This document shows, one piece after another, positions 1 through 64,000 of a stretch of 64,000 nucleotides of DNA. Source of the stretch: Candidatus Gottesmanbacteria bacterium (GTDB lineage Bacteria; Patescibacteriota; Microgenomatia; UBA10105; UBA927). Every line of letters starts with the position of its first letter. Within the stretch, counting starts at the first letter, position 1. Location of the stretch: contig JAHFKN010000001.1 in NCBI GenBank assembly GCA_023245355.1, forward strand, positions 75,528 to 139,527. Direction: 5' to 3'. A model generated the notes under the pieces. The model worked only from the letters and a program-made list of their open reading frames with translations. It was not told the DNA's origin and searched no databases. Made by a program: the position numbers and the translations under genes.

Positions 1-24
1 CTCAGCGGTACGCCTTCCTGCAGA

Positions 25-1026
25 TTAGATCGTGGGGTCTTGTTTCTTTTTCCGGAAGACATAGAGAAGTGCTCCTAGAAGGAGTATAGCACCCCCTATT
101 CCCAAGTTGCGAGCCACGGAAGATTTGGTTTCGGTCGTGGGTGTCTTGACTACTTCTGCACTCGGCGTCGTGTCGCCCAGAGTTTGTCCGCTTGTCCCCG
201 TCGGGCCCATGCTGCCGCTTACTGACGATTGGCCCAAGACACTTCCTCCCGCATTGGTGCCTCCGCTTACCGGGATTGCTCCCTGTGCCGGAGAACCGGT
301 CGGAGTGATAACCGTGATTGTGCTGACGTTGTCGCCGATAAGCGCTGAGCCGTTGCCGGCTGCATCAAATGCCCGCACTGCATAGTAAAACGTTTTGCTG
401 CAGTCAGGCGGCGTATCGGTTACGTTTTTGGCTTCATCGGATCCGATTGAGATGATCTGGATGCGCGATCCGTTATCCGCGTTAAACGGTACGGCATCGG
501 ACCGGTAGAGTTCTGCTTTGACCGTCGCGCCGCTGTCGTTTGCGGTTTTGAAGTGAATGGTATATTCACATGCGTTTGTTTTGTTTTTGCTGTAGTCGCG
601 CAGATCTCCCGGACCGCTTGTGTCGTAGGTCACAGTAGTCGTTTCGTCATCGAAGCTGTCTCCTGTTCCGTCTCCTGCCGTGGCTTCTACTTTGAACGCA
701 TAGGATCCCTCACCGTCATTCATCACGGAATTGTCTACTGCACAATTGCCGCTGTTTCCTCCGTTGGTAAATGTTTGGGCAGATCCGAACTGGGAGAATC
801 CGCCGTCTGACGGGCCTTTCTGGAAACATTTGACCGTGACAGTTCTTCCCTGCAGATCAAGTGCGACAAAACTCACGTTGAAGTTATTCTGATTTATCGG
901 CGATTTGGGCTGCTGGATTCTGACGCTGACATTTTTGGCAGCATATACCCTGCCTGTTACGGCAAGTGCTATCAATCCCGTCATAGTAAGAACGATAAGT
1001 TTTTTAAACATGGAGCCTCCGTGCAT
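25..1026 (-). CDS. Secreted cell-surface protein with N-terminal signal peptide and C-terminal hydrophobic anchor plus basic tail (no LPXTG)
   Basis: 333-aa ORF. The N-terminus MFKKLIVLTMTGLIALAVTG...VYA looks like a signal peptide. The C-terminus LGIGGAILLLGALLYVFRKKKQ is a TM helix followed by a basic tail. The body is Gly/Thr/Ser-rich with beta-rich segments. It lies immediately downstream of the giant LPXTG gene on the same strand. Confidence 0.5.
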   Translation of the reverse strand: MHGGSMFKKLIVLTMTGLIALAVTGRVYAAKNVSVRIQQPKSPINQNNFNVSFVALDLQGRTVTVKCFQKGPSDGGFSQFGSAQTFTNGGNSGNCAVDNSVMNDGEGSYAFKVEATAGDGTGDSFDDETTTVTYDTSGPGDLRDYSKNKTNACEYTIHFKTANDSGATVKAELYRSDAVPFNADNGSRIQIISIGSDEAKNVTDTPPDCSKTFYYAVRAFDAAGNGSALIGDNVSTITVITPTGSPAQGAIPVSGGTNAGGSVLGQSSVSGSMGPTGTSGQTLGDTTPSAEVVKTPTTETKSSVARNLGIGGAILLLGALLYVFRKKKQDPTI

Positions 1027-4000
1027 ATTTCCCGGCAGTTATTAATCCGATACCCATAAGGAACAGTAAGGCAGCAAAGGTAAGCCATGCCTCATCCGCA
1101 CCGGTTGCGGGAAGTTCGGTAGATGCTCCCAATACTTCGCCGGTTGTCGGATTCAGTGTGGCGCCGTTTTGCGTGCTCTTGACTACATTTACGCCGGTGC
1201 CTACGTGATTCGTTTCATCAATATATCCTGGGCTTACCGCAAGTGCGACTACGTCGTTGCCGTCGTTGACTGCACAGTTTGTTTCGAACTTGCATCCGTA
1301 TGCCCATGCCAGATCCTTGTACAATCCCGGCTTCTGGTCGACACTTATGTCGGCGATGTAGGTAAGGGTGACCTTCTCGTTCATGACCATATCTCCGAGG
1401 TTCCACACGCCCGGTGAATGATAGGTGGGTTCCGTCGTGATTCCGAGTGTCTTTAGGTCGCCGCGTGCCGTTGAATTGCTTGTCCATGAGCCTGCGCGGT
1501 ACGTAAACCCTCCGGCCGGCAGGTCGGTCACTACTACGTTGTATGCGGCACTCTGGGTTGCGGTAACCGTAAGGGTAAACAGCACGCTGTCTCCTGGTGC
1601 TTTATCTCCCGCTGCGTTGTTTTCTTTGGTAATCGTCAGAACCGGATTTAAGCGGTGATTTCCGACGACACAGCGCTGCGTTTCTCCCGGGGAAAGCGTA
1701 AATGTCCCGGTATCTGTAGTATCGTCTGCCGAATCATCAGCAAAGAAGTCTTCGTTTCTTCCGCAGCTTAGCTGTGTCTGCTCCCAGCCTTTTTGCAGAT
1801 TCTCGGTAAGCGTATACCGGCCGGCAAGCAGATTTTCAAATATGGCCTGCCCGTCATCATTGGTTGTTTCCTGTTCTTCGTCGCCGTTTAGATTCATTGT
1901 CCAGCCGGAAAGCACGTCTTCTCCTTCATCCCGGACTTTATTTCCGTTTTCATCGTTATATTTCGTCACGATGACCGTACCCCGTTTGGTATTGGTAAAC
2001 GTGCATGTGATCACTTCGCCGGCAGACAAATCCAATTCTCCGGCGACTTCTTGGTCTTCATGTGAACTTTGGCAGGACACATCGGTAAGATCCCATCCTG
2101 TTGGTACTGTTTCGGATACGGAATACCCTCCGGGCAATAAGGATTGGTCATTCGGTTCGTCCATATCTGCCAAATCGAAATTTTCGTAACCTTCCCCTGT
2201 TGCCGTAAATTCAAAGGATGTCAGATCTTCACTCGGGTCGGTTATTTTGTCTACGATGATGCGTCCGCGCTGCGTGTTGGTGAATACGCAGGTAATCGTC
2301 TCTCCCGGGTTGAGATGGAGGCTGTCAGCTGATTCCGAATCTTCGTTTGAACTCGTACACACCGTATTGGTGAGTGTCCAGCCGGACGGCTCCGTTTCCG
2401 ACACGCTGTAGGTTCCGGGAGTCAGGTATCCGCTGTCGTTTTGTCCGCCGTCTGCCAGTACAAATCCGCTTTCGTCATAGCTAGCTGCAAAGTTAAATTC
2501 CTTTTTGCTGCCGTCAGGATCGGTTTGTTTTTCCACAATAATCCGCCCTTGTTCATAATTTCCGATGGAACACGTGGTCGTTTGTCCGGCAGTTACCGTA
2601 ACAGGATGGCTGTTATCATTGTCTGTCGCCGTTTCACTTCCACAGGAGATATTCGATTGAAGCCAGCCTTCATTGATCTGCTCGCTTAATGTATAGGTAC
2701 CGGGAGTAAGATCACTGAACGTTACCTGGCCGTTTACGCTTGCGCCGGTAAACTGTGACATCTTATCCAAATGGATTTCCCATGAATTCAGCACCTCGTC
2801 ACCGGCATCTTTGGTGCCGTCCATATTATGGTCGTAGTATTTGATCACCGTGACATGACCGCGTTTGGTATTGGTTATCTCACAGGTTTTTGTTTCCCCT
2901 GCAGCGACGGCAACATCTGAACAAGTATTGCTCGTTTCATCCCAGTTACCGGGTACGGTTTCGCTTACGGAATAGGTGCCCGGAGTGACTTCGTAATTTT
3001 TGTCAGTATCGTCGCTTATAGATCCTGCTCCACCGCCGGTGATTGTGCCGGTGCCGGTAGCCAGAATACTGAATACATTGGCGTCATCTGCCGGAATAGT
3101 CGTTTTTTGTACAATGAGATGTCCGCGCTGCGTGTTGGTAAACGTGCACGTTACGGTTTCCCCCGCTGACAGACTGATAGCGTTTGGATTGCTTTGGTCG
3201 GAACAGCTGGTATCGGTGAGATCCCATCCTGTTACACCGGTTTCCGCGATACTGTATGTGCCTGGCATAAGATATCCGCTGTCATTTGTATGCCCGTCGG
3301 TTAATGAAAATCCGTTTGCATCATAGTCAGCTGTAAAGCCGAAACTCTGGGCACTTCCGTCGGGAAGCGTTTGCTTCTCTACAATAATTTTCCCCATATG
3401 CGTATTTACGAATGTATGGGAGTAGGTGTGCCCGTTTTCCAGCGTGCCGAAATCATGCGATGTGTCGCCAAGATGCTGCCAGCCTGTCTGTGATTCTTCC
3501 TGTGTGCTGTAACTTCCCGGGGAAAGATTGGTCCATGTGTAGCAGCCGTCTCTTCCGGTGACCTGCGCGTTGTCATACATCTGGCTGTTTTTCAGAAGAT
3601 CTACCTGCCATCCACTGACCGGTGTGCGGTCCGTGGTTGTGGTGAGACTGCCGTCGGCATCTTCCACTTTACACACGGTAACAGACATATTTTCGAAATT
3701 GGCGAAATTGATTTCCTTTGATTCCCCGCTTTGCACCGCAAACGGTGTAGGAGTCGGCGTCGGGCCGATGGTCTGTGTCCAGCCCGGTTTGAGCTGTTCC
3801 AAGACATAGTACGTTTTGTTTACGACAAGTCCCGTGAATTCATAATACCCGTCGGTCAATGTCGTATACGTTCCGAGTACGGCATGTGTCGTACCGTCAT
3901 ACAGATCAAATACCCACCCTGCAAGAGTCGCGTTAAGGTCATCTGCATCTAACGTGCCGTCTCCGTCGTTGTCACGGTATTTTACTCCGTAGATTTTGGC

Positions 4001-7000
4001 ATACCGCGTATTACCGAAATCTTTGCCGGTGTAGCTGCCGCCGCTTGTCACATCTACCTGATGATTCGGAGAGTTGCCCCCCGGAGACGTCTGGTACCAG
4101 ACCTTCGTATCGGGAATCGTTTCACTAATCGTGTAGGTGCCTGCCTGGCAGACTTTGAACGAGTATGCGCCATTTGCGTCCGTTACATCGCTCGCTACGG
4201 TGCCGTTTAAGTTGATTGTCCAGTTAGGAAGGGCGGGTTCACCGGCGTCTTTTACTCCGTCACCATCCAGGTCTTCCCATTTCATGCCGCTGATTGTCGC
4301 ACAGGCAAAGTTACCGAAATATACGATTTCATTTTGGCTTGATGTAAGCGTGACATTTTGTGATAAGAGCGTTGTATTGGACCAGTCAGTTTTGAGTGTT
4401 TCGGCTACGCTATACTGACCGGGAGACAGATTTGTAAATGTCGTACAGCCGTCACCACTGGTTGTTTGTGTGACATTTCCCGGGGTAAGCGTCATGCTCC
4501 AGTCATTCAGGAATGATTCAGATCCTTCCTTGGCTCCGTTTCCGTTGTGGTCATTATACTTACACGCTTCGATGCTGCGGAGTTTGGTGTTGGTAAAGGT
4601 ACAGGTCACGGTTTCCCCCGCTCCCACATCCAGATTGTCTGGTGTTTCACCGTTGTCGCACACGCCTCCGTCTGACGACCAGCCGGCAAGTGCGGTTTCG
4701 CTGACGGTATAGGCGCCCGGTACGACGACCTGATCATTTGATCCACCGTTTGCCAATGAAAATCCGGTATATCCTGCGCCAGTCGTCTCAAAGGTAAATG
4801 TATCGTCTGCTCCTGAAGTAATTTTCTTTACGATAATGTGACCCTTTTGGGTATTGGTGATGGTACAGGTTGAGCTTCCTCCGGCTGCGACTACGACATT
4901 AGTACATGTGTTGGAAGTTTCGGTCCAGCCCGTCGGTACAGTTTCGGTGACTGAATAGGTTCCTGCGGTTACTTCATAGTTTTGATCGGTGCTGTCAGTA
5001 ATGCTTCCTGCACCCCCGCCGGTGATCGTGCCCGTGCCGGTTGCATTTATGGTAAATGACTGTTGGCTTCCTGCCGGTACTGTAGTTTTTTGTACGATCA
5101 GATGACCATTTTGCTGAGTGTTGGTGAAGGTACAGGTTATAACTTCTCCCTCTGTTACCGATAATGTGGCTGTCCGCGTTCCAATATTAACGCTGCCGTT
5201 GGCGTCATCACAGGTAAGATTTGTAAGTGACCAGCCGCTTACTGTATTTTCTGTAATTGTTTTTGTATCTCCGTTATTAGCTGTAAAGGACGTTATAGTA
5301 AATACTTTTGTGTTTGAGAGCGTACTGTCAGAATCATCGTCAAGGGAAAAGTTCGATAATTCTGTTCCCGTCGTGGTAAAAGCAAAATCCTGAGCGTCGT
5401 TCGGAACTGCGTCTTTGACAATTGTGATCGTTGCAGGGTAAATGACAGCTTCAGACGCAAGAGACCTGTCCTGATTTCCGCCAGAGCCGTCCAAACCGCG
5501 CAGTCTCATGTGGTATGGAGATCCTGATATGGAGATGGCCGAGTTATTGGCTCCCCAATCGCTCCGGGTAGCTATATGACCACCCCATGCCAATACAGGA
5601 TTTGCAACAGACGGCGTAAATGTGATGGTGATTTGTGTCTCACTGTCACCGGTGTAAGGTGCTACTAAATTGTAAGCAGACACACCTGTAATCGTGCCTC
5701 CGAATAATGAGAAATTACCCGGAATTTGAGTGCCTGTCCAATTAGCGTCTGCCGGAATATTCGGATCAGCTGGAATAGGAAATGTGCTAGCAGGTCCGGA
5801 ACATCCTGATATACCTGAACACGGATCCGTTGTTTCAGTGCGGTCGTAGCTTGTCAGGTAATCAAGTGCATGTTTTCCTGCTTTTGTGGTATCCCAACCG
5901 ATAGTTACTGTATGAGAGGAGAGCGGCAGGTTGCCGAATTTCATACGATATGCGACCGAGTCTCCTTCAAAATAATCTGCTTGGTTGCCGTTCAAATTTC
6001 CGTTCTGCCAACCCATAGGGGCTTCATTTCCCCACTGATCAAGATCGGCGGAGGGATTACCTGAGGGTGAATTTGATACGGTAATAGCGCTAGTAAGCAC
6101 CAGAGCTGAGCTTGCACCATCAGTACACACGTTATCTTTAAAAGCCTGCACGGTTAAATCGTACGTTCCTAGAGTGTTAGGAGATGTAATATTAAAAGTT
6201 TCAGAGTAAGTGCCTGTTGAGGTGTGATCGTTATGATTTTTGCAACTAGTTGTTCCATTAATTGTCCAGGATGTTGCCTTCCAGTCATTATCAGTTCCGC
6301 TTCCTGAGGTTGTTACAGAAATCGCCATCGATACATTAGTAGACGGCGCGACGGTAACAGGTGTTCCTGAGGAGCTGGGGGATGGCGGAGTCCAGCTGGT
6401 TCCCCCATCTAAAGAGACAGAATCAATCGTTCGGCTATCGGTAAAAGTTGTAGTGGCGATTGCTTGACCGAGGTGATTTGTCACGACAACCTTGTAGTTG
6501 GGGCGGTAGATTCCGTCGAGTTGGTATGCGTACACAAATGCCCCGTGTGCGTCTGTCGTAATGGTATCGGTTGTTGAGGTTGCCGGTTCATCCGTGGAAC
6601 TTACAGTGATGTTGTAGCTGTGATTCGGTTTGAATCCCGTGCCGGTAATGATAGCCGTATCTGTGGGTGCATAATCCGCTTTGTCGGTTGTGAGTGACGC
6701 GCTGTTGGAAGGATCTATGTTATCCAGGTTCAGTGAGTTTGCTTCCACATTCTGCAATACAACAGCCTGCAGTTGCCCGTCTTCGGTAGGTTCCGGTGTA
6801 ACGGTCGGTGAGGGCGTAGCCGTAACGGAAGCGCCATCCAGAATCTGCCCCTGCTCCGGCGGTCCGGTTTCTTTCGGCGGTTCATTTGTTGTCGTTGCTG
6901 GCGTCGTTGTCTGGTCAGTCGGAGCCGGAGTAACTTCTTCTGTCGGTGTTGCAGTGGGTGTGGCGTCAGGTGTTGTTGTCGGAGTTACATCAATTGTTGG

Positions 7001-7243
7001 GGTAGGAGTTACAGTCTCTGTCGGAGCCGGTGTAACTTCTTCTGTCGGTGTTGCAGTGGGTGTGGCGTCAGGTGTTGTTGTGATTGTCGGATCCGGTGTC
7101 GGAACAGGAGTTACGGTAGGTGTTGCTTCCTGTGCAAATACTTGTGGGGTGAGATATTGAAAAACCGGAAGAATTGGTTGAATCAGCATGAGGATGCTGC
7201 TCAACACCGCAAAAATTTTATTCGCCCGTCTCAGGGTTTTCAT
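1004..7243 (-). CDS. Giant (2079 aa) sortase-anchored LPXTG surface protein/adhesin with about 14 CnaB/prealbumin-like (SdrD-B/DUF11-type) repeats and an N-terminal Thr/Pro-rich repeat stalk
   Basis: Signal peptide MKTLRRANKIFAVLSSILMLIQPILPVF...AQEA. The C-terminus has ELPATG, then a hydrophobic stretch (LTFAALLFLMGIGLITAG), then KYARRLHV, which is a canonical LPXTG sorting signal. Repeated modules end in ...TCTFTNT / ...TCEITNTKRG and carry G.Y.V.ET.P.GW cores, typical of Gram-positive CnaB-type fold repeats. Thr/Pro-rich repeats follow the signal peptide. Confidence 0.8.
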   Translation of the reverse strand: MKTLRRANKIFAVLSSILMLIQPILPVFQYLTPQVFAQEATPTVTPVPTPDPTITTTPDATPTATPTEEVTPAPTETVTPTPTIDVTPTTTPDATPTATPTEEVTPAPTDQTTTPATTTNEPPKETGPPEQGQILDGASVTATPSPTVTPEPTEDGQLQAVVLQNVEANSLNLDNIDPSNSASLTTDKADYAPTDTAIITGTGFKPNHSYNITVSSTDEPATSTTDTITTDAHGAFVYAYQLDGIYRPNYKVVVTNHLGQAIATTTFTDSRTIDSVSLDGGTSWTPPSPSSSGTPVTVAPSTNVSMAISVTTSGSGTDNDWKATSWTINGTTSCKNHNDHTSTGTYSETFNITSPNTLGTYDLTVQAFKDNVCTDGASSALVLTSAITVSNSPSGNPSADLDQWGNEAPMGWQNGNLNGNQADYFEGDSVAYRMKFGNLPLSSHTVTIGWDTTKAGKHALDYLTSYDRTETTDPCSGISGCSGPASTFPIPADPNIPADANWTGTQIPGNFSLFGGTITGVSAYNLVAPYTGDSETQITITFTPSVANPVLAWGGHIATRSDWGANNSAISISGSPYHMRLRGLDGSGGNQDRSLASEAVIYPATITIVKDAVPNDAQDFAFTTTGTELSNFSLDDDSDSTLSNTKVFTITSFTANNGDTKTITENTVSGWSLTNLTCDDANGSVNIGTRTATLSVTEGEVITCTFTNTQQNGHLIVQKTTVPAGSQQSFTINATGTGTITGGGAGSITDSTDQNYEVTAGTYSVTETVPTGWTETSNTCTNVVVAAGGSSTCTITNTQKGHIIVKKITSGADDTFTFETTGAGYTGFSLANGGSNDQVVVPGAYTVSETALAGWSSDGGVCDNGETPDNLDVGAGETVTCTFTNTKLRSIEACKYNDHNGNGAKEGSESFLNDWSMTLTPGNVTQTTSGDGCTTFTNLSPGQYSVAETLKTDWSNTTLLSQNVTLTSSQNEIVYFGNFACATISGMKWEDLDGDGVKDAGEPALPNWTINLNGTVASDVTDANGAYSFKVCQAGTYTISETIPDTKVWYQTSPGGNSPNHQVDVTSGGSYTGKDFGNTRYAKIYGVKYRDNDGDGTLDADDLNATLAGWVFDLYDGTTHAVLGTYTTLTDGYYEFTGLVVNKTYYVLEQLKPGWTQTIGPTPTPTPFAVQSGESKEINFANFENMSVTVCKVEDADGSLTTTTDRTPVSGWQVDLLKNSQMYDNAQVTGRDGCYTWTNLSPGSYSTQEESQTGWQHLGDTSHDFGTLENGHTYSHTFVNTHMGKIIVEKQTLPDGSAQSFGFTADYDANGFSLTDGHTNDSGYLMPGTYSIAETGVTGWDLTDTSCSDQSNPNAISLSAGETVTCTFTNTQRGHLIVQKTTIPADDANVFSILATGTGTITGGGAGSISDDTDKNYEVTPGTYSVSETVPGNWDETSNTCSDVAVAAGETKTCEITNTKRGHVTVIKYYDHNMDGTKDAGDEVLNSWEIHLDKMSQFTGASVNGQVTFSDLTPGTYTLSEQINEGWLQSNISCGSETATDNDNSHPVTVTAGQTTTCSIGNYEQGRIIVEKQTDPDGSKKEFNFAASYDESGFVLADGGQNDSGYLTPGTYSVSETEPSGWTLTNTVCTSSNEDSESADSLHLNPGETITCVFTNTQRGRIIVDKITDPSEDLTSFEFTATGEGYENFDLADMDEPNDQSLLPGGYSVSETVPTGWDLTDVSCQSSHEDQEVAGELDLSAGEVITCTFTNTKRGTVIVTKYNDENGNKVRDEGEDVLSGWTMNLNGDEEQETTNDDGQAIFENLLAGRYTLTENLQKGWEQTQLSCGRNEDFFADDSADDTTDTGTFTLSPGETQRCVVGNHRLNPVLTITKENNAAGDKAPGDSVLFTLTVTATQSAAYNVVVTDLPAGGFTYRAGSWTSNSTARGDLKTLGITTEPTYHSPGVWNLGDMVMNEKVTLTYIADISVDQKPGLYKDLAWAYGCKFETNCAVNDGNDVVALAVSPGYIDETNHVGTGVNVVKSTQNGATLNPTTGEVLGASTELPATGADEAWLTFAALLFLMGIGLITAGKYARRLHV
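6920..7081. repeat. Tandem direct repeat, period 102 bp (about 2 copies; 60-bp near-identical cores at 6920-6979 and 7022-7081), encoding the TPDATPTATPTEEVTPAPT stalk repeat of the giant surface protein
   Basis: Near-identical 60-bp blocks cggagccgg[a/t]gtaacttcttctgtcggtgttgcagtgggtgtggcgtcaggtgttgttgt, read directly from the sequence. Confidence 0.8.
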
Positions 7244-7393
7244 GAAATAAATTCGACCGCCTGCAATTATTTTGTATTATACAACCCTATAGCAAACTTT
7301 GTCAATGAATTAGTAATATATCTTACAATATGACTAATGGCGCTACTACGCCACAAACTAGAATTAATGTCGTATTACCTGATTATACCTGTG

Positions 7394-7447
7394 TGGATCG
7401 TGTAGGATTTGAACCTACGACATGTCCGATCCAATCGGACCGCTCTA
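7394..7447 (-). tRNA. tRNA-Pro(UGG) 3' portion (nt ~18-73: part of D arm, anticodon arm, variable loop, T arm, acceptor 3' strand ACGATCC + A73), detached from its 5' portion
   Basis: Minus-strand reading: ...TAGAGCGGTCCGATTGGATCGGACATGTCGTAGGTTCAAATCCTACACGATCCA. The anticodon loop is ATTGGAT, giving anticodon UGG. The T arm is GTAGG-TTCAAAT-CCTAC. The matching 5' acceptor strand GGATCGT is found 375 bp away at 7816-7822. Confidence 0.7.
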
Positions 7448-7454
7448 TCGGAAG

Positions 7455-7526
7455 TGGTCGGTGCAGGATTTGAACCTGCGACATCTGCAATGTGAATGCA
7501 GCGCTCTACCGCTGAGCTAACCGACC
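7455..7526 (-). tRNA. tRNA-Val(CAC)
   Basis: Minus strand: GGTCGGT TA GCTC AGCGGTA GAGC G CTGCA TTCACAT TGCAG ATGTC GCAGG TTCAAAT CCTGC ACCGACC A. The acceptor stem pairs perfectly and the anticodon loop gives CAC. Its first 10 nt overlap the last codons and stop of the GIY-YIG ORF. Confidence 0.8.
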
Positions 7527-7765
7527 CGAATTAACTCTTCAATGACTTTCCTGCTTTTTAATTTCTTTAGCTTACGCTCTTCTCTCTTAGCCTCAACAAT
7601 ATTTTCAAATTCCTTACTATATTTGATTATCCAAGGCCTGGTTGTTCGTGTGTATGGACTCTTGCCGTCGTTATGCTCTTTCAGCCTTCGTGTCAAATCG
7701 GTTGTTGAACCAATATAAAATCTATTATTTTTTGCGCTCTGTAAAATATACAGATAGCCTTTCAT
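7517..7765 (-). CDS. Small stand-alone GIY-YIG nuclease-domain protein (YhbQ/UPF0213-like), 82 aa
   Basis: MKGYLYILQSAKNNRFYIGSTTDLTRRLKEHNDGKS... matches the GIY-x10-YIG motif followed by the RRL.EHN signature of the GIY-YIG catalytic core. No extra DNA-binding domain is present. Confidence 0.8.
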   Translation of the reverse strand: MKGYLYILQSAKNNRFYIGSTTDLTRRLKEHNDGKSPYTRTTRPWIIKYSKEFENIVEAKREERKLKKLKSRKVIEELIRVG

Positions 7766-7774
7766 GAAAATTTA

Positions 7775-7822
7775 CGACATGTCCGATCCAATCGGACCGC
7801 TCTACCGCTGAGCTAACGATCC
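7775..7822 (-). tRNA. tRNA-Pro(UGG) 5' portion (nt 1-48: acceptor 5' strand, D arm, anticodon arm, variable loop), detached from T arm and 3' acceptor strand
   Basis: Minus strand: GGATCGT TA GCTC AGCGGTA GAGC G GTCCG ATTGGAT CGGAC ATGTCG. This is followed by TAAATTTTC and the ATG of the GIY-YIG ORF instead of a T arm. Confidence 0.7.
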
Positions 7823-7886
7823 TTTAAGGAATCATCATTATTATATACAGCTTACTGTGATGGGACAATAGTAAGGTATCCGCCCG

Positions 7887-8480
7887 TTAGCCGGCTGAAG
7901 TTGCCAGTGACCGTTCGTTGGAGAGGCCGAATGTTGTGCCGTGTTTCTTGAACATACCCCAGTACCCCATTTTCTTTTTTCGGGTGTTAAATGAGGCAAG
8001 CCATGTGCGGCTGTCCTCAACCTGTTCGCGGAGCACCTTGATAAATGTGCGCAACTGTTCGTAGAAGTTGAGGTGATACACGCCGGGATTTACCACTTCC
8101 TGGTTTACTGCACTCTGTACTTCCTGGTTCAGGTTCCGCAGGGAAGCAATAAGCGCCTTGAGTTCCGTGCGTATCATTTCCAGCTGCTGGCGTGTTTCCA
8201 TATCGATTTTTTCCGCATTCGGTTTGTGCTGCACTTCCGTGCGGACAGGAGCCTGAGCGACCGGCTCCGGGGTCTTTTCTCCGAATTCGATTGTCTGGTT
8301 GGGCTGCAGTTCACCGGATTTCGGCATGCCTCCAAGAAGTGAGGATACGATGTCTGTACCGATTTTGCCGAATTCTGCTACCGTGTTGGATCCCACGCTG
8401 GTAGGTACGGAACCTAACGCTTCGAGCACGTTATCGTTCTTGTAGTGCGTCGCTTTCTTTTTCGCGGAGGCTTGTATCAT
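7887..8480 (-). CDS. Hypothetical protein (197 aa), predicted coiled-coil
   Basis: Long ORF with no recognisable motif. The central region RQQLEMIRTELKALIASLRNLNQEVQ is heptad-like. Confidence 0.4.
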   Translation of the reverse strand: MIQASAKKKATHYKNDNVLEALGSVPTSVGSNTVAEFGKIGTDIVSSLLGGMPKSGELQPNQTIEFGEKTPEPVAQAPVRTEVQHKPNAEKIDMETRQQLEMIRTELKALIASLRNLNQEVQSAVNQEVVNPGVYHLNFYEQLRTFIKVLREQVEDSRTWLASFNTRKKKMGYWGMFKKHGTTFGLSNERSLATSAG

Positions 8481-8519
8481 AGCGCCTGCATTATACTACA
8501 GGGCAGCCTATTTGCAAAT

Positions 8520-9368
8520 TTACGCCATGAGCGTATCCAGCGTCTTCTGACGCCTGATAAGGCTGGTCAGATAGTAGCGCTGATTCTCCAGATTCTTGCG
8601 TTCTTCTTCGGTTTTTGCTCCCCGGATCACTTTGGTGACTTCCTCTTCACTGGCCACGACCTGTTCTTTCTCGGAGATAGCTTCGAGCGCAAATTCCAGC
8701 GTCAGATTTTTGGCAGCCATCGACTTATATTCTTCACGGATGGAATCGGCAGTTTTTCCGGTAGAACCCAGATATTGGTCTACGGTAAGGCCTAATTTTT
8801 TGGTCTGATCAACCAGCAGCGAAAGCTGGTGCGTGACTTCGTGTTCCAGAAGAATTTCCGGAATATTTGCATCTACGGCAGTCAGCAGCCGTTCGAGTAC
8901 CTCGTCTACTGTCGGTCCTTTGGGCTTTTCCTCGGACGGATTGTCTTTGCCTGGAACGAATATTTTTTTCGTTTTTTCCGCCTTGAGGTCACTGATCGCT
9001 TTTTTGTAATCCTTGAGCGTTACGTTCGGCCGCTCACAGGTTTTGGCGGAAATGACCCAGTCTTTACCTTCCTGTGCATCTTTAAGTTCTACCTGCGGCA
9101 TCAGGATCGGTGCGATTTTGTGTTCCTGCACGGCATCTGTATAGGCTTTAGGTACCAGACGCTTAATCGTTTCTTCGTAGGTTTTCGTTTTGTCGATATT
9201 TTCTTCCACCATCTGCTTGGGCGCTTTGCCTTTTCGGAATCCTGCAATTTCTGCATTGCTTGCCGTTTCCGTTACGACGGTTTTATAGGTGTTCTGGATA
9301 TCAGCCCAGGGAATCGTTATCGTAAACTCTATCGTACCGTCGGGAGAGGTCGTCATTGTATTTTTCAT
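8520..9368 (-). CDS. tig: Short trigger factor-like chaperone (N-terminal ribosome-binding domain plus partial PPIase/C-domain)
   Basis: GFRKGKAP matches the trigger-factor GFRxGxxP ribosome-docking signature near the N-terminus. At 282 aa it is shorter than canonical TF. Confidence 0.55.
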   Translation of the reverse strand: MKNTMTTSPDGTIEFTITIPWADIQNTYKTVVTETASNAEIAGFRKGKAPKQMVEENIDKTKTYEETIKRLVPKAYTDAVQEHKIAPILMPQVELKDAQEGKDWVISAKTCERPNVTLKDYKKAISDLKAEKTKKIFVPGKDNPSEEKPKGPTVDEVLERLLTAVDANIPEILLEHEVTHQLSLLVDQTKKLGLTVDQYLGSTGKTADSIREEYKSMAAKNLTLEFALEAISEKEQVVASEEEVTKVIRGAKTEEERKNLENQRYYLTSLIRRQKTLDTLMA

Positions 9369-9413
9369 ACACGAAAGTGTACCACAGGCACGTATATTGC
9401 TGCAAAGGGGACA

Positions 9414-9896
9414 TTAATTTTTAAGATCCAATTCGATATCCAGAATAGGAGGCACCAGGGACGGATCCTGCAACGCGAACGTATTGAGGATTGCGGAAAA
9501 CGAGGCAATATCCTGGCTAAAACTTATGAATGCACTGGTTGTCGATATCCGTGACAAGTTGGGTTGTGGTGTAGGCGACGGCAGAATTGTCGGGGTAATC
9601 GCGGCCGGCTGTTCTACAGGGGCAGGGGCGCTGCTCCGGAGATACAGGTAGCCGAAAAGAAAGATCCCCAATGTCAGAATGGCAATGATCAGTATCATGA
9701 TATTTTTGTTTCCGATTGGATTAGCTGCTTTCTTAGGCGGCACCGGAGGCATAGGCGGTATCCCCGGGATAACCGGCGCGGTATCCGGGAGAGCTGTAAC
9801 AGGAGCAGCCGCGGCTGGCTGAGACTGTGCCGCCTGAGCTTCAGCCAGTGTCACCGGAGTTTTGGGATAGATAGGTGTTGTGTTTTCCATAATCAT
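9414..9896 (-). CDS. Pro/Ala-rich membrane protein (160 aa)
   Basis: Pro-rich N-terminal half (PVTALPDTAPVIPGIPPMPPVPP). One TM helix (IMILIIAILTLGIFLFGYLYL). Confidence 0.4.
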   Translation of the reverse strand: MIMENTTPIYPKTPVTLAEAQAAQSQPAAAAPVTALPDTAPVIPGIPPMPPVPPKKAANPIGNKNIMILIIAILTLGIFLFGYLYLRSSAPAPVEQPAAITPTILPSPTPQPNLSRISTTSAFISFSQDIASFSAILNTFALQDPSLVPPILDIELDLKN

Positions 9897-10697
9897 TTAC
9901 TCGTACCTTAACGCCGTTTCCAGCTCCTTAAGATACGACGATGCTTCAACCAGGTCTTGACGTGCTGCTCCGAAATTTATCTGCATCTGCTGGAACAGAC
10001 GGTCCTGCTGCATGACGTCGCCGCTAATTTTGGGAATACCGGAGCGAATCGTATTGGCTTTCTGCTGGTAAAGGCTGTATTTGTTGGAGAGTGTCAGTAA
10101 CCACCGGTCCAATACCGCCTGTTTTTCCGGTGTCGCGTCAACTCTGGCAGCATTTATCAGTGCCTGGGATTTGATGGCGAGTTCGTTAAAACGCTTGGCA
10201 AAATAATTGAGATACCCGAGCTCTATGCCTGCCACAGTTTGTCGGTACGCCGACTGCATGGTTTCATAATTATTTACGAATTGTTCCGATACGCGGCTGG
10301 CATCATCCAGTGATGCGATAGACGGAGCCAGTACCATGTTCTGGTCCAGATATCCCACCTGATTGGTGATGATGGTGCGGTATATGCCTAACTCATTGGA
10401 AATAAGTCCCGGGTTTTCCGTCAGCTTTTCGTTGAGGAACAGGAAATATGATTTGCCCGCGCTGGATCGCTGCGCGATAAGAAGTTTTACCTTATCAAGT
10501 GCGTCCTGCTGGCTTGCAAGCGAATTGAATTGCTTATACTGCGTCATGGCTATCTGGAAATCAGCAAGCCGCTGACGGTACAGATCAAACTGAAACTGAT
10601 AGTCCTGATACGCTTGTTGTGATGATGCGTTTGCCTGTGACAGCGGGGCTGCGATGAAACAGAAAACCAGGAGAAAAACGGACAGTAACTTCTTCAC
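9897..10697 (-). CDS. Secreted hypothetical protein (266 aa) with signal peptide
   Basis: MKKLLSVFLLVFCFIAAPLSQANA is a signal peptide. No catalytic motif was recognised. Confidence 0.45.
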   Translation of the reverse strand: MKKLLSVFLLVFCFIAAPLSQANASSQQAYQDYQFQFDLYRQRLADFQIAMTQYKQFNSLASQQDALDKVKLLIAQRSSAGKSYFLFLNEKLTENPGLISNELGIYRTIITNQVGYLDQNMVLAPSIASLDDASRVSEQFVNNYETMQSAYRQTVAGIELGYLNYFAKRFNELAIKSQALINAARVDATPEKQAVLDRWLLTLSNKYSLYQQKANTIRSGIPKISGDVMQQDRLFQQMQINFGAARQDLVEASSYLKELETALRYE

Positions 10698-10736
10698 CTG
10701 ATTATCGTATCATTGGTGTGTTTCGGGGGCAATGGG

Positions 10737-10804
10737 TGCCGCTGAGAGGACTTGAACCTCTAAGCCTTACGGCATCCCGATCTGATCGGGACGTGTCTGT
10801 CGTG
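10737..10804 (-). pseudogene. 5'-truncated tRNA-Leu(CAG) fragment (anticodon arm, long variable arm, T arm, 3' acceptor strand; no 5' acceptor strand or D arm)
   Basis: Minus strand: ...CAGACACG TCCCG ATCAGAT CGGGA TGCCGTAAGGCTT AGAGG TTCAAGT CCTCT CAGCGGC A. The partner strand GCCGCTG is absent. The fragment abuts the 3' end of tRNA-Leu(UAG) with no spacer. Its 32 nt GCCGTAAGGCTTAGAGGTTCAAGTCCTCTCA are identical to tRNA-Leu(GAG) at 40820-40901. Confidence 0.6.
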
Positions 10805-10886
10805 TGCTCCCGAGAGGAATCGAACCTCTAAGGGTTACCCCATACGCTCCTAAAGCGTACGCGTCTGCCAATTTCGCCACGGGAGC
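10805..10886 (-). tRNA. tRNA-Leu(UAG)
   Basis: GCTCCCG...TACGC TTTAGGA GCGTA, a long variable arm, AGAGG TTCGATT CCTCT, then CGGGAGC A. The acceptor stem pairs perfectly. Confidence 0.75.
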
Positions 10887-10927
10887 CCTTTATAAATTAA
10901 TGAGGGCAATGGGTATTATACCCCGCT

Positions 10928-11476
10928 TTAGATGGTGACATCTAGGTGTTCCACACGGTTCGGTTCAAAGGCTTCTATTTTCTGAAGAAAGAACCGTACT
11001 TTCGTACTCCACGTAGGAGAGGCTGCATAGATGCGGCCCATTTGTTCGACAGACGTTGCACCGCGGTCTACATAGCGGTATTTGAGTCCTTCAGAAACTT
11101 TCGTGATACCGTCGTTCCAATCTTTAAAATGGATACCATCAGACTGTCCGGTAAACACGCCCCATCCCCACCCGTTATATGAGTTGGCGGGTATATGTTT
11201 TCCGAAAGTAGACTCCACTCCTGCAATGGCTGCAACGAGCTTCCAGTCCAGGCCAAGCCTGTCAGCCTCGGCCACAAAATGGCTGGCAGATTCCGACATG
11301 GGTGAGCCATGTGTTTCAAGAAATTTCTTAAGGTGGGTAACACGCTGATCCTCTGCTTTGACGACCGCGTTCGGCGTGGCAGAGGCCTCTGAAATCAGAG
11401 GTGCGGCAGCCATGACCGGACCGGCCGATATGGCATAGATAATGAAGCTGATTGCTATAGGTATAATATGTTTCAT
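10928..11476 (-). CDS. Secreted peptidoglycan-hydrolase-like protein (glucosaminidase/SLT-like E-S motif), paralogue A
   Basis: Signal peptide present. AIAGVESTFGKHIPANSYNGWGWGVF resembles muramidase/glucosaminidase catalytic regions. It is paralogous to 11797-12390 (YGIDYRLVPAIAMCESNVGK...NAWGISV). Confidence 0.4.
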   Translation of the reverse strand: MKHIIPIAISFIIYAISAGPVMAAAPLISEASATPNAVVKAEDQRVTHLKKFLETHGSPMSESASHFVAEADRLGLDWKLVAAIAGVESTFGKHIPANSYNGWGWGVFTGQSDGIHFKDWNDGITKVSEGLKYRYVDRGATSVEQMGRIYAASPTWSTKVRFFLQKIEAFEPNRVEHLDVTI

Positions 11477-11796
11477 ATTCTTGCCTCACATCAGTCCCCC
11501 GACCATATCGAGGAAACAAGGTGAGAAAAGAGATTATTCTGGCCTCATCTGTGGGTGAGGCTCACGGGGCTGAAACTGAAGCTAAATTGAGTCTGGTTAA
11601 CGGATACTCAAGGGGCAGTCTTGAGTAGCCATTAATAACCCTAAAGCAAGCTATGGTTTAGGTAGCAAACCTTAGGATCTAACTGGGAAGTATAGCCTAT
11701 AATAACTGGCTTGTCAAGTCCTATGGGATATTATGGATATTGAGTGGATAACGTCAATACGGGGTTATATACACTATTATAGCTCGCTATGGGTTA
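11477..11796 (-). promoter_or_regulatory. 320-nt intergenic leader with two tandem sigma70-like promoters (minus strand: TTGACG-N17-ATAATA; TTGACA-N17-TATACT) and about a 200-nt structured 5'UTR upstream of PG-hydrolase paralogue A
   Basis: The -35/-10 hexamers were read from the reverse complement of 11700-11760. The long GC-punctuated UTR contains GGGG/CCCC-pairing segments (ccccgtgagcctcaccc, ggtcggggga). Confidence 0.4.
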
Positions 11797-12390
11797 TTAT
11801 TGAATCTCCTCCATAAATTGACCTACGCAATTAGCCCATGAATTTCCGTTTGCTACTGAGGGAGGTGCGTATATTGCGCCGATATCGACAAGATCCGTAA
11901 TGCCGCGGGCAAAATACTTTTCCTTAAGATAGCGGGATACCCAGTCGATTGCGTACAGCCAGTTGGGAAATTTAGCTCCGCTTATCTCCCCTGTTTCGAC
12001 GCTTATACCCCATGCATTATGTGAGTCTTTGCTTGGCATCCGTTTCCCGACATTGCTTTCACACATTGCTATCGCAGGAACCAAACGGTAGTCGATCCCG
12101 TAATACTGCGCCCGGTCCAGGATATAGTCTGCGTATTCAAGGAGCGGTGACTGATGAAGTTTGAGGAATCTCATAAGCAGCAATGCGCGTGCATCGCCGG
12201 CCGTAACCGTAGCCCCCAAAACCTGTTCGGTGCCGTAAGAGGTCGCGGCAATTTTAAGCGGCGGCAGTTGTGTAAGCGGTTGGTTCGCATGTGCCTTGTT
12301 GGTAAGCGAAATCAGTAAGGAAAGATTTATCGTGAGAAGGCATAACGTGAGTGGAAACCAGCACAACGCTATGAGGAGTTTTCGAGTCAT
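11797..12390 (-). CDS. Secreted peptidoglycan-hydrolase-like protein, paralogue B
   Basis: N-terminal TM/signal segment. Its central region is conserved with paralogue A (CESNVGK, NAWGISVETG). Confidence 0.4.
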   Translation of the reverse strand: MTRKLLIALCWFPLTLCLLTINLSLLISLTNKAHANQPLTQLPPLKIAATSYGTEQVLGATVTAGDARALLLMRFLKLHQSPLLEYADYILDRAQYYGIDYRLVPAIAMCESNVGKRMPSKDSHNAWGISVETGEISGAKFPNWLYAIDWVSRYLKEKYFARGITDLVDIGAIYAPPSVANGNSWANCVGQFMEEIQ

Positions 12391-12437
12391 ATATGTATAC
12401 TGACAGGTAGTATGCGGGCTGTCAAATGAGCCTTAAG

Positions 12438-13172
12438 TTATACACGGAAGAACGTGCCGACTATATACGCGACCGATGCGGAGACTCCGCCGACAAGCAG
12501 CGTTTCGAGGATACCCCGCAGCGGTTTTTGCCTGGAAATCGCAGCGCGAAGCAGCCCTAAAAGGAGGAGAGCGAGTGCGGTAAATATGACGGAAATGGAA
12601 AAATCACTGTTGCCCATCCGGAGTATAAACGGGATCAGCGGAATACATCCGAAAAATACAAATGAGATGAATGTGTACACGGCAACCTGCACCGGGTTTT
12701 CACCTTCCGGGTTTGTCATTTCCAGTTCGTCTTTCATCATAAACTCCGTCCAATAATGCGGATTGCGGCGGTAGATAGCAGCAAGTGTCGTAGCATCTTT
12801 TTGGGAGAACTGTTTACGTTTAAGGATCTCGATTGTTTCATGGTATTCGCTCTCCGGAGAATGAAGAATTTCATGATGTTCTTTGGATTTTTCGCCTTTG
12901 TATATGTCCTGATCCGCACGCAGCGACAGGAAACTTCCGAGCGACATCGAAAATCCGTCCGCAAAAAGATTCGCGAGTCCGAATAATAAAACGGAAACAA
13001 CCGGGACTGCGCCGGAGGTCAGATCCTTTTGTGCACCTGCAAAGCCGGCTACGACGGCGAATGTGGTGACGATTCCGTCATTACCGCCGTATACGATTTC
13101 CCGAAGATACTGGGAGAACGCGGTGCGCTTGTGCTCCAGACGTAAGTGTTCTTCCAAATTAAATTTCACCAT
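12438..13172 (-). CDS. VIT1/CCC1-family membrane (iron/manganese) transporter
   Basis: GGNDGIVTTFAVVAGFAGA matches the VIT-family signature. There are multiple C-terminal TM helices. Confidence 0.6.
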   Translation of the reverse strand: MVKFNLEEHLRLEHKRTAFSQYLREIVYGGNDGIVTTFAVVAGFAGAQKDLTSGAVPVVSVLLFGLANLFADGFSMSLGSFLSLRADQDIYKGEKSKEHHEILHSPESEYHETIEILKRKQFSQKDATTLAAIYRRNPHYWTEFMMKDELEMTNPEGENPVQVAVYTFISFVFFGCIPLIPFILRMGNSDFSISVIFTALALLLLGLLRAAISRQKPLRGILETLLVGGVSASVAYIVGTFFRV

Positions 13173-13179
13173 ATATGTG

Positions 13180-13252
13180 TGAGCGCAGGAGGAATCGAAC
13201 CTCCAACCGACTCCTTAAGAGGGAGTTGCTCTGCCAATTGAGCTATGCGCCC
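13180..13252 (-). tRNA. tRNA-Lys(CUU)
   Basis: GGGCGCA TA GCTC...ACTCC CTCTTAA GGAGT...GGAGG TTCGATT CCTCC TGCGCTC A. Confidence 0.75.
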
Positions 13253-13267
13253 TATTTATTGTCCTTG

Positions 13268-13339
13268 CGCCCTTGGAGGGAATCGAACCCCCATCACCTG
13301 TTCCGAAGACAGGCACTTTATCCATTAAGCTACAAGGGC
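13268..13339 (-). tRNA. tRNA-Arg(UCG)
   Basis: GCCCTTG TA GCTT...CCTGT CTTCGGA ACAGG...GGGGG TTCGATT CCCTC CAAGGGC G. Confidence 0.7.
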
Positions 13340-13342
13340 AAG

Positions 13343-13421
13343 TGGGGTGGCTGAGCGGATTCGAACCGCCGACATTCTGCTCCACAGGCAGACGCTCTAA
13401 CCAGGCTGAGCTACAGCCACC
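13343..13421 (-). tRNA. tRNA-His(GUG) with encoded G-1 and CCA
   Basis: G-1 followed by GTGGCTG...TCTGC CTGTGGA GCAGA...GGCGG TTCGAAT CCGCT CAGCCAC C CCA. The C73 discriminator and G-1 are typical of His. Confidence 0.75.
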
Positions 13422-13485
13422 AACGTATGATATTGTACCTTATTTATAGCGTATTTGCATTCAGCGGCGGTCAGAGCGACAGGTG

Positions 13486-15201
13486 TTACGGGCTGACAAA
13501 AAGAGAGGCGATGAAGTTCGGTTGTAATTTGATAAGCGCGAACAAGTCCCCCGTTGTAAGTGCTCCGTCCTGATCGAAATCTAAAGGAAAAAGCCTGGGC
13601 ATGACAACGTGCGTTGTGTCTGCGGCAAGCGGAACAATGAGTTGCCGTGGCAGATAATACGGCACAAGCACGACCACACGGTAGTTATTTCCGGGTACGA
13701 CATTACGCAAATCCCCTATGGTTGCTTTACCGTTTACCACCTGCACGCCGGGTATCTTATGAATAAGCGCGTTGTGATCGTACACGAGAACCGTCGCATT
13801 TGACGTCACATTATCTTTGCGCCATCCCAACTGTACGGTGATGCTGACTGACGGCGGAGGAACTAACGTAAGCGTGCCCGCTTCCAGCATAATAGATCTG
13901 CCGAAATGCCGGAGGTTTATTTCATACGGATATTCTCCGGGAGTATTTGGTGTTTCCATGTGAAGCGCAAGTGTGCCGTATTGGCCGGGTTCCATCACCG
14001 GAAGGGGTTCCCGTACGGTTACAAATTTAGGTGTCGTTACCAGTTCCACCGTGTACGCGCCTCCCTGTTCTGACAGTATGCCCTGCCCTTCGTTTTTGAG
14101 AAGCGCGGACAGTACATAGGTAGAGCCGGCGACAAGGGATTTCGGCAGTAGCGGATGTTCCAGGGAATATTTTTCCCGCTGGAACGGCTGGCCCTCAAAT
14201 TTGCCGATTTGCTGGTACATCGCATAGTGCGGGTAGTAATCGGAGCTGCCTAACTTTTTCCAGGAAAAGTGATCAAACGGCAATCCCTGGTAATTTAATA
14301 CAAACGGGGTGACCGCGACGACACCGGGATCGTTCCAGATTTGGGCGGCTGCTATCGCCATGTTGAATCCGACCTGGACCGAAGAAAGCAGCCCGGTATT
14401 TTGCTGCACGCCTTCACTATGAACCCATCCGGTTTCCGTGATGAATACAGGTAGGCTTTTTTTAAGTCCCAACTGCCGCAAATAGTCACGTTCCCAGAGG
14501 AAGCTGCGGAGCGTGCCGCGGCCAATAGCGCCGACGGATCCGGAAAATGCAGGATTCGGATATGAATGGGACGTCCAGCCGTCCAGGGATTCGAACAGGG
14601 AAGGTTCTGCTTTCAGCATGCGGGATAGATACTGAGCCGCATCCAGAGACTTGCCGTCGGAAGCGGCCGATACGTCCAGGCCGGCCGGCAGGATAAAAAA
14701 ATCTTCCGATGTTTTTTTGAGCTCACTGGCATAGGAAACGAGGGTATGTGCATAGTCCTCGGGATCCAGCGTTCTTCCCCACTCGTTTGCATGGTTCGGC
14801 TCGTTATAGATGATGACATATCTGTTCTCAATCGGCCAATTGAGGGCATTGAGGAATCTCGCCCAGTCGGATGCCGAATCTTTATACGGCTTTGTCCATG
14901 CGTCGCCGTCGATGTGGGTTGCCAGACGCACAACCGGAATAAGATGAAATGCCCGCATTTCGTTGAATATCCGCTGCCATTTCCCTGCATCCCTGTCATC
15001 GTCCTGCATGACAAGCGTGACGTATCCCCAATCGCCTTTTGTGCTGTTTACGAGTTTTGCCGCATCCGACAGATCATTCGGGTCAACAATGTGGATTCCG
15101 AATTTGTTATTGGGTACCGTAAGCGGATCATATTTGGCTGATGCCTGGCTGACGAACAGAAAAAATACGATAGCGAGACTAATGAATCTGATGCTCTTCA
15201 T
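13486..15201 (-). CDS. Secreted glycoside hydrolase, GH5-like TIM-barrel (NEP motif) with C-terminal beta-rich/dockerin-like tail
   Basis: Signal peptide present. IIYNEPNHANEWG matches the GH5-type NEP acid/base motif. The C-terminus contains DFDQDGALTTGDLFALIKL, which is dockerin/EF-hand-like. Confidence 0.5.
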   Translation of the reverse strand: MKSIRFISLAIVFFLFVSQASAKYDPLTVPNNKFGIHIVDPNDLSDAAKLVNSTKGDWGYVTLVMQDDDRDAGKWQRIFNEMRAFHLIPVVRLATHIDGDAWTKPYKDSASDWARFLNALNWPIENRYVIIYNEPNHANEWGRTLDPEDYAHTLVSYASELKKTSEDFFILPAGLDVSAASDGKSLDAAQYLSRMLKAEPSLFESLDGWTSHSYPNPAFSGSVGAIGRGTLRSFLWERDYLRQLGLKKSLPVFITETGWVHSEGVQQNTGLLSSVQVGFNMAIAAAQIWNDPGVVAVTPFVLNYQGLPFDHFSWKKLGSSDYYPHYAMYQQIGKFEGQPFQREKYSLEHPLLPKSLVAGSTYVLSALLKNEGQGILSEQGGAYTVELVTTPKFVTVREPLPVMEPGQYGTLALHMETPNTPGEYPYEINLRHFGRSIMLEAGTLTLVPPPSVSITVQLGWRKDNVTSNATVLVYDHNALIHKIPGVQVVNGKATIGDLRNVVPGNNYRVVVLVPYYLPRQLIVPLAADTTHVVMPRLFPLDFDQDGALTTGDLFALIKLQPNFIASLFVSP

Positions 15202-15236
15202 GTGGAAGAAAATGGTATATGTCTTTATCCTTTTTG

Positions 15237-15309
15237 CGCCCCAGGAGGGAATCGAACCCCCAACCTTATCGTTAGAACCGATCTGCTCTGTCCGTTGAGC
15301 TACTGGGGC
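15237..15309 (-). tRNA. tRNA-Arg(UCU)
   Basis: GCCCCAG TA GCTC AACGGACA GAGC A GATCG GTTCTAA CGATA...GGGGG TTCGATT CCCTC CTGGGGC G. The anticodon assignment is tentative because of a 27-43 mismatch. Confidence 0.6.
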
Positions 15310-15351
15310 ATCAACGTGATCCTAGGGGATATTGTACCAAAGCCGGGCGGT

Positions 15352-17061
15352 CTAATGAAGTTCTGCCCGCCGGTCCTTAAGATATTGACTCCAGTTTTCG
15401 ATAAAGTCGAAGACGACGACCATGGGAGTTTCGATAAGAAATGTAAAAAGAATTGCGATAATGTTGTACTCTTTCCATTTTGCAGCCAGGATTGCGCCGA
15501 CTCTGGCAATCGGAACGGAAAGCATATCGAGGAAAAATTCCCATACGGGAGTTTTGTCGTCTACGGATAATTCCTTGGATTTGTTGCGGATGCCGACCGC
15601 CGCAAAGAACGTCAGCGCTATCGTAAACGTATCAAAGACGACGGATGTGATCGGTAATTTGGCAATATAAAATACGTATCCGACTCCGCCCAACACGCCG
15701 AACATCATGACCAGATACAGAACGCCGACGATAAGTTTGAACATGGGGTTCCTGCGTTGTACCAGATATACGTCATACAATTTTTTCTTCTCATCTGCAT
15801 AGACAGACTGATATACGGCTGTCAGCACGCGCTCCAGGTTTTCTGCCGGAGGAGGCCGGATAATGGATACGAGAGCAAACATGACGACGCTCGGCACGAC
15901 AAAATCAATAATCGTGGTAAAGAGGTTAAACCCTTCGTAGAAAAGACTGGCAAGCGGGATTTCCACGATAAAAAACGTTACCCAGTTGGATAAAAATACC
16001 GAGAGGGTGGAAAATATTGCCAGACGGAACAGTCTGCTTTTTAATGAGAGGTATCGTTTGTTATATGCCGTCGTGATTTCTTCCGACAATTTGGTTTTAT
16101 CAGAAAGAATTGCCTCTACCTTGAGCGGTGCTTCTTTGTGGAGATCAAGCACGTCTCCTAACAGCATATAGACCGTGTCGATACGCTCAGCAATCGTATA
16201 GAGCTGGCGGCTGACGGCGTGTTCCAGTACTTTGTCGCTGTGAATCCAGATGGACGGGATATCCGTCGCGAGTTTGTCTTTCAGTTCCTGCGAGGGGGTA
16301 AACCAGTCTGCATACGTGAACTTGAGAAGCTGCGCGATGATGAAACTGTCATCCAGATCAAACAGTGTGCGGCTGGCTGCGATAAATACGTTGGTGCGCT
16401 TTTCCTCGTCCGGTACGCTTCCTTCCGGCATGATGCGTATACGGCTGTTTAACGTCTGTGTCATGGCCTCAAGCAATACACGCTCTTTTACGGGGTTGGT
16501 AAGAATGTCTTCGATGTCTACAGCGGCCAGTTCGATGATGAAATACGTAAAGTTAATCTTGCGTTTAAGAGGGATAAGTTCCGTTGTCGGAAACTTCGCG
16601 TGCTTTAGTACATACAGGTATTTATCCAGTACGGCCTGTACCAGCTCGACGTGCTCCTGCGGTACTTCGTCATTTAACAGATGGCCGCCCCGTATGAGGT
16701 CTGCCGTCACGGAATAAGCGACGCGATAGCTGTCAATATCCGGCCGTGTGGTGACGCCCGTAAGTTTGGGAAATAATGTGCGTTTGAGGGAGCGTTCTAT
16801 GGCGCTCCTGCGCAACACATTGTCTTCTTTCCAATCGATAACTTTTCTGATCTGTTCATAAAATTTGGCGATATGGGAAGCGATTTCATCGACATGAATC
16901 GGGGTCATCGGTTTTTTACCTGACTGAATCCCCTCTGCGTATGCTGCGGCCAGATGTTGTATTTCCGGAATGAGCGGATGTAAATCCTCGACCGGCTCAT
17001 CATGAGCATCAGACGTGTGGTTTGATTGCGGTGCGTGTTCCTGGTTTGGTTCGGTAGACAT
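15352..17061 (-). CDS. Hypothetical membrane protein (soluble N-domain, about 6 C-terminal TM helices)
   Basis: 569-aa ORF. The hydrophobic C-terminal third has multiple TM segments. No motif was recognised. Confidence 0.4.
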   Translation of the reverse strand: MSTEPNQEHAPQSNHTSDAHDEPVEDLHPLIPEIQHLAAAYAEGIQSGKKPMTPIHVDEIASHIAKFYEQIRKVIDWKEDNVLRRSAIERSLKRTLFPKLTGVTTRPDIDSYRVAYSVTADLIRGGHLLNDEVPQEHVELVQAVLDKYLYVLKHAKFPTTELIPLKRKINFTYFIIELAAVDIEDILTNPVKERVLLEAMTQTLNSRIRIMPEGSVPDEEKRTNVFIAASRTLFDLDDSFIIAQLLKFTYADWFTPSQELKDKLATDIPSIWIHSDKVLEHAVSRQLYTIAERIDTVYMLLGDVLDLHKEAPLKVEAILSDKTKLSEEITTAYNKRYLSLKSRLFRLAIFSTLSVFLSNWVTFFIVEIPLASLFYEGFNLFTTIIDFVVPSVVMFALVSIIRPPPAENLERVLTAVYQSVYADEKKKLYDVYLVQRRNPMFKLIVGVLYLVMMFGVLGGVGYVFYIAKLPITSVVFDTFTIALTFFAAVGIRNKSKELSVDDKTPVWEFFLDMLSVPIARVGAILAAKWKEYNIIAILFTFLIETPMVVVFDFIENWSQYLKDRRAELH

Positions 17062-17098
17062 ACATGATGCCGGAACTGTGCGGCCGGCTGACTACAAC

Positions 17099-17172
17099 TG
17101 GAGCGGATGAAGGGAATCGAACCCTCGTCACCAGTTTGGAAAACTGGCGCTCTACCATTGAGCTACACCCGC
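17099..17172 (-). tRNA. tRNA-Gly(UCC) with encoded CCA
   Basis: GCGGGTG TA GCTC AATGGTA GAGC G CCAGT TTTCCAA ACTGG...AGGG TTCGATT CCCT CATCCGC T CCA. Confidence 0.75.
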
Positions 17173-17262
17173 CTCGCGTCGGCGAGCTCCTCGAGTCGAG
17201 GCGGGCCCGCAACAAACGACTGTATAATTATATCGTGTTTTTTCTATCAATGCGAACCTACA

Positions 17263-17718
17263 TCACCGGTCGATGAATTCGACCGCGTCGCCGATACGTA
17301 TTCCCGTGCGCTGTACCGTGCCCGCATTTACTTCCAGTACTTTGTTTATTTCAACCCCGGGCTTTACGATGATAGGAGATTCTGCTGCTTTCGGCGGAGG
17401 GACGTTTTCCGTAATATCCGCAATACGGTTCCCGTCAATCCATATGAAATCCAGGGGAATGAGCATGCCGCGCATCCAGAAATTGTATTGTTCCTTATGG
17501 TCATAGGGAAACAGCATGCCGTGCCCGTCCGCAAGTGTTTGGCGTCCACCCAACCCTTTTTGTTTCTGAGCTTCCGTTGCCGCCACTTCGACGGTGATGA
17601 CGGTACTGCCTATCCGCACTTTGGAAACCAGAGGATGGGACCGGTAATATACACCGAAACCGATAAGTACAAACGCAAGCGTGATGATATGCCAACGCTT
17701 CATAATCTTATTTATCAC
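17263..17718 (-). CDS. DUF192-family protein (COG1430-like), N-terminal TM
   Basis: GHGMLFPYDHKEQYNFWMRGMLIPLDFIWIDGN is characteristic of DUF192. Confidence 0.5.
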   Translation of the reverse strand: MINKIMKRWHIITLAFVLIGFGVYYRSHPLVSKVRIGSTVITVEVAATEAQKQKGLGGRQTLADGHGMLFPYDHKEQYNFWMRGMLIPLDFIWIDGNRIADITENVPPPKAAESPIIVKPGVEINKVLEVNAGTVQRTGIRIGDAVEFIDR

Positions 17719-18616
17719 GGGTCAGACAATACCGCACAAGGTGGGTTAACTCCTGTTTGTGCTGTGCTGTGATTGGGAGTAAATCAATCTCATGATCGCA
17801 ATGTTCCAGAAGTGAGGTTTTGAGGTCATTTAATTCTTCACTGTTTATGAGGGTCGCGAGCGTTTGTTTTGCGTTTTTCTCGTCACTGCCGGTTGGTTTA
17901 CCCGTAACAGCACTGTCCCCTGCAACACTGAGTTCGTCATCCCGTATTTGGAACAGTAACCCCATGGACTCGCCCAGGCGGTCGAAAAGCGCAATGGTTT
18001 CAGGGGGGGCTCCCGAAAGTGTAGCACCGACGGTCATGGACAATGAGAATGTATATCTGGCGGTTTTGTACCGGTACAGAGACAGGACCTCGTCTTTGGA
18101 CAGCGATTGGTTTCTTCCGCTTATCGCGTCCTGCATCTGAGCGACGATGACCGGTTGCAGTTCCCGCGAAACCAGGCCAAGCATATTCATATCCGCAAGC
18201 AGTTCCTGTGCCATGAAAAAACAAAGATCTCCGGTATTTATCGCCTGACTGATGCCTGTATGGAGATCATGGGTCATGCTGCGGTATTGCTCCCACATGC
18301 TCGGCCGGCCGCGGCGCAAATTGTCCCGGTCCATGATGTCGTCATGAATAAGGAATCCTGAGTGAAACAGCTCCAGTGCCGCTGCGGCATTATAAATATC
18401 CGGCGATTCCTTACTCTGAAATAAAGAATAAATATACACAGTCAGGCTTCCCCGTGTTGTTTTGCCGCTCGTGACAAACGACATCAGGCGGTCAATCACA
18501 TCCGCTCCCCAGGAATTTATTTGGGATAGTTTTGCTTTTTTTTGCGTAAGGAACGAAATCAGACGATCGTCGACATTTTGTTTATGGGAGAGAATGGCAT
18601 GTAAAGAGTCGTTCAT
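17708..18616 (-). CDS. Polyprenyl diphosphate synthase (trans-isoprenyl diphosphate synthase family)
   Basis: First Asp-rich motif LIHDDIMDRDNLRRGRP. Second motif FQIRDDELSV. The start was moved to the internal Met (MNDSLHAIL) because the upstream extension overlaps tRNA-Pro. Confidence 0.75.
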   Translation of the reverse strand: MNDSLHAILSHKQNVDDRLISFLTQKKAKLSQINSWGADVIDRLMSFVTSGKTTRGSLTVYIYSLFQSKESPDIYNAAAALELFHSGFLIHDDIMDRDNLRRGRPSMWEQYRSMTHDLHTGISQAINTGDLCFFMAQELLADMNMLGLVSRELQPVIVAQMQDAISGRNQSLSKDEVLSLYRYKTARYTFSLSMTVGATLSGAPPETIALFDRLGESMGLLFQIRDDELSVAGDSAVTGKPTGSDEKNAKQTLATLINSEELNDLKTSLLEHCDHEIDLLPITAQHKQELTHLVRYCLTRDK

Positions 18617-18656
18617 GGGATTATTGTATCGTATTCTGATAAAATAGGAACATAAT

Positions 18657-18733
18657 CGGGGTGTGGCGCAATTGGCTAGCGCGCATCGTTTGGGACGATG
18701 AGGCTGAGAGTTCGAGTCTCTCCACCCCGACCA
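18657..18733 (+). tRNA. tRNA-Pro(UGG), intact, canonical bacterial C1:G72, CCA encoded
   Basis: CGGGGTG TG GCGC AATTGGCTA GCGC G CATCG TTTGGGA CGATG AGGCT GAGAG TTCGAGT CTCTC CACCCCG A CCA. Confidence 0.8.
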
Positions 18734-18752
18734 ACGTATTCTCCAACCTAAA

Positions 18753-19505
18753 CTATGATTTGGATTTGCCTCCTTTTTTCCACGGTCCGCGGGAAAGCAA
18801 AGGCCCATACAGATCTATATCCATAGGAATCTGCCACACCTCAAGTTCCTGTTGCGTTGGCTTCTTTTCGTCAAAATGTACGAAATCGACGCCGGTGATG
18901 ATGGCAACGGGTGTTTGTTCATTGGTTTCCCCCATGACCACCACAGCGGCGGCGGCCAGACCATCGGCGACATTCATCATAGTCATTTCCATTTTTCTGC
19001 CGAACAGGTCCGGTTTTCCGATAAAATCATTTAATCCGGAAAACCCGCTGTAGGACAATGCGATGCCGCTTACCCCCCAGCGAAGCGGTGTCGTCCTGCT
19101 GTCGGTAATGAGGACGCCCAGATCCGATAGTCCGAACCTTTCAGCAAGATGTTTACGGATCAGGCCGGCTGACTTTTGCGGATCCTCCGGCCACAGAATG
19201 TAATAGCCGTTACCATTTGATTCATCTATTCCTGCTGACGGCACCAGAAGATTTTGCGTGATTGTGAGGGTGACGCCGAGCGGATTCATATTTGTCGGAA
19301 TGTATTGTTCCGATTCCTGCAGGATAAGGTCGTTTTTATCTGCCTCTCCGATTTTGACCGTGCGCCCTTCGCACAGCGATACTATTTTGGATGTGACGAC
19401 AACTACGGATTTTTCCGGAAGGGTGGGGATAACGGCATCCAAAACGGCAAAGATCTCATGTGATCCGGAAGTAATCTTGGGTGTTTTAATCGGTTGTATG
19501 TTCAT
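18753..19505 (-). CDS. CofE-like F420-0:gamma-glutamyl ligase family protein
   Basis: Family-like segments are VVVTSKIVSLCEGR, LITDSRTTPLRWGVSGIALSYSGF and GETNEQTPVAII. Confidence 0.5.
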   Translation of the reverse strand: MNIQPIKTPKITSGSHEIFAVLDAVIPTLPEKSVVVVTSKIVSLCEGRTVKIGEADKNDLILQESEQYIPTNMNPLGVTLTITQNLLVPSAGIDESNGNGYYILWPEDPQKSAGLIRKHLAERFGLSDLGVLITDSRTTPLRWGVSGIALSYSGFSGLNDFIGKPDLFGRKMEMTMMNVADGLAAAAVVVMGETNEQTPVAIITGVDFVHFDEKKPTQQELEVWQIPMDIDLYGPLLSRGPWKKGGKSKS

Positions 19506-20041
19506 AGGAAACAGTATACCTAAGCAGCAGTGTTCCTTGCGCGTTTAAACGTTTTACCTCTGTTAATGTAAGGGCTGTATCTGTTTTTACCGGGGCCAGT
19601 ATACTCTTGCCGCTTCCGAAAAATCTGGGCTCTATCGTAATCAGACAGTCGGTAATCAGCCGGTCTTCAAGGAACGCGCGGTTGATTTCACTTCCTCCCG
19701 CAAGCAACATACGGGTATATCCCAACGCTTCCATCCGCGTGACCAGCTGCACGGGCGATTCGTCGGAAAATTCCAGTTGTCCGTCTTTGGCATCTTTGCC
19801 GTAACGGTCCGGCGTGCGTGTAAGGACAATTCTTAGGATATGAGGAGAAAGGTGAACCTGTTTTTTGACACTGTCATATGTTTTGCTTCCCATCACAAGA
19901 AGCGTATGTGATGCGATAAGATCATGAAAATGATTGCGGTCCTCCTCCGATGACCACCCGTGAATTGCGTTTTCCTGCCATTTGGTTGTTTTTCCGTCGG
20001 CAGTTTCTACCATGATGAGTGTAATGTTCATAGGGTTACGG
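19486..20041 (-). CDS. RibD C-terminal-like / dihydrofolate-reductase-like reductase domain protein
   Basis: MNITLIMVETADGKTT...LLVMGSKTYDS fits the DHFR/RibD_C fold pattern. The start was moved to the internal Met. Confidence 0.45.
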
Positions 20042-20362
20042 TAAGGGAAATAAACAAACGGATACATCAACACGTCCGTCAGACAAAAACTGCACGCCTT
20101 CCATTTGTAATTTCCGGAGTTGTTCGTTCGGTCCACCGAATGCGTATCCGGGCGCCAGTCTGCCGTCAGAAAATACCACGCGATGGCATGGTGTGATATC
20201 TGCGTCCGGATTTGCATGCAGTGCGTGTCCTACTCTGCGCGCATCTTGCGTGTGAAGCGCTTTTGCAAGCGCACCGTATGTCGTCACGAAGCCCGCCGGA
20301 ACCGTGCGGACAAGTGTGTATACCTGTTGGAAAAAAGACATATCTGTTTTTGGCGTACTCAT
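20036..20362 (-). CDS. ogt: Methylated-DNA-protein-cysteine methyltransferase (MGMT/Ogt) DNA-binding/active-site domain
   Basis: The PCHRV active-site motif is present. It is preceded by TTYGALA, a helix-turn-helix. Confidence 0.75.
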   Translation of the reverse strand: MSTPKTDMSFFQQVYTLVRTVPAGFVTTYGALAKALHTQDARRVGHALHANPDADITPCHRVVFSDGRLAPGYAFGGPNEQLRKLQMEGVQFLSDGRVDVSVCLFPLP

Positions 20363-21036
20363 ACGTGTTTGGATTTGTTCAGAGACAGTAATAATGATAC
20401 GACAACACGTACCAGAGATTCTTTCAGCTTGGTCGGAGCTTTCCCCGGTATTTCCAGGGTAAACGTGCGCTTACAAATATTTTTTTCATACAGCCACCGG
20501 CTGGAAAAACCCGCAGTTTCTACCGACTGGTCGTATCCTAAAGAAACATATCCTTTCTCTACATATAAGTTGAGATGCTCGTCATCCATGTCGTCGACCC
20601 CCGTATACAGGCGGGCATCCGTCGTATGGACGGCATCTCGGTACGCAAGAAGTTCGCTTTCTGACATATGCTCGCTGTCGTAGAGGTAAAAACCCATGGT
20701 TCTGTCAGGATCTTCGTGCACATCGATACACAGGGTAAAATGAAACGGACTCAATAGTGACATGACCGTACGAGCCTCCTGATCCGTCGTGTTTTCCACA
20801 AACTGCCGGTTGATGTCATGTCCGTACTTGTTTTTCCGGGTTTTTGCGGCAACTGCGCTCGGGCTTATCTTAGGGATATACAGAAAGTCAGGCAGTACTG
20901 CGTTGTTTTTCTTCAGATAAGCCAAAAGAAGAGCACCGGCTTCGTATTCATCGCCATGCATACCGGAAAACAGAAGAATACGGGGTGAAGCGCCGTGCAG
21001 ATAATATTCAAGTGAGGTGTGGGCGCGTTTGTCCAT
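20359..21036 (-). CDS. Zinc carboxypeptidase-like protein (M14 / succinylglutamate-desuccinylase-aspartoacylase superfamily)
   Basis: LLFSGMHGDEYEAG matches the HxxE zinc-binding motif region of this superfamily. The start was moved to MDKRAHT to avoid overlap with the tRNA. Confidence 0.45.
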   Translation of the reverse strand: MDKRAHTSLEYYLHGASPRILLFSGMHGDEYEAGALLLAYLKKNNAVLPDFLYIPKISPSAVAAKTRKNKYGHDINRQFVENTTDQEARTVMSLLSPFHFTLCIDVHEDPDRTMGFYLYDSEHMSESELLAYRDAVHTTDARLYTGVDDMDDEHLNLYVEKGYVSLGYDQSVETAGFSSRWLYEKNICKRTFTLEIPGKAPTKLKESLVRVVVSLLLSLNKSKHV

Positions 21037-21042
21037 CGTAAG

Positions 21043-21129
21043 TGCCGAGGGCGGGGGTCGAACCCGCACGAAGTGTTAAGCTCCACGGGCTCTTAAGGCC
21101 CGCGTGTCTGCCAATTCCACCACCTCGGC
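21043..21129 (-). tRNA. tRNA-Leu(UAA)
   Basis: GCCGAGG TG GTG GAATTGGCAG ACAC G CGGGC CTTAAGA GCCCG, a long variable arm, GCGGG TTCGACC CCCGC CCTCGGC A. Confidence 0.75.
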
Positions 21130-21207
21130 TATATAATTTTATTAATATGCTGTTGCCCCAGTCGCTTTGAGGGGCCACCTCGGCTATATTATTTTATTAA
21201 TACGCTG
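21120..21207. repeat. 33-bp direct repeat (2 mismatches) duplicating the tRNA-Leu(UAA) 5' terminus plus 21 nt of upstream sequence (copies 21120-21152 and 21175-21207)
   Basis: ccacctcggctatataattttattaatatgctg versus ccacctcggctatattattttattaatacgctg. Confidence 0.7.
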
Positions 21208-21258
21208 CTGCTTCCGCTGCTGTACGCGGCCTCAACATCAGTGATAATTATACCGCAT

Positions 21259-22239
21259 TCACTCCCGGAAAGTCTCCGGCACGCTGCTTCGCAACTTTTT
21301 CAGTTTTGCAATATAAAATCCTTCCATGAGATCGGTAGGATAAATACGGGAGGAGGTGTTGAGCGTATTATCATATTTTTTTGTGCCCCACTCCAGCACT
21401 GCCGGGTCGGTATGTAATCCTGATAGTGTCACGGGTTCAGCAACGATATTTCCCCGCTCTTTTTCCAGCACCCACTGTATCACTTCCTCGTTTTCTTCAG
21501 GACTCATCGTGCAGGTCGAGTATACGATTGTCCCGCCCGGTTTAGTTGCGCTGATGGCGGACCGCAGCAGCCACCGCTGCAGATGCGACAAGTCCTTTAC
21601 CTTTTTTACCGACCAGTCCCGGTACGTTTTGGGGTCTTGGGTATAAAATCTTCCCTCCATACTACAGGGGACATCTACCAATGTTTTGTCGAAATATTCC
21701 GGAAACCGCTTCCATATGCTCCTTCCGTCATCTCTTGATACGTGTGCGATTGTTGCTCCCTGAAGCACCATATTTGCTTTAAGCCGGTATATGCGCGTTT
21801 GGCTCGTATCGTTTGCCACAATTTCACCGCGGTTTTTCATCATGGTCGCCATCTGTGTGGTTTTGCTTCCCGGGGCGGCTGCGATATCCAGCACTCGGTC
21901 GCCGGGCTTGGGATCAAGAATGAGCGGCGGAAGCATACTGGAGAGACTTTGAACATATAGCTCACCGTTTTTATATTGGGGTGTTTCCGAAAGAGCCCGT
22001 TGTGTGCCATTCGTCAGAATAAATGCGTCCCTGTACCAGGAAACAGGAGTAAACGCGAATCCCGCGGCCTGCAGAGCGCTGATAAGATCATTCGGATTGG
22101 CTTTCAGCGTATTGATCCGCAGCGTTGTCGGACGTGTGCCTGAAAGCGCCAGTATAACGGAATCGTACATATCCGGAGACACAAGTTTATGAAGCCTGGT
22201 TAGAAATTCTTCCGGCAGCAATGAGACGGCAATCTGCAT
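21259..22239 (-). CDS. RsmB/NOP2/Sun-family rRNA (cytosine-C5) methyltransferase
   Basis: VLDIAAAPGSKTTQMA is the SAM-binding motif I. DVPCSMEG and YSTCT contain the conserved Cys residues. Confidence 0.75.
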   Translation of the reverse strand: MQIAVSLLPEEFLTRLHKLVSPDMYDSVILALSGTRPTTLRINTLKANPNDLISALQAAGFAFTPVSWYRDAFILTNGTQRALSETPQYKNGELYVQSLSSMLPPLILDPKPGDRVLDIAAAPGSKTTQMATMMKNRGEIVANDTSQTRIYRLKANMVLQGATIAHVSRDDGRSIWKRFPEYFDKTLVDVPCSMEGRFYTQDPKTYRDWSVKKVKDLSHLQRWLLRSAISATKPGGTIVYSTCTMSPEENEEVIQWVLEKERGNIVAEPVTLSGLHTDPAVLEWGTKKYDNTLNTSSRIYPTDLMEGFYIAKLKKLRSSVPETFRE

Positions 22240-22293
22240 ATCTGTATTGTACCTCTGCGCTGCAGGCCGATGCTATGGTATAATTTTTGTATC

Positions 22294-22383
22294 GCCCAGA
22301 TGGTGAAACTGGTATACACGCTAGCTTCAGGAGCTAGTGGCCTTAAACAAGCCGTGGAGGTTCGAGTCCTCTTCTGGGCACCA
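22294..22383 (+). tRNA. tRNA-Leu(CAG) with encoded CCA, immediately preceded by TGgTATAAT extended -10
   Basis: GCCCAGA TG GTG AAACTGGTAT ACAC G CTAGC TTCAGGA GCTAG, a long variable arm, GGAGG TTCGAGT CCTCT TCTGGGC A CCA. Confidence 0.8.
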
Positions 22384-22390
22384 AGTACGT

Positions 22391-22780
22391 ATGGCAGAAA
22401 TACAAACCACTCCGGAAACAGATAAACCGAATCCCGTAAGTCTGCGTGAATATCACCTTATGGATCGGCACGAGCGCAAAGCATTTTTAGGGAAACTTAC
22501 GAATGCGGAAAAGAAAGATTTACGGTTATCTGCCATCGTTGCGATGGAATCGAAGCCGAGAAGCGAACGCAGGGAATTGGCTCGCGAATTCGTAGCAAAG
22601 TTGGAAAAACGTGAGAGCCCCTCTGTTGCGGACAGAGTAGAGCTTCTGCTTGCGAAAAAAGAAGTTCTTCGGCTCACTATTCCTGAGAAACCTGCGATAT
22701 TTTTGCGCAAGCTCCGTTCAAAGGCTTTCCCCCGGTGGATACGGGAAGCGCATAGCCCCTTCCTTATAACCGGCCGGTAG
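22391..22780 (+). CDS. Hypothetical basic protein (129 aa) at the island edge
   Basis: ORF beginning MAEIQTTPE. The longer ORF-track start overlaps the tRNA and is rejected. G+C is host-like. Confidence 0.35.
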   Translation: MAEIQTTPETDKPNPVSLREYHLMDRHERKAFLGKLTNAEKKDLRLSAIVAMESKPRSERRELAREFVAKLEKRESPSVADRVELLLAKKEVLRLTIPEKPAIFLRKLRSKAFPRWIREAHSPFLITGR

Positions 22781-22964
22781 ATTAAAGACGTGCTTTCGCC
22801 TTAAGAATTAAGCAGTATTGAAGAATACTGAGGAGTAGAAATGTAAGCGTAATAATGTGCACCATCTGGGACGATGTTAGAACCTATCTAACCTCCTCTA
22901 TTGATCCAAAAGAGAAAGCTAGTCTCATCATTTCCATCGCTCATTTTAAGAAGGAGGGAAAACA

Positions 22965-23486
22965 ATGAGTTACAATTCGTCCTATATGGGCTCTCAATCT
23001 AACTCTCGCCAGACTGCAAATGCTATTTTAGCAGATGAAAACTCCTTTTACTATCGATTCGAGCGTGATTTGGATCAGGCAAAACACGAGGTAATCATTG
23101 AAAGCCCATTTATCACTGTTCCAAAGCTACGAAATTTGAAGCATGCCTTTGAGTCCTTAATGGAGCGCAAAATAGCAGTGTTTGTCATAACTCGGCACCC
23201 AGAAGAGCATGAATCGTTCATGGCCGAACAAGCTGAGGCAGGAATTCAGTTTTTTGAAAAAATAGGTGTACAAGTGTTTATGAGCAAGACTCACCATAGG
23301 AAATTAGCCATGATTGACCGTAAGATCGTCTGGAAAGGCAGTCTTAACATTCTGTCACACAAGAATAGCCGCGAACTTATGGAGCGCGAGGATGACGAGA
23401 AGAAAGCTAAAGACCTGTTTTCCTTTCTCAAATATGATCATGTCAGTGAAATACAAAATATTTGTTATACTAAGGAGGAAATATGA
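22965..23486 (+). CDS. Single-HKD phospholipase-D-family nuclease (Nuc-like)
   Basis: HHRKLAMIDRKIVWKGSLN is a perfect match to HxKxxxxDx6GSxN. At 173 aa the size is typical of Nuc/NucT-type dimeric nucleases. Confidence 0.75.
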   Translation: MSYNSSYMGSQSNSRQTANAILADENSFYYRFERDLDQAKHEVIIESPFITVPKLRNLKHAFESLMERKIAVFVITRHPEEHESFMAEQAEAGIQFFEKIGVQVFMSKTHHRKLAMIDRKIVWKGSLNILSHKNSRELMEREDDEKKAKDLFSFLKYDHVSEIQNICYTKEEI

Positions 23487-23713
23487 ACGATACAGTAACC
23501 AAAAAGTCAGAACTAGTCATTGATGCGCTCCAATATGCGCACGATCACAATTTGGATATCAGCAACATAATTGATGTACAGAAAATACTCGATGTTCTTG
23601 ACCCTGAGCACAAAGAAAATGCCTCTGAGTTTGCTGAGCTTCTCAAAACCTCAGATACTTTTATGGGCATGAAAGCTCGTGATTTGAAATCCGAAGACAA
23701 ATTACCCAATTAA
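23483..23713 (+). CDS. Small acidic protein (76 aa) translationally coupled (ATGA overlap) to the PLD nuclease
   Basis: The start overlaps the upstream stop. The sequence is Asp/Glu-rich. Confidence 0.35.
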   Translation: MNDTVTKKSELVIDALQYAHDHNLDISNIIDVQKILDVLDPEHKENASEFAELLKTSDTFMGMKARDLKSEDKLPN

Positions 23714-24006
23714 CTAGTTATTTTCTCGTCGATAATTGCTTGGCACCGTGATTTTGCATAATCCCTCGCATGAAAGGCACATGATTTATCATCACATTTG
23801 ATGAATGGATCATCACCAAACCCAATATAGGATTCATACAACTGTTCTGCATTCATTTTTGGTTGGTATGAGCTTTTCAGGCAGTCATCAACAATCTTCT
23901 TGCAGGCAACAATCGCTTCCTCACAGGTGTCATATTCACCATGCATATACCTCTCGCTCTCGTCCATGAAGTGAAAGTTATCATCAACAAATACTTGGTA
24001 TGTCAT
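23710..24006 (-). CDS. Small Cys-rich protein (98 aa), last gene of the ATPase-NERD operon
   Basis: Cys-containing segments CEEAIVACKK...DDC...KCDDKSCAFH. It overlaps the NERD gene stop by 4 nt. Confidence 0.35.
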   Translation of the reverse strand: MTYQVFVDDNFHFMDESERYMHGEYDTCEEAIVACKKIVDDCLKSSYQPKMNAEQLYESYIGFGDDPFIKCDDKSCAFHARDYAKSRCQAIIDEKITS

Positions 24007-24722
24007 ATTGCTTTTGTGTATGTAGCTTTTACTATATCGACTATACGCTGATCTGGATAGCTTCGAGGCTCGCTAGTAATCATTTTAATTAGCCAACGAT
24101 ACTGAATAACTCGAACGTTTTTAATTGGCTGAATACCGAATCGAACAATGGCGAAGCGATGGGAAAAGACAATGATTGGAATCACAAATGCGCTGGAGAT
24201 GCCTGAGCCCATCAAATGATCATGTAGAGAGGTGGCTTCTCGCATGGCTTGGCGCAGAAAGTCTTTCTCAAATGATTTTTGATTTAGAGTAAGTTCGTCA
24301 CCATTAAATCCAACTGTCCCGTGGTGATTCTTGACCTCTATAGCGTGAATCCCTGTTGGTCCTACAACCACAAAATCAATATTTTCTTTCTTACCAGGGA
24401 CATGGACATCTTCAAATACGGTATAGTTAGCATCCAGTTTTTTTAATTCATCGCCGATAAGCATCTCTCCGACGATACCGCTCCGAAATTTATACATTAG
24501 CGATTCTTCTTTTCTCATGAGTGAGTCAGTTACAAGCAGAAGTGGTCCAAATACCAGAGTGATTGCAAAGACTGCAGGTAACGAGAAAGAAGCGATAGAC
24601 AATCTCCAGATCACTATACCTATGATGATGGTGAAGTAAATTAAGTAGGCTAATGCGCCGTATTTACTTATGGTCTTATTTGCATTGAGATATCGACTGG
24701 GATGACCATAAATTACTGCCAT
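24003..24722 (-). CDS. Membrane-anchored NERD (nuclease-related domain) protein
   Basis: Two N-terminal TM helices. NIDFVVVGPTGIHAIEVKNHHG matches the NERD core ([DE]-x-D-h-h-h-x-x-x-G-h-x-h-h-E-x-K). Confidence 0.55.
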   Translation of the reverse strand: MAVIYGHPSRYLNANKTISKYGALAYLIYFTIIIGIVIWRLSIASFSLPAVFAITLVFGPLLLVTDSLMRKEESLMYKFRSGIVGEMLIGDELKKLDANYTVFEDVHVPGKKENIDFVVVGPTGIHAIEVKNHHGTVGFNGDELTLNQKSFEKDFLRQAMREATSLHDHLMGSGISSAFVIPIIVFSHRFAIVRFGIQPIKNVRVIQYRWLIKMITSEPRSYPDQRIVDIVKATYTKAI

Positions 24723-24729
24723 AACATAT

Positions 24730-26973
24730 TTATATAATTTCTATGACTTCGAAGAAATCCCTAATAATACCTCTTAAGTCTCCCACAGAGAAACTATCAC
24801 GCTTAACTTGTGAATCAGAATCGTCATGGTTCCAAAAATGTGCGGATAACGAGTTTATTTTTTGCGCTTTGTCACCATCATATGTACCATCAGAAGTTAG
24901 TTTTTTAACAAAAGATGAAGTACTTCCACCATCCGCAATTTCAGTTTTAAGGCGTAGGTAATATTTTCGCTTAAAAAGTTGTTCAAGCACATCCCTAATC
25001 GATCTAAGTTTTTCCCAATTTACTTCAGTATCTGGTGCGGATTCTAAAGCTTTTAGTTCTTCAATCTGACGATAATATGTATCTAAGTATTCCTCGTTAG
25101 GTAGCATCAATTCTAAAGTAGAGGTACTAGTTGAAGGATTGTAGACAATTTTGAAACTTTTATGTTGAGGGATATGCTCATTAAGAAGTGCGAAGAATGA
25201 CTGTTCATGTGTAAGGATAATCAATTGTTGGGGTTTTGATTTGGTAATAAATTTATTTAGAAGTATAACTGTTCTTAGTTTTCTTTCGGCATCAAGACTG
25301 GACAAAGGATCATCTAATACGATTATTTTATCTTGAATATTGGCCTGAGCTTTAAGACTAGCAATAAAGAATGCAAAAGCTAGCAATCTTTTATCGCTTT
25401 CGCTTAAAGTATTTCCAAAGTGTTGAACCTCGTCGTGATCTGCCGAGAGTGCTATTTTATGGCCCGAAAAACATATTCCAAAAAGTGGAGCAGTGCTTCT
25501 TATTCCAGATTTTGGTTTTGTATCCACAAGTTGGAAATCGGCTTGCAGCTCTTTCAAAATACTGTTTACTTCTGTTTCATAGGTAGCAAAAATACTCTCG
25601 GCGTATTTGCTTTTAGCCTGCAAAGAAGTGTCTCTAATATTTGTTAGTTCTTTCGTTTTTTGATCCAATACTTCGTATTCAATACAAAAATCTGTCCAGA
25701 GTTTTTCGCCACGTTGTTTTGTTAACTCTAATACTGACTTTTCATTAGATAAAGTTTGATGTTTATTTTTGTCGTAAGGACTAGAATATTCAGCTTGGAG
25801 CAATATAACTTTCCCCTTTACCTTTTTTAAAGCAGATAATATTTTTTGAAGGGAATCAAAATTTATTGCATAATCCAAATTACTTTTAGATGAAAGTTCT
25901 TTCTTAAATAATGATATATTGTCATTGATTTCTGTGATTTCAGAGTTGAAATCGACCTGAATTCCCATAGCGGAAAGTTCACCGGAATATCGCCTAAGCT
26001 CTGCCTCGATTTTCCATGAAATTAGATGGTTGGATGCTTCTTTAACAGAATTAATTAGTTGCTTATAAGACTCGCTAAACATTGTTTCATAAGTCTCAAT
26101 CAAGGACTTTGCGTCATTGACGATAGGTTGACCACAAAATACGCAATGTCGTGTTTTTTCAGATTTGTCAGAGTCTTTAAGTAGAAATGTGCCTTGCGCA
26201 AGAAATCGCTCGGCACCATCATCCGATCGCAGGTGACTTAATATATGTGTTTTAATCTCTTCTTGATGAAATGAAATTGTTGGCGACAATTTCGGCTCCA
26301 AACTTTCAAGGCTATCAGAATTAATAGCCTTTATAAGTTCGTCAAGTTTATCTTTTACGTTCTGATATTGACTGTAGGCCTTAATTTCATTTTCTTTCTG
26401 AGTTATTTTATTATCAATATCTGAATCAGGATCAATTTTCCTAAAGGAATCAAAGCTGACTTTATAATGTCCTAAATGTCGAGTGTATTCTCGTGTAATT
26501 TCGGCCTTACGATTGGCATTCTTTTGACACTCTAGTTCTGCGTCTGAAAAATCCTTTTCTAATTTTTTGCCTTCCTCCCCAAGAATAATTGTTTGGATTG
26601 ATTTTTCGTTATCCGCTGTTATTGATTCATGTAGATACACATTTTTTGCTACGAATCTTGTGTCAAAAACTGTGATATTTGGACAACTTGTATTCCAAGC
26701 GCCAGTATTAAACGTGTGTGTGGTCGTTGATTTATCGTCACCAGTATTTATATTTACAGATTGTTCGTCTGTTGCTCCGAATGTTTTCCGGCCAACAATG
26801 TAGCATGGATCATTTGTGCTTAATGAGGTTAGTATGGCAGTTAGAGTGCTTTTGCCTTTTGCGTTAGGTCCGAAGAAGAATGTATTTGGTGCAAAATTAT
26901 ATTCACTACCTTTACCCATCGAACAAGCTCTAAGTTTTCCTACATTCTTGATATTTAGAATTTTTTTAATCAT
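24730..26973 (-). CDS. RloC/AAA_13-like ABC-type ATPase with coiled-coil CxxC zinc-hook (747 aa); no recognisable C-terminal nuclease domain
   Basis: Walker A is FFFGPNAKGKSTLT near the N-terminus. A long coiled-coil insert carries HCVFCGQP (CxxC). Walker B/D-loop is IIVLDDPLSSLD and the H-loop is IILTHEQSF. This layout matches SMC/Rad50/RloC-type ABC ATPases. Confidence 0.55.
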   Translation of the reverse strand: MIKKILNIKNVGKLRACSMGKGSEYNFAPNTFFFGPNAKGKSTLTAILTSLSTNDPCYIVGRKTFGATDEQSVNINTGDDKSTTTHTFNTGAWNTSCPNITVFDTRFVAKNVYLHESITADNEKSIQTIILGEEGKKLEKDFSDAELECQKNANRKAEITREYTRHLGHYKVSFDSFRKIDPDSDIDNKITQKENEIKAYSQYQNVKDKLDELIKAINSDSLESLEPKLSPTISFHQEEIKTHILSHLRSDDGAERFLAQGTFLLKDSDKSEKTRHCVFCGQPIVNDAKSLIETYETMFSESYKQLINSVKEASNHLISWKIEAELRRYSGELSAMGIQVDFNSEITEINDNISLFKKELSSKSNLDYAINFDSLQKILSALKKVKGKVILLQAEYSSPYDKNKHQTLSNEKSVLELTKQRGEKLWTDFCIEYEVLDQKTKELTNIRDTSLQAKSKYAESIFATYETEVNSILKELQADFQLVDTKPKSGIRSTAPLFGICFSGHKIALSADHDEVQHFGNTLSESDKRLLAFAFFIASLKAQANIQDKIIVLDDPLSSLDAERKLRTVILLNKFITKSKPQQLIILTHEQSFFALLNEHIPQHKSFKIVYNPSTSTSTLELMLPNEEYLDTYYRQIEELKALESAPDTEVNWEKLRSIRDVLEQLFKRKYYLRLKTEIADGGSTSSFVKKLTSDGTYDGDKAQKINSLSAHFWNHDDSDSQVKRDSFSVGDLRGIIRDFFEVIEII

Positions 26974-27023
26974 ATTTCTAATTAAGGCGATTTTATCACT
27001 TTATCAGGCATAAGTGCTCAAAA

Positions 27024-27635
27024 TTATATCTTAGGTAAAAATACTCTCGGATTTACTGGTATTCCATATATTCTTGTTTCAAAGTGTAAGTGTGGTCCGG
27101 TTGCCCAGCCTGTTTGCCCCTCTTTCCCAATGGTGTCGGTAATAGTTACTTTCTGCCCTTTGTAGACGTAGATTTTGTCTAGATGAGCATAGATGGTAGT
27201 GATGTTGTTTCCATGGTCGATGATAACGTGTTTACCATACCCCCAGAATATCTCTCCAGCATAGGCAACTTCGCCATCCATCGCGGGGTTTATGGGATCG
27301 CCAATTTGTCCAGAGGGGTTGGCAATATCAATACCTGTGTGAAAGACCTGATACAAGCTAGACTGGCCAAATTCGAGGGTAATGACTCCGTGAACCGGCC
27401 ACACTACTTGTGGAGATATGGATTTAACAACTTCCCCGGAGGTTGGATCTTTGATCTCGATGGACTGCGTAACAGGATTACTTTCAACCAACTTGTCTGA
27501 GATTATGTTTATACCAACTCGAGTGAGTAGAATTATCCCGATAACTGGAACCATGAGGATAGCTAGAAAGGCTAAAAAGACAAATTTCAATTCCTTACGA
27601 AATGACCAGAGAGTAAGGAAGAGTTTTGGATTCAT
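27024..27635 (-). CDS. M23-family metallopeptidase (cell-wall hydrolase of the T4SS operon), N-terminal TM
   Basis: HTGIDIA...GYGKHVIIDHGNNITTIYAHL...GPHLHFE contains the HxxxD and HxH M23 zinc motifs. Confidence 0.8.
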   Translation of the reverse strand: MNPKLFLTLWSFRKELKFVFLAFLAILMVPVIGIILLTRVGINIISDKLVESNPVTQSIEIKDPTSGEVVKSISPQVVWPVHGVITLEFGQSSLYQVFHTGIDIANPSGQIGDPINPAMDGEVAYAGEIFWGYGKHVIIDHGNNITTIYAHLDKIYVYKGQKVTITDTIGKEGQTGWATGPHLHFETRIYGIPVNPRVFLPKI

Positions 27636-27637
27636 AC

Positions 27638-29422
27638 TTAGATGTAGATTTCCCGAGGATCGGTCGTGAGGAGTGGCTGTTCTTCTTCAGAGGCTACTAC
27701 TTTAACTGCAACATGGTTTTGATCAGCTATGATGAGAGCCTCACCCCGTTCACAAGTTAAAAGATAATGCTGTTCAAAGGCAGAAAGATGGAATTCTTCA
27801 GCCACTTTTTTGATGGTGGTAGTATCTTGGCGCATAAGTATACGAAGTGATGATTGACTGGCAATGGCCTTGCCATATTCCTGTGAGAGGAAATCATTGG
27901 CTTGTTGCGTGATGATTGTGACACCCAGATAGTATTTTCTGGCGCGTCTGACGAGCCCTGAGATAAATCTGGCGCTTTCTGGCTCTTGGAGGAGTATCCA
28001 GCCCTCGTCAATAACAAGCATGCGTTTTTGTGGATTCTGCTTGACCTCGCTATGCACGAAATTAGCCACAACCATCATCATGATCTGACGAAGTGACTCA
28101 TTTAAGTCTTTAATATCAAACACAACGAGGCGATTATTCATCTCGATATTGGTCTGGGAATCAAATACTCCGCCAAGCGAACCTTTCACAAATCTCTCGA
28201 GTCGGTTGCAGAGGTCTTTGTGTTTCATTGTCTTCAGTTCTTTGTAAAAATCTTTAAGCACTGGATAGGCAATCTTTGCGGGCTTCTTGCCATTCTTACG
28301 CTTGCTCAGACCTGAATTTTTATAAGTTTGTAGAAGCGCACGATCCACCGTTGCCCGCTCCTCCGATGTCAGACTGCCAACCATGAGAGAAATGAGCTCT
28401 GTAAGGTCTTGTATGTGCTCAGCGAGGCTATTCTCACCCGTGACTGAGCTTTGGTAATCAAAAGGGTTAATTTTTTCCTTGGAGGTGCTAGAGAGCTTGA
28501 TGTACGTTCCGTTGACGCTTTTAGCCAGTTGCTTATATTCGCGTTCTGGATCAATGACTATGACTTTTGTACCTTGCATGAGGTGACGCAGGATCTCGAC
28601 TTTGGCAGTAAAGCTCTTGCCTGAACCGGACTGGGCAAAAATAATCGAATTGGCGTTGTTTAGACTATAACGATCGATGATAACCAAAGAATTATTGGAT
28701 TTATTGATTCCATAGAGGATACCGGACTCTTGGACGAGTTCGGATGAGACAAAGGGAAAGGTTAAAGCAGCGCTTGAGCTATCCAAGTTACGTTTTTGTG
28801 CCAGCTTGTTTTCGCCACGAGGCAACATTGATTGCAACGCTTCGATTTGTTGGAAAGTTGCAGGTTTTATATAGAAAAGTCTTGTCTGCATGACTGTTTC
28901 CAATAGCTTAGTTACTTTATCAAGTTCAACTAGACTTTCAGCCGTAACGGTCATGTAAATAGAAACTTGGAACAGTTTTTCCATACCCCGCTGGATTTTG
29001 TCTTTGAGTTCCATGGCTGATTCAAGCGGATCAGTGATTTCACTTCCGATAACACGTCCCTCTTTAAGCATGGTGCGCTTGGTGGACTCAAGCTCTGTGA
29101 TTTTACGGTTAAGTTTGGGCAGTGCTATGAGAGGATCGATCTGCTCGATGTGATAATTGATGTCGATATTGTGGTTAAAGTTCACGAGCATTGAAAGCCA
29201 GCCAGTCGAAGCCACATAGGGATACCCTGAAACAAAGAGTGTTCGGACGAAGGTATCGTTTATTTGTAAATAGCTCGATTCCTCTTTAAGTCCGGCATAG
29301 GAAATAAGGTCGAGTTGGTCTTGTTCGCCAAACGTGACGTTGATAGCTTGGTGGGCTAAGCGTTTTTTCTTTTGACGCTTTTGCCAGTCACGAATTGGTT
29401 TGATTTTGGTTAGGTTAAACAT
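27638..29422 (-). CDS. VirB4-family conjugative transfer ATPase (TcpF/PrgJ/Orf16-like)
   Basis: Walker A is FAQSGSGKSF. VIDPEREY follows. The DUF87-like layout matches Gram-positive VirB4 homologues. Walker B is RMLVIDEGW. Confidence 0.75.
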   Translation of the reverse strand: MFNLTKIKPIRDWQKRQKKKRLAHQAINVTFGEQDQLDLISYAGLKEESSYLQINDTFVRTLFVSGYPYVASTGWLSMLVNFNHNIDINYHIEQIDPLIALPKLNRKITELESTKRTMLKEGRVIGSEITDPLESAMELKDKIQRGMEKLFQVSIYMTVTAESLVELDKVTKLLETVMQTRLFYIKPATFQQIEALQSMLPRGENKLAQKRNLDSSSAALTFPFVSSELVQESGILYGINKSNNSLVIIDRYSLNNANSIIFAQSGSGKSFTAKVEILRHLMQGTKVIVIDPEREYKQLAKSVNGTYIKLSSTSKEKINPFDYQSSVTGENSLAEHIQDLTELISLMVGSLTSEERATVDRALLQTYKNSGLSKRKNGKKPAKIAYPVLKDFYKELKTMKHKDLCNRLERFVKGSLGGVFDSQTNIEMNNRLVVFDIKDLNESLRQIMMMVVANFVHSEVKQNPQKRMLVIDEGWILLQEPESARFISGLVRRARKYYLGVTIITQQANDFLSQEYGKAIASQSSLRILMRQDTTTIKKVAEEFHLSAFEQHYLLTCERGEALIIADQNHVAVKVVASEEEQPLLTTDPREIYI

Positions 29423-30032
29423 AATTGTGTTTGAATAATGCGGATAATGCTTCTTTTGTAATCGCCTGGGTCTTTACCGATTCAGGGTTATAAAAGCTGT
29501 AGAACAAGTTAATAATCTCGATACTTGAGAGTGTTTTAGCTTTCATCTGCATCCGCTCCAAGCCTTTGACGACAATATCGCGATTTAGATTTAAGTGTTC
29601 TTTGATTACTTTCCAATCTTCGTGCCGGTCTGGGTGATGATATGGCAATACGATGTAAAATCGTCTTGAGAGAATACTGTTACCTGAGACGAGCTTTTTA
29701 ACGAATGCACTATATCCCTCGATTTGCTTGCGATAGATCGGATCTTTCTCTTTGTCCTTTGATCTAGCCACATCTTCAGCGTATTTGTCGATATCAATCT
29801 CTCGAACTCGTACCAAGATTTGAATCTGGCAAGGTAAGGCATTTAGGAAGTTTTGGAAACTATCGATCATGACGTCCTGTTCTTCTTCACTCTTGAGCTC
29901 GAAGTTTATGGATGAGGTTTCCAAAATCAACCGATATTCCTGGTTAGGCAAAACCAGAACATTATCCAAGACTTTTTTGATTTGTATTTGCTGTCGCGAT
30001 GATAGAGATTTATTGAATAATGTCATAGTCAT
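29415..30032 (-). CDS. Hypothetical T4SS-operon protein (205 aa)
   Basis: Overlaps the virB4-like start. No motif recognised. Confidence 0.3.
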   Translation of the reverse strand: MTMTLFNKSLSSRQQIQIKKVLDNVLVLPNQEYRLILETSSINFELKSEEEQDVMIDSFQNFLNALPCQIQILVRVREIDIDKYAEDVARSKDKEKDPIYRKQIEGYSAFVKKLVSGNSILSRRFYIVLPYHHPDRHEDWKVIKEHLNLNRDIVVKGLERMQMKAKTLSSIEIINLFYSFYNPESVKTQAITKEALSALFKHNYV

Positions 30033-30499
30033 TTCCTCCCATACCGAAACGATACAGCCAGATTCTTTGATGCCATTGCCTGTTCAAATTTGATAAGTTC
30101 CTTGATCGACAGCTCTTTAGTGAGCCTCTTGGTTGTTTTTGCTACTGCCTTTTTGTGGTTTGCTACAGATTCAAATGGCAAATCAACTAACCGCTCTGTT
30201 ATGTCATTTTTATTGAAGATGTAGAATTTCGGACGTAACTTGTAACGAAGTAATATTCCAATCCACTCAGCAACGATTTTGTCTTTGATTCTTACTGCCA
30301 AAACAAGTGAGATAGCGCTCACTAACAGCACCAAGCTTACCTTGTACGGAGCGAGCTTCATTGCTGGAATAAATATTGCGTATACCAGTGTCCCCCAGAG
30401 AACAGGCATCATCAGAAGTAGAATCTGCGCGAAATTGAGAGATCCTGCGATTTTGTCTTCAACTGTCGTGATTTGTGCTGGAATGATTGTTGTTCTCAT
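30029..30499 (-). CDS. Small membrane protein of the T4SS operon (VirB3/PrgI-like topology)
   Basis: Two TM helices (LLLMMPVLWGTLVYAIFIP; VSLVLLVSAISLVLAV). It sits directly upstream of virB4, as VirB3 analogues do. Confidence 0.35.
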   Translation of the reverse strand: MRTTIIPAQITTVEDKIAGSLNFAQILLLMMPVLWGTLVYAIFIPAMKLAPYKVSLVLLVSAISLVLAVRIKDKIVAEWIGILLRYKLRPKFYIFNKNDITERLVDLPFESVANHKKAVAKTTKRLTKELSIKELIKFEQAMASKNLAVSFRYGRK

Positions 30500-31773
30500 A
30501 CGTTTAAGGTCTTTCTGGGTGTCTTGGCGCCAACTGTACCTTTGTGAGCTGTATCAGTACTCATGACGTTAATAATCTGACTTCCCATGTGTTTGACCGT
30601 TCCCACACTTCGAGAAAATAAAATTAGTTGCATCAAGAAGCTTGGGATCTTAAGCAACGTGAGTAAAAGTCCAATGGCTACCGCAATTGAGATCAGTGAG
30701 TTATTGGTTTGCTCAGGGAGTGCCAGGAATGATCCGGCCAGTTGAATAGTTACGACATGAATAAAAATCATGAATACTGAGACTAGATAGCTTTTAATCG
30801 CCATTTCTGCAAAGTCGGCGGTCTTAGGGAGTGTCCAAAGTAAGAATATGAACGGAGAGAGTACAGCTCCAAGAGCTATAACGATCAAACGGCTGATATA
30901 CATAAGTAGGAGCACAATCGCTACGATCAAGAACAGAAGCAGAAAAATCAAAGTGATGAGTGGAGCTGTACCAGTCGTAATATTTTGCAGAGTAATTGCG
31001 TTCGTGACCCAGGCATGGTTGAGTCCTCCAGTTGCAGATATCACACCTGCTACGAGTGCGTTACAGGTTTTTACGGCGTAGTCAGCGAGGAATAGAGAAA
31101 CATTTGTTCCAAGGAATGCTAGCCCAATTCTAGGCAGGAGATGTTTAAATTCAATCTCTTCAAACCCGAATGTTGAGGCGCTCATAAACTGAAGACCTAG
31201 GAGTGCCACAACCAACACGAACAGCGTATCTGTAATCCCGAGCATGATTAGCCAAAATTTGACGATTGAGGCATTCTCAAGAAGCGATGGAGTGGTTGAT
31301 AAAAACGTCATAATCCCATCAACTATTGGTTTAGTGGAACTTTCAACTATGTTTTGAATAAAGCCGTTGACTGCATCAATAAGGACTTGGGTCAAACCGT
31401 CGCTTGGTGCCACACTCTCAATTTGGGTAATTGGTAGATTGGATGCGGTAGTAGTTGTACCATCACCAACTAAAGCTCCAGATAGAAATGAAACAATTGA
31501 ACTGGCAGCAAAAACAACAACCAAACCTATCAAGGCATTTCTGATAGTTTTCTTGGCTTCTTCTAAAGCATCCGGCTTACCAGTAGAGGTAATGTAGATA
31601 TAGCCACCCCGAATTAAAAAAAAGACCGCTGCTGCGGCCGAGATAAGTGTAACTATTGAAAGAGCGTCATTGGTAAACGCTGTCACCTCCGTAGGTGCGC
31701 TAGTTGAAGCATACGCAAGCGTTGGAGAAAAGAGTGCTATGAGTATGGTTACGACCAATACTAATAATTTCAT
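30496..31773 (-). CDS. Polytopic membrane protein, VirB6/TrbL/PrgH-like channel component
   Basis: Signal peptide plus at least 6 TM helices across the C-terminal two-thirds, with a central extracellular region. Operon position supports the call. Confidence 0.45.
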   Translation of the reverse strand: MKLLVLVVTILIALFSPTLAYASTSAPTEVTAFTNDALSIVTLISAAAAVFFLIRGGYIYITSTGKPDALEEAKKTIRNALIGLVVVFAASSIVSFLSGALVGDGTTTTASNLPITQIESVAPSDGLTQVLIDAVNGFIQNIVESSTKPIVDGIMTFLSTTPSLLENASIVKFWLIMLGITDTLFVLVVALLGLQFMSASTFGFEEIEFKHLLPRIGLAFLGTNVSLFLADYAVKTCNALVAGVISATGGLNHAWVTNAITLQNITTGTAPLITLIFLLLFLIVAIVLLLMYISRLIVIALGAVLSPFIFLLWTLPKTADFAEMAIKSYLVSVFMIFIHVVTIQLAGSFLALPEQTNNSLISIAVAIGLLLTLLKIPSFLMQLILFSRSVGTVKHMGSQIINVMSTDTAHKGTVGAKTPRKTLNV

Positions 31774-31801
31774 ATTTGTTCATATTCCAATATTGGCCGA
31801 C

Positions 31802-32137
31802 TTACTGAGCCGCGCCAAATGCTCCAGTTGCCAGATCTGAAACAATATTTGTCAGCACGAAAGCACCAAGCACAACTGCAAGGCCAATGGCTGAATACAA
31901 AATTGTTTTTTTGGAGCGATCAAGTGTTTCTGGGTTGCCTGAGCTAGTAATGTAGCCAACGCCTCCCCAGACGAAGAATCCAGCAGAAATGAGTCCGGCA
32001 AGTGTTACAAGTACCTGGATGACACTTTTTATGAATGTTTCGATTTTGGTAACATCTCCCGAAGCAGCAAAGACTGGTGAAGCAAAAGTCAGTGCCGTGA
32101 TGGCGACTGATGAGAAGATAATAATCTTTTTATTCAT
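31802..32137 (-). CDS. Small secreted two-helix membrane protein, pilin/VirB2-like
   Basis: Signal peptide (AITALTFASPVFA) plus two hydrophobic helices. It is the first gene of the T4SS operon. Confidence 0.35.
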   Translation of the reverse strand: MNKKIIIFSSVAITALTFASPVFAASGDVTKIETFIKSVIQVLVTLAGLISAGFFVWGGVGYITSSGNPETLDRSKKTILYSAIGLAVVLGAFVLTNIVSDLATGAFGAAQ

Positions 32138-32190
32138 AACCTACCTCCATATAAATTACTAATTTATAAATATTAGGCAGGTCTGGTTAC

Positions 32191-32220
32191 AAAAAAGCCC
32201 CTATCTGGAGGGGCAGCTCT
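32191..32220 (-). terminator. Hairpin (GCCCCT-atctgg-AGGGGC) followed on the minus strand by TTTTTT; rho-independent terminator-like, about 60 nt upstream of the pilin-like gene
   Basis: Read directly from the sequence. A-run on the plus strand and T-run on the minus strand. Confidence 0.4.
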
Positions 32221-32338
32221 GTTGAACTTGAGGGAATTATTATCCTAACCAGGCTAAATGTCAACTAGATGTAGTCAGATAATTAACAGTTTGTGACAAA
32301 CCTAGAAAGTAAACCCTATCGGACATATAATAAGCTAT

Positions 32339-33727
32339 ATGGTCATGGAATCGGAAGCTCCTGTTCAGGAATTGTGGCAAACTATTAGGGAAGGTGTTGA
32401 TCCAATAGTTAAGGAAATTCAAGCAAGCGGATATGACACTGCAAAAAGAATAAAAGGTCAAATTGACATAGACCAGTTGCCTAATTATTTAAGGCCATAC
32501 TTTAAGCCAGAATTTTACGAACCAGAAGTATTTATTACTGACAGACCAAGCAAAGTCTTTGGTCAAAACGAAACAATCTACACGATCACATCTTCACTTT
32601 CTCTTGAAAATTTACGAGATGGCAAACTGTTAACACCGCCTTCTGAACACAGTCCATTTGATCAGAACATTCAGACTCATCGTGGTATCGGACTAGCACT
32701 CTTTTCAAAACTTATGAATGGGTTCGGTTTTAGGCTTGGTGCGAAGGATTCGTTTTTGTGGCTTGGTCCAAATATTGATGGTGAACAATTCGTACTTGAA
32801 GATAATATCTCAAAAAGCGGAAGAGCTGTCGATGAAAAAATTGCATCCCATCTCTTTAATCATACCAACTTAAAAGATGGGTATCGCAGTTTAGAAATTC
32901 ATCCACGCTTACGGAAAACTCTTGAAGCTATTAATAATGGTAAGTCACTATATGGTGTCGATCCTGAAACATCCACTTATATTGACGAATTACTTGATAC
33001 TTTGCATCTATACACAGGCGTACGAGAGGGGTGGTTTAATTCGTTGGAAGGTTTTCTTAAAGGAACTATGTCACCAAAAAAGCGAATAGATCCTGTAGAC
33101 ATTGATTTATCTTTAACATTTGCTGCGCACGAATTAGCTCAGCCAAGTCCACGAGCATCACAGGCCCTCATTTTAGAAGTTGATGCGGCAAAATTGATTT
33201 CAATGACACCTATCTACCCTTTTCCACTAACATCACGCCCGCCCGAGACTATTGTCCCTGCACCACACCTACCTCTTGAAGCGGTTAGGGCTGTATATGT
33301 TGAGCGTGAACCTGAAACATTAGGGCATTTAAAAGGTATTTTTAGAAGTATCGAAGAGTTACCAAAAAGCAATTGGTTGAGAGATGCAGATGATAATACG
33401 GTCACACCTGACATTGCCAGAAGAAATGGAGTAAATCCCAGAAGTCCAGTGTGTGCCTTACGATACAATCGAAATCCTGTTAGTGTATGGGCTGAGCATC
33501 TTGAAAATGGCGATATGGCACCTTGGAACGAAGTTCCTTATGTTGACTTAACACCACCAGTTACCTTTTTAGATCATGCACTTAAAAATGTCATTCTAAG
33601 AAGGGCTAGAAAATCTGGTTTAATTGAGAAAGTTTCGCGAATTACAAACAATCAAGATGTTACTGAGACTAGAATACTCTCAGAAGCATCAAATCTTTCA
33701 TTACCTTCGATAAAGCACGTTCGCTAA
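32339..33727 (+). CDS. Hypothetical protein (462 aa), island cargo
   Basis: Long ORF with no recognised motif. Confidence 0.4.
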   Translation: MVMESEAPVQELWQTIREGVDPIVKEIQASGYDTAKRIKGQIDIDQLPNYLRPYFKPEFYEPEVFITDRPSKVFGQNETIYTITSSLSLENLRDGKLLTPPSEHSPFDQNIQTHRGIGLALFSKLMNGFGFRLGAKDSFLWLGPNIDGEQFVLEDNISKSGRAVDEKIASHLFNHTNLKDGYRSLEIHPRLRKTLEAINNGKSLYGVDPETSTYIDELLDTLHLYTGVREGWFNSLEGFLKGTMSPKKRIDPVDIDLSLTFAAHELAQPSPRASQALILEVDAAKLISMTPIYPFPLTSRPPETIVPAPHLPLEAVRAVYVEREPETLGHLKGIFRSIEELPKSNWLRDADDNTVTPDIARRNGVNPRSPVCALRYNRNPVSVWAEHLENGDMAPWNEVPYVDLTPPVTFLDHALKNVILRRARKSGLIEKVSRITNNQDVTETRILSEASNLSLPSIKHVR

Positions 33728-33848
33728 TTTTCCACTTGGATATTTAGGGGCCTTGCCCCTCATTTCGCAAGGGTTTTCGTTTCACTCCAATAAACTGCGC
33801 TTCGCTTGCCCTTGCAAAATTCACCCCGCTTTAAAAATTCTCAGGTAT

Positions 33849-33870
33849 GGGAAGTATGGCCATACTTCCC
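33849..33870. promoter_or_regulatory. 22-bp perfect palindrome gggaagtatgg|ccatacttccc, 45 bp upstream of ORF 33915
   Basis: Exact 11+11 inverted repeat with no spacer. Confidence 0.5.
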
Positions 33871-33914
33871 AACCATTAATTTTCGGGAAGAAGCCAAGAA
33901 GGAGGTGAAAACCT

Positions 33915-34229
33915 ATGAAACTATTAACAAAAGAGCTTATCAAAAGATTTGAGCAAGTCGGCAGACAGGAAGACTCTAGCGATCCTCTCGTTATTGTAAA
34001 GTTCTTCAACCCTTGTGGAGCAGGTACATGGTACGCAACCGAGTACGATCCAGAATCGAGAGAGTTTTTCGGATTCGTTTCAATCTTTGGGGATTGGAAT
34101 GACGAATGGGGATCTTTTTCTCTGGATGAACTCGAAAACTATCACGGCAACTTTGGATTAGGGATTGAGCGGGATCTGTATTTTGACGAGCAGCGAATAA
34201 GTCAGGTTGTCCCAAAAGCAAAATTATAA
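33915..34229 (+). CDS. Hypothetical small protein (104 aa)
   Basis: The RBS aaggaggtg lies 8 nt upstream. The sequence is acidic. Confidence 0.35.
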   Translation: MKLLTKELIKRFEQVGRQEDSSDPLVIVKFFNPCGAGTWYATEYDPESREFFGFVSIFGDWNDEWGSFSLDELENYHGNFGLGIERDLYFDEQRISQVVPKAKL

Positions 34230-34291
34230 ATATATAGTATCCACCGCGGGGCCCCAACCCCGCGGATGGGTATCCAAGAAAGGAAAAATAT

Positions 34292-34495
34292 ATGATTAGA
34301 ATATTACCAGTATTTAAAGGTTATACAGTCGATTTACGACTGCAAGAGTTTAGAAAAATTGAAATGGATACGCTACCCGAGTTTATCCCGCTATTAAGTG
34401 ATAAAGGGGCTCGACTGTTTAATGAGTTTAGACAAACAGAAGAAGGCAGAAAAGAAATTGCTTACGTACTTGGGAGGCGCCTAGGCGAATACTAG
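34292..34495 (+). CDS. Hypothetical small protein (67 aa)
   Basis: The RBS aaggaaa lies upstream. Weak call. Confidence 0.25.
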   Translation: MIRILPVFKGYTVDLRLQEFRKIEMDTLPEFIPLLSDKGARLFNEFRQTEEGRKEIAYVLGRRLGEY

Positions 34496-34518
34496 CTTAA
34501 AAGGTCTATAATAAAGGC

Positions 34519-35016
34519 ATGATCAAGAAGATAGTGATATTGGTCGTGTTTTTATTCTTGGCTGGGAGTGGTTATTATTTTTTCACAAAGCCAAACGAAG
34601 AAAATTTCAAAGCGCCAGGGAAAGATTGGGAATCAGCCAAAAAGGTAGAAGATTATTTTATTGAACGCCTGCATATGCCAGTTGCTGAGGCCGAGCAGAT
34701 TAGATCGAAGCCAGGAGTAGACGGAACAGCAGATTTACGAATTAGTACAGAAGTTACTCTCGACGCTCTTATAGGAAATCTTTACTATTACGGCTTTGTA
34801 CGAGATGAAAAAGCGTTCAGGTATGCGCTAGAACACACCAAGGACACCACGCCAAGCGATAAGGCTATCAAAGTCGGCAAGGACGGTACGATTGACACCA
34901 ACGCAGAATATAGAATTTCAGAAAGCATGAGCGCGTGGGAGTTGGCAGATTTACTACTCAATAAACCTGAGGGACATTTTCCATTTGATGAATATAACTA
35001 TTTCTTTATGCCGTAG
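34519..35016 (+). CDS. Membrane-anchored hypothetical protein (165 aa)
   Basis: N-terminal TM helix (IVILVVFLFLAGSGYYFF). Confidence 0.35.
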   Translation: MIKKIVILVVFLFLAGSGYYFFTKPNEENFKAPGKDWESAKKVEDYFIERLHMPVAEAEQIRSKPGVDGTADLRISTEVTLDALIGNLYYYGFVRDEKAFRYALEHTKDTTPSDKAIKVGKDGTIDTNAEYRISESMSAWELADLLLNKPEGHFPFDEYNYFFMP

Positions 35017-35790
35017 TTATTCATCTTCAGCTTCCACTTTTTCCCAATGACCTGAAAATGCACCCTCTCTAGTTGCAAGGTATATAGCTACTTGATCAAG
35101 CGGTGTTTCTTCATAAATACGGGCTATATGTTTCTTTAAGTAGATCATGCTGCCGTATCCAGGGCAGATAAAAAGTATGGCCGGAAATGGATGGTTAGTC
35201 GCCTCCTCAAATTTTCCGTCATCGATATAATCACAGTACTCTTGGACTCGCTTGCGCAAGGCAAACCGAGGCGAGCTATCTTCAACTACTTCAACAAAGT
35301 ATCTTTTTGTATTGCCAGCAATATCTACCCGAGCAAAATAGGCATCGGGTAATGGGTGAGGCATGTAGGGGTGTGCCAGTAGATCTGTTTTGGTAAAGAA
35401 ATGGAGTGTGTGCTTGGTTTTTTCTGATTCTTGGCTTAGATGTAAGAAGTACTCTGCTAAAAATGAGGTATGAGCGATAAATTGTTGAGATCTGATTTTC
35501 TCTCTGTAGATTCGTTTCAAGGCTCGTTTATCGATATTATCTTGTTGTTCTAATATCTGGATACTTCCTGACGTTAGATAATAGACTGCTGGGAGATTAG
35601 CTAAGCCTAGTGATCGTGTGTAATGTTTGCCAATGTAATTTTTTGAAGTGAGTAGTTGTAAGTGGTAGTTAGTCAGGCGGATAGTTTTGTGAATAAGTAG
35701 TTTTTGAAGTTGTAGACTGGTTAAGAAGCGAAAGCGATAGAGATAGTGAAGAATGTTGAGTTGTAGAGCGGATAGTTTTTGATTGTCCAT
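35017..35790 (-). CDS. Replication-relaxation (Replic_Relax)-family-like protein; candidate DNA-processing (relaxase-like) factor
   Basis: The N-terminus LSALQLNILHYLYRFRFLTSLQLQKLL resembles the Replic_Relax N-terminal wHTH motif found in Gram-positive conjugative elements. Confidence 0.4.
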   Translation of the reverse strand: MDNQKLSALQLNILHYLYRFRFLTSLQLQKLLIHKTIRLTNYHLQLLTSKNYIGKHYTRSLGLANLPAVYYLTSGSIQILEQQDNIDKRALKRIYREKIRSQQFIAHTSFLAEYFLHLSQESEKTKHTLHFFTKTDLLAHPYMPHPLPDAYFARVDIAGNTKRYFVEVVEDSSPRFALRKRVQEYCDYIDDGKFEEATNHPFPAILFICPGYGSMIYLKKHIARIYEETPLDQVAIYLATREGAFSGHWEKVEAEDE

Positions 35791-35912
35791 AGTATGTGTA
35801 GAGCAGAATCTGGAATGATTGTATCATTCCTCTCCCTTATATATAAGGAATAAGGGGTAAAAGTAAAAGTTAAAAAGGTCTATTTATCGGGCTAAACTAA
35901 AAATCATATTTT

Positions 35913-35924
35913 CCTACCGGTAGG
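35913..35924. promoter_or_regulatory. 12-bp perfect palindrome cctaccggtagg immediately downstream of the coupling-protein stop
   Basis: Read from the sequence. Confidence 0.35.
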
Positions 35925-35929
35925 TAAAG

Positions 35930-38521
35930 TTATGGCACTGTAGAATAGATCTTTTGTGTAGCTTGATTAGTAGTTTTTTTGACTGGTATTTGTTTATCTG
36001 GAGTGTAGAACTTGGCATACAATTTTCTCGACGATTCAACAACCTCATTAACCCTATTCTGACTGTATTCGATTTGTACTGGAACGGTAACACCTGAAAA
36101 TGGTTCTTCTGGGTTAAGTGCTCCAAGCCTCATGTAAAAGTGATATGAGGGAAGGCTCGCGATTTCACCCTGTTCGATGTATGGCCTGAATTGTGGCAAG
36201 ATCATCCGTTCATCCTCAGGGTTAGCTGTTCTAAAGCAAATTACTGTACCCGTATTAGCTAGGGTGATATTTACGAGTGAAACATCCTCAAGTTGTGAGG
36301 TGGTTTGGTGAGCCAAGATAGCGCCAAGTCGATATTTTCGCGCCTCTGAGAGGATTTGGGCAAACGCTGGGGTAGCAAAGTTTTGGAACTCATCAACGTA
36401 CAGGAAGAAGTCTTTTCTTTCTTCCTGCTTCATCCTGGCTCTCTTTAAGGCTGCCAACTGAATCTTGGCCATGATAAGTACTCCAAAAACTTCTGAGTTG
36501 TCTTCTCCAATCTTGCCTTTTGAGAGATTACATAAGAGTATTTTCCCTTCATTCATGATGGTATCGAAGTTTACGGTTGATTTACCTTGCTCAAGTATTC
36601 GCTTGGCTGTCGGGGAAAACAGGAAACGACCGATCTTATTGGTTATAGGAGAAATCATTTTCACTTTTTGATAATCACCCGCTTTGGCAAATTCAAACTT
36701 CCAGAAATCGTTAAGATTCTCATCTGTCAGGTTTTTGGTAACAGATTTTCGGTAGCTCGTGTTAATGAGTAGTTTGTAAACCGTAAACAAGGTAGCATCT
36801 GGGACGGTAAAGGCGGTATGGATAGTATTTCTCAAGATGTATTCCATTCTTGGCCCTGAGTATTTATCTGTGTAGATTTTATGGAAGACCGAGATAATAC
36901 TTTCTGCTATAAATTCTTTTTCTCTGATAGCATCTTCAGGATTTAACCCTGGAGTTAGTTCAAGAAGATTGATACCCATAGGATAGCTAATGTCATCTGG
37001 ATTAAAGTAGACTACATCCTTGATCCTCTCACGAGGTATTACAGACAATATCTGCTCAATCAGATCACCGTGCGGGTCAATCACCGATAACCCTTTGTTA
37101 TGATCAATATCTTGCTTAATCATCGATAGCAACATCGTGGACTTTCCTGTGCCGGTAGCTCCAAGAATATACACATGGCGCCGTCTTTCGTCAGCGGTTA
37201 ACCCTATTTTAGTCTCAGTGCCACCATAGGTATTTGTCCCAAAGTACAAATCACTTTCTTGTTTCTGCTTAAGTGATAATGGAGCGGGCAATTCTTTACT
37301 GTGTTGCTTGAGCAAATCCTCAGTCTTAGTCGTACTGGTATAGGGAAAGTGATAGAGATCTGATACCTCAGTGGCCGAGAGAATAAATGATCTAGTTAGT
37401 AGAAAAAACCTCAAGTTGTAAAGTGATTCCATTATTCGATCAAATATCTTTACTCTGATCCGAAATGACGGAATGAGTGCCTGGTACTCCGAATTATTAA
37501 GCGCGGAAAGTGCAGATTGAAAACCTCGTTCCCGTTTTCTAAGTTCACTATAATTATTGCTTGCTACCATGAGCCGTACAGATGCCGAGAATAACTGTTG
37601 ATCTAATTTATTCTTTACCAGTTGTTCCAGTTCCATCTGATACGGGTTTGGTGTTTTGAGTGGTTCGATATCGGTTGGAAGCCGTAGCATCGGACCTTCT
37701 CTGCCATCTGTTGTGATAAAGACTAATAATCCAAATGGAAGCATCAGTATACGAAGTATTAAACCGAAGAGCATTTTAAATAAGACTACAACTGGATTTG
37801 AGCTTGCATCATTGCCCAAGTTTGAAACAATATCTTTACCTGAGTAAATAAGATGAGAGATACGCGAAACGTCAGGAAGTGAAGATTTACGCAGAGGCGA
37901 TAATACGACCTGAAATGCAGTTAGATCATCATCACTTAACTTAGTCATACTTCCTGTTAGGTATGCTATTGGATCATGGCTGGCTAAATCCTCTTGGTGT
38001 TTTAGTGGGTATGCAAAGTGTCGTGAAAGTCTATAACTAGATATTCGTTTATGTTGCTTAGTAAGTAACTCCAGATAATCAGTCGTTTCTTTTACACTGA
38101 TTCCGGGTAGATAGGATAAGAGGGTTTTCTTAACTAAGTCAGCTTCATCTTCCCCAATTCTTGTGTAATAGGTTATTCCGCCATTCTTCGTCGAAACTAT
38201 CTCAAAAGAATAGGTTTTTTGGATATCAAATAAACGGTTGATAAATGATCGTTGTCTGGCGAGCCCATGCAGAATGGCAAATAATTGCTGAGTTGTATAT
38301 GAAGACTGTTCTGTATTTTTGAGAGGTTTAATCTCAAAAAGGATACTTTTCTCTTTTAATTGTTTAATGAAAAGATATACGCGAAATATCTGAAAACAGA
38401 CATATATGAGCACCAAAGCCAGTAAAACTATCTTGAGCGGAGTAATAAAGGGACTAAATGAAGTGAGGAACGAAGTTAAATACGTAGCTAGAGTTTGTTG
38501 TATGGAAGTTATATTTGGCAT
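35930..38521 (-). CDS. Type IV coupling protein (VirD4/TraG/FtsK-like ATPase), 2 N-terminal TM helices
   Basis: Walker A is HVYILGATGTGKST. Walker B is FFLYVDEFQNF. The N-terminal TM segments are characteristic of T4CPs. Confidence 0.75.
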   Translation of the reverse strand: MPNITSIQQTLATYLTSFLTSFSPFITPLKIVLLALVLIYVCFQIFRVYLFIKQLKEKSILFEIKPLKNTEQSSYTTQQLFAILHGLARQRSFINRLFDIQKTYSFEIVSTKNGGITYYTRIGEDEADLVKKTLLSYLPGISVKETTDYLELLTKQHKRISSYRLSRHFAYPLKHQEDLASHDPIAYLTGSMTKLSDDDLTAFQVVLSPLRKSSLPDVSRISHLIYSGKDIVSNLGNDASSNPVVVLFKMLFGLILRILMLPFGLLVFITTDGREGPMLRLPTDIEPLKTPNPYQMELEQLVKNKLDQQLFSASVRLMVASNNYSELRKRERGFQSALSALNNSEYQALIPSFRIRVKIFDRIMESLYNLRFFLLTRSFILSATEVSDLYHFPYTSTTKTEDLLKQHSKELPAPLSLKQKQESDLYFGTNTYGGTETKIGLTADERRRHVYILGATGTGKSTMLLSMIKQDIDHNKGLSVIDPHGDLIEQILSVIPRERIKDVVYFNPDDISYPMGINLLELTPGLNPEDAIREKEFIAESIISVFHKIYTDKYSGPRMEYILRNTIHTAFTVPDATLFTVYKLLINTSYRKSVTKNLTDENLNDFWKFEFAKAGDYQKVKMISPITNKIGRFLFSPTAKRILEQGKSTVNFDTIMNEGKILLCNLSKGKIGEDNSEVFGVLIMAKIQLAALKRARMKQEERKDFFLYVDEFQNFATPAFAQILSEARKYRLGAILAHQTTSQLEDVSLVNITLANTGTVICFRTANPEDERMILPQFRPYIEQGEIASLPSYHFYMRLGALNPEEPFSGVTVPVQIEYSQNRVNEVVESSRKLYAKFYTPDKQIPVKKTTNQATQKIYSTVP

Positions 38522-38586
38522 AATCCGACCTTAATAGGCAGGATTTAGTTGAGAGTATACAGGAAGTTGCCGTTGTGAGCAAAAGC

Positions 38587-38811
38587 TTAAAACGGTAGGA
38601 CTTGGGATGATTTAATCTTGAGCGCCTTGCAAATACTTTCGATCACTGAAAAAGTAGGGTTTTCTTCTCCTCGTTCAATGCCAGCATAGTGGGTTGTAGA
38701 AATTTTACTCAGTACCGCAACCTCTTCTTGTGAAAGTTTTTTATCCTCCCGAACAGAGCGCAGGTTTTTACCGAACGCTTTCTGGCTTTTTTCATCTGGC
38801 AACATATTCAT
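38587..38811 (-). CDS. XRE-family helix-turn-helix transcriptional regulator (74 aa)
   Basis: LSQEEVAVLSKISTTHYAGIERGEENPTFSVIESICKAL is a classic HTH_3. Confidence 0.7.
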   Translation of the reverse strand: MNMLPDEKSQKAFGKNLRSVREDKKLSQEEVAVLSKISTTHYAGIERGEENPTFSVIESICKALKIKSSQVLPF

Positions 38812-38899
38812 AATCGTAGTATATCACTCGCAATTTGACGGTAGTTTATCAAAGAACTCTCATTTCTTCAAGTTATAGGACATAGTTTGAGCCTAAATA

Positions 38900-38990
38900 T
38901 CCTCTGTAACTATAATTATAATTTAGCCTTGAAATATGCTTGACAACTACAACTATAATTGCTATTCTGTAACTATAGTTGTAGTTTATT
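38900..38990. promoter_or_regulatory. Operator/promoter region between divergent XRE gene and recombinase operon: 13-bp inverted repeat aactacaactata/tatagttgtagtt (38945-38957 / 38974-38986) plus direct repeat tctgtaactata (38903-38914, 38966-38977) and TTGACA box
   Basis: Read directly from the sequence. Confidence 0.5.
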
Positions 38991-39003
38991 TAAGAGTACA
39001 GCC

Positions 39004-39213
39004 ATGATAAGTAAAGAGTATTTAGATAAGTTTAAGAAGCTATATAAGGACAAATATGACATTACTCTCACAGATGAGGAGGCAACTGAATTGGCAAACC
39101 ATTTTCTCAACATGATGGAAGTGCTTATCAAGCCTAAACAAAAACGTTCGCGCAGCATACAGAATAACAATGTGTCTGAGGAAAGGAGTACCTATGCGAC
39201 TGACAGACTATAA
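39004..39213 (+). CDS. Small protein (69 aa) upstream of and overlapping the recombinase start; candidate accessory/recombination-directionality factor
   Basis: MISKEYLDKFKKLYKDKYDITLTDEEATELANHF... Position only. Confidence 0.3.
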   Translation: MISKEYLDKFKKLYKDKYDITLTDEEATELANHFLNMMEVLIKPKQKRSRSIQNNNVSEERSTYATDRL

Positions 39214-40828
39214 AAACCACAATAATACTAAGCTTCCTGCGTCTCCACGTTACATGATGTATTGCCGCAAAAGCAGTGAATCCGATGAGCGCCAGATTCA
39301 ATCATTACCAGATCAGATAACAAACTTGACTGCACTCATTAAACAAAGAGGTGTTGAACTTGTTGGCGAGCCATTACAAGAGCAGCGAACCGCAAAAATG
39401 CCGGGTAGACCGGTATTTGGAAAGCTTGTACAAATGATCGAGGATGGGGAGGTAAATACCATCGTGTTGCTTAATCCATCCCGCTTATCTAGAAATACCG
39501 TAGATACTGGTCGAATTATCTATCTCATGGATCAAGGAAAGTTGCTTGAAGTCGTTACTCCGTATCAATCGTTTCGTAATAATCCAAGCGATAAATTCAT
39601 GCTTAACCTGCTTTGTACGCAAGCTAAGCTCGAGAATGATAATAAAAGCGTCAATGTTACCGAAGCACTAAAGCTTAAAGCTGAACGCGGAGTGTTCCCA
39701 GGCAAAGCAAGGCCAGGATATAGAAATAATCATGAAAAACCTCAAGGACTACGAGATATCTCGCCACATCCCGTATATTTTCCACTTATGAGAAAGCTCT
39801 TTGACTTAGCTCTAACTGGCAACTACAGCGTTGAAGCTCTCATGCGGGAGGCCAAAATCCTTGGCATACGAAGTACCAAGTCTGGCAAACCGATTGTGAA
39901 AAGTTGGATGCATCGAATACTGCGAGACCCGTTCTATACCGGTCGGTTTATCTATAACAGCAAGCTCTATCAAGGACAGCATCAAGCCATGCTTACCGAC
40001 GCTGAGTTTAACTTGCTTCAAGATATATTGGACGGCAGATCCAAAGCCAGACTCCAAAAACATGATTTTGCACTCAATGGCATTATGAAGTGTGGAGAGT
40101 GTCATTATTGTATTACCGCTCAAGAGCATAAGAAAAAATACAAAAACGGCACAGAGCAGGTATTCGGTTACTATAACTGTACGAAGAAAGGAAATAACAA
40201 GTGCTCACAACCGTTTGTATCCACTTCCAAACTCGAAGGACAGTTTTCAAGTGATCTATCACACTTTGAGATTGAGGATAAAGAGTTTATAGATTGGGCA
40301 TATGAAGCACTCGAAGAAACCAGAGACAAGTATCATGAAGTCAATAAAACCAGCTCAGAAGCCCTCCAAACGGCTTTAGACGGTGTGAATCGCCGGATCG
40401 ATAATCTTATTGCCCTCAAAATTTCTCCTGAGAATGACGGAAGCCTCTTATCTGACTCAGAGTTTGGTGATAGAAAACGCGAACTCATGATGGAAAAGGA
40501 ACAAATTACAAGACAGTTGGCACTAGCAAATGCAAATGGTGACGAGTGGTCTGATGTTGCTAAAGACTCTTTTGAATTTGCGTTACTAGCTAAAGAACGA
40601 TTTGAAACCGGTGACTCTGAAGACAAAAAAGTGATATTCAAGGCAATCGGCTTGAACCCGATCTTACTAGATCAAAAACTGGAATATCAGCCTAGATTTG
40701 TCTTTATGAAGATGAAAGAGGTTGCGGAAACTATGAACGGCGGAAATGACCCGCTCGAACCCAAAAAAAGCCCGTCAGATCGCGAAAATCTGAAAAATTA
40801 TTTAAAAAGTACTGTATTGTGCGGGTGA
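39194..40828 (+). CDS. Large serine recombinase (phage-integrase-type resolvase/invertase family)
   Basis: YCRKSSESDERQIQSLPDQ holds the catalytic Ser in the resolvase N-domain. PSRLSRN follows. The recombinase domain has a zinc ribbon CGECHYC...YYNCTKK. A C-terminal coiled coil is present. The stop codon tga at 40826-40828 lies inside the tRNA-Leu(GAG) acceptor stem. Confidence 0.9.
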   Translation: MRLTDYKNHNNTKLPASPRYMMYCRKSSESDERQIQSLPDQITNLTALIKQRGVELVGEPLQEQRTAKMPGRPVFGKLVQMIEDGEVNTIVLLNPSRLSRNTVDTGRIIYLMDQGKLLEVVTPYQSFRNNPSDKFMLNLLCTQAKLENDNKSVNVTEALKLKAERGVFPGKARPGYRNNHEKPQGLRDISPHPVYFPLMRKLFDLALTGNYSVEALMREAKILGIRSTKSGKPIVKSWMHRILRDPFYTGRFIYNSKLYQGQHQAMLTDAEFNLLQDILDGRSKARLQKHDFALNGIMKCGECHYCITAQEHKKKYKNGTEQVFGYYNCTKKGNNKCSQPFVSTSKLEGQFSSDLSHFEIEDKEFIDWAYEALEETRDKYHEVNKTSSEALQTALDGVNRRIDNLIALKISPENDGSLLSDSEFGDRKRELMMEKEQITRQLALANANGDEWSDVAKDSFEFALLAKERFETGDSEDKKVIFKAIGLNPILLDQKLEYQPRFVFMKMKEVAETMNGGNDPLEPKKSPSDRENLKNYLKSTVLCG

Positions 40829-40901
40829 GAGGACTTGAACCTCTAAGCCTTACGGCACAGCCTCCTCAAGACTGCGTGTCTACCAGTTTCACCACACCCG
40901 C
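40820..40901 (-). tRNA. tRNA-Leu(GAG)
   Basis: GCGGGTG TG GTG AAACTGGTAG ACAC G CAGTC TTGAGGA GGCTG TGCCGTAAGGCTT AGAGG TTCAAGT CCTCT CACCCGC A. Confidence 0.8.
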
Positions 40902-41044
40902 GTCATGTCAGGTCATTATTATACCAAAAAATGTCTCCGGCGTAGAGAAGAAGTTCTTTTCCTTTTTAACCGACTCGAATGTCTTCATTCAGTTGAAACG
41001 AAAATACTGTACGTTGTTTTATGGATGTTTGATATAGTGTATGT

Positions 41045-41716
41045 GTGATCTATATTGTCGAATTTCTTATATTTGCGTTTTTGGGCTGGATTGTCGATTC
41101 CCTGTATAGTTCTTTCGAGCATAAGAAAAAAGTGATCTCGGGATACTTTCGGGGCGTGCCGCTGTGTCCTCTGTACGGCTTCGGGGGAATCATACTTCTT
41201 AATAGTTTTGCGCTTCTGTCTGCCCAACCCGGATGGATAGTAGTTTTGGCATCAACCATCATGATTATCGTGCTGGAATATATCGGCGGGAGGATAGCAG
41301 AACATGTATTGGAGGAGCGACTGTGGGATTATTCCAAAGAACGTTTTAACCTGCATGGATACATCAGCGCAAAACACAGTATCCTGTGGTTAATTGTCGT
41401 AACAATACTCTATGTTCTGATAGGAAAATCTGCCGGTACATACATCACATGGCTGGGTACGCACATTCCCATTGAAAGTCATCTGGATGTTCTCGTCGTA
41501 TTTATTGCGGCCGGTTTGTCATTTCTGGTGACGATAAAAAATAAGAAACTGCGCCTTTCGCGTTTGGCTGAAAAACAACTGGAAGACATACAGTCCATTG
41601 AGGAAATGTTTGACTTCCGTAAACTGGAGGCGCTTCGTAAGAAAAAACATCACGAAATATTTTCCAGGAAGAACATCGATACGTTTCTTAAAAAAGTAGA
41701 GGAATGGAACACATGA
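41045..41716 (+). CDS. Hypothetical polytopic membrane protein (223 aa)
   Basis: About 5 TM helices. C-terminal charged tail. Confidence 0.4.
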   Translation: MIYIVEFLIFAFLGWIVDSLYSSFEHKKKVISGYFRGVPLCPLYGFGGIILLNSFALLSAQPGWIVVLASTIMIIVLEYIGGRIAEHVLEERLWDYSKERFNLHGYISAKHSILWLIVVTILYVLIGKSAGTYITWLGTHIPIESHLDVLVVFIAAGLSFLVTIKNKKLRLSRLAEKQLEDIQSIEEMFDFRKLEALRKKKHHEIFSRKNIDTFLKKVEEWNT

Positions 41717-41726
41717 CGCCGTAACA

Positions 41727-42182
41727 TTACTGCAGGATTTTGGCAGCACGTTCTGCCCACGTTTTCACTTTCTGCTCATTCTCCTGCAATGAATAATAAC
41801 GGTCGATCCGCAGTGATTCCATGTTTGGTGTGACATTCAGTGCTTTCAGTGTGTTTTCTATGACATCAACTGCCCCGCAAAAGTGCGGGTACGATACATC
41901 TCCGAGTCCGAAAATCAGAACCTTTTTACCTGTTAAATCCTGAGGTGAAAGAGCAGCAAGAAATGCCGTTATTTCCGGCAAGGGTTGTCCGTCCTTCCCC
42001 TGGTCCTCCCAACTAGGGGAACCCACGATGAGTGCGTTGTATGCGTGCAGGGATTCTTTTGTTGCGTTTTCTACCGGCAGCACATCGACTTCAAGGCCGG
42101 TGGCAACAAGAGTACGTCCGATCAGTTCCGCGACAGTCATTGTCGAGCCCGAGAGTGTTCCGTAAATGAGCAAGCACTTCAT
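41727..42182 (-). CDS. Flavodoxin
   Basis: LLIYGTLSGSTMTVAELIG is the flavodoxin FMN-phosphate loop. Length 151 aa. Confidence 0.65.
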   Translation of the reverse strand: MKCLLIYGTLSGSTMTVAELIGRTLVATGLEVDVLPVENATKESLHAYNALIVGSPSWEDQGKDGQPLPEITAFLAALSPQDLTGKKVLIFGLGDVSYPHFCGAVDVIENTLKALNVTPNMESLRIDRYYSLQENEQKVKTWAERAAKILQ

Positions 42183-42197
42183 GTAATGTATTATACA

Positions 42198-43235
42198 TTA
42201 ATGCAGGGAGTTGTGAACGATTTGGACAACGAAATCATCAAGCGTCATGCCGTGCGCTTTGATGCTTGCCGTCATCGCATCACGCGGATCAGGGTCAAAT
42301 CCGGCATTGGCATTGGCTTCCAGAAAATACCAGGTGTTTTCTTTGGTATTAAACCGCAGGTCAAAGCGGGCATAATCCCGTAGCCCCAAAGCATAAAAAG
42401 CACGGATAGAATCTTTGCGTATTCCCGTATCTATCCCCGCTTTGAGTTCCTTTGGCGGAGCGATGAAATGACAGCTTTGATACGCTGCGGTATTTTTGGT
42501 CCATTTCTCGTCGAACCCGTAAATATTCCATTTATTTTTACCCTTGCTGCGGAACGCAATTTCCGCGATAGGAAGCGCGTACGTTTTGGTCGGCGTCTCC
42601 AGAACGGTAACCTGCAGCTCTTTGCCTGCAATAAATTCCTCTGCCAGCAAGGCCTGCTTATGGGATTTACGCATGCGTTGTATGATTTTTACAAATTGCT
42701 GGTAGGTTGTGGCAATCGATTGATTGGTAATGCCGATGCTGCAATGCTCGAACGCGGGTTTGACAATGACGGGAAATTTACCGGGCAGCAATTTTCTGCT
42801 GATGCGGTCTTTAAGATGTATGACGGTATATTTTGGGGTGGGCAGCGCATTTTTTTCAAACAACCGTTTCGTTTTCAACTTGTTATTGGAAATCTGAATG
42901 GCTTTAAACGATGAACCGGAATACGGTATATGCAGTCTTCCCAGAATTTTCGCGATTTCCACTTCCATTTTTTTGCTGTCGACAAGATTAAAAACGAAAT
43001 CCGCCTTTAATTGTTTCAACTCTGACAGGTCATCGGGTTTTACTTTGATAATTTGCACGTTATATCCGCGTTTCTTAAACAGCACGCGCATATAGTTGAC
43101 GATATCATCGGTCTGATTATCGACAAGTGCGTGTTGTGAACTGAAATAGGTATCCGTGATATCCTTGGGCACGTAGTGATACAGGATAGCGATCGTAAAT
43201 CTTTTTTTTGCCCGCACTCTTTTTTTGGTTTTCAT
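42198..43235 (-). CDS. ATP-grasp enzyme, D-alanine--D-alanine ligase-like
   Basis: The ATP-grasp C-terminal motifs are RFDLRFNTKENTWYFLEANANAGF. A preceding Ddl_N-like region is present. Confidence 0.5.
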   Translation of the reverse strand: MKTKKRVRAKKRFTIAILYHYVPKDITDTYFSSQHALVDNQTDDIVNYMRVLFKKRGYNVQIIKVKPDDLSELKQLKADFVFNLVDSKKMEVEIAKILGRLHIPYSGSSFKAIQISNNKLKTKRLFEKNALPTPKYTVIHLKDRISRKLLPGKFPVIVKPAFEHCSIGITNQSIATTYQQFVKIIQRMRKSHKQALLAEEFIAGKELQVTVLETPTKTYALPIAEIAFRSKGKNKWNIYGFDEKWTKNTAAYQSCHFIAPPKELKAGIDTGIRKDSIRAFYALGLRDYARFDLRFNTKENTWYFLEANANAGFDPDPRDAMTASIKAHGMTLDDFVVQIVHNSLH

Positions 43236-43336
43236 ATTTTCGCTGTTATAACAACAACAAATTTTTACACGTTTGTCAAATATACCACAACCATTGTGGC
43301 GAGATGCGTATATTTGTTAAAATAGAAATCCGGGAG

Positions 43337-43409
43337 GGACGATTAGCTCAACGGCTAGAGCACTTCGTTTACATCGAAGGGGTTGGGGGTTCGAATCCCT
43401 CATCGTCCA
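43337..43409 (+). tRNA. tRNA-Val(UAC)
   Basis: GGACGAT TA GCTC AACGGCTA GAGC A CTTCG TTTACAT CGAAG GGGTT GGGGG TTCGAAT CCCTC ATCGTCC A. Confidence 0.75.
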
Positions 43410-43419
43410 CAGGGATAAT

Positions 43420-43492
43420 GCTGAGGTAGCCAAGGTGGTCAAGGCGCCTGTCTGAAAAACAGGTTATGCGTGTTCGACTCACGCCCTCAGCA
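43420..43492 (+). tRNA. tRNA-Phe(GAA)
   Basis: GCTGAGG TA GCC AAGGTGGTCAA GGC G CCTGT CTGAAAA ACAGG...GCGTG TTCGACT CACGC CCTCAGC A. Confidence 0.75.
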
Positions 43493-43552
43493 CAATACTA
43501 TGTGCTTTTGGGATATAGATCAGGGTATAATACCCCGCGCTGGGGAAATAAA

Positions 43553-43624
43553 GCGGCGTTAGTTCACCGGTAGAATGTCTCCTTGCCAAGGAGAAGGTAA
43601 CGGGTTCAATTCCCGTACGCCGCT
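43553..43624 (+). tRNA. tRNA-Gly(GCC), U73 discriminator
   Basis: GCGGCGT TA GTTC ACCGGTA GAAT G TCTCC TTGCCAA GGAGA AGGTA ACGGG TTCAATT CCCGT ACGCCGC T. Confidence 0.75.
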
Positions 43625-43659
43625 CAAAAACACACTAGGTAGGTCTATGGTTCCCTACT

Positions 43660-43731
43660 TGCGGGGTCGTTCAACGGTAGGACACCTGCCTTTGGAGCAG
43701 GGTATTCTTGGTTCGAATCCAAGCCCCGCAG
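43660..43731 (+). tRNA. tRNA-Gln(UUG), U1:A72 and G73 as in bacterial tRNA-Gln
   Basis: TGCGGGG TC GTTC AACGGTA GGAC A CCTGC CTTTGGA GCAGG GTATT CTTGG TTCGAAT CCAAG CCCCGCA G. Confidence 0.7.
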
Positions 43732-43862
43732 CATATACGAAACATGCCAGAAAGGGCATATTTTTGTATATACGGGGTTAAGGATTAGAGCCAGCGGTTC
43801 GGAAATGAGGAGCCATTATCGCAACAACGATTGCGATACTAGCGAATTAATTGACTTTCTTT

Positions 43863-44630
43863 TCATTGCATCTTCGGTGGTAACGGGAAAAATATACTGG
43901 TTCGCCTTTTATACGCTTCAAAATCAGGTCTGCCTGCATATTTTTTCTCAAGCAGGGGTACGCCGGACACAAAAAGGATAAGTATCGTGATTGTTAAAGG
44001 CCCGATAATAGTAATAAGCGCATTTGGCAAAGAGAGCGCGATAATAAATATTCCCCACCATTGAGTTACCTCACCGAAATAGTTCGGATGACGGCTATAT
44101 CGCCATAAACCGGTTTCCATGAGTTTTCCTTTATTTGCAGGATTTGAAATAAATGTTTTGAGTTGCGCATCACCGGTTGATTCGAAGTAAAAACCGATGC
44201 CCCAAACGAATAAACCAATAAGATCGAATATACCGAATACGTTGCTTGGTTGGTTATGAATAAAAATGACAGGTTGGATAATGAGATACAGAAATAGTCC
44301 TTGAAGTAAATAAACCTGGATATACGAGCGCAGGAAAAACCACTTTCCCCAATCTTTCCGCCACGCCGCATACCGATAATCTTCGTGCTTGTTTACACTT
44401 CGCTTATAAATGTGACAAGCCAAACGCATGCCCCAAATGGTCACTAACAGATTAACAAACAATCCACGAAGCGAAGTATTAGATAAATACAATCCTAACC
44501 AGGATATCAGGATAAATCCCAATCCCCACGCTATGTCGGCGACATCATTTCGTTTTTTAACGATCGAAAGGATAAACCAGAAGCTCATATAACAAGATAG
44601 GATTACTGCCAGAACGAGATAGTAGTTCAT
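43863..44630 (-). CDS. ICMT/PEMT/DUF1295-family membrane methyltransferase-like protein
   Basis: [14 protein letters not shown] matches the RHPxY.GE signature of this family. Multiple TM helices. Confidence 0.5.
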
Positions 44631-45025
44631 AATCCAAGCTTGAGAGCTATAAAGTAGGTGGCAACAGAAACCGCAGCAGATACAAACATACCCCAGATGA
44701 GATCAACTATTGTGACAATAAGCGGCCAGTCTTTTATGGTTGCAAGATTCGTGAGGTCGTATGTCGCATACGTAACAAGTCCAAAAAATAAACCCGCCAG
44801 AAGTGCATGCGTCCACATCTTTTTATCAAGTGCAGGATTAATGACAAAGAATATCAAGGCAGCAATAAAAATAAGATAAAAAATGAGAGCGGCCAAAAGA
44901 TTAGGATTCTTAGCCATCAAATACCCTATGTGTTTGGCATAAAAATTTTTGGCAATCAGCGTCAGCCATATCATGTCTATCCCAAGGAAAACAGGCAGCG
45001 CGATACAACAAAGTTTCAGAAACAT
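44627..45025 (-). CDS. Small 4-TM membrane protein
   Basis: Hydrophobic throughout. Overlaps the upstream gene by 4 nt. Confidence 0.35.
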
Positions 45026-45070
45026 AGTATGTAATAAAGCATATAGGGATTATGCACGAAACGCAAAGAG

Positions 45071-46414
45071 TTATTTTCCCCGCTTAACGGTAAACAGATT
45101 CGGGTAGTAGAGAAATATGGCAGGAGATTCTTCGACCAGCCGTCGCTGGAAATCCGTATAAATAATTTTCCGTTTTTCCTGGTCCAGTTCCTGTCTGCCA
45201 TCCTCAAGCAATTTATCTATTTTTACGTTTGCGTATCCTGTCACATTTGTCTGGGTCTGTGTGGAATGCCAGAACGGATACTGATCGGGATCAGGAGGTA
45301 CGTCCTGCGCACTAAGCAGCACCTGATAATTTGCCGGTACCGCACTTTCGACCTGGACGGTTGTTTTTACTCCCAAGGCAGTCCACGCAGCGGCAATCTG
45401 CTGAGCAACATCTAAATATGCAGGGAATGTCGATAATGTGAGTTCTGCTGAGGTTGTCGCTAAATGCGTAGTTTTCAAAAGCCGCGATGCTTCCTGAGGC
45501 GAATATGCGTATTTGCGTACATTTTTGGCATATGCCCATGATTTGTTGCTTATAGGCGAACCTGCCCGTTCCCAGGGCAGATCAGGGATTCCGTATGCGA
45601 GTCCCTGACGTACTGCCTTGTCGCTCAGTTCGGGGTTCCGCATGTTAAAAAATAGCGTCACGATGCGGTCGTAATTGGTATGTTCATCGATATGTATATT
45701 CCCCCAGTCGGCAATCCCCGACGGAGAACTGATATCTGCAAGTTCATCTATCTCTCCCAGTTTAAATGCCAGTTTTGCAAGGGCTTCGGTCTGATAGAAC
45801 GTGTACCGTTTCGGCTGTTTGTTCGATTCATCGGTAGGATACAGCTGCAAGGACTTTACGCTGCCGCCGCTTAACTGTATTCTGCCGATTTTATACGGGC
45901 CTATACCGTTTAATCCCGGCAAAAATACCGGCTTGGCGACCAATGTAGGAAACGGGCTGTACGGATACTGCAGATACGCAATAAGCGTGTGCTCACCGGT
46001 CGGAATGAGTGTGACACCGCGGATATTATAATTGATATCGTGAGCGGTAACGCTTTTACCGGTATGCCACTTCATATCACTGCGCATGGTAAAAATAAAT
46101 GTTTTACCGCTGTTGGTAGCTTCCCATGAGGATGCAAGCGCGGGAACAGGCGCGCCGTCAGCAGAAAGCGATGTCAGACCGATACTTACCTGATCCTGTA
46201 TAACCTGCGGCAGCGTAGAAGGACTGAAATCTCCGACGAGTCCTATCCGTTCGGTCGGAAGAAAAAACGATGTACTTACATACGGGTATGTTTTCCAGAA
46301 AACGAACGAAAGAAAAAGACCGATGAAGAACCCCAAAACGAGAGATCGTGTATATTTACGCGCAAGTTCTACGATGATAAGAAATAGTATCCGTACTGAC
46401 CTCGGTGTTGTCAT
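45071..46414 (-). CDS. ABC transporter substrate-binding protein, family 5 (peptide/nickel)
   Basis: N-terminal TM anchor. MRSDMKWHTGKSVTAHDINYN fits the SBP_bac_5 signature region. Confidence 0.6.
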   Translation of the reverse strand: MTTPRSVRILFLIIVELARKYTRSLVLGFFIGLFLSFVFWKTYPYVSTSFFLPTERIGLVGDFSPSTLPQVIQDQVSIGLTSLSADGAPVPALASSWEATNSGKTFIFTMRSDMKWHTGKSVTAHDINYNIRGVTLIPTGEHTLIAYLQYPYSPFPTLVAKPVFLPGLNGIGPYKIGRIQLSGGSVKSLQLYPTDESNKQPKRYTFYQTEALAKLAFKLGEIDELADISSPSGIADWGNIHIDEHTNYDRIVTLFFNMRNPELSDKAVRQGLAYGIPDLPWERAGSPISNKSWAYAKNVRKYAYSPQEASRLLKTTHLATTSAELTLSTFPAYLDVAQQIAAAWTALGVKTTVQVESAVPANYQVLLSAQDVPPDPDQYPFWHSTQTQTNVTGYANVKIDKLLEDGRQELDQEKRKIIYTDFQRRLVEESPAIFLYYPNLFTVKRGK

Positions 46415-46435
46415 AGCAAATGGTATGACTTTACC

Positions 46436-46651
46436 CTAGCGAAACGCCACATTCAATAATGATGTGATCAGGAAAATTACGGCCAGTACGATGGTTGAGG
46501 TAAATACGATTTTTTCCGCTCCCCGTTTGGTCCGGTACATTTCCCCGCCGCCGAACGCGCTGCCCAACCCTCCCTTGCTGGTTTGCAGCAGGATAAGTGC
46601 GATCAATCCGAACGATACGATCACCTGAAGAATCGTTAATATAGTGCTCAT
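46436..46651 (-). CDS. secG: Preprotein translocase subunit SecG
   Basis: 71 aa with two TM helices. LILLQTSKGGLGSAFGGG matches the SecG Gly-rich loop. Confidence 0.65.
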   Translation of the reverse strand: MSTILTILQVIVSFGLIALILLQTSKGGLGSAFGGGEMYRTKRGAEKIVFTSTIVLAVIFLITSLLNVAFR

Positions 46652-47658
46652 GATATGCTCCTTTCCATAATATCAAAAAGTGCCGATGCAAGTTTTTCGC
46701 TGTTGTGGCGGATAAGACTCCTGATAAGCGCATCCGACGATGATTTGGCATACAACGTGCTACTGATGAGCGGCGCTTTCACGACGCGGTAATAGGATGA
46801 TTCAGGAAGGTCGTTTTTCACCGGAATCTCATGATATTTTGCGTAAATAGCCAACGCCTTCGGAGCGAGGGGTTTCGTGTTGATAAGCACGGTATCTACC
46901 GTTTTACCCAAAATACGTTCCAGCGTCCGTATATGATCCTGGGCCGTAAAATTATATGTCTGACCGTATTTGGTCATAAGGTTCATCACATATACGATTT
47001 TCGCTTTGGTTTTTTTGAGTGCTTCGGGAACGCCGGAAACAAGCAGGTTCGGCAGTATGCTGGTATACAGATCTCCGGGTCCGATGACGACCATATCTGC
47101 GGATCCGATTGCGGCAAGCGCTTCGGGATTCGGCGTGGCCGCAGGTTTTAAATATACGTTTACGATTTTGATGCGCCCGTCATGCTCCGGTTCGTCGATA
47201 AGATGTTCCTCGCCGACAGTGTGTCCGTCTTCATAGGTAGCTAAAAGATTCGTTTCCGTGAACGTGACCGGTATAACGGCTCCTTTGATGCGAAGCACTT
47301 TCCCGGTTTGGCGTATTGCTTCCTCCTGGCTTCCTACTATGTCTGTTAATGCTGCCATGAATAGATTTCCGAACGTCATGCCCGCAATTCCCTGACCTTT
47401 TTCAAATCGGTACATAAACAGTTTCCGAAGCAGACCAATCCCACCGTTTTCATCAGAAAGGGCGACCAGACATTGCCGGAGGTCAGATGTCGGAAGCAGT
47501 CCGAATTCGTCACGGATCCTGCGGTTGCTTCCTCCGGAATCGCTCATGCTCACAATCGCCGAAAGAGAAAGCGGATATTGTTTGAGTCCCCGCAGCGCGA
47601 CAAACGTTCCTGTTCCGCCGCCGATACATACCACATGTTTTTGAGGTGTCCGTTTCAT
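46648..47658 (-). CDS. yvcK: YvcK/UPF0052 (CofD-like) gluconeogenesis-factor family protein
   Basis: VVCIGGGTGTFVALRGLK and SMSDSGGSNRRIRDEFGLLPTSDLRQCL match YvcK signatures. Confidence 0.75.
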   Translation of the reverse strand: MKRTPQKHVVCIGGGTGTFVALRGLKQYPLSLSAIVSMSDSGGSNRRIRDEFGLLPTSDLRQCLVALSDENGGIGLLRKLFMYRFEKGQGIAGMTFGNLFMAALTDIVGSQEEAIRQTGKVLRIKGAVIPVTFTETNLLATYEDGHTVGEEHLIDEPEHDGRIKIVNVYLKPAATPNPEALAAIGSADMVVIGPGDLYTSILPNLLVSGVPEALKKTKAKIVYVMNLMTKYGQTYNFTAQDHIRTLERILGKTVDTVLINTKPLAPKALAIYAKYHEIPVKNDLPESSYYRVVKAPLISSTLYAKSSSDALIRSLIRHNSEKLASALFDIMERSIS

Positions 47659-47669
47659 ATTCGTTTTAT

Positions 47670-48074
47670 CTAATGCTCTGAAATATCATGTAAGAGATTG
47701 ACCAGCATCGAGAGGCTCAATGATACCAAAATAAAGGAAATAAAAGAAGAAAAGGCAATTTGGGGTATGACAAAGCCGGCGATTTCAAGCCCAGGAAATG
47801 TCCATGCCGAGACACTTACCCCCGAAACAAATACCGTCAGAAGGTACAGGACAATAACGTTTATAAACCAGGAAAGCAAACCGAATGTGAGCAAATTAAT
47901 CGGAATAAACAGAATCCGGAGCAGAGGAGCGACAAGCAGCATAAGCAAACTTAACACGAGTCCTGCCAGAAGCAGCACCGGCCATCCCCCGCTGATACTG
48001 AGTGCCGGCAGTATTTGCGACACAAACCATAACGAAAAGCTATGAAACAGAAATACTCTGAGTAAATACTTCAT
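47670..48074 (-). CDS. 4-TM membrane protein (YvlD/DUF360-like)
   Basis: Hydrophobic profile. Adjacent to yvcK. Confidence 0.3.
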   Translation of the reverse strand: MKYLLRVFLFHSFSLWFVSQILPALSISGGWPVLLLAGLVLSLLMLLVAPLLRILFIPINLLTFGLLSWFINVIVLYLLTVFVSGVSVSAWTFPGLEIAGFVIPQIAFSSFISFILVSLSLSMLVNLLHDISEH

Positions 48075-48134
48075 GTGATATTTTATGGTACCAAGTTTGG
48101 ACTACGCCGGTCAAACAGCCCTTTATTTGTCCCG

Positions 48135-49457
48135 CTATGTCAGAAACGCCTCTGACCGGAGTTTCCGGTGGTACGTTATGGCAAACCGGTGCGCTTCGTC
48201 ACGCACCCGCATGACGACTTTGATCGCCCTCCCCGACAGGGGGAGCCGCACGACTTCAAACCCGCGACTTTTAGGTATGACAAGTTCTTCTTCCCGTTTC
48301 GCCAATCCTGCAAGCGGCACGTGCCAGCCTAGGTGTTCCAGCACCTCGCGGGCGGCAGAAACCTGCGTTTTCCCGCCGTCTACCAGAAGAAATTGGGGTG
48401 TGGGCCACTCCGAATGCTTTATCCGTCGGCTTAAGACTTCCCGCATCATCGCAACGTCAGAGATGCCTTTCACTGTCCTGATCCTGAATTTACGGTATTG
48501 GCTTTTTTCCGGGCGTCCGTCACTGAGCACGACCATGGACCCGACTGCCTGGTTGCCGCTTAAATTTGATATATCAAAACATTCGATGCGGGAAAGCTGG
48601 GTAATGGACGGATAGTGTAAACGCAGTGCTACGGTGAGCTCCTCCAGTTCCTCTTCATAAATATCCGTGGCTCCCTGATTGATGAAAACCTGCGGGTCAT
48701 ACCGGTACGCGGACAGGCTATTGAGGAGTGACAGCTGCTGCTTAACCTTTCCTGCGAGTTCAAATTGTTCGTTTTGTGCAAACATGCGCATTTCTTTCTC
48801 GTATTCTTTCGAAAGCCAGCGCGTTTTCCCGTCAAAAAGCGCGCGAAGCCGCCGGATGTTCGTGCGGTACCGGTGTACGGCGTGCTGTTTTTCCCCGCCG
48901 GTCATACGGACAATGAGGGCAGGACACGGATCGCATAATCCTAAATGCGTATAAAAGCACGCACGGCCGTGTCTTTCTTTCTGCGTGCAGTACGGCACGA
49001 TACTCCGTAGCTGCCGAAGCAGAGCGCGCAGTGCAAAACCTGACTGAAACGGACCATATACCGCGTTACCTTTGATGCGCTCGTACGCAGAAATTTCCCC
49101 TTTGCGTACAAATATAATTCTGGGTAATTCCTCGGAAAGAGTGATGACGACATACAGCGGGCTTTTATCATCCCGTGAGATGACGTTGTATTTGGGCATA
49201 TACTGCCGGATAAGTTTGGCCTCGAGAAGCAGGGCATCAAATTCGCTTGTCGTCGGGATAAGCGCGATATCATGGATTTCGCGTACGAGTCTTACTGTTT
49301 TTTCTCCTACGGCATCATCACGCTGGAAGTACTGCTTCACACGTCGCGACAGATCCTTGGCTTTTCCTACATAGATGATTTCTCCGGCCGCGTTTTTATA
49401 CTGATATACGCCGGGCTCATGCGGCAGTGACGCTAACGTTTTTTGGAGGTTTTCCAT
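48135..49457 (-). CDS. uvrC: Excinuclease ABC subunit C (short form lacking the C-terminal HhH tail)
   Basis: The N-terminal GIY-YIG is GVYQYKNAAGEIIYVGKAKDLSRRVKQYF. A UvrC-homology region is present. The C-terminal RNase-H-like domain carries VDGGKTQV. Confidence 0.8.
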   Translation of the reverse strand: MENLQKTLASLPHEPGVYQYKNAAGEIIYVGKAKDLSRRVKQYFQRDDAVGEKTVRLVREIHDIALIPTTSEFDALLLEAKLIRQYMPKYNVISRDDKSPLYVVITLSEELPRIIFVRKGEISAYERIKGNAVYGPFQSGFALRALLRQLRSIVPYCTQKERHGRACFYTHLGLCDPCPALIVRMTGGEKQHAVHRYRTNIRRLRALFDGKTRWLSKEYEKEMRMFAQNEQFELAGKVKQQLSLLNSLSAYRYDPQVFINQGATDIYEEELEELTVALRLHYPSITQLSRIECFDISNLSGNQAVGSMVVLSDGRPEKSQYRKFRIRTVKGISDVAMMREVLSRRIKHSEWPTPQFLLVDGGKTQVSAAREVLEHLGWHVPLAGLAKREEELVIPKSRGFEVVRLPLSGRAIKVVMRVRDEAHRFAITYHRKLRSEAFLT

Positions 49458-51244
49458 ACGATCATTCTGATAAGTTTGTATGCGACTATCCCTGACAGGA
49501 CCACCAATACTACTCCTAATCCGATCATCCAGTACAGCGGTTGTATGACAAACGACTGGGTGAGTGACGTATCATTGACCCGCACGCGTATTTGGCCCGG
49601 CTGGCTGGTAACCGATTGGGGAAACACGGCGGATATGGGAATTCGTACAACGCCGTACGGAAGCAATTCTGCTATCGTATCGGTTATTTTCACTACGTCC
49701 GGTTCGCTTAATACGGTGACTGCGATATTGTAAGCCGATTCCCCGCCTGCGTTCCGTACGACAACGGCTCCTACTGTCTTTCTGCCTGCCCCGACCTGCT
49801 GGGGAAATTCGATACTGGTCATGATGTTGGCGCCCCGGACGTTTTTACCGGTGTCCGAAAACTCCACGCGTACGTCCCGTCCGGTTTTATCCGGACTTCT
49901 GTAGTAGCCTGCAGGGTACGGCATGGAACTGTCGATACCGTTTATGGCAAACACGATATGGTTAAAATCCAGTTTCGTAAAATAATCCACACCTCCGGTT
50001 GTGTTGGCCCAGGTCGGATCGACGGGTACCCACAGATTCGATTCCTTGTCATAATATTCAGGCCACGCATGTAATACGTCGGAAACCAGTGACAGCGGAC
50101 GAAGTTTCGGGTTGCTGGTGTAGGCGTACCCGACGACGCGTCTAGCCGGGATGCCGGCTGCCCTGGCAATGGCGACAAACAGGTCGGTAAATTCCATGCA
50201 GACAGCTTTTTTGGGATCCTTGAGGACGCCTGACGCTCCCATTCTGGGTGCCGAAACGGCGTTCACTTTCGCAAAATCGTATTGCAGCGTGTTGGCCACA
50301 TAGTCATAAATCATCCTGGGAGTGGTAAGCTGCCGTCCGAGTGCAGCGATCTGCGCATCATTCGTTTCCCAGAATTCGGCAGCCTTAAGGTACTCTTCTT
50401 CACGGACAACGGGCTGCTTGTAGTCCTTCCGCGGGGTGAGGTATATGGAAACGGCAACCTTTGCTGTCACCGTAAGTGTTTGGCGCGGATTTACCTGATA
50501 TTTGGCTAACCAGTTTCCCTCAGAATCGCTTGTTACCGTCATCGGAGCGGGAGACAGTTCGTTTAACGTCACGCTCTGATATGCCGTACCCGGCGGCAGG
50601 GCGATTTCCTGTGTTTCTGCTATCACGCCCGGATTATTGAGCGTATACGTAAGCGTAACGTCGAAGTTCTGGTTCATGCCGTACGCTCCCGCGATACCGC
50701 CCCGTATCATCTGCTCTTTTGTCCAGGATCTGCCTTTGGCAGGCAGCGGGGTAAGATAGGCGGCCGGACCGAATGTAGGAGGCACAGCCAAGCTGACGGT
50801 GTACTCTCCGATATCCGGGTCATTGATAACACCCGGAACATAAATTTCCCATATGCTGCCGGCTTTATTGGCGATAGCGCTGTGTTCATACCGCAGAGAA
50901 AATTTGAGTGATTTGGCTAGCCCTATCGACTTCACGTTAAACGAAAGTGCGATATGCGTTTTCCCGTCTTTTACGGAAATTGTCGGCGTGATAACGCCGC
51001 CGTCATCGTAGGCAATAACGTTGGTAATTTTGTCACTGTCCAGAAGCAGTGAATACTCCTGCGGATAAAAATTCGGAAGTTTATTCGTAAGCGTCACGTC
51101 CTGCGTAACAATCGTTTTGCCGGTAGGTGCGACCGCATACCGTACGTCATAATCAGCCTGAAATTCCCCGGCCGCGTGTACTTTGGAACCAAATGGCACG
51201 AATGCAAAGATTGAAAGCAGAGCAATAAGGAGTATGCGGACCAT
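49433..51244 (-). CDS. Secreted transglutaminase-like (Cys-protease fold) domain protein with C-terminal TM anchor
   Basis: Signal peptide present. KAVCMEFTDLFVAIARAAGIPARRVVGYAY matches the transglutaminase-core Cys region. A C-terminal TM helix is present. Confidence 0.5.
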   Translation of the reverse strand: MVRILLIALLSIFAFVPFGSKVHAAGEFQADYDVRYAVAPTGKTIVTQDVTLTNKLPNFYPQEYSLLLDSDKITNVIAYDDGGVITPTISVKDGKTHIALSFNVKSIGLAKSLKFSLRYEHSAIANKAGSIWEIYVPGVINDPDIGEYTVSLAVPPTFGPAAYLTPLPAKGRSWTKEQMIRGGIAGAYGMNQNFDVTLTYTLNNPGVIAETQEIALPPGTAYQSVTLNELSPAPMTVTSDSEGNWLAKYQVNPRQTLTVTAKVAVSIYLTPRKDYKQPVVREEEYLKAAEFWETNDAQIAALGRQLTTPRMIYDYVANTLQYDFAKVNAVSAPRMGASGVLKDPKKAVCMEFTDLFVAIARAAGIPARRVVGYAYTSNPKLRPLSLVSDVLHAWPEYYDKESNLWVPVDPTWANTTGGVDYFTKLDFNHIVFAINGIDSSMPYPAGYYRSPDKTGRDVRVEFSDTGKNVRGANIMTSIEFPQQVGAGRKTVGAVVVRNAGGESAYNIAVTVLSEPDVVKITDTIAELLPYGVVRIPISAVFPQSVTSQPGQIRVRVNDTSLTQSFVIQPLYWMIGLGVVLVVLSGIVAYKLIRMIVWKTSKKR

Positions 51245-51261
51245 GCTGCTGTATTATATCT

Positions 51262-54198
51262 CTATAGTACCTTTTTGAGGAACTGCCCAGTATAGGAATA
51301 TTGACTCTTTGCTATATCAGACGGTCTTCCTTCAGCGACGATTTCTCCTCCGCTGTCCCCTCCTTCAGGACCCAGGTCGATCACCCAATCAGCGTTTCGA
51401 ATGACATCCAGGTTATGCTCGATAACGACAACCGTGTTCCCCAGCGCAACCAACCGATGGAGTACTACCAGCAATTTTTCCAGATCCGCGAAATGAAGCC
51501 CGGTAGTCGGCTCGTCCAATATATAGAGTGTTTTACCGGTAGACCTGCGTGAAAGTTCGCTTGCCAGCTTCACCCGCTGCGCTTCTCCCCCGGAAAGAGT
51601 CGTCGCCGATTGCCCCAGATGCATGTACGAAAGACCTACGTCTGCTATGGTTTTCAGTTTATTGATGACATGCGGATGCGCATGAAAAAATTCTATGGCC
51701 TCGGTAATGCTCAGATTCAAAACGTCGGAAATCGATTTCCCACGATAGGTTACTTCCAGCGTTTCCGCGTTGTACCGTTTGCCGTTACACACTTCGCACG
51801 TTACATACACATCCGCCATAAACTGCATCTCTATTTTCCGCTGCCCTTCCCCCTCGCATGCTTCGCAGCGGCCGCCTTTGACGTTGAAAGAGAACCGTCC
51901 GCTTTTGTATCCGCGTAACTTAGACTCCGAAAGGCCCGCGTACATTTCCCGGATAAAGCTGAAAAGCCCGGTGTATGTCGCAGGATTACTCCGCGGAGTG
52001 CGTCCGATCGGCGATTGGTCAATCAGAATGACTTTGTCGATATCCTCTACCCCTTTGAGCCCTGCAAACGTACCTGCCCGGTCTTTTACAAACGGGTTAA
52101 AATGCTGTTGCAACGCAGGATAGAGCGTCTCGACAACCAGGGAGGATTTGCCGCTGCCGGATACCCCTGTGATACAGACGAATTTCCCCAGCGGCAGCCG
52201 GACGGTAATTCCCTTCAAGTTATGGTGTGATACGTCGGTCAGTGTTAAATACCGTTGCGTATCGGTAACAATCGGTGATTTGGGTGTATGGATTGTCTTA
52301 CGCCCGGTAAGATACGCCCCGGTTACGGATTTAGAAGAGTCTATAATCTCCTTCAGCGTTCCCCGTGCGACGACACTGCCGCCGAACTTGCCTGCTCCGG
52401 GACCGAAATCCACGATATAATCTCCCGCCTCGATCATTTCCCTGTCGTGTTCTACCACGATGACCGAATTACCTAAATTCCTGAGAGCCAAAAGCGTACT
52501 GATCAAACGGTGGTTGTCCCGGGGATGCAGTCCTATGGAAGGCTCGTCCAACACGTATAAAACGCCGGTAAGTCCGGATCCGATCTGCGAAGCAAGACGG
52601 ATACGCTGTGCTTCTCCTCCGGCAAGAGTCGTTGCCCCGCGCCCGAGCGAGAGGTATTCCAAACCGACGCTTAACAGAAATCCGAGCCGTGCCTCTACTT
52701 CTTTGAGAATCGGCGTCACGATTTTTAGTTCGGTCGCGGAAAGCACTCCGGAATTATTTTTTGATAATGTCACGATCCATTCATGCGCCTGCGTGATACT
52801 GAGTGCCGTTACATCGGAAATGGAGCGTTTATCGATGGTGATAGTGAGGCTTTCCTTCTTGAGGCGTTTCCCGTCACAGGATTTACAGATTTCGTTACGC
52901 ATGTATTTTTCTATTTCCGTACGCAAAAATTCCGAATCCGTCTCACGGTACCGGTGCATAAGCTCAGGAATGAATCCTAAGAACTTTTCCTCGATTGCCG
53001 TCTGCTCACCGAATCTGTTTTTTCCCGATACGTGGTGGATTTCCTCGCCGGTTCCGTACAGGAGTATATCGCGCTGCTTTTTCGTAAGCGTTTTCAGTGC
53101 GGCGCGCGGATTTATCCCGTATTTTCCGGCAACCGCCATTACCACGCGTGCATACCAGGTATCATGCAGGAATGTTTTGGCAAACGGCAGAATACCGCCT
53201 TCTGTTATGGACAGTTCCGGACTTATCACCAATTCAGGGTCGACCGTCAGAATAGAGCCGATTCCTGCACAGGACGGGCAGGCTCCGTGCGGGGAGTTGA
53301 ATGAAAAAGACCGCGGCTCTATTTCGGGCAGGGAAATATTGCATATAGGACAGCTGAATTTTTCGGAAAAGATATGATCGTGTGTTTCCTTCGGCTGGTC
53401 CGGCATCGAGAATACTTTATCCTGTATTTCTCCGATAATGACCAGGCCGTCTGCCAGATTGAGAGACTGCTCGACCGCGTCGTTTAACCGGCTGCGTATG
53501 GTAGAAATGACATCCGGCTTCAAGCTCGGAGCATCAATGCTCATCCTGTCTATGATCACGTCGACGGTGTGCTTATTGGTTTTTATAAGGGATATATCCT
53601 CATCCAGATCAATGTACTTCCTGTCTACTCTGGCCTGACGGTATCCTTTGGCTTTGAGATTATCAAACAACCCGCTGAACTCGCCTTTGTGGTCACGCAC
53701 GACGGGAGACAGGATGATCAGACGGTACATTTTGGTACTCCGGGAAGATAATGCCTGCTTTGCCATATCTATGATAGCCGTCACGATCTGATCGGAAGAA
53801 AGCTTGGATATCTCGCGTCCGCAATTCGGACAATGCGGGTGTCCGGCACGCGCAAACAGCAGGCGCAGGTAATCATATATTTCCGTGACAGTTCCTACCG
53901 TGGAACGCGGATTATGCGATGTGGATTTCTGATCGATGGATATGGCAGGAGAAAGCCCCTCGATCATATCGACATCCGGCTTGTCCATAACACCGAGGAA
54001 TTGCCTGGCATAGGACGAAAGCGACTCGACATAGCGACGCTGTCCCTCTGCGTAAATCGTATCGAACGCCAGGCTGGATTTTCCGCTCCCGGACAGACCG
54101 GTAAAGATAACCAGCTTATTTTTCGGAATCTCAAGCGAGACGTTTTTGAGATTATGCTGACGCGCTCCTTTGATGATGATATTATCTGCACTACTCAT
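51262..54198 (-). CDS. uvrA: Excinuclease ABC subunit A
   Basis: Two ABC modules with Walker [11 protein letters not shown] and [10 protein letters not shown]. Zinc-finger Cys pairs are present. The start was taken at the internal Met [11 protein letters not shown]. Confidence 0.9.
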
Positions 54199-54283
54199 AT
54201 GTATGTCCTGCAGAGCAGGATCAGGCTTAGCCTGACAAAAAGAACCACCGATGTACCGTGGCACCGGCAATTATAGCACGGAT

Positions 54284-56293
54284 TTACTTACTACCCTCCA
54301 GGGAAGCAATACGGTCGCGGATGCGAGCCGCGGTTTCAAAATCCAGATCGCGGCTTGCTTTATGCATGAGTTTGGTGAGTGTTGCCACAGCCAATTTCAT
54401 GTCCCGAGGTGTCATGGCTTCAGCTTTTTTGTCAGTGAGATTATCGAGCGTTACTTCTACTTCTTCGACTTCCTTTTTGACCAGGCGCTCACGGATGGGT
54501 TTCGAGATGGATATGGGCGTTATATGATGCTCGGTATTATATGCAAGTTGCACTTTCCGCCGGCGTGTGACTTCTCCGATTGCGGCCTCCATGGATTTGG
54601 TCATCGAGTCTGCGTACAAAATCACGCGGCCATTCAAGTGCCGGGCGGCGCGGCCCATTGTCTGAACTAAACTCGTGCGGCTGCGTAAAAATCCCTCCTT
54701 GTCTGCGTCCAGAATGGCAACCAGGGATACTTCAGGCAAGTCCAGACCTTCCCGGAGTAAATTGATGCCGACAACGACATCATATGAGCCTCCGCGCAGG
54801 TCAGCGAGGATGTCGCTCCGCTCCAGGGTCTGTACATCAGCATGCAGATAATGCACCTTGATGCCGTGTTCTTCCAGATATTTTGCTAAATCCTCTGCCA
54901 TCCGTTTTGTAAGTGTGGTTACCAGTACCCGCTCGTGACGCGCAACACGGAGAGTTATTTCCGCCATCAGATCGGCTATCTGTCCGTTACTCGGCCGGAT
55001 TTCTATTTCGGGATCCACTAAGCCCGTCGGGCGGATAAGCTGCTCTACGATAGCATCCGGGCCGCTTTGTTCCTTTACTCTGGAAGTCTCCCACTCATCG
55101 GGCGTAGCTGAAACATACAGCGTCTGGGGAATACGGCGCAGGAATTCCTCGAAGCGAAGCGGCCTGTTATCTATAGCAGCAGGAAGCCTGAAGCCGTAAT
55201 CTATAAGCGTCTGTTTGCGGCTTCGGTCACCCTGATACATTCCCCGTATCTGCGGGAGCGTCATGTGGGACTCATCAACCATCAGCAGCCAGTTTTTCCC
55301 TGATGCTTCATCGAAATAGTCCAGCAGGGAAAACGGCGGATCACCCGGGTTTCTTCCGTCGAAATACCTGCTGTAATTTTCAATGCCGTTTACAAATCCC
55401 ACCTCCTGGATCATCTCCAGATCATAGGTCACCCGTTCCTGTATGCGCTGCGCTTCTATGAATTTTTTGCTGCGTTTAAACTGAGCAACCTGTGCGTCCA
55501 GATCCGTATGGATTTGCGTAAATACCTTTTGGTAGCTTTTCGGATCCGTCATGTAGTGTTTGGCAGGATATACGACCAACGCACGCAGGTCTTCGAGTTT
55601 TTTGCCGGTAAGTGCGTCACGGCGGTCCAGCGACACGACGCCGTGCTCTCCCATAGTGATCCTAAGCACCGTATCCTCGTATGCCGGGTACAAATCTATC
55701 GTTTCACCCCGTACGCGGAATGCACCCCTATGAAATCCGTAATCGTTCCGCTCATACTGCAGATTCACAAGCCGTTCCATAATGCTTTCACGGCTTACGG
55801 CAACCCCGGGCTGCAACTCAAGCACGAAGTGCCCGTACTCTTTCGGGGATCCGATGTTATATATGCAGGACACCGAAGCGACGACGATGGTATCGTTTCT
55901 GGTGAGTAAATTCGTGGTGGCCGCTAAACGAAGCTTGTCTATTTCATCGTTTATCTGTGTCTCCTTTTCTATATAGGTATTCGTTTGCGGTATGTACGCT
56001 TCCGGCTGGTAATAATCGTAGTACGACACAAAATACGAAACGGCATTTTCCGGAAAGAAGTCGCGGAATTCCTGGTACAGCTGAGCTGCCAGCGTCTTGT
56101 TGTGAGAGATAATCAAAGTCGGACGCTGTAAGCGTTCGATAATTTTAGCCATGGTATAGGTTTTCCCGCTTCCGGTAACTCCCAAAAGCACCTGCTCAGG
56201 CATACGGCTATCAAAGCCTTTAACAAGTGAGGCGATTGCCCGTGGTTGATCTCCGGTCGGCTGAAACGGTGATGACAGTTTAAATGTGTTCAT
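54284..56293 (-). CDS. uvrB: Excinuclease ABC subunit B
   Basis: LLGVTGSGKT, a helicase-like DEAD-type region DESH, and the C-terminal UvrB/UvrC-interaction coiled coil. Confidence 0.9.
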   Translation of the reverse strand: MNTFKLSSPFQPTGDQPRAIASLVKGFDSRMPEQVLLGVTGSGKTYTMAKIIERLQRPTLIISHNKTLAAQLYQEFRDFFPENAVSYFVSYYDYYQPEAYIPQTNTYIEKETQINDEIDKLRLAATTNLLTRNDTIVVASVSCIYNIGSPKEYGHFVLELQPGVAVSRESIMERLVNLQYERNDYGFHRGAFRVRGETIDLYPAYEDTVLRITMGEHGVVSLDRRDALTGKKLEDLRALVVYPAKHYMTDPKSYQKVFTQIHTDLDAQVAQFKRSKKFIEAQRIQERVTYDLEMIQEVGFVNGIENYSRYFDGRNPGDPPFSLLDYFDEASGKNWLLMVDESHMTLPQIRGMYQGDRSRKQTLIDYGFRLPAAIDNRPLRFEEFLRRIPQTLYVSATPDEWETSRVKEQSGPDAIVEQLIRPTGLVDPEIEIRPSNGQIADLMAEITLRVARHERVLVTTLTKRMAEDLAKYLEEHGIKVHYLHADVQTLERSDILADLRGGSYDVVVGINLLREGLDLPEVSLVAILDADKEGFLRSRTSLVQTMGRAARHLNGRVILYADSMTKSMEAAIGEVTRRRKVQLAYNTEHHITPISISKPIRERLVKKEVEEVEVTLDNLTDKKAEAMTPRDMKLAVATLTKLMHKASRDLDFETAARIRDRIASLEGSK

Positions 56294-56419
56294 GATTCGG
56301 CTAAATTTCGTAACTGATATAGAACTATCCTATTTGTACGTATTGACAGTTCGGTTATTTTTTGGAATACTACAAATTATCCTATCACAGTTTCGGTTAC
56401 TGTAAATAGAGAAAAATAT
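56294..56419. promoter_or_regulatory. Divergent uvrB/lexA promoter region with repeated motif ACAGTTyCGGTTA (56346-56357; 56387-56399) including palindrome ACAGT-N7-ACTGT (56387-56403); candidate SOS operator
   Basis: Read from the sequence. Sits between the uvrB and lexA starts. Confidence 0.35.
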
Positions 56420-57043
56420 ATGCCGGCAATACTATATCCACGGGAACGCCAACTTCTTGATTTTATCACGCAATTCATCGGGCGTTTCGGGTACGCACCG
56501 ACGCTAAAGGAAATCGGGGAAGCGTTAAACATCCATTCTCCTGCTACTGTCCATGAGCACGTAGACCGCCTGCGGCAAAAGGGCTTTATCCGCAAACTGG
56601 ACGGAACGGCACGGGGACTTGAGGTGGTTGCGGATAATTACCGTCCCGCCGGCACAAACGCGACACTGGAACTGCCTGTATTGGGATTTATCGCGGCAGG
56701 AGCTCCTCTGGAGCCATACACCGACCCGAATTTTTACATTTCCGTGGCCCCCAGTATGATTGCCTCCAGCCAGCCGCACTATGTATTACAGGTGAAAGGC
56801 CAATCCATGATCGATGACGGTATTTTTGACGGAGATTTTGTCGTTATCCAGCATCAGCAGGATGCCAAAAACGGAGATATCGTGGTCGCTCTCCTTCCGA
56901 ACGGACTGGCGACGCTCAAAAGGATTTATTTCGAGAAAGATAAGATCAAGCTCATGCCCAGTAATTCAACCATGTCCCCGATTTTTACGACGCATGTGAA
57001 AATCCAGGGGCGGTGTGTGGGCCTCATCCGCAAGTTTGTCTGA
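56420..57043 (+). CDS. lexA: LexA repressor (S24 peptidase)
   Basis: N-terminal wHTH. The AG cleavage site is at AAGAPL. The catalytic Ser sits in KGQSM and the Lys in LKRI. Confidence 0.85.
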   Translation: MPAILYPRERQLLDFITQFIGRFGYAPTLKEIGEALNIHSPATVHEHVDRLRQKGFIRKLDGTARGLEVVADNYRPAGTNATLELPVLGFIAAGAPLEPYTDPNFYISVAPSMIASSQPHYVLQVKGQSMIDDGIFDGDFVVIQHQQDAKNGDIVVALLPNGLATLKRIYFEKDKIKLMPSNSTMSPIFTTHVKIQGRCVGLIRKFV

Positions 57044-57069
57044 CATCCCCAGACGGTCTTCTCTTCGGG

Positions 57070-57786
57070 TTATTTATTGATGATTTTTCCGAGATTTTTG
57101 GTAGCGACACCCGGTACGTCAGGATTCCGTTTGTGCTGAATATACTCATATATGACGGGAACAAGCGATAACCCGATAATGGCAAACACCGCATAGTGGA
57201 AATTCTCTTTGACAAATTCCATATTTCCGAAAAAATATCCGAGCAGCGTAAACGCCGTTACCCATGTAACTCCTCCCACGACGTTATATAAAAGAAAGGT
57301 GGAGTAATGCATGGACCCGACTCCGGCCACAAACGGCGCGAACGTGCGCACGATAGGAACAAACCGGGCAAGAATAATCGTTTTTGATCCGTGTTTTTTA
57401 TAAAACTGCTCCGTTTTGTCGATGTGTTCCTGATTTATGAACGTAATTTTGGGGTTATCGACAAGTTTTCTGCCGAAAAAATGCCCGATCCAGTAATTTA
57501 CTGTATCTCCTAAAACTGCCGCGACTATAAGAAGAAGTATAACGCCCCCAATGTGCAGTGAGCCCAACGCCGCAATAGCTCCTGCTGCAAACAGAAGCGA
57601 GTCACCCGGCAGGAACGGAGTAACGACAAACCCGGTTTCAGCAAATATGATCAGAAACAGCACCGCATATGTGAATACGCCGTATTGCCCCACAAAATCC
57701 GCAAGCTTCGTATCCAGGTGCAGTAAAATATCTAAGAATGATTGTAGAAATTCCATAGATTTAGATAATACCACGGGTGGCCCCAA
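57070..57786 (-). CDS. DedA-family membrane protein
   Basis: VTPFLPGDSLLFAAG matches the DedA/SNARE-associated signature. Confidence 0.7.
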   Translation of the reverse strand: MGPPVVLSKSMEFLQSFLDILLHLDTKLADFVGQYGVFTYAVLFLIIFAETGFVVTPFLPGDSLLFAAGAIAALGSLHIGGVILLLIVAAVLGDTVNYWIGHFFGRKLVDNPKITFINQEHIDKTEQFYKKHGSKTIILARFVPIVRTFAPFVAGVGSMHYSTFLLYNVVGGVTWVTAFTLLGYFFGNMEFVKENFHYAVFAIIGLSLVPVIYEYIQHKRNPDVPGVATKNLGKIINK

Positions 57787-57820
57787 GTCTAAAAGACCTC
57801 CGTGTTATAATCGCACCACT

Positions 57821-58564
57821 ATGGGAACACTCTATATCGTATCGACTCCGATAGGGAATCTCTCTGACATCAGCATACGCGCCCTCGAGACGCTGTTTTC
57901 GGTCGACATAATTGCCTGTGAGGACACACGGCGTGCCGGAATGCTGATGTCCGAACTGAACAAACGGTACGGATCGTCTCCGGAGTTTGTTGCCCGCCTG
58001 CAGCAGGGAAATACGAGTCCCAGACTGCTTCGCTATGACGATAGGACCGAGCAAACAGTGACGCCGCAACTTCTGGACGCATTAAATGAGGGTAAATCTG
58101 TCGCACTGATATCCGATGCCGGAACGCCGCTTATCTCCGATCCGGGATACATTTTAATACGGGAAGCGAGAAAACACGCGGCTGCTGTCGTCAGTATTCC
58201 GGGAGCCTCTGCCGTGCTGACTGCCCTTACGGGATCCGGGCTTCCCGCAAACACGTTTTTTTACCTCGGATATCCGCCGGAAAAGCAATCCAGGCGTATC
58301 AAATTATTCCGTTCCCTGCATGACGTTCATGCGCTCATCGATACGACCTATGTGCTGTATTGTGCACCGCATAAATTAGCGTCAACACTCGGCGATTTGG
58401 AGCTCGCGTTAGGAAACGCACAAATCGCAATCGCCCGTGAACTTACCAAACTGCATGAGGAATACTGGACAGGGAGCATTTCTGACGCGTTGACGTATTT
58501 TCAAAATCCCAAGGGAGAATTCGTATTGCTATTTCATCTGCCTGATACCGTAACTAACGGATAA
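57821..58564 (+). CDS. rsmI: 16S rRNA (cytidine1402-2'-O)-methyltransferase RsmI-like
   Basis: MGTLYIVSTPIGNLSDISIRALETL...DIIACEDTRRAGML matches the tetrapyrrole-methylase-fold RsmI N-terminus. The start was set at the internal Met preceded by a TATAAT box. Confidence 0.75.
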   Translation: MGTLYIVSTPIGNLSDISIRALETLFSVDIIACEDTRRAGMLMSELNKRYGSSPEFVARLQQGNTSPRLLRYDDRTEQTVTPQLLDALNEGKSVALISDAGTPLISDPGYILIREARKHAAAVVSIPGASAVLTALTGSGLPANTFFYLGYPPEKQSRRIKLFRSLHDVHALIDTTYVLYCAPHKLASTLGDLELALGNAQIAIARELTKLHEEYWTGSISDALTYFQNPKGEFVLLFHLPDTVTNG

Positions 58565-58573
58565 CACGCGTAT

Positions 58574-58882
58574 ATGGGATTTGCAGAACGCAGGAAACGG
58601 GGACCGCACTGGTACGATACTACCCGGGTGCCGCCGGGAGGAGATGCCGGGTATTATTTCGTTCTCCACAGAAATATAGACAGCTTGCGGTATAAACTCG
58701 GGAGGCTTCCTCTTTCACGCCGGCAGGAACTTGTGCCCGAAATTGAACGCGAACTTGAACAGCTTGCCGATTTTCTGACAGAATACCGGATGGATAAAGA
58801 CAAAGATTTGGAGTTAACACTTGCCGAAGTTAATCCCTGGCTTCCGGGTTTTGAAATCCAACAGAGACCGAAGCGGCGCTAA
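58574..58882 (+). CDS. Hypothetical protein (102 aa)
   Basis: ORF only. Confidence 0.3.
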   Translation: MGFAERRKRGPHWYDTTRVPPGGDAGYYFVLHRNIDSLRYKLGRLPLSRRQELVPEIERELEQLADFLTEYRMDKDKDLELTLAEVNPWLPGFEIQQRPKRR

Positions 58883-60609
58883 TAATCTTCCAGTGTGGAC
58901 GTATCTCCCACAGGCAGACCGAGTTCCTTCGCCTTGAGAATACGGCGCATTATTTTGCCGGATCGTGTTTTGGGAAGTTTGTCGATAAATTCGATTTCCC
59001 TAGGATACGCGTGTCCTGCCAGATGTTTTTTCACATACTGAGACAACTCTTCCTTTAGTTTTTCCTGTGCGGCCTTCGTTTTCGTAGATTCCAGTACGGA
59101 CTTTTCCAGCACGACAAATGCCTTTATGATCTCCCCGCGCATGGCATCGGGTTTGCCGATTACTCCTGCTTCAACAACTGCAGGGTGGGCGACCAGAGCA
59201 GATTCGACTTCAAAGGGCCCTACGCGCTCTCCTGAGGTCTTAATGACGTCATCTGCGCGGCCTATAAACCAGAAATATCCGTCCTTATCCAGCATGCCCC
59301 GGTCACCGCTTAAGTACCAGCCGTTGGTAAAATAACTCTGATATTTCTGCGGACGGCGCCAGATCGTATGCATCATGGACGGCCACTTGGGTTTCAGTGC
59401 GATATTACCTTCCTTGTTTATACCCAGATCCTGTCCCTTATCGTCGACAATCGAGGCGGTGAGTCCCGGTACGGGTTTGCCCATGGAGCCGATTTTAATA
59501 TCCATACACGGATAATTCGCGATACAGATCGCTCCTGTCTCCGTCTGCCACCAGGTATCGTGAAATGCGAGTCCGAAGACCTTAAGTCCCCAGCGGATGG
59601 CCTCCGGGTTGAGCGGTTCTCCGACGGAGCACAGGTGCCGCAGATGCGACAGATTATGCTTCTTTACGAGATCCTGTCCGGCTGCCATCAGCATGCGGAT
59701 TGCCGTGGGAGCGGTATACCACACGGTTACGTTGTATTTATCAAGCAGCGTGTACCACCGGTCAGGGTCGAAACGGCCGGCATACACGAGTGCTGCAACT
59801 CCGTTGCTCCAACTCCCGAGTATTTCATACGCGATCCCCGTAACCCACCCCGGGTCCGCCGTACACCAATACGTATCCTCGTCGCGTAAATCCAGTACCC
59901 ATCTGGCCGTCATGTGTTCCTGTACAACTGCGCGGTGCGAGTGAACGACGCCTTTGGGCTTTCCGGTCGTGCCGGAGGTGTACAGCATAAACGCATAGTC
60001 ATCGGGATCCGTCTGTGCAATATGTAACACATCGGATGATTTTTCAACGCTTTTTGTAAACGTGGGCTCGTCTACCACGAGAATATGTTTGAGCTCAGGT
60101 AATTTCTTGCGTATTGCATCTACCCTGCTTTTGAGGTCACGCGTCGTAAGCAGGACCTTAGCACCCGAATTTTCCAGGCGGTCACACAGCGCCTGTTCCT
60201 GAAACGCGCTGAATAGCGTGCCGGCGATTGCACCGATTTTTAATATTCCCAGGAAAGAAAAATACAATTCAGGAATCCGCGGGAGGAACAGAAACACCCG
60301 ATCTCCCCGCTCGACTCCGAAATCCTTAAGAAGATTGCCGACTTTATTAGACAGAAGCGACAATTCGTCAAACGTATACTTTTTTTCGTTTCCTGCTTCG
60401 TCTTCCCAGTACAGCGCGACTTTGTTCTTGCGCCACGTCTGCACATGCCTGTCTACGGCGTTGTATGCTGCATTCAGACTTCCGTCAAACCAGTCCACAT
60501 ACGGGCGTGCATCTTTCCATGTAAATTCCGATGCTACTTTGGCGTAGTCATCGAGGTTCGGTGCATGGTCGCCCGTTTGTTTCTTTTTTTTGTAAATTTC
60601 TTCCTTCAT
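58879..60609 (-). CDS. AMP-forming acyl-CoA synthetase (acetyl-CoA-synthetase-like)
   Basis: The AMP-binding motif is YTSGTTGKPKGV. The C-terminus has the hinge/A10 Lys region GKIMRR. Confidence 0.75.
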   Translation of the reverse strand: MKEEIYKKKKQTGDHAPNLDDYAKVASEFTWKDARPYVDWFDGSLNAAYNAVDRHVQTWRKNKVALYWEDEAGNEKKYTFDELSLLSNKVGNLLKDFGVERGDRVFLFLPRIPELYFSFLGILKIGAIAGTLFSAFQEQALCDRLENSGAKVLLTTRDLKSRVDAIRKKLPELKHILVVDEPTFTKSVEKSSDVLHIAQTDPDDYAFMLYTSGTTGKPKGVVHSHRAVVQEHMTARWVLDLRDEDTYWCTADPGWVTGIAYEILGSWSNGVAALVYAGRFDPDRWYTLLDKYNVTVWYTAPTAIRMLMAAGQDLVKKHNLSHLRHLCSVGEPLNPEAIRWGLKVFGLAFHDTWWQTETGAICIANYPCMDIKIGSMGKPVPGLTASIVDDKGQDLGINKEGNIALKPKWPSMMHTIWRRPQKYQSYFTNGWYLSGDRGMLDKDGYFWFIGRADDVIKTSGERVGPFEVESALVAHPAVVEAGVIGKPDAMRGEIIKAFVVLEKSVLESTKTKAAQEKLKEELSQYVKKHLAGHAYPREIEFIDKLPKTRSGKIMRRILKAKELGLPVGDTSTLEDY

Positions 60610-61721
60610 TTGGCAGGTTCGTCACGTTTTACAAACTTTGCATCCAGGCGCTTCAGGTTTTCCATCACTCCCGTGTACTCCATTTCATCCTGAGGGCCCA
60701 TGGCGGGATTGAAAAATCCCTGTTCGCGCATGGCAAGCGTTTTCTTGGACGCCTTTTCCCGGATGACGTCCCAGAACGGCTGGTCAAACAGATCGACCGC
60801 TTCCGTAAGCTTTCCTTCATGTACGCAGTATCCTGCTGCCGACATGATCGTCGGGCCGTCAAAGAAAGAAATAATCGTATTCTGCTTCACCGGCATGACG
60901 GCAACATGGTGACTGCCCCGGTTATCGCCGAGCGTGAACTGCGCCAGCGCCCACGGAGAGAGGATTTCTCCTGTGGACGGAAATTGTTTCTGACTCCGCA
61001 CGATTGCTACCGGATCGTCTTTTCCCACGTATTTACCGGCGATATTGTGGAGCCGGCTGGTACTGGCTACTGCGGCCGTAAGCCCCGTGGCGTTTTCCAC
61101 GACGGACTCAATGATGTACCGGTTGGGATCGCGCAGCAAGCACGCAATATCGTAATAATCATTCGGAACCTTGAGCGTGATCACCTTGTCGTTTTCCGTA
61201 TGATTTACATCCATGATATGGAAGGTAAATCCCGCCTGCATATCAGGAGCAAGCAGCAGACCGGCATTGTGATACGGATCTGCGTGTGCCGAAAACAGCG
61301 GGTGGTTAAATACTCCCGGACCGCACTTGTCTCCCGCAAACACGATAAACGGTTCTGCGGGGCGCTCTTCAATTTCCATTTCGGCACTCCCCGGGCCCAT
61401 GCCTCGGACATTACCCGAAAATGCGTCTTTGAGTAAATCCTGACCCGCGCCGTAGAGCCCCTGGCTCTTAGCTACTTTGGTCGTTTCGACAAACGTGTCC
61501 CATGCAAATTTATGCACATCGCTGTTGTCAGTACCCCGTGTGTGCGTCATCAGCAGTGCGATGTCGTCACCCGTAAACGTCACGTGTCCGTCGATAAGCA
61601 GCTTGCTTTTTATCGCCTCCGCTACGCGTTCTTTGGCCTTTGCCACCATGGCGTCGCTGGGACGGTTGTGTCCCCCTACGGATCCTGTGTCAGCCTTAAT
61701 AACAGATATGGTCACTTTCAT
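60606..61721 (-). CDS. fbp: Fructose-1,6-bisphosphate aldolase/phosphatase (class V archaeal-type FBPase)
   Basis: The N-terminus MKVTISVIKADTGSVGGH is the hallmark of FBP aldolase/phosphatase. Confidence 0.85.
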   Translation of the reverse strand: MKVTISVIKADTGSVGGHNRPSDAMVAKAKERVAEAIKSKLLIDGHVTFTGDDIALLMTHTRGTDNSDVHKFAWDTFVETTKVAKSQGLYGAGQDLLKDAFSGNVRGMGPGSAEMEIEERPAEPFIVFAGDKCGPGVFNHPLFSAHADPYHNAGLLLAPDMQAGFTFHIMDVNHTENDKVITLKVPNDYYDIACLLRDPNRYIIESVVENATGLTAAVASTSRLHNIAGKYVGKDDPVAIVRSQKQFPSTGEILSPWALAQFTLGDNRGSHHVAVMPVKQNTIISFFDGPTIMSAAGYCVHEGKLTEAVDLFDQPFWDVIREKASKKTLAMREQGFFNPAMGPQDEMEYTGVMENLKRLDAKFVKRDEPAK

Positions 61722-61737
61722 GAGCGACCTCCTTTCT

Positions 61738-63372
61738 CTACGCTAAATCAGCTAATAAATTTTTACCCGTCATTTCGTGTGGTACAGATAAACCTAACAT
61801 AGATAGTATGGTAGGCGCGATATCGGCAAGCCTGCCGGCCGGAAGTAGTATAGGACGATTTTCGAGTGCTTTGTCCACCATGATGCAAGGGACAGGAAAC
61901 ATTGAATGCTCGGTATCCATTTCACCATTCGGACCGATCATTTCTTCCACATTACCATGATCCGCAGTGATGATGCAAGCACCTCCCAGCGTAAGTGCAA
62001 GTGACGTAATTTTCCCGACGCATTCATCCACGATCTGACATGCTTTTACCGCGGCCGGAATGTTGCCTGTGTGACCTACCATATCCGGATTTGCAAAATT
62101 AACCGCGATAAACGAATACACGTTGCTTGTCATGCGGTCGAGCACCCTGGTCGTTAACTCCGGGGCCGACATTTCCGGCTGGAGGTCGTAGGTTGCAACT
62201 TTCGGGGACGGGATGATCAGATGATCTTCCTGGGGAAACTGCCCTTCGCGCATCCCGTTAAAATAGTACCCGATAAACCGTTCCTTCTCTGTTTCGGATA
62301 CACGCAGCTGACGCATGCCCGCTTCCGAAAACAATTGACCGAGCGGACGTTCTATCTGATGCAGAGGGAACGCCACAACACACGGACTCGGACGTTCGTA
62401 TTCCGTCATGGTGACAAAAAACAGCTCAGAAAGTATCACCCGCCGGGTAAACGGTTTTTTCCGCGTGTCTTCCTCCACTAAATGTTTGTGATAATACTTG
62501 ACCGCATACGGATCAAAACTTTCAGCCGTCTTGTGCGTTTCAAAATCCGAAAGGGTAAATGCGCGGGTAAGCTGTCGCGGCCGGTCGATACGGTAGTTAT
62601 AGAATATAACGGCATCGTGCGCGCTGATTCTGGGCATGGGAATACCTTTGGAGTCGCAGATAACGGTAGGTTCGATAAATTCATCCGTTATACCAGCGGC
62701 ATAACTGGCTTCTATAGCAGCGCTTGCCGATTTTGCTTTGTTGGGAATATCTTCGGTCAGCGCCTGATACGCACGCGCCGTTCTGTCCCATCTGCGGTCT
62801 CTGTCCATCGCATAATACCTGCCCATGATTGTCGCTATCTGCCCGTGGCCGATTTGTGCGAGCTTGGCCTCCATTTCATGAATAAACCTAAGCCCTGCTT
62901 TCGGAGGGGAATCGCGTCCGTCCGTGAATAAATGCAGATATACGGGACAGGGACACTGATTTCTCCGCATAAGCTCCAACAACGCATACAAATGGTCGCG
63001 GCTCGCGTGAACTCCCGAATCGGACAATAATCCCATCAGGTGGATACGGGATTGGTGGGAATGGGCATAGGCCATGGCTCCCAAAAACGCGTCGTTTTTA
63101 AAGAAACTCTGATCGGAAATCGACATGTTTATCCGCGGCAGATCCTGATATACCACTCTGCCGGCTCCCATATTTATATGACCGGTCTCCGTATTTCCGT
63201 CTTCTCCTGCCGGAAGACCGACCGCTTCTTCCGATGCGGATAACTGAGCATGAGGGTAGCGGAGCCATAATGAGGGAATATGGGTAAGGTGAGCCTGTGA
63301 GATGGCGTTTCCCGGCCCCGGGGGAGCCAAGCCCCACCCGTCCAGGATAATCAATACAAACGGTTTCGGCAT
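61738..63372 (-). CDS. gpmI: 2,3-bisphosphoglycerate-independent phosphoglycerate mutase
   Basis: MPKPFVLIILDGWG matches the iPGM N-terminus. Metal-binding motifs are present throughout. Confidence 0.9.
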   Translation of the reverse strand: MPKPFVLIILDGWGLAPPGPGNAISQAHLTHIPSLWLRYPHAQLSASEEAVGLPAGEDGNTETGHINMGAGRVVYQDLPRINMSISDQSFFKNDAFLGAMAYAHSHQSRIHLMGLLSDSGVHASRDHLYALLELMRRNQCPCPVYLHLFTDGRDSPPKAGLRFIHEMEAKLAQIGHGQIATIMGRYYAMDRDRRWDRTARAYQALTEDIPNKAKSASAAIEASYAAGITDEFIEPTVICDSKGIPMPRISAHDAVIFYNYRIDRPRQLTRAFTLSDFETHKTAESFDPYAVKYYHKHLVEEDTRKKPFTRRVILSELFFVTMTEYERPSPCVVAFPLHQIERPLGQLFSEAGMRQLRVSETEKERFIGYYFNGMREGQFPQEDHLIIPSPKVATYDLQPEMSAPELTTRVLDRMTSNVYSFIAVNFANPDMVGHTGNIPAAVKACQIVDECVGKITSLALTLGGACIITADHGNVEEMIGPNGEMDTEHSMFPVPCIMVDKALENRPILLPAGRLADIAPTILSMLGLSVPHEMTGKNLLADLA

Positions 63373-63375
63373 AGG

Positions 63376-64000
63376 TTAGCTGGTTGTGCTCACGACCCGC
63401 GATGCGGCAAGCTCTGATTCTATCTGCAGCAGTCTGTTGTATTTGGCGACACGTTCGCCTCTGGCAGGGGCTCCGAATTTGACATAGTCAGACTGCACGC
63501 CGACAGCCAGGTCAGCGATAAAGCTATCGTTGGTTTCTCCGCTTCGGTGCGAAACGATTGTTTTTATATCTGCCTGCTTGGCGATAGCTATAACCCCGAA
63601 AAATTCCGAAAGCGAGCCTATCTGATTAGGTTTGGCTAAAATCGCCGAGCATGCACCCTCTTTTATGGCGCGGCGTAACCGTTCAGGATTGGTGGCCAGT
63701 AAATCATCGCCGACGACCAATACGTCTTTGCCGATCTCTTTGGAGAGTTCTACCCAATGCTCCCAATCATCCTCATCAAGCGGATCTTCCAGAATAAGCA
63801 GACGGTATTGCTTATGAAGCTCTACCAGATATTTAGTGAAATCCGTGCTCGATAGGGCTGCCGGTTTATCTTTAATTTTATACCCGCCGCGTTCCTGATG
63901 AAATGTTGATGCGGCAAGATCCAGACCGAAAAATACATCCACACCGAATGCATACGGGCTGGCCTTTATGGCTTCTCTTAGGATTTCCAGTGCATCCAGA
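63376..64000 (-). CDS. eno: Enolase, C-terminal part (gene continues beyond the window end)
   Basis: SHRSGETNDSFIADLAVG is the enolase signature. KYNRLLQIE follows. The N-terminus is off-window. Confidence 0.85.
   Translation of the reverse strand, partial: LDALEILREAIKASPYAFGVDVFFGLDLAASTFHQERGGYKIKDKPAALSSTDFTKYLVELHKQYRLLILEDPLDEDDWEHWVELSKEIGKDVLVVGDDLLATNPERLRRAIKEGACSAILAKPNQIGSLSEFFGVIAIAKQADIKTIVSHRSGETNDSFIADLAVGVQSDYVKFGAPARGERVAKYNRLLQIESELAASRVVSTTS

Follow-up and report, generated by a model that had tools for sequence, protein, structure and literature searches.

A predicted RloC-family anticodon nuclease as probable single-gene cargo in a defence hotspot of a small integrative conjugative element

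Introduction

The window analysed here, a stretch of 64,000 nucleotides, contains three consecutive minus-strand genes that together look like an anti-phage operon. The first encodes a 747-aa ABC ATPase, the second a 239-aa membrane protein with a NERD nuclease domain, and the third a small protein of 98 aa. A preliminary description took them for a new three-gene combination in which the nuclease is supplied in trans by the NERD protein. The question is therefore whether the ATPase depends on its two neighbours or is a complete system by itself.

Anticodon nucleases of the RloC type are the obvious reference. The prototypes, from G. kaustophilus and A. baylyi, excise the wobble nucleotide and are activated by DNA ends and ATP hydrolysis. 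None of the characterised RloC proteins needs a partner. Here, we compare the ATPase with this family, delimit the cassette in which it resides and examine the surroundings of its homologues. We conclude, with a probability of roughly 0.78, that the 747-aa RloC-family gene works alone, as a single-gene cassette in a defence hotspot of an integrative conjugative element (ICE), and that the NERD and 98-aa genes are not components of it.

The element and its genes

The three genes lie in a low-GC island that carries type IV secretion system (T4SS) genes, and their coordinates are listed in Table 1. The gene order is as originally described: a 7-nt gap separates the ATPase stop from the NERD start, and the NERD and 98-aa reading frames overlap by 4 nt. 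Around them are genes for VirB4 (in two ORFs), PrgI, two pilins, a Replic_Relax relaxase, a T4 coupling protein and a large serine recombinase, which agrees with the proposed position of a defence-type gene among the cargo of an ICE. The left limit of homology falls at about 22,850-22,857 in five relatives. A search for att-type direct repeats at the ICE ends found none, as expected for a serine recombinase, and the ends are therefore approximate. The convergent pair next to the left end, with weak MkoC/DrmC PLD similarity, is conserved in the ICE relatives. The host of the ICE is likely a member of the candidate phyla radiation (CPR), Microgenomates/Shapirobacteria-like.

Table 1. Features of the ICE, its cargo gene and the flanking genes
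Feature	Position	Strand	Basis or remark
Integrative conjugative element, approximate extent, ~18 kb	22856..40830	.	between tRNA-Leu(cag) and tRNA-Leu(gag)
Convergent backbone pair: PLD-family (Nuc-like) 173-aa protein and 76-aa ORF	22965..23713	+	PLDc_2 E=2e-9
98-aa protein, widespread uncharacterised family; frequent, non-obligatory ICE gene	23710..24006	-	
Membrane-anchored NERD (PD-(D/E)xK) protein, 239 aa; conserved ICE backbone gene, downstream hotspot flank	24003..24722	-	PF08378, hydropathy
Predicted RloC-family ABC ATPase/anticodon nuclease, 747 aa; probable single-gene defence cargo	24730..26973	-	ORF, AAA_13, PDC-S06, family alignment
Predicted C-terminal HEPN-type anticodon-nuclease domain, ~residues 625-747	24733..25101	-	
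Exchangeable cassette (ATPase ORF and ~60-nt leader); hotspot limits	24735..27036	-	blastn breakpoints, GC
Triad codon H716	24826-24828	-	
Triad codon E664	24982-24984	-	
Triad codon R660	24994-24996	-	
Walker B/D-loop LDDPLSSLD, residues 553-561; H-loop H589 after	25291..25317	-	
CxxC zinc-hook motif C277-V-F-C280, helical insert	26134..26145	-	C277 and C280 invariant, 30 homologues
Walker A GPNAKGKS, residues 35-42	26848..26871	-	N37, G40, K41, T43 invariant
M23 peptidase with N-terminal TM; upstream hotspot flank, T4SS operon	27024..27635	-	PF01551 E=5e-29

The NERD assignment and the two membrane helices are borne out by a PF08378 match (E=6e-17) and by two 19-aa hydrophobic stretches, around residues 20-40 and 40-66; the PD-(D/E)xK core (E86, D116, E129-x-K131) is invariant. 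The 98-aa protein was called Cys-rich, and the copy in the window does have six cysteines, but these are not conserved across the family. Its invariant residues are instead D8, D9, N10, H12, D15, E16, E18, R19 and others, forming a DDN-H-DE-ER motif. The AF2 model of this protein (pLDDT 89) has its best fold matches among ERH proteins (TM about 0.4, E about 2e-3), too weak for a function to be assigned, and PDB sequence searches with the NERD and 98-aa proteins gave nothing useful. Predicted promoters and terminators around the operon are no more numerous than expected from shuffled sequence. Judged by the spacing and by the lack of terminator-like sites, the NERD and 98-aa genes would be co-transcribed with any cargo upstream of them.

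The ATPase carries its own predicted nuclease domain

The 747-aa protein has the motifs named in the preliminary description and an ABC signature besides: Walker A (GPNAKGKS) begins at residue 35, the hook motif CVFCGQ at 277, the signature LSESDKR at 523, LDDPLSSLD at 553 and the H-loop LTHE at 587. Across 30 homologues of 22-60% identity the ABC motifs (Walker A, signature, Walker B/D-loop and H589) are all invariant or nearly so, and the invariant positions of the family comprise Walker A, the CxxC, Walker B/D-loop, the H-loop and R660-x3-E664-x51-H716. The protein matches Pfam AAA_13 (E=7e-25) and, in PADLOC, the PDC-S06 class (best model PDLC04895, E=1e-56, with five more PDC-S06 models also matching). 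The NCBIfam scan returned generic ABC transporter tails far below the cut-off, and no model there claims the ATPase. A housekeeping SMC, RecN or RecF identity was considered and rejected, as neither Pfam nor NCBIfam gives such an assignment and the gene is variable cargo of the ICE.

The hook motif lies about 240 residues past Walker A and about 275 ahead of Walker B. Among solved structures, the family profile aligns to Rad50 heads (E about 4e-6) and to the Rad50 zinc hooks 1l8d and 6zff (E 2e-4 to 8e-4). The CxxC part of the proposed hook stands, while the coiled coil around it is suggested by two observations, the low proline and glycine content of residues 100-550 and these zinc-hook matches.

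The C-terminal 150 residues had been judged not to resemble a nuclease. This is contradicted by the family alignment, in which R660, E664 and H716 are the sole invariant residues of that region, and by the structure model, in which the C-terminal domain adopts a HEPN fold. The published catalytic triad of RloC is Arg-X3-Glu-X36-52-His (PMC2610378), and the spacing in the window protein falls inside this range. Compared by landmarks rather than by direct alignment, K44/C291/D572/R692/E696/H737 of G. kaustophilus RloC are collinear with K41/C277/D554/R660/E664/H716 of the window protein. Both have an ABC head with Walker A, signature, Walker B/D-loop and H-loop, a helical insert that bears the invariant CxxC hook and splits this head, and, in predicted structure, a HEPN-like C-terminal domain. 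In both, the gene mostly stands alone, with homologues occasionally embedded in type I restriction-modification (R-M) loci. Moreover, two of the homologues (P0030 and P0038) bear the JGI name 'wobble nucleotide-excising tRNase'. There are also differences: RloC often has Ser before the catalytic His, where the window ATPase has Asn before His716, and the window gene is carried, as a cassette, by an ICE whose host is likely a CPR bacterium.

Other known proteins fit less well. PrrC, the E. coli tRNA-Lys anticodon nuclease, also a member of Pfam AAA_13, shares the N-terminal ABC ATPase domain and the C-terminal Arg-Glu-His HEPN nuclease. However, PrrC is without the coiled-coil/zinc-hook insert and is always found within a type Ic R-M system, which keeps it silent, whereas the window ATPase has the hook and the ICE in the window contains no R-M genes. 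Rad50/SbcC resembles the window ATPase in its ABC head, its antiparallel coiled coil and its CxxC zinc hook, but it is without a C-terminal HEPN domain and is partnered by the Mre11/SbcD nuclease; the window ATPase is not a housekeeping repair protein. PDC-S06 is, like the window ATPase, a single-gene candidate. It is a computational candidate class, its best match to the ATPase falls mostly on the N-terminal half, and in the literature searched it appears in inventory tables, with no functional test found.

With the RloC layout, the ABC motifs and the invariant CxxC hook, the ATPase fits RloC, a known single-gene system. The RloC-like assignment of the preliminary description is thus upheld, and we predict from these sequence features that the protein is a self-contained RloC-family anticodon nuclease with its own RloC/PrrC-type HEPN domain. 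By analogy with characterised RloC, the zinc hook would keep the nuclease silent, and DNA ends, for example from phage attack, would stimulate ATP hydrolysis by the ATPase head. Hydrolysis would in turn switch on the HEPN nuclease, which would then cut tRNA anticodon loops and bring translation to a stop. We infer tRNA cleavage, activation by DNA ends and anti-phage activity from the G. kaustophilus and A. baylyi proteins.

A defence hotspot between the M23 peptidase and NERD genes

Comparison of related ICEs shows where the cassette begins and ends. In blastn alignments with eight ICE relatives that carry other cargo, homology ends at 27036-27039 and restarts at 24712-24734. These breakpoints coincide with the borders of the ATPase gene and leave NERD outside the cassette. 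The GC content follows the same borders, 0.347 in the cassette against 0.403 in NERD and 0.40-0.44 in the flanks. The M23 peptidase gene on the other side is kept in L007-L009, L011 and L017-L019.

At this M23/NERD junction the related ICEs carry Gabija (GajA 1.6e-215, GajB 3e-112), CBASS, QatABCD, PDC-M68/ABC-3C, HerA, a DUF4365-TPR-PIN protein, an AAA_15/21 ATPase, DUF2779 or just an IS200 transposase, and in L017 the slot is nearly empty. The sample of about 20 loci thus already contains at least nine different cargos, and NERD is present beside all of these. With its conserved flanks, sharp borders and defence-rich variable content, the junction is a defence hotspot of the conjugative element.

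The NERD alleles do not track the cargo. The NERD of L012, which has an RloC cargo, is 95% identical to that of L007, which has Gabija, and 86% identical to the window NERD, although the cargo is RloC in both. Conversely, the cassette is 96-99% identical between ICE backbones whose NERD is 86-92% identical. NERD is therefore a backbone gene of the ICE and the 98-aa gene a frequent ICE gene, neither being part of the ATPase system. It was also considered that NERD might serve every cargo of the hotspot as a shared effector; this idea was rejected, since Gabija, CBASS, Qat and ABC-3C are each complete in themselves.

Defence hotspots are an established concept for prophages, satellites and ICEs, SXT being an example among the latter. 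The hotspots of SXT-type ICEs and of P2/P4 share the conserved flanks, the nucleotide-sharp borders and the interchangeable defence cargo. In contrast to these, the slot described here is inside a T4SS operon of a small ICE with a likely CPR host, and has the M23 peptidase gene on one side and the gene of the membrane NERD protein on the other. A limited literature search found no description of such an M23 peptidase/NERD hotspot.

Homologues of the ATPase and the question of partners

HMMs were built from the NERD and 98-aa families and run on 82 loci with ATPase homologues, from 80 genomes. In 81 of the 82 there is no NERD or 98-aa neighbour; the remaining locus belongs to another copy of this ICE. 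These HMMs are biased towards the subfamily, so a very divergent NERD could escape the search. Pfam scans of sampled neighbours of the homologues showed R-M, DUF2130 and DUF4365 genes and no NERD.

Of about 80 homologue loci, 17 have an HsdM/HsdS cluster and seven have HsdR. This type I R-M setting is the classic 'restriction-linked orf' context.

A second kind of neighbour is found near the closest non-ICE relatives (39-58% identity), which are tightly coupled to a gene of the PD-(D/E)XK superfamily, either DUF2130 or a Cas4-like PDDEXK_1. DUF2130 directly adjoins the homologue in L026 (39% identity, 0-nt gap), L052 (45%, 4-nt overlap) and L111 (47%), and also in L043, L055 and L072, while in L112 (58%) the PDDEXK_1 gene follows the homologue after 2 nt. 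Such coupling is not a described feature of RloC, and because of it the subclade may not always act alone.

Since DUF2130 and NERD are both listed as PD-(D/E)XK families, it can be speculated that this RloC subclade is normally paired with a PD-(D/E)XK DNase, as Rad50 is with Mre11, and that the resident NERD became a surrogate partner after capture by the ICE. The loci with DUF2130 and the one with PDDEXK_1 speak for this, but the association is found in a minority (6 of about 80 loci, plus L111 and L112) and is absent from L004 (38%) and L005 (34%). In addition, the likeness of NERD to DUF2130 is at the superfamily level, NERD is anchored in the membrane and present whatever the cargo, it lies beyond the hotspot breakpoints, and a partner is dispensable for characterised RloC. 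We consider this unlikely. A two-component machine could also be imagined for this subclade, joining a HEPN-bearing Rad50-like sensor to a PD-(D/E)XK DNase, namely DUF2130 or Cas4-like in the relatives and NERD in the ICE. It appears quite unlikely; if true, the response would be directed at both tRNA and DNA.

The original proposal, that a nuclease-less RloC-like ATPase senses infection, the membrane NERD cuts in trans and the 98-aa protein assists, draws on the shared orientation, the short ATPase-NERD gap (compatible with co-translation), the 4-nt overlap and the intact catalytic core of NERD. The trio also recurs, in L012, L013, L015, L020 and L025. However, every recurrence is a variant of one ICE, and the search for co-occurrence in other genomes failed to reveal any conserved pairing. 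The ATPase has a predicted HEPN nuclease of its own, and NERD is kept with unrelated cargos with which its alleles do not co-vary. The 98-aa gene is missing from several ICE relatives (L009, L016-L019), and distant homologues occur in unrelated chromosomal contexts, alone in unrelated genomes. Taken together, a three-gene system is very improbable. Least credible of all is that the ATPase serves conjugative DNA processing or maintenance of the ICE rather than defence: it does belong to the T4SS operon, and neither a promoter nor a terminator of its own is predicted, but its homologues occur in R-M loci of non-conjugative regions, and the slot otherwise holds recognised defence systems or is nearly empty (L017), and therefore the gene is dispensable for transfer.

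Implications

The single-gene reading removes a false lead, as the apparent new three-gene system would be a known single-gene anticodon nuclease beside backbone genes. The linkage of RloC to DUF2130 in the relatives is undescribed and worth testing. The hotspot itself, with M23 peptidase, cargo and NERD in this order, is precisely bounded and lies within the transfer operon of a small ICE that is found in relatives named Candidatus Shapirobacteria. Its unannotated cargos are candidate new defence genes, among them the DUF2779 proteins, a gene of 185 aa and, in a second slot at window-equivalent positions 23740|23713, a gene of 545 aa. The locus is further evidence for defence systems riding a conjugative element whose host is likely a member of the candidate phyla radiation.

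RloC-type ATPase

The preliminary description proposed a three-gene defence operon, in which a nuclease-less ATPase is complemented in trans by a NERD nuclease, with a small Cys-rich protein as the third member. Its observations are largely correct, while its interpretation mostly is not. The three ORFs lie exactly where it placed them, with 7 nt from the ATPase stop to the NERD start and a 4-nt overlap between the NERD and small-protein ORFs, see Table. The Walker A (GPNAKGKS at 35), D-loop (LDDPLSSLD at 553), H-loop (LTHE at 587) and CxxC (CVFCGQ at 277) motifs are all found in the 747-aa ATPase, as is a signature, LSESDKR at 523, and Pfam agrees on both AAA_13 and NERD. Two strongly hydrophobic segments at the NERD N-terminus fit the two claimed transmembrane helices, and its PD-(D/E)xK core (E86, D116, E129-x-K131) is invariant.

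In an alignment of 30 ATPase homologues (22–60% identity), the Walker A residues, C277, C280, Walker B/D-loop and H589 are invariant. The C-terminal 150 residues, previously described as not nuclease-like, contain exactly three invariant positions: R660, E664 and H716. Davidov and Kaufmann define RloC by ABC motifs, a coiled-coil/CX2C zinc-hook insert and a C-proximal Arg-X3-Glu-X36-52-His motif, which corresponds to PrrC R320/E324/H356 and Geobacillus kaustophilus RloC R692/E696/H737; mutating any one triad residue abolishes the anticodon nuclease (PMC2610378). The triad spacing in the window is R-x3-E-x51-H, and K44, C291, D572, R692, E696 and H737 of the G. kaustophilus protein are collinear with K41, C277, D554, R660, E664 and H716. 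Judged from these residues, the ATPase has a predicted nuclease domain of its own. The invariant ABC motifs, the CxxC and the triad bear out the name RloC-like, and the locus is a further member of this already known kind.

Domain architecture and catalytic residues are established here; the mechanism beyond them is taken from RloC biochemistry. By analogy, the zinc hook would hold the nuclease silent until linear DNA ends and ATP hydrolysis switch it on, and the activated HEPN domain would excise the tRNA wobble nucleotide and stall translation. In vivo, DNA-break inducers would activate it without any restriction-modification (R-M) partner.

Homologues outside the element

A scan of species-representative genomes gave 80 loci with ATPase homologues from many phyla. 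HMMs of the NERD and small-protein families matched only 1/80, in which the same integrative conjugative element (ICE) is present at 97% identity, and no NERD neighbour is present at two non-ICE homologues (38% and 34% identity). The pairing is therefore not conserved outside the ICE. The recurrent neighbours are instead type I R-M genes: 17 loci have an HsdM/HsdS cluster and 7 have HsdR, and in locus L031 the order is HsdM-HsdS-ATPase-HsdR. Type II R-M genes also occur. These neighbours match the "restriction-linked orf" context that gave RloC its name (PMC2610378).

In the nearest non-ICE relatives a PD-(D/E)XK-superfamily gene directly adjoins the ATPase and is tightly coupled to it, often inside type I R-M loci. 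DUF2130 and NERD are both catalogued as PD-(D/E)XK families. We found no published description of an RloC-DUF2130 linkage. This ATPase subclade could sometimes work with a DNase partner, as Rad50 works with Mre11.

The conjugative element

The island has a GC content of 0.34–0.44, against ~0.50 in its flanks. It carries T4SS genes (two pilins, PrgI, VirB4 and an M23 peptidase), a Replic_Relax relaxase, a coupling protein and a large serine recombinase. Two tRNA-Leu genes bound the island. The proposed ICE setting is therefore real. VirB4 is encoded in two pieces, an N-terminal TraC-like ORF of 205 aa and a P-loop ORF of 594 aa, with an overlap of 8 nt; since ICE relatives show the same division, this is no frameshift artefact. 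At its 3' end the recombinase ORF runs 10 nt into the opposite-strand tRNA-Leu(gag). About 470 nt separate the other ICE end from tRNA-Leu(cag), and no direct repeats were found at the ICE ends. No promoter or terminator signal was seen between cargo and T4SS operon, in a scan itself not above chance.

Close ICE relatives have the source name Candidatus Shapirobacteria. The same ICE, at 84.5% DNA identity across 9.4 kb and with a 97%-identical ATPase, occurs in L025 (JAJVHZ010000103.1), a GTDB contig binned as "Gammaproteobacteria bacterium Bin_33", which reflects either misbinning or cross-phylum transfer. The host is probably a candidate-phyla-radiation (CPR) bacterium, and a source contig of just 385 kb would fit a small genome of this type. 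Its flanks (window 1–22000 and 41000–64000) are rich in tRNA genes, of which the window contains 15. They also hold a 2079-aa ORF and, between tRNA-Leu(taa) and an RsmB-like gene, two tandem 55-nt copies (78% identical).

Table. Features of the window and of compared loci (L handles: ICE relatives or loci of ATPase homologues).
Feature	Locus	Position	Strand	Remarks
ATPase ORF	window	24730-26973	minus	747 aa; Pfam AAA_13 E=7e-25
NERD ORF	window	24003-24722	minus	239 aa; Pfam NERD E=6e-17
Small-protein ORF	window	23710-24006	minus	98 aa
PLD-family gene	window	22965-23486		
VirB4 homologue	window	27638-30032	minus	
Serine recombinase ORF	window	39170-40828		
tRNA-Leu(gag)	window	40819-40901		
2079-aa ORF	window	1004-7243		
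Tandem 55-nt copies	window	21120-21229		just downstream of tRNA-Leu(taa)
Slot: ATPase	window, L012, L013, L015, L020, L025			
Slot: Gabija	L007			GajA E=1.6e-215, GajB 3e-112
Slot: type II CBASS	L009			SMODS, Cap2, JAB, membrane effector
Slot: QatABCD	L016, L018			
Slot: ABC-3C / PDC-M68 system	L011			E=5e-183
Slot: HerA with KTSC protein, plus DUF2779	L014	2157-3563 (DUF2779)	minus (DUF2779)	
Slot: 1245-aa DUF4365-TPR-PIN protein + 185-aa gene	L019	8425-8982 (185-aa gene)		
Slot: 614-aa AAA_15/21 ATPase	L008			
Slot: DUF2779	L010	3-1124	minus	
Slot: DUF2779	L022	1-528	minus	
Slot: IS200 transposase only	L017			
Second variable slot	window	23713-23740		
Second slot: HTH (73 aa) + 545-aa protein	L006	2192-4054		
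Second slot: same	L012	2091-5003		additional IS66-like transposase fragment
Second slot: same	L021	788-2650		
DUF2130	L026	2326-3510		ATPase relative 39% identity
DUF2130	L052	8229-9482		ATPase relative 45% identity
DUF2130	L111	8285-9603		ATPase relative 47% identity
DUF2130	L043	788-2035		adjoins ATPase relative
DUF2130	L055	2884-4128		adjoins ATPase relative
DUF2130	L072			coupled to ATPase relative
Cas4-like PDDEXK_1 gene	L112	4952-5377		ATPase relative 58% identity

A defence hotspot beside NERD

Close NERD homologues (73–97% identity) outnumber close ATPase homologues, and all of their contigs examined share one backbone order: VirB4, M23 peptidase, a variable slot, NERD, sometimes the small protein, and convergent 76-aa and PLD genes. 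In relatives the slot holds, among others, Gabija, CBASS, QatABCD or ABC-3C, which supports the cargo position first proposed for the ATPase. In pairwise blastn of the window against eight ICE relatives with other cargo, homology ends at 27036–27039 and picks up again at 24712–24734, enclosing exactly the ATPase ORF and a short leader.

In sequence comparison, NERD identity is unrelated to cargo type. L012 carries the ATPase; its NERD shares 95% identity with the NERD of Gabija-carrying L007 and only 86% with that of the window. The ATPase is 96–99% identical between backbones whose NERD is only 86–92% identical. The ATPase gene has a GC content of 0.347, compared with 0.403 in NERD and 0.391 in the small gene. 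The translational coupling does not indicate partnership: other cargos also sit close to NERD (gaps 6–62 nt), which points to insertion into a compact operon, with no specific coupling. Its staying put beside unrelated cargos and the ATPase's own nuclease residues speak against NERD as in-trans nuclease; since the ICE keeps NERD irrespective of the cargo, we consider a functional ATPase-NERD partnership very improbable.

The small protein fares no better as a component. Its cysteines are not conserved, its gene is missing in ICE relatives L009 and L016–L019, and distant members have unrelated neighbours: one lies beside HpaB and Uma2, another beside DegT, Hfq and HflX. It has no Pfam match, yet the family is widespread and well conserved (45–60% identity across phyla), with invariant D8, D9, N10, H12, D15, E16, E18 and R19 (FVDDNFHxMDESERY in the family alignment). 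The confident alpha/beta model (pLDDT 89) matches ERH proteins best, though weakly (TM ~0.4). Nothing ties it to the ATPase. The unconserved pairing, the cargo-independent NERD and the ATPase's own predicted nuclease domain make a single system of all three proteins very improbable.

The convergent PLD gene is, like NERD, a conserved backbone gene. Its product is similar to PLD nuclease modules in MkoC (E=2e-12) and DrmC (3e-5), and also to Nuc, an endonuclease of IncN plasmids; with NERD, the ICE backbone thus has two predicted nucleases flanking the cargo region. The junction of the small gene and the convergent 76-aa gene is variable too and forms a second slot, where relatives encode a 545-aa protein without a family match.

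The slot is thus a defence hotspot with NERD as its fixed flank, and the ATPase is a cassette carried in it. The opposite-strand DUF2779 proteins and the 185-aa gene following the TPR-PIN protein have no defence annotation; by position, they are candidate new defence genes. The hotspot is a more useful by-product than the ATPase locus itself.
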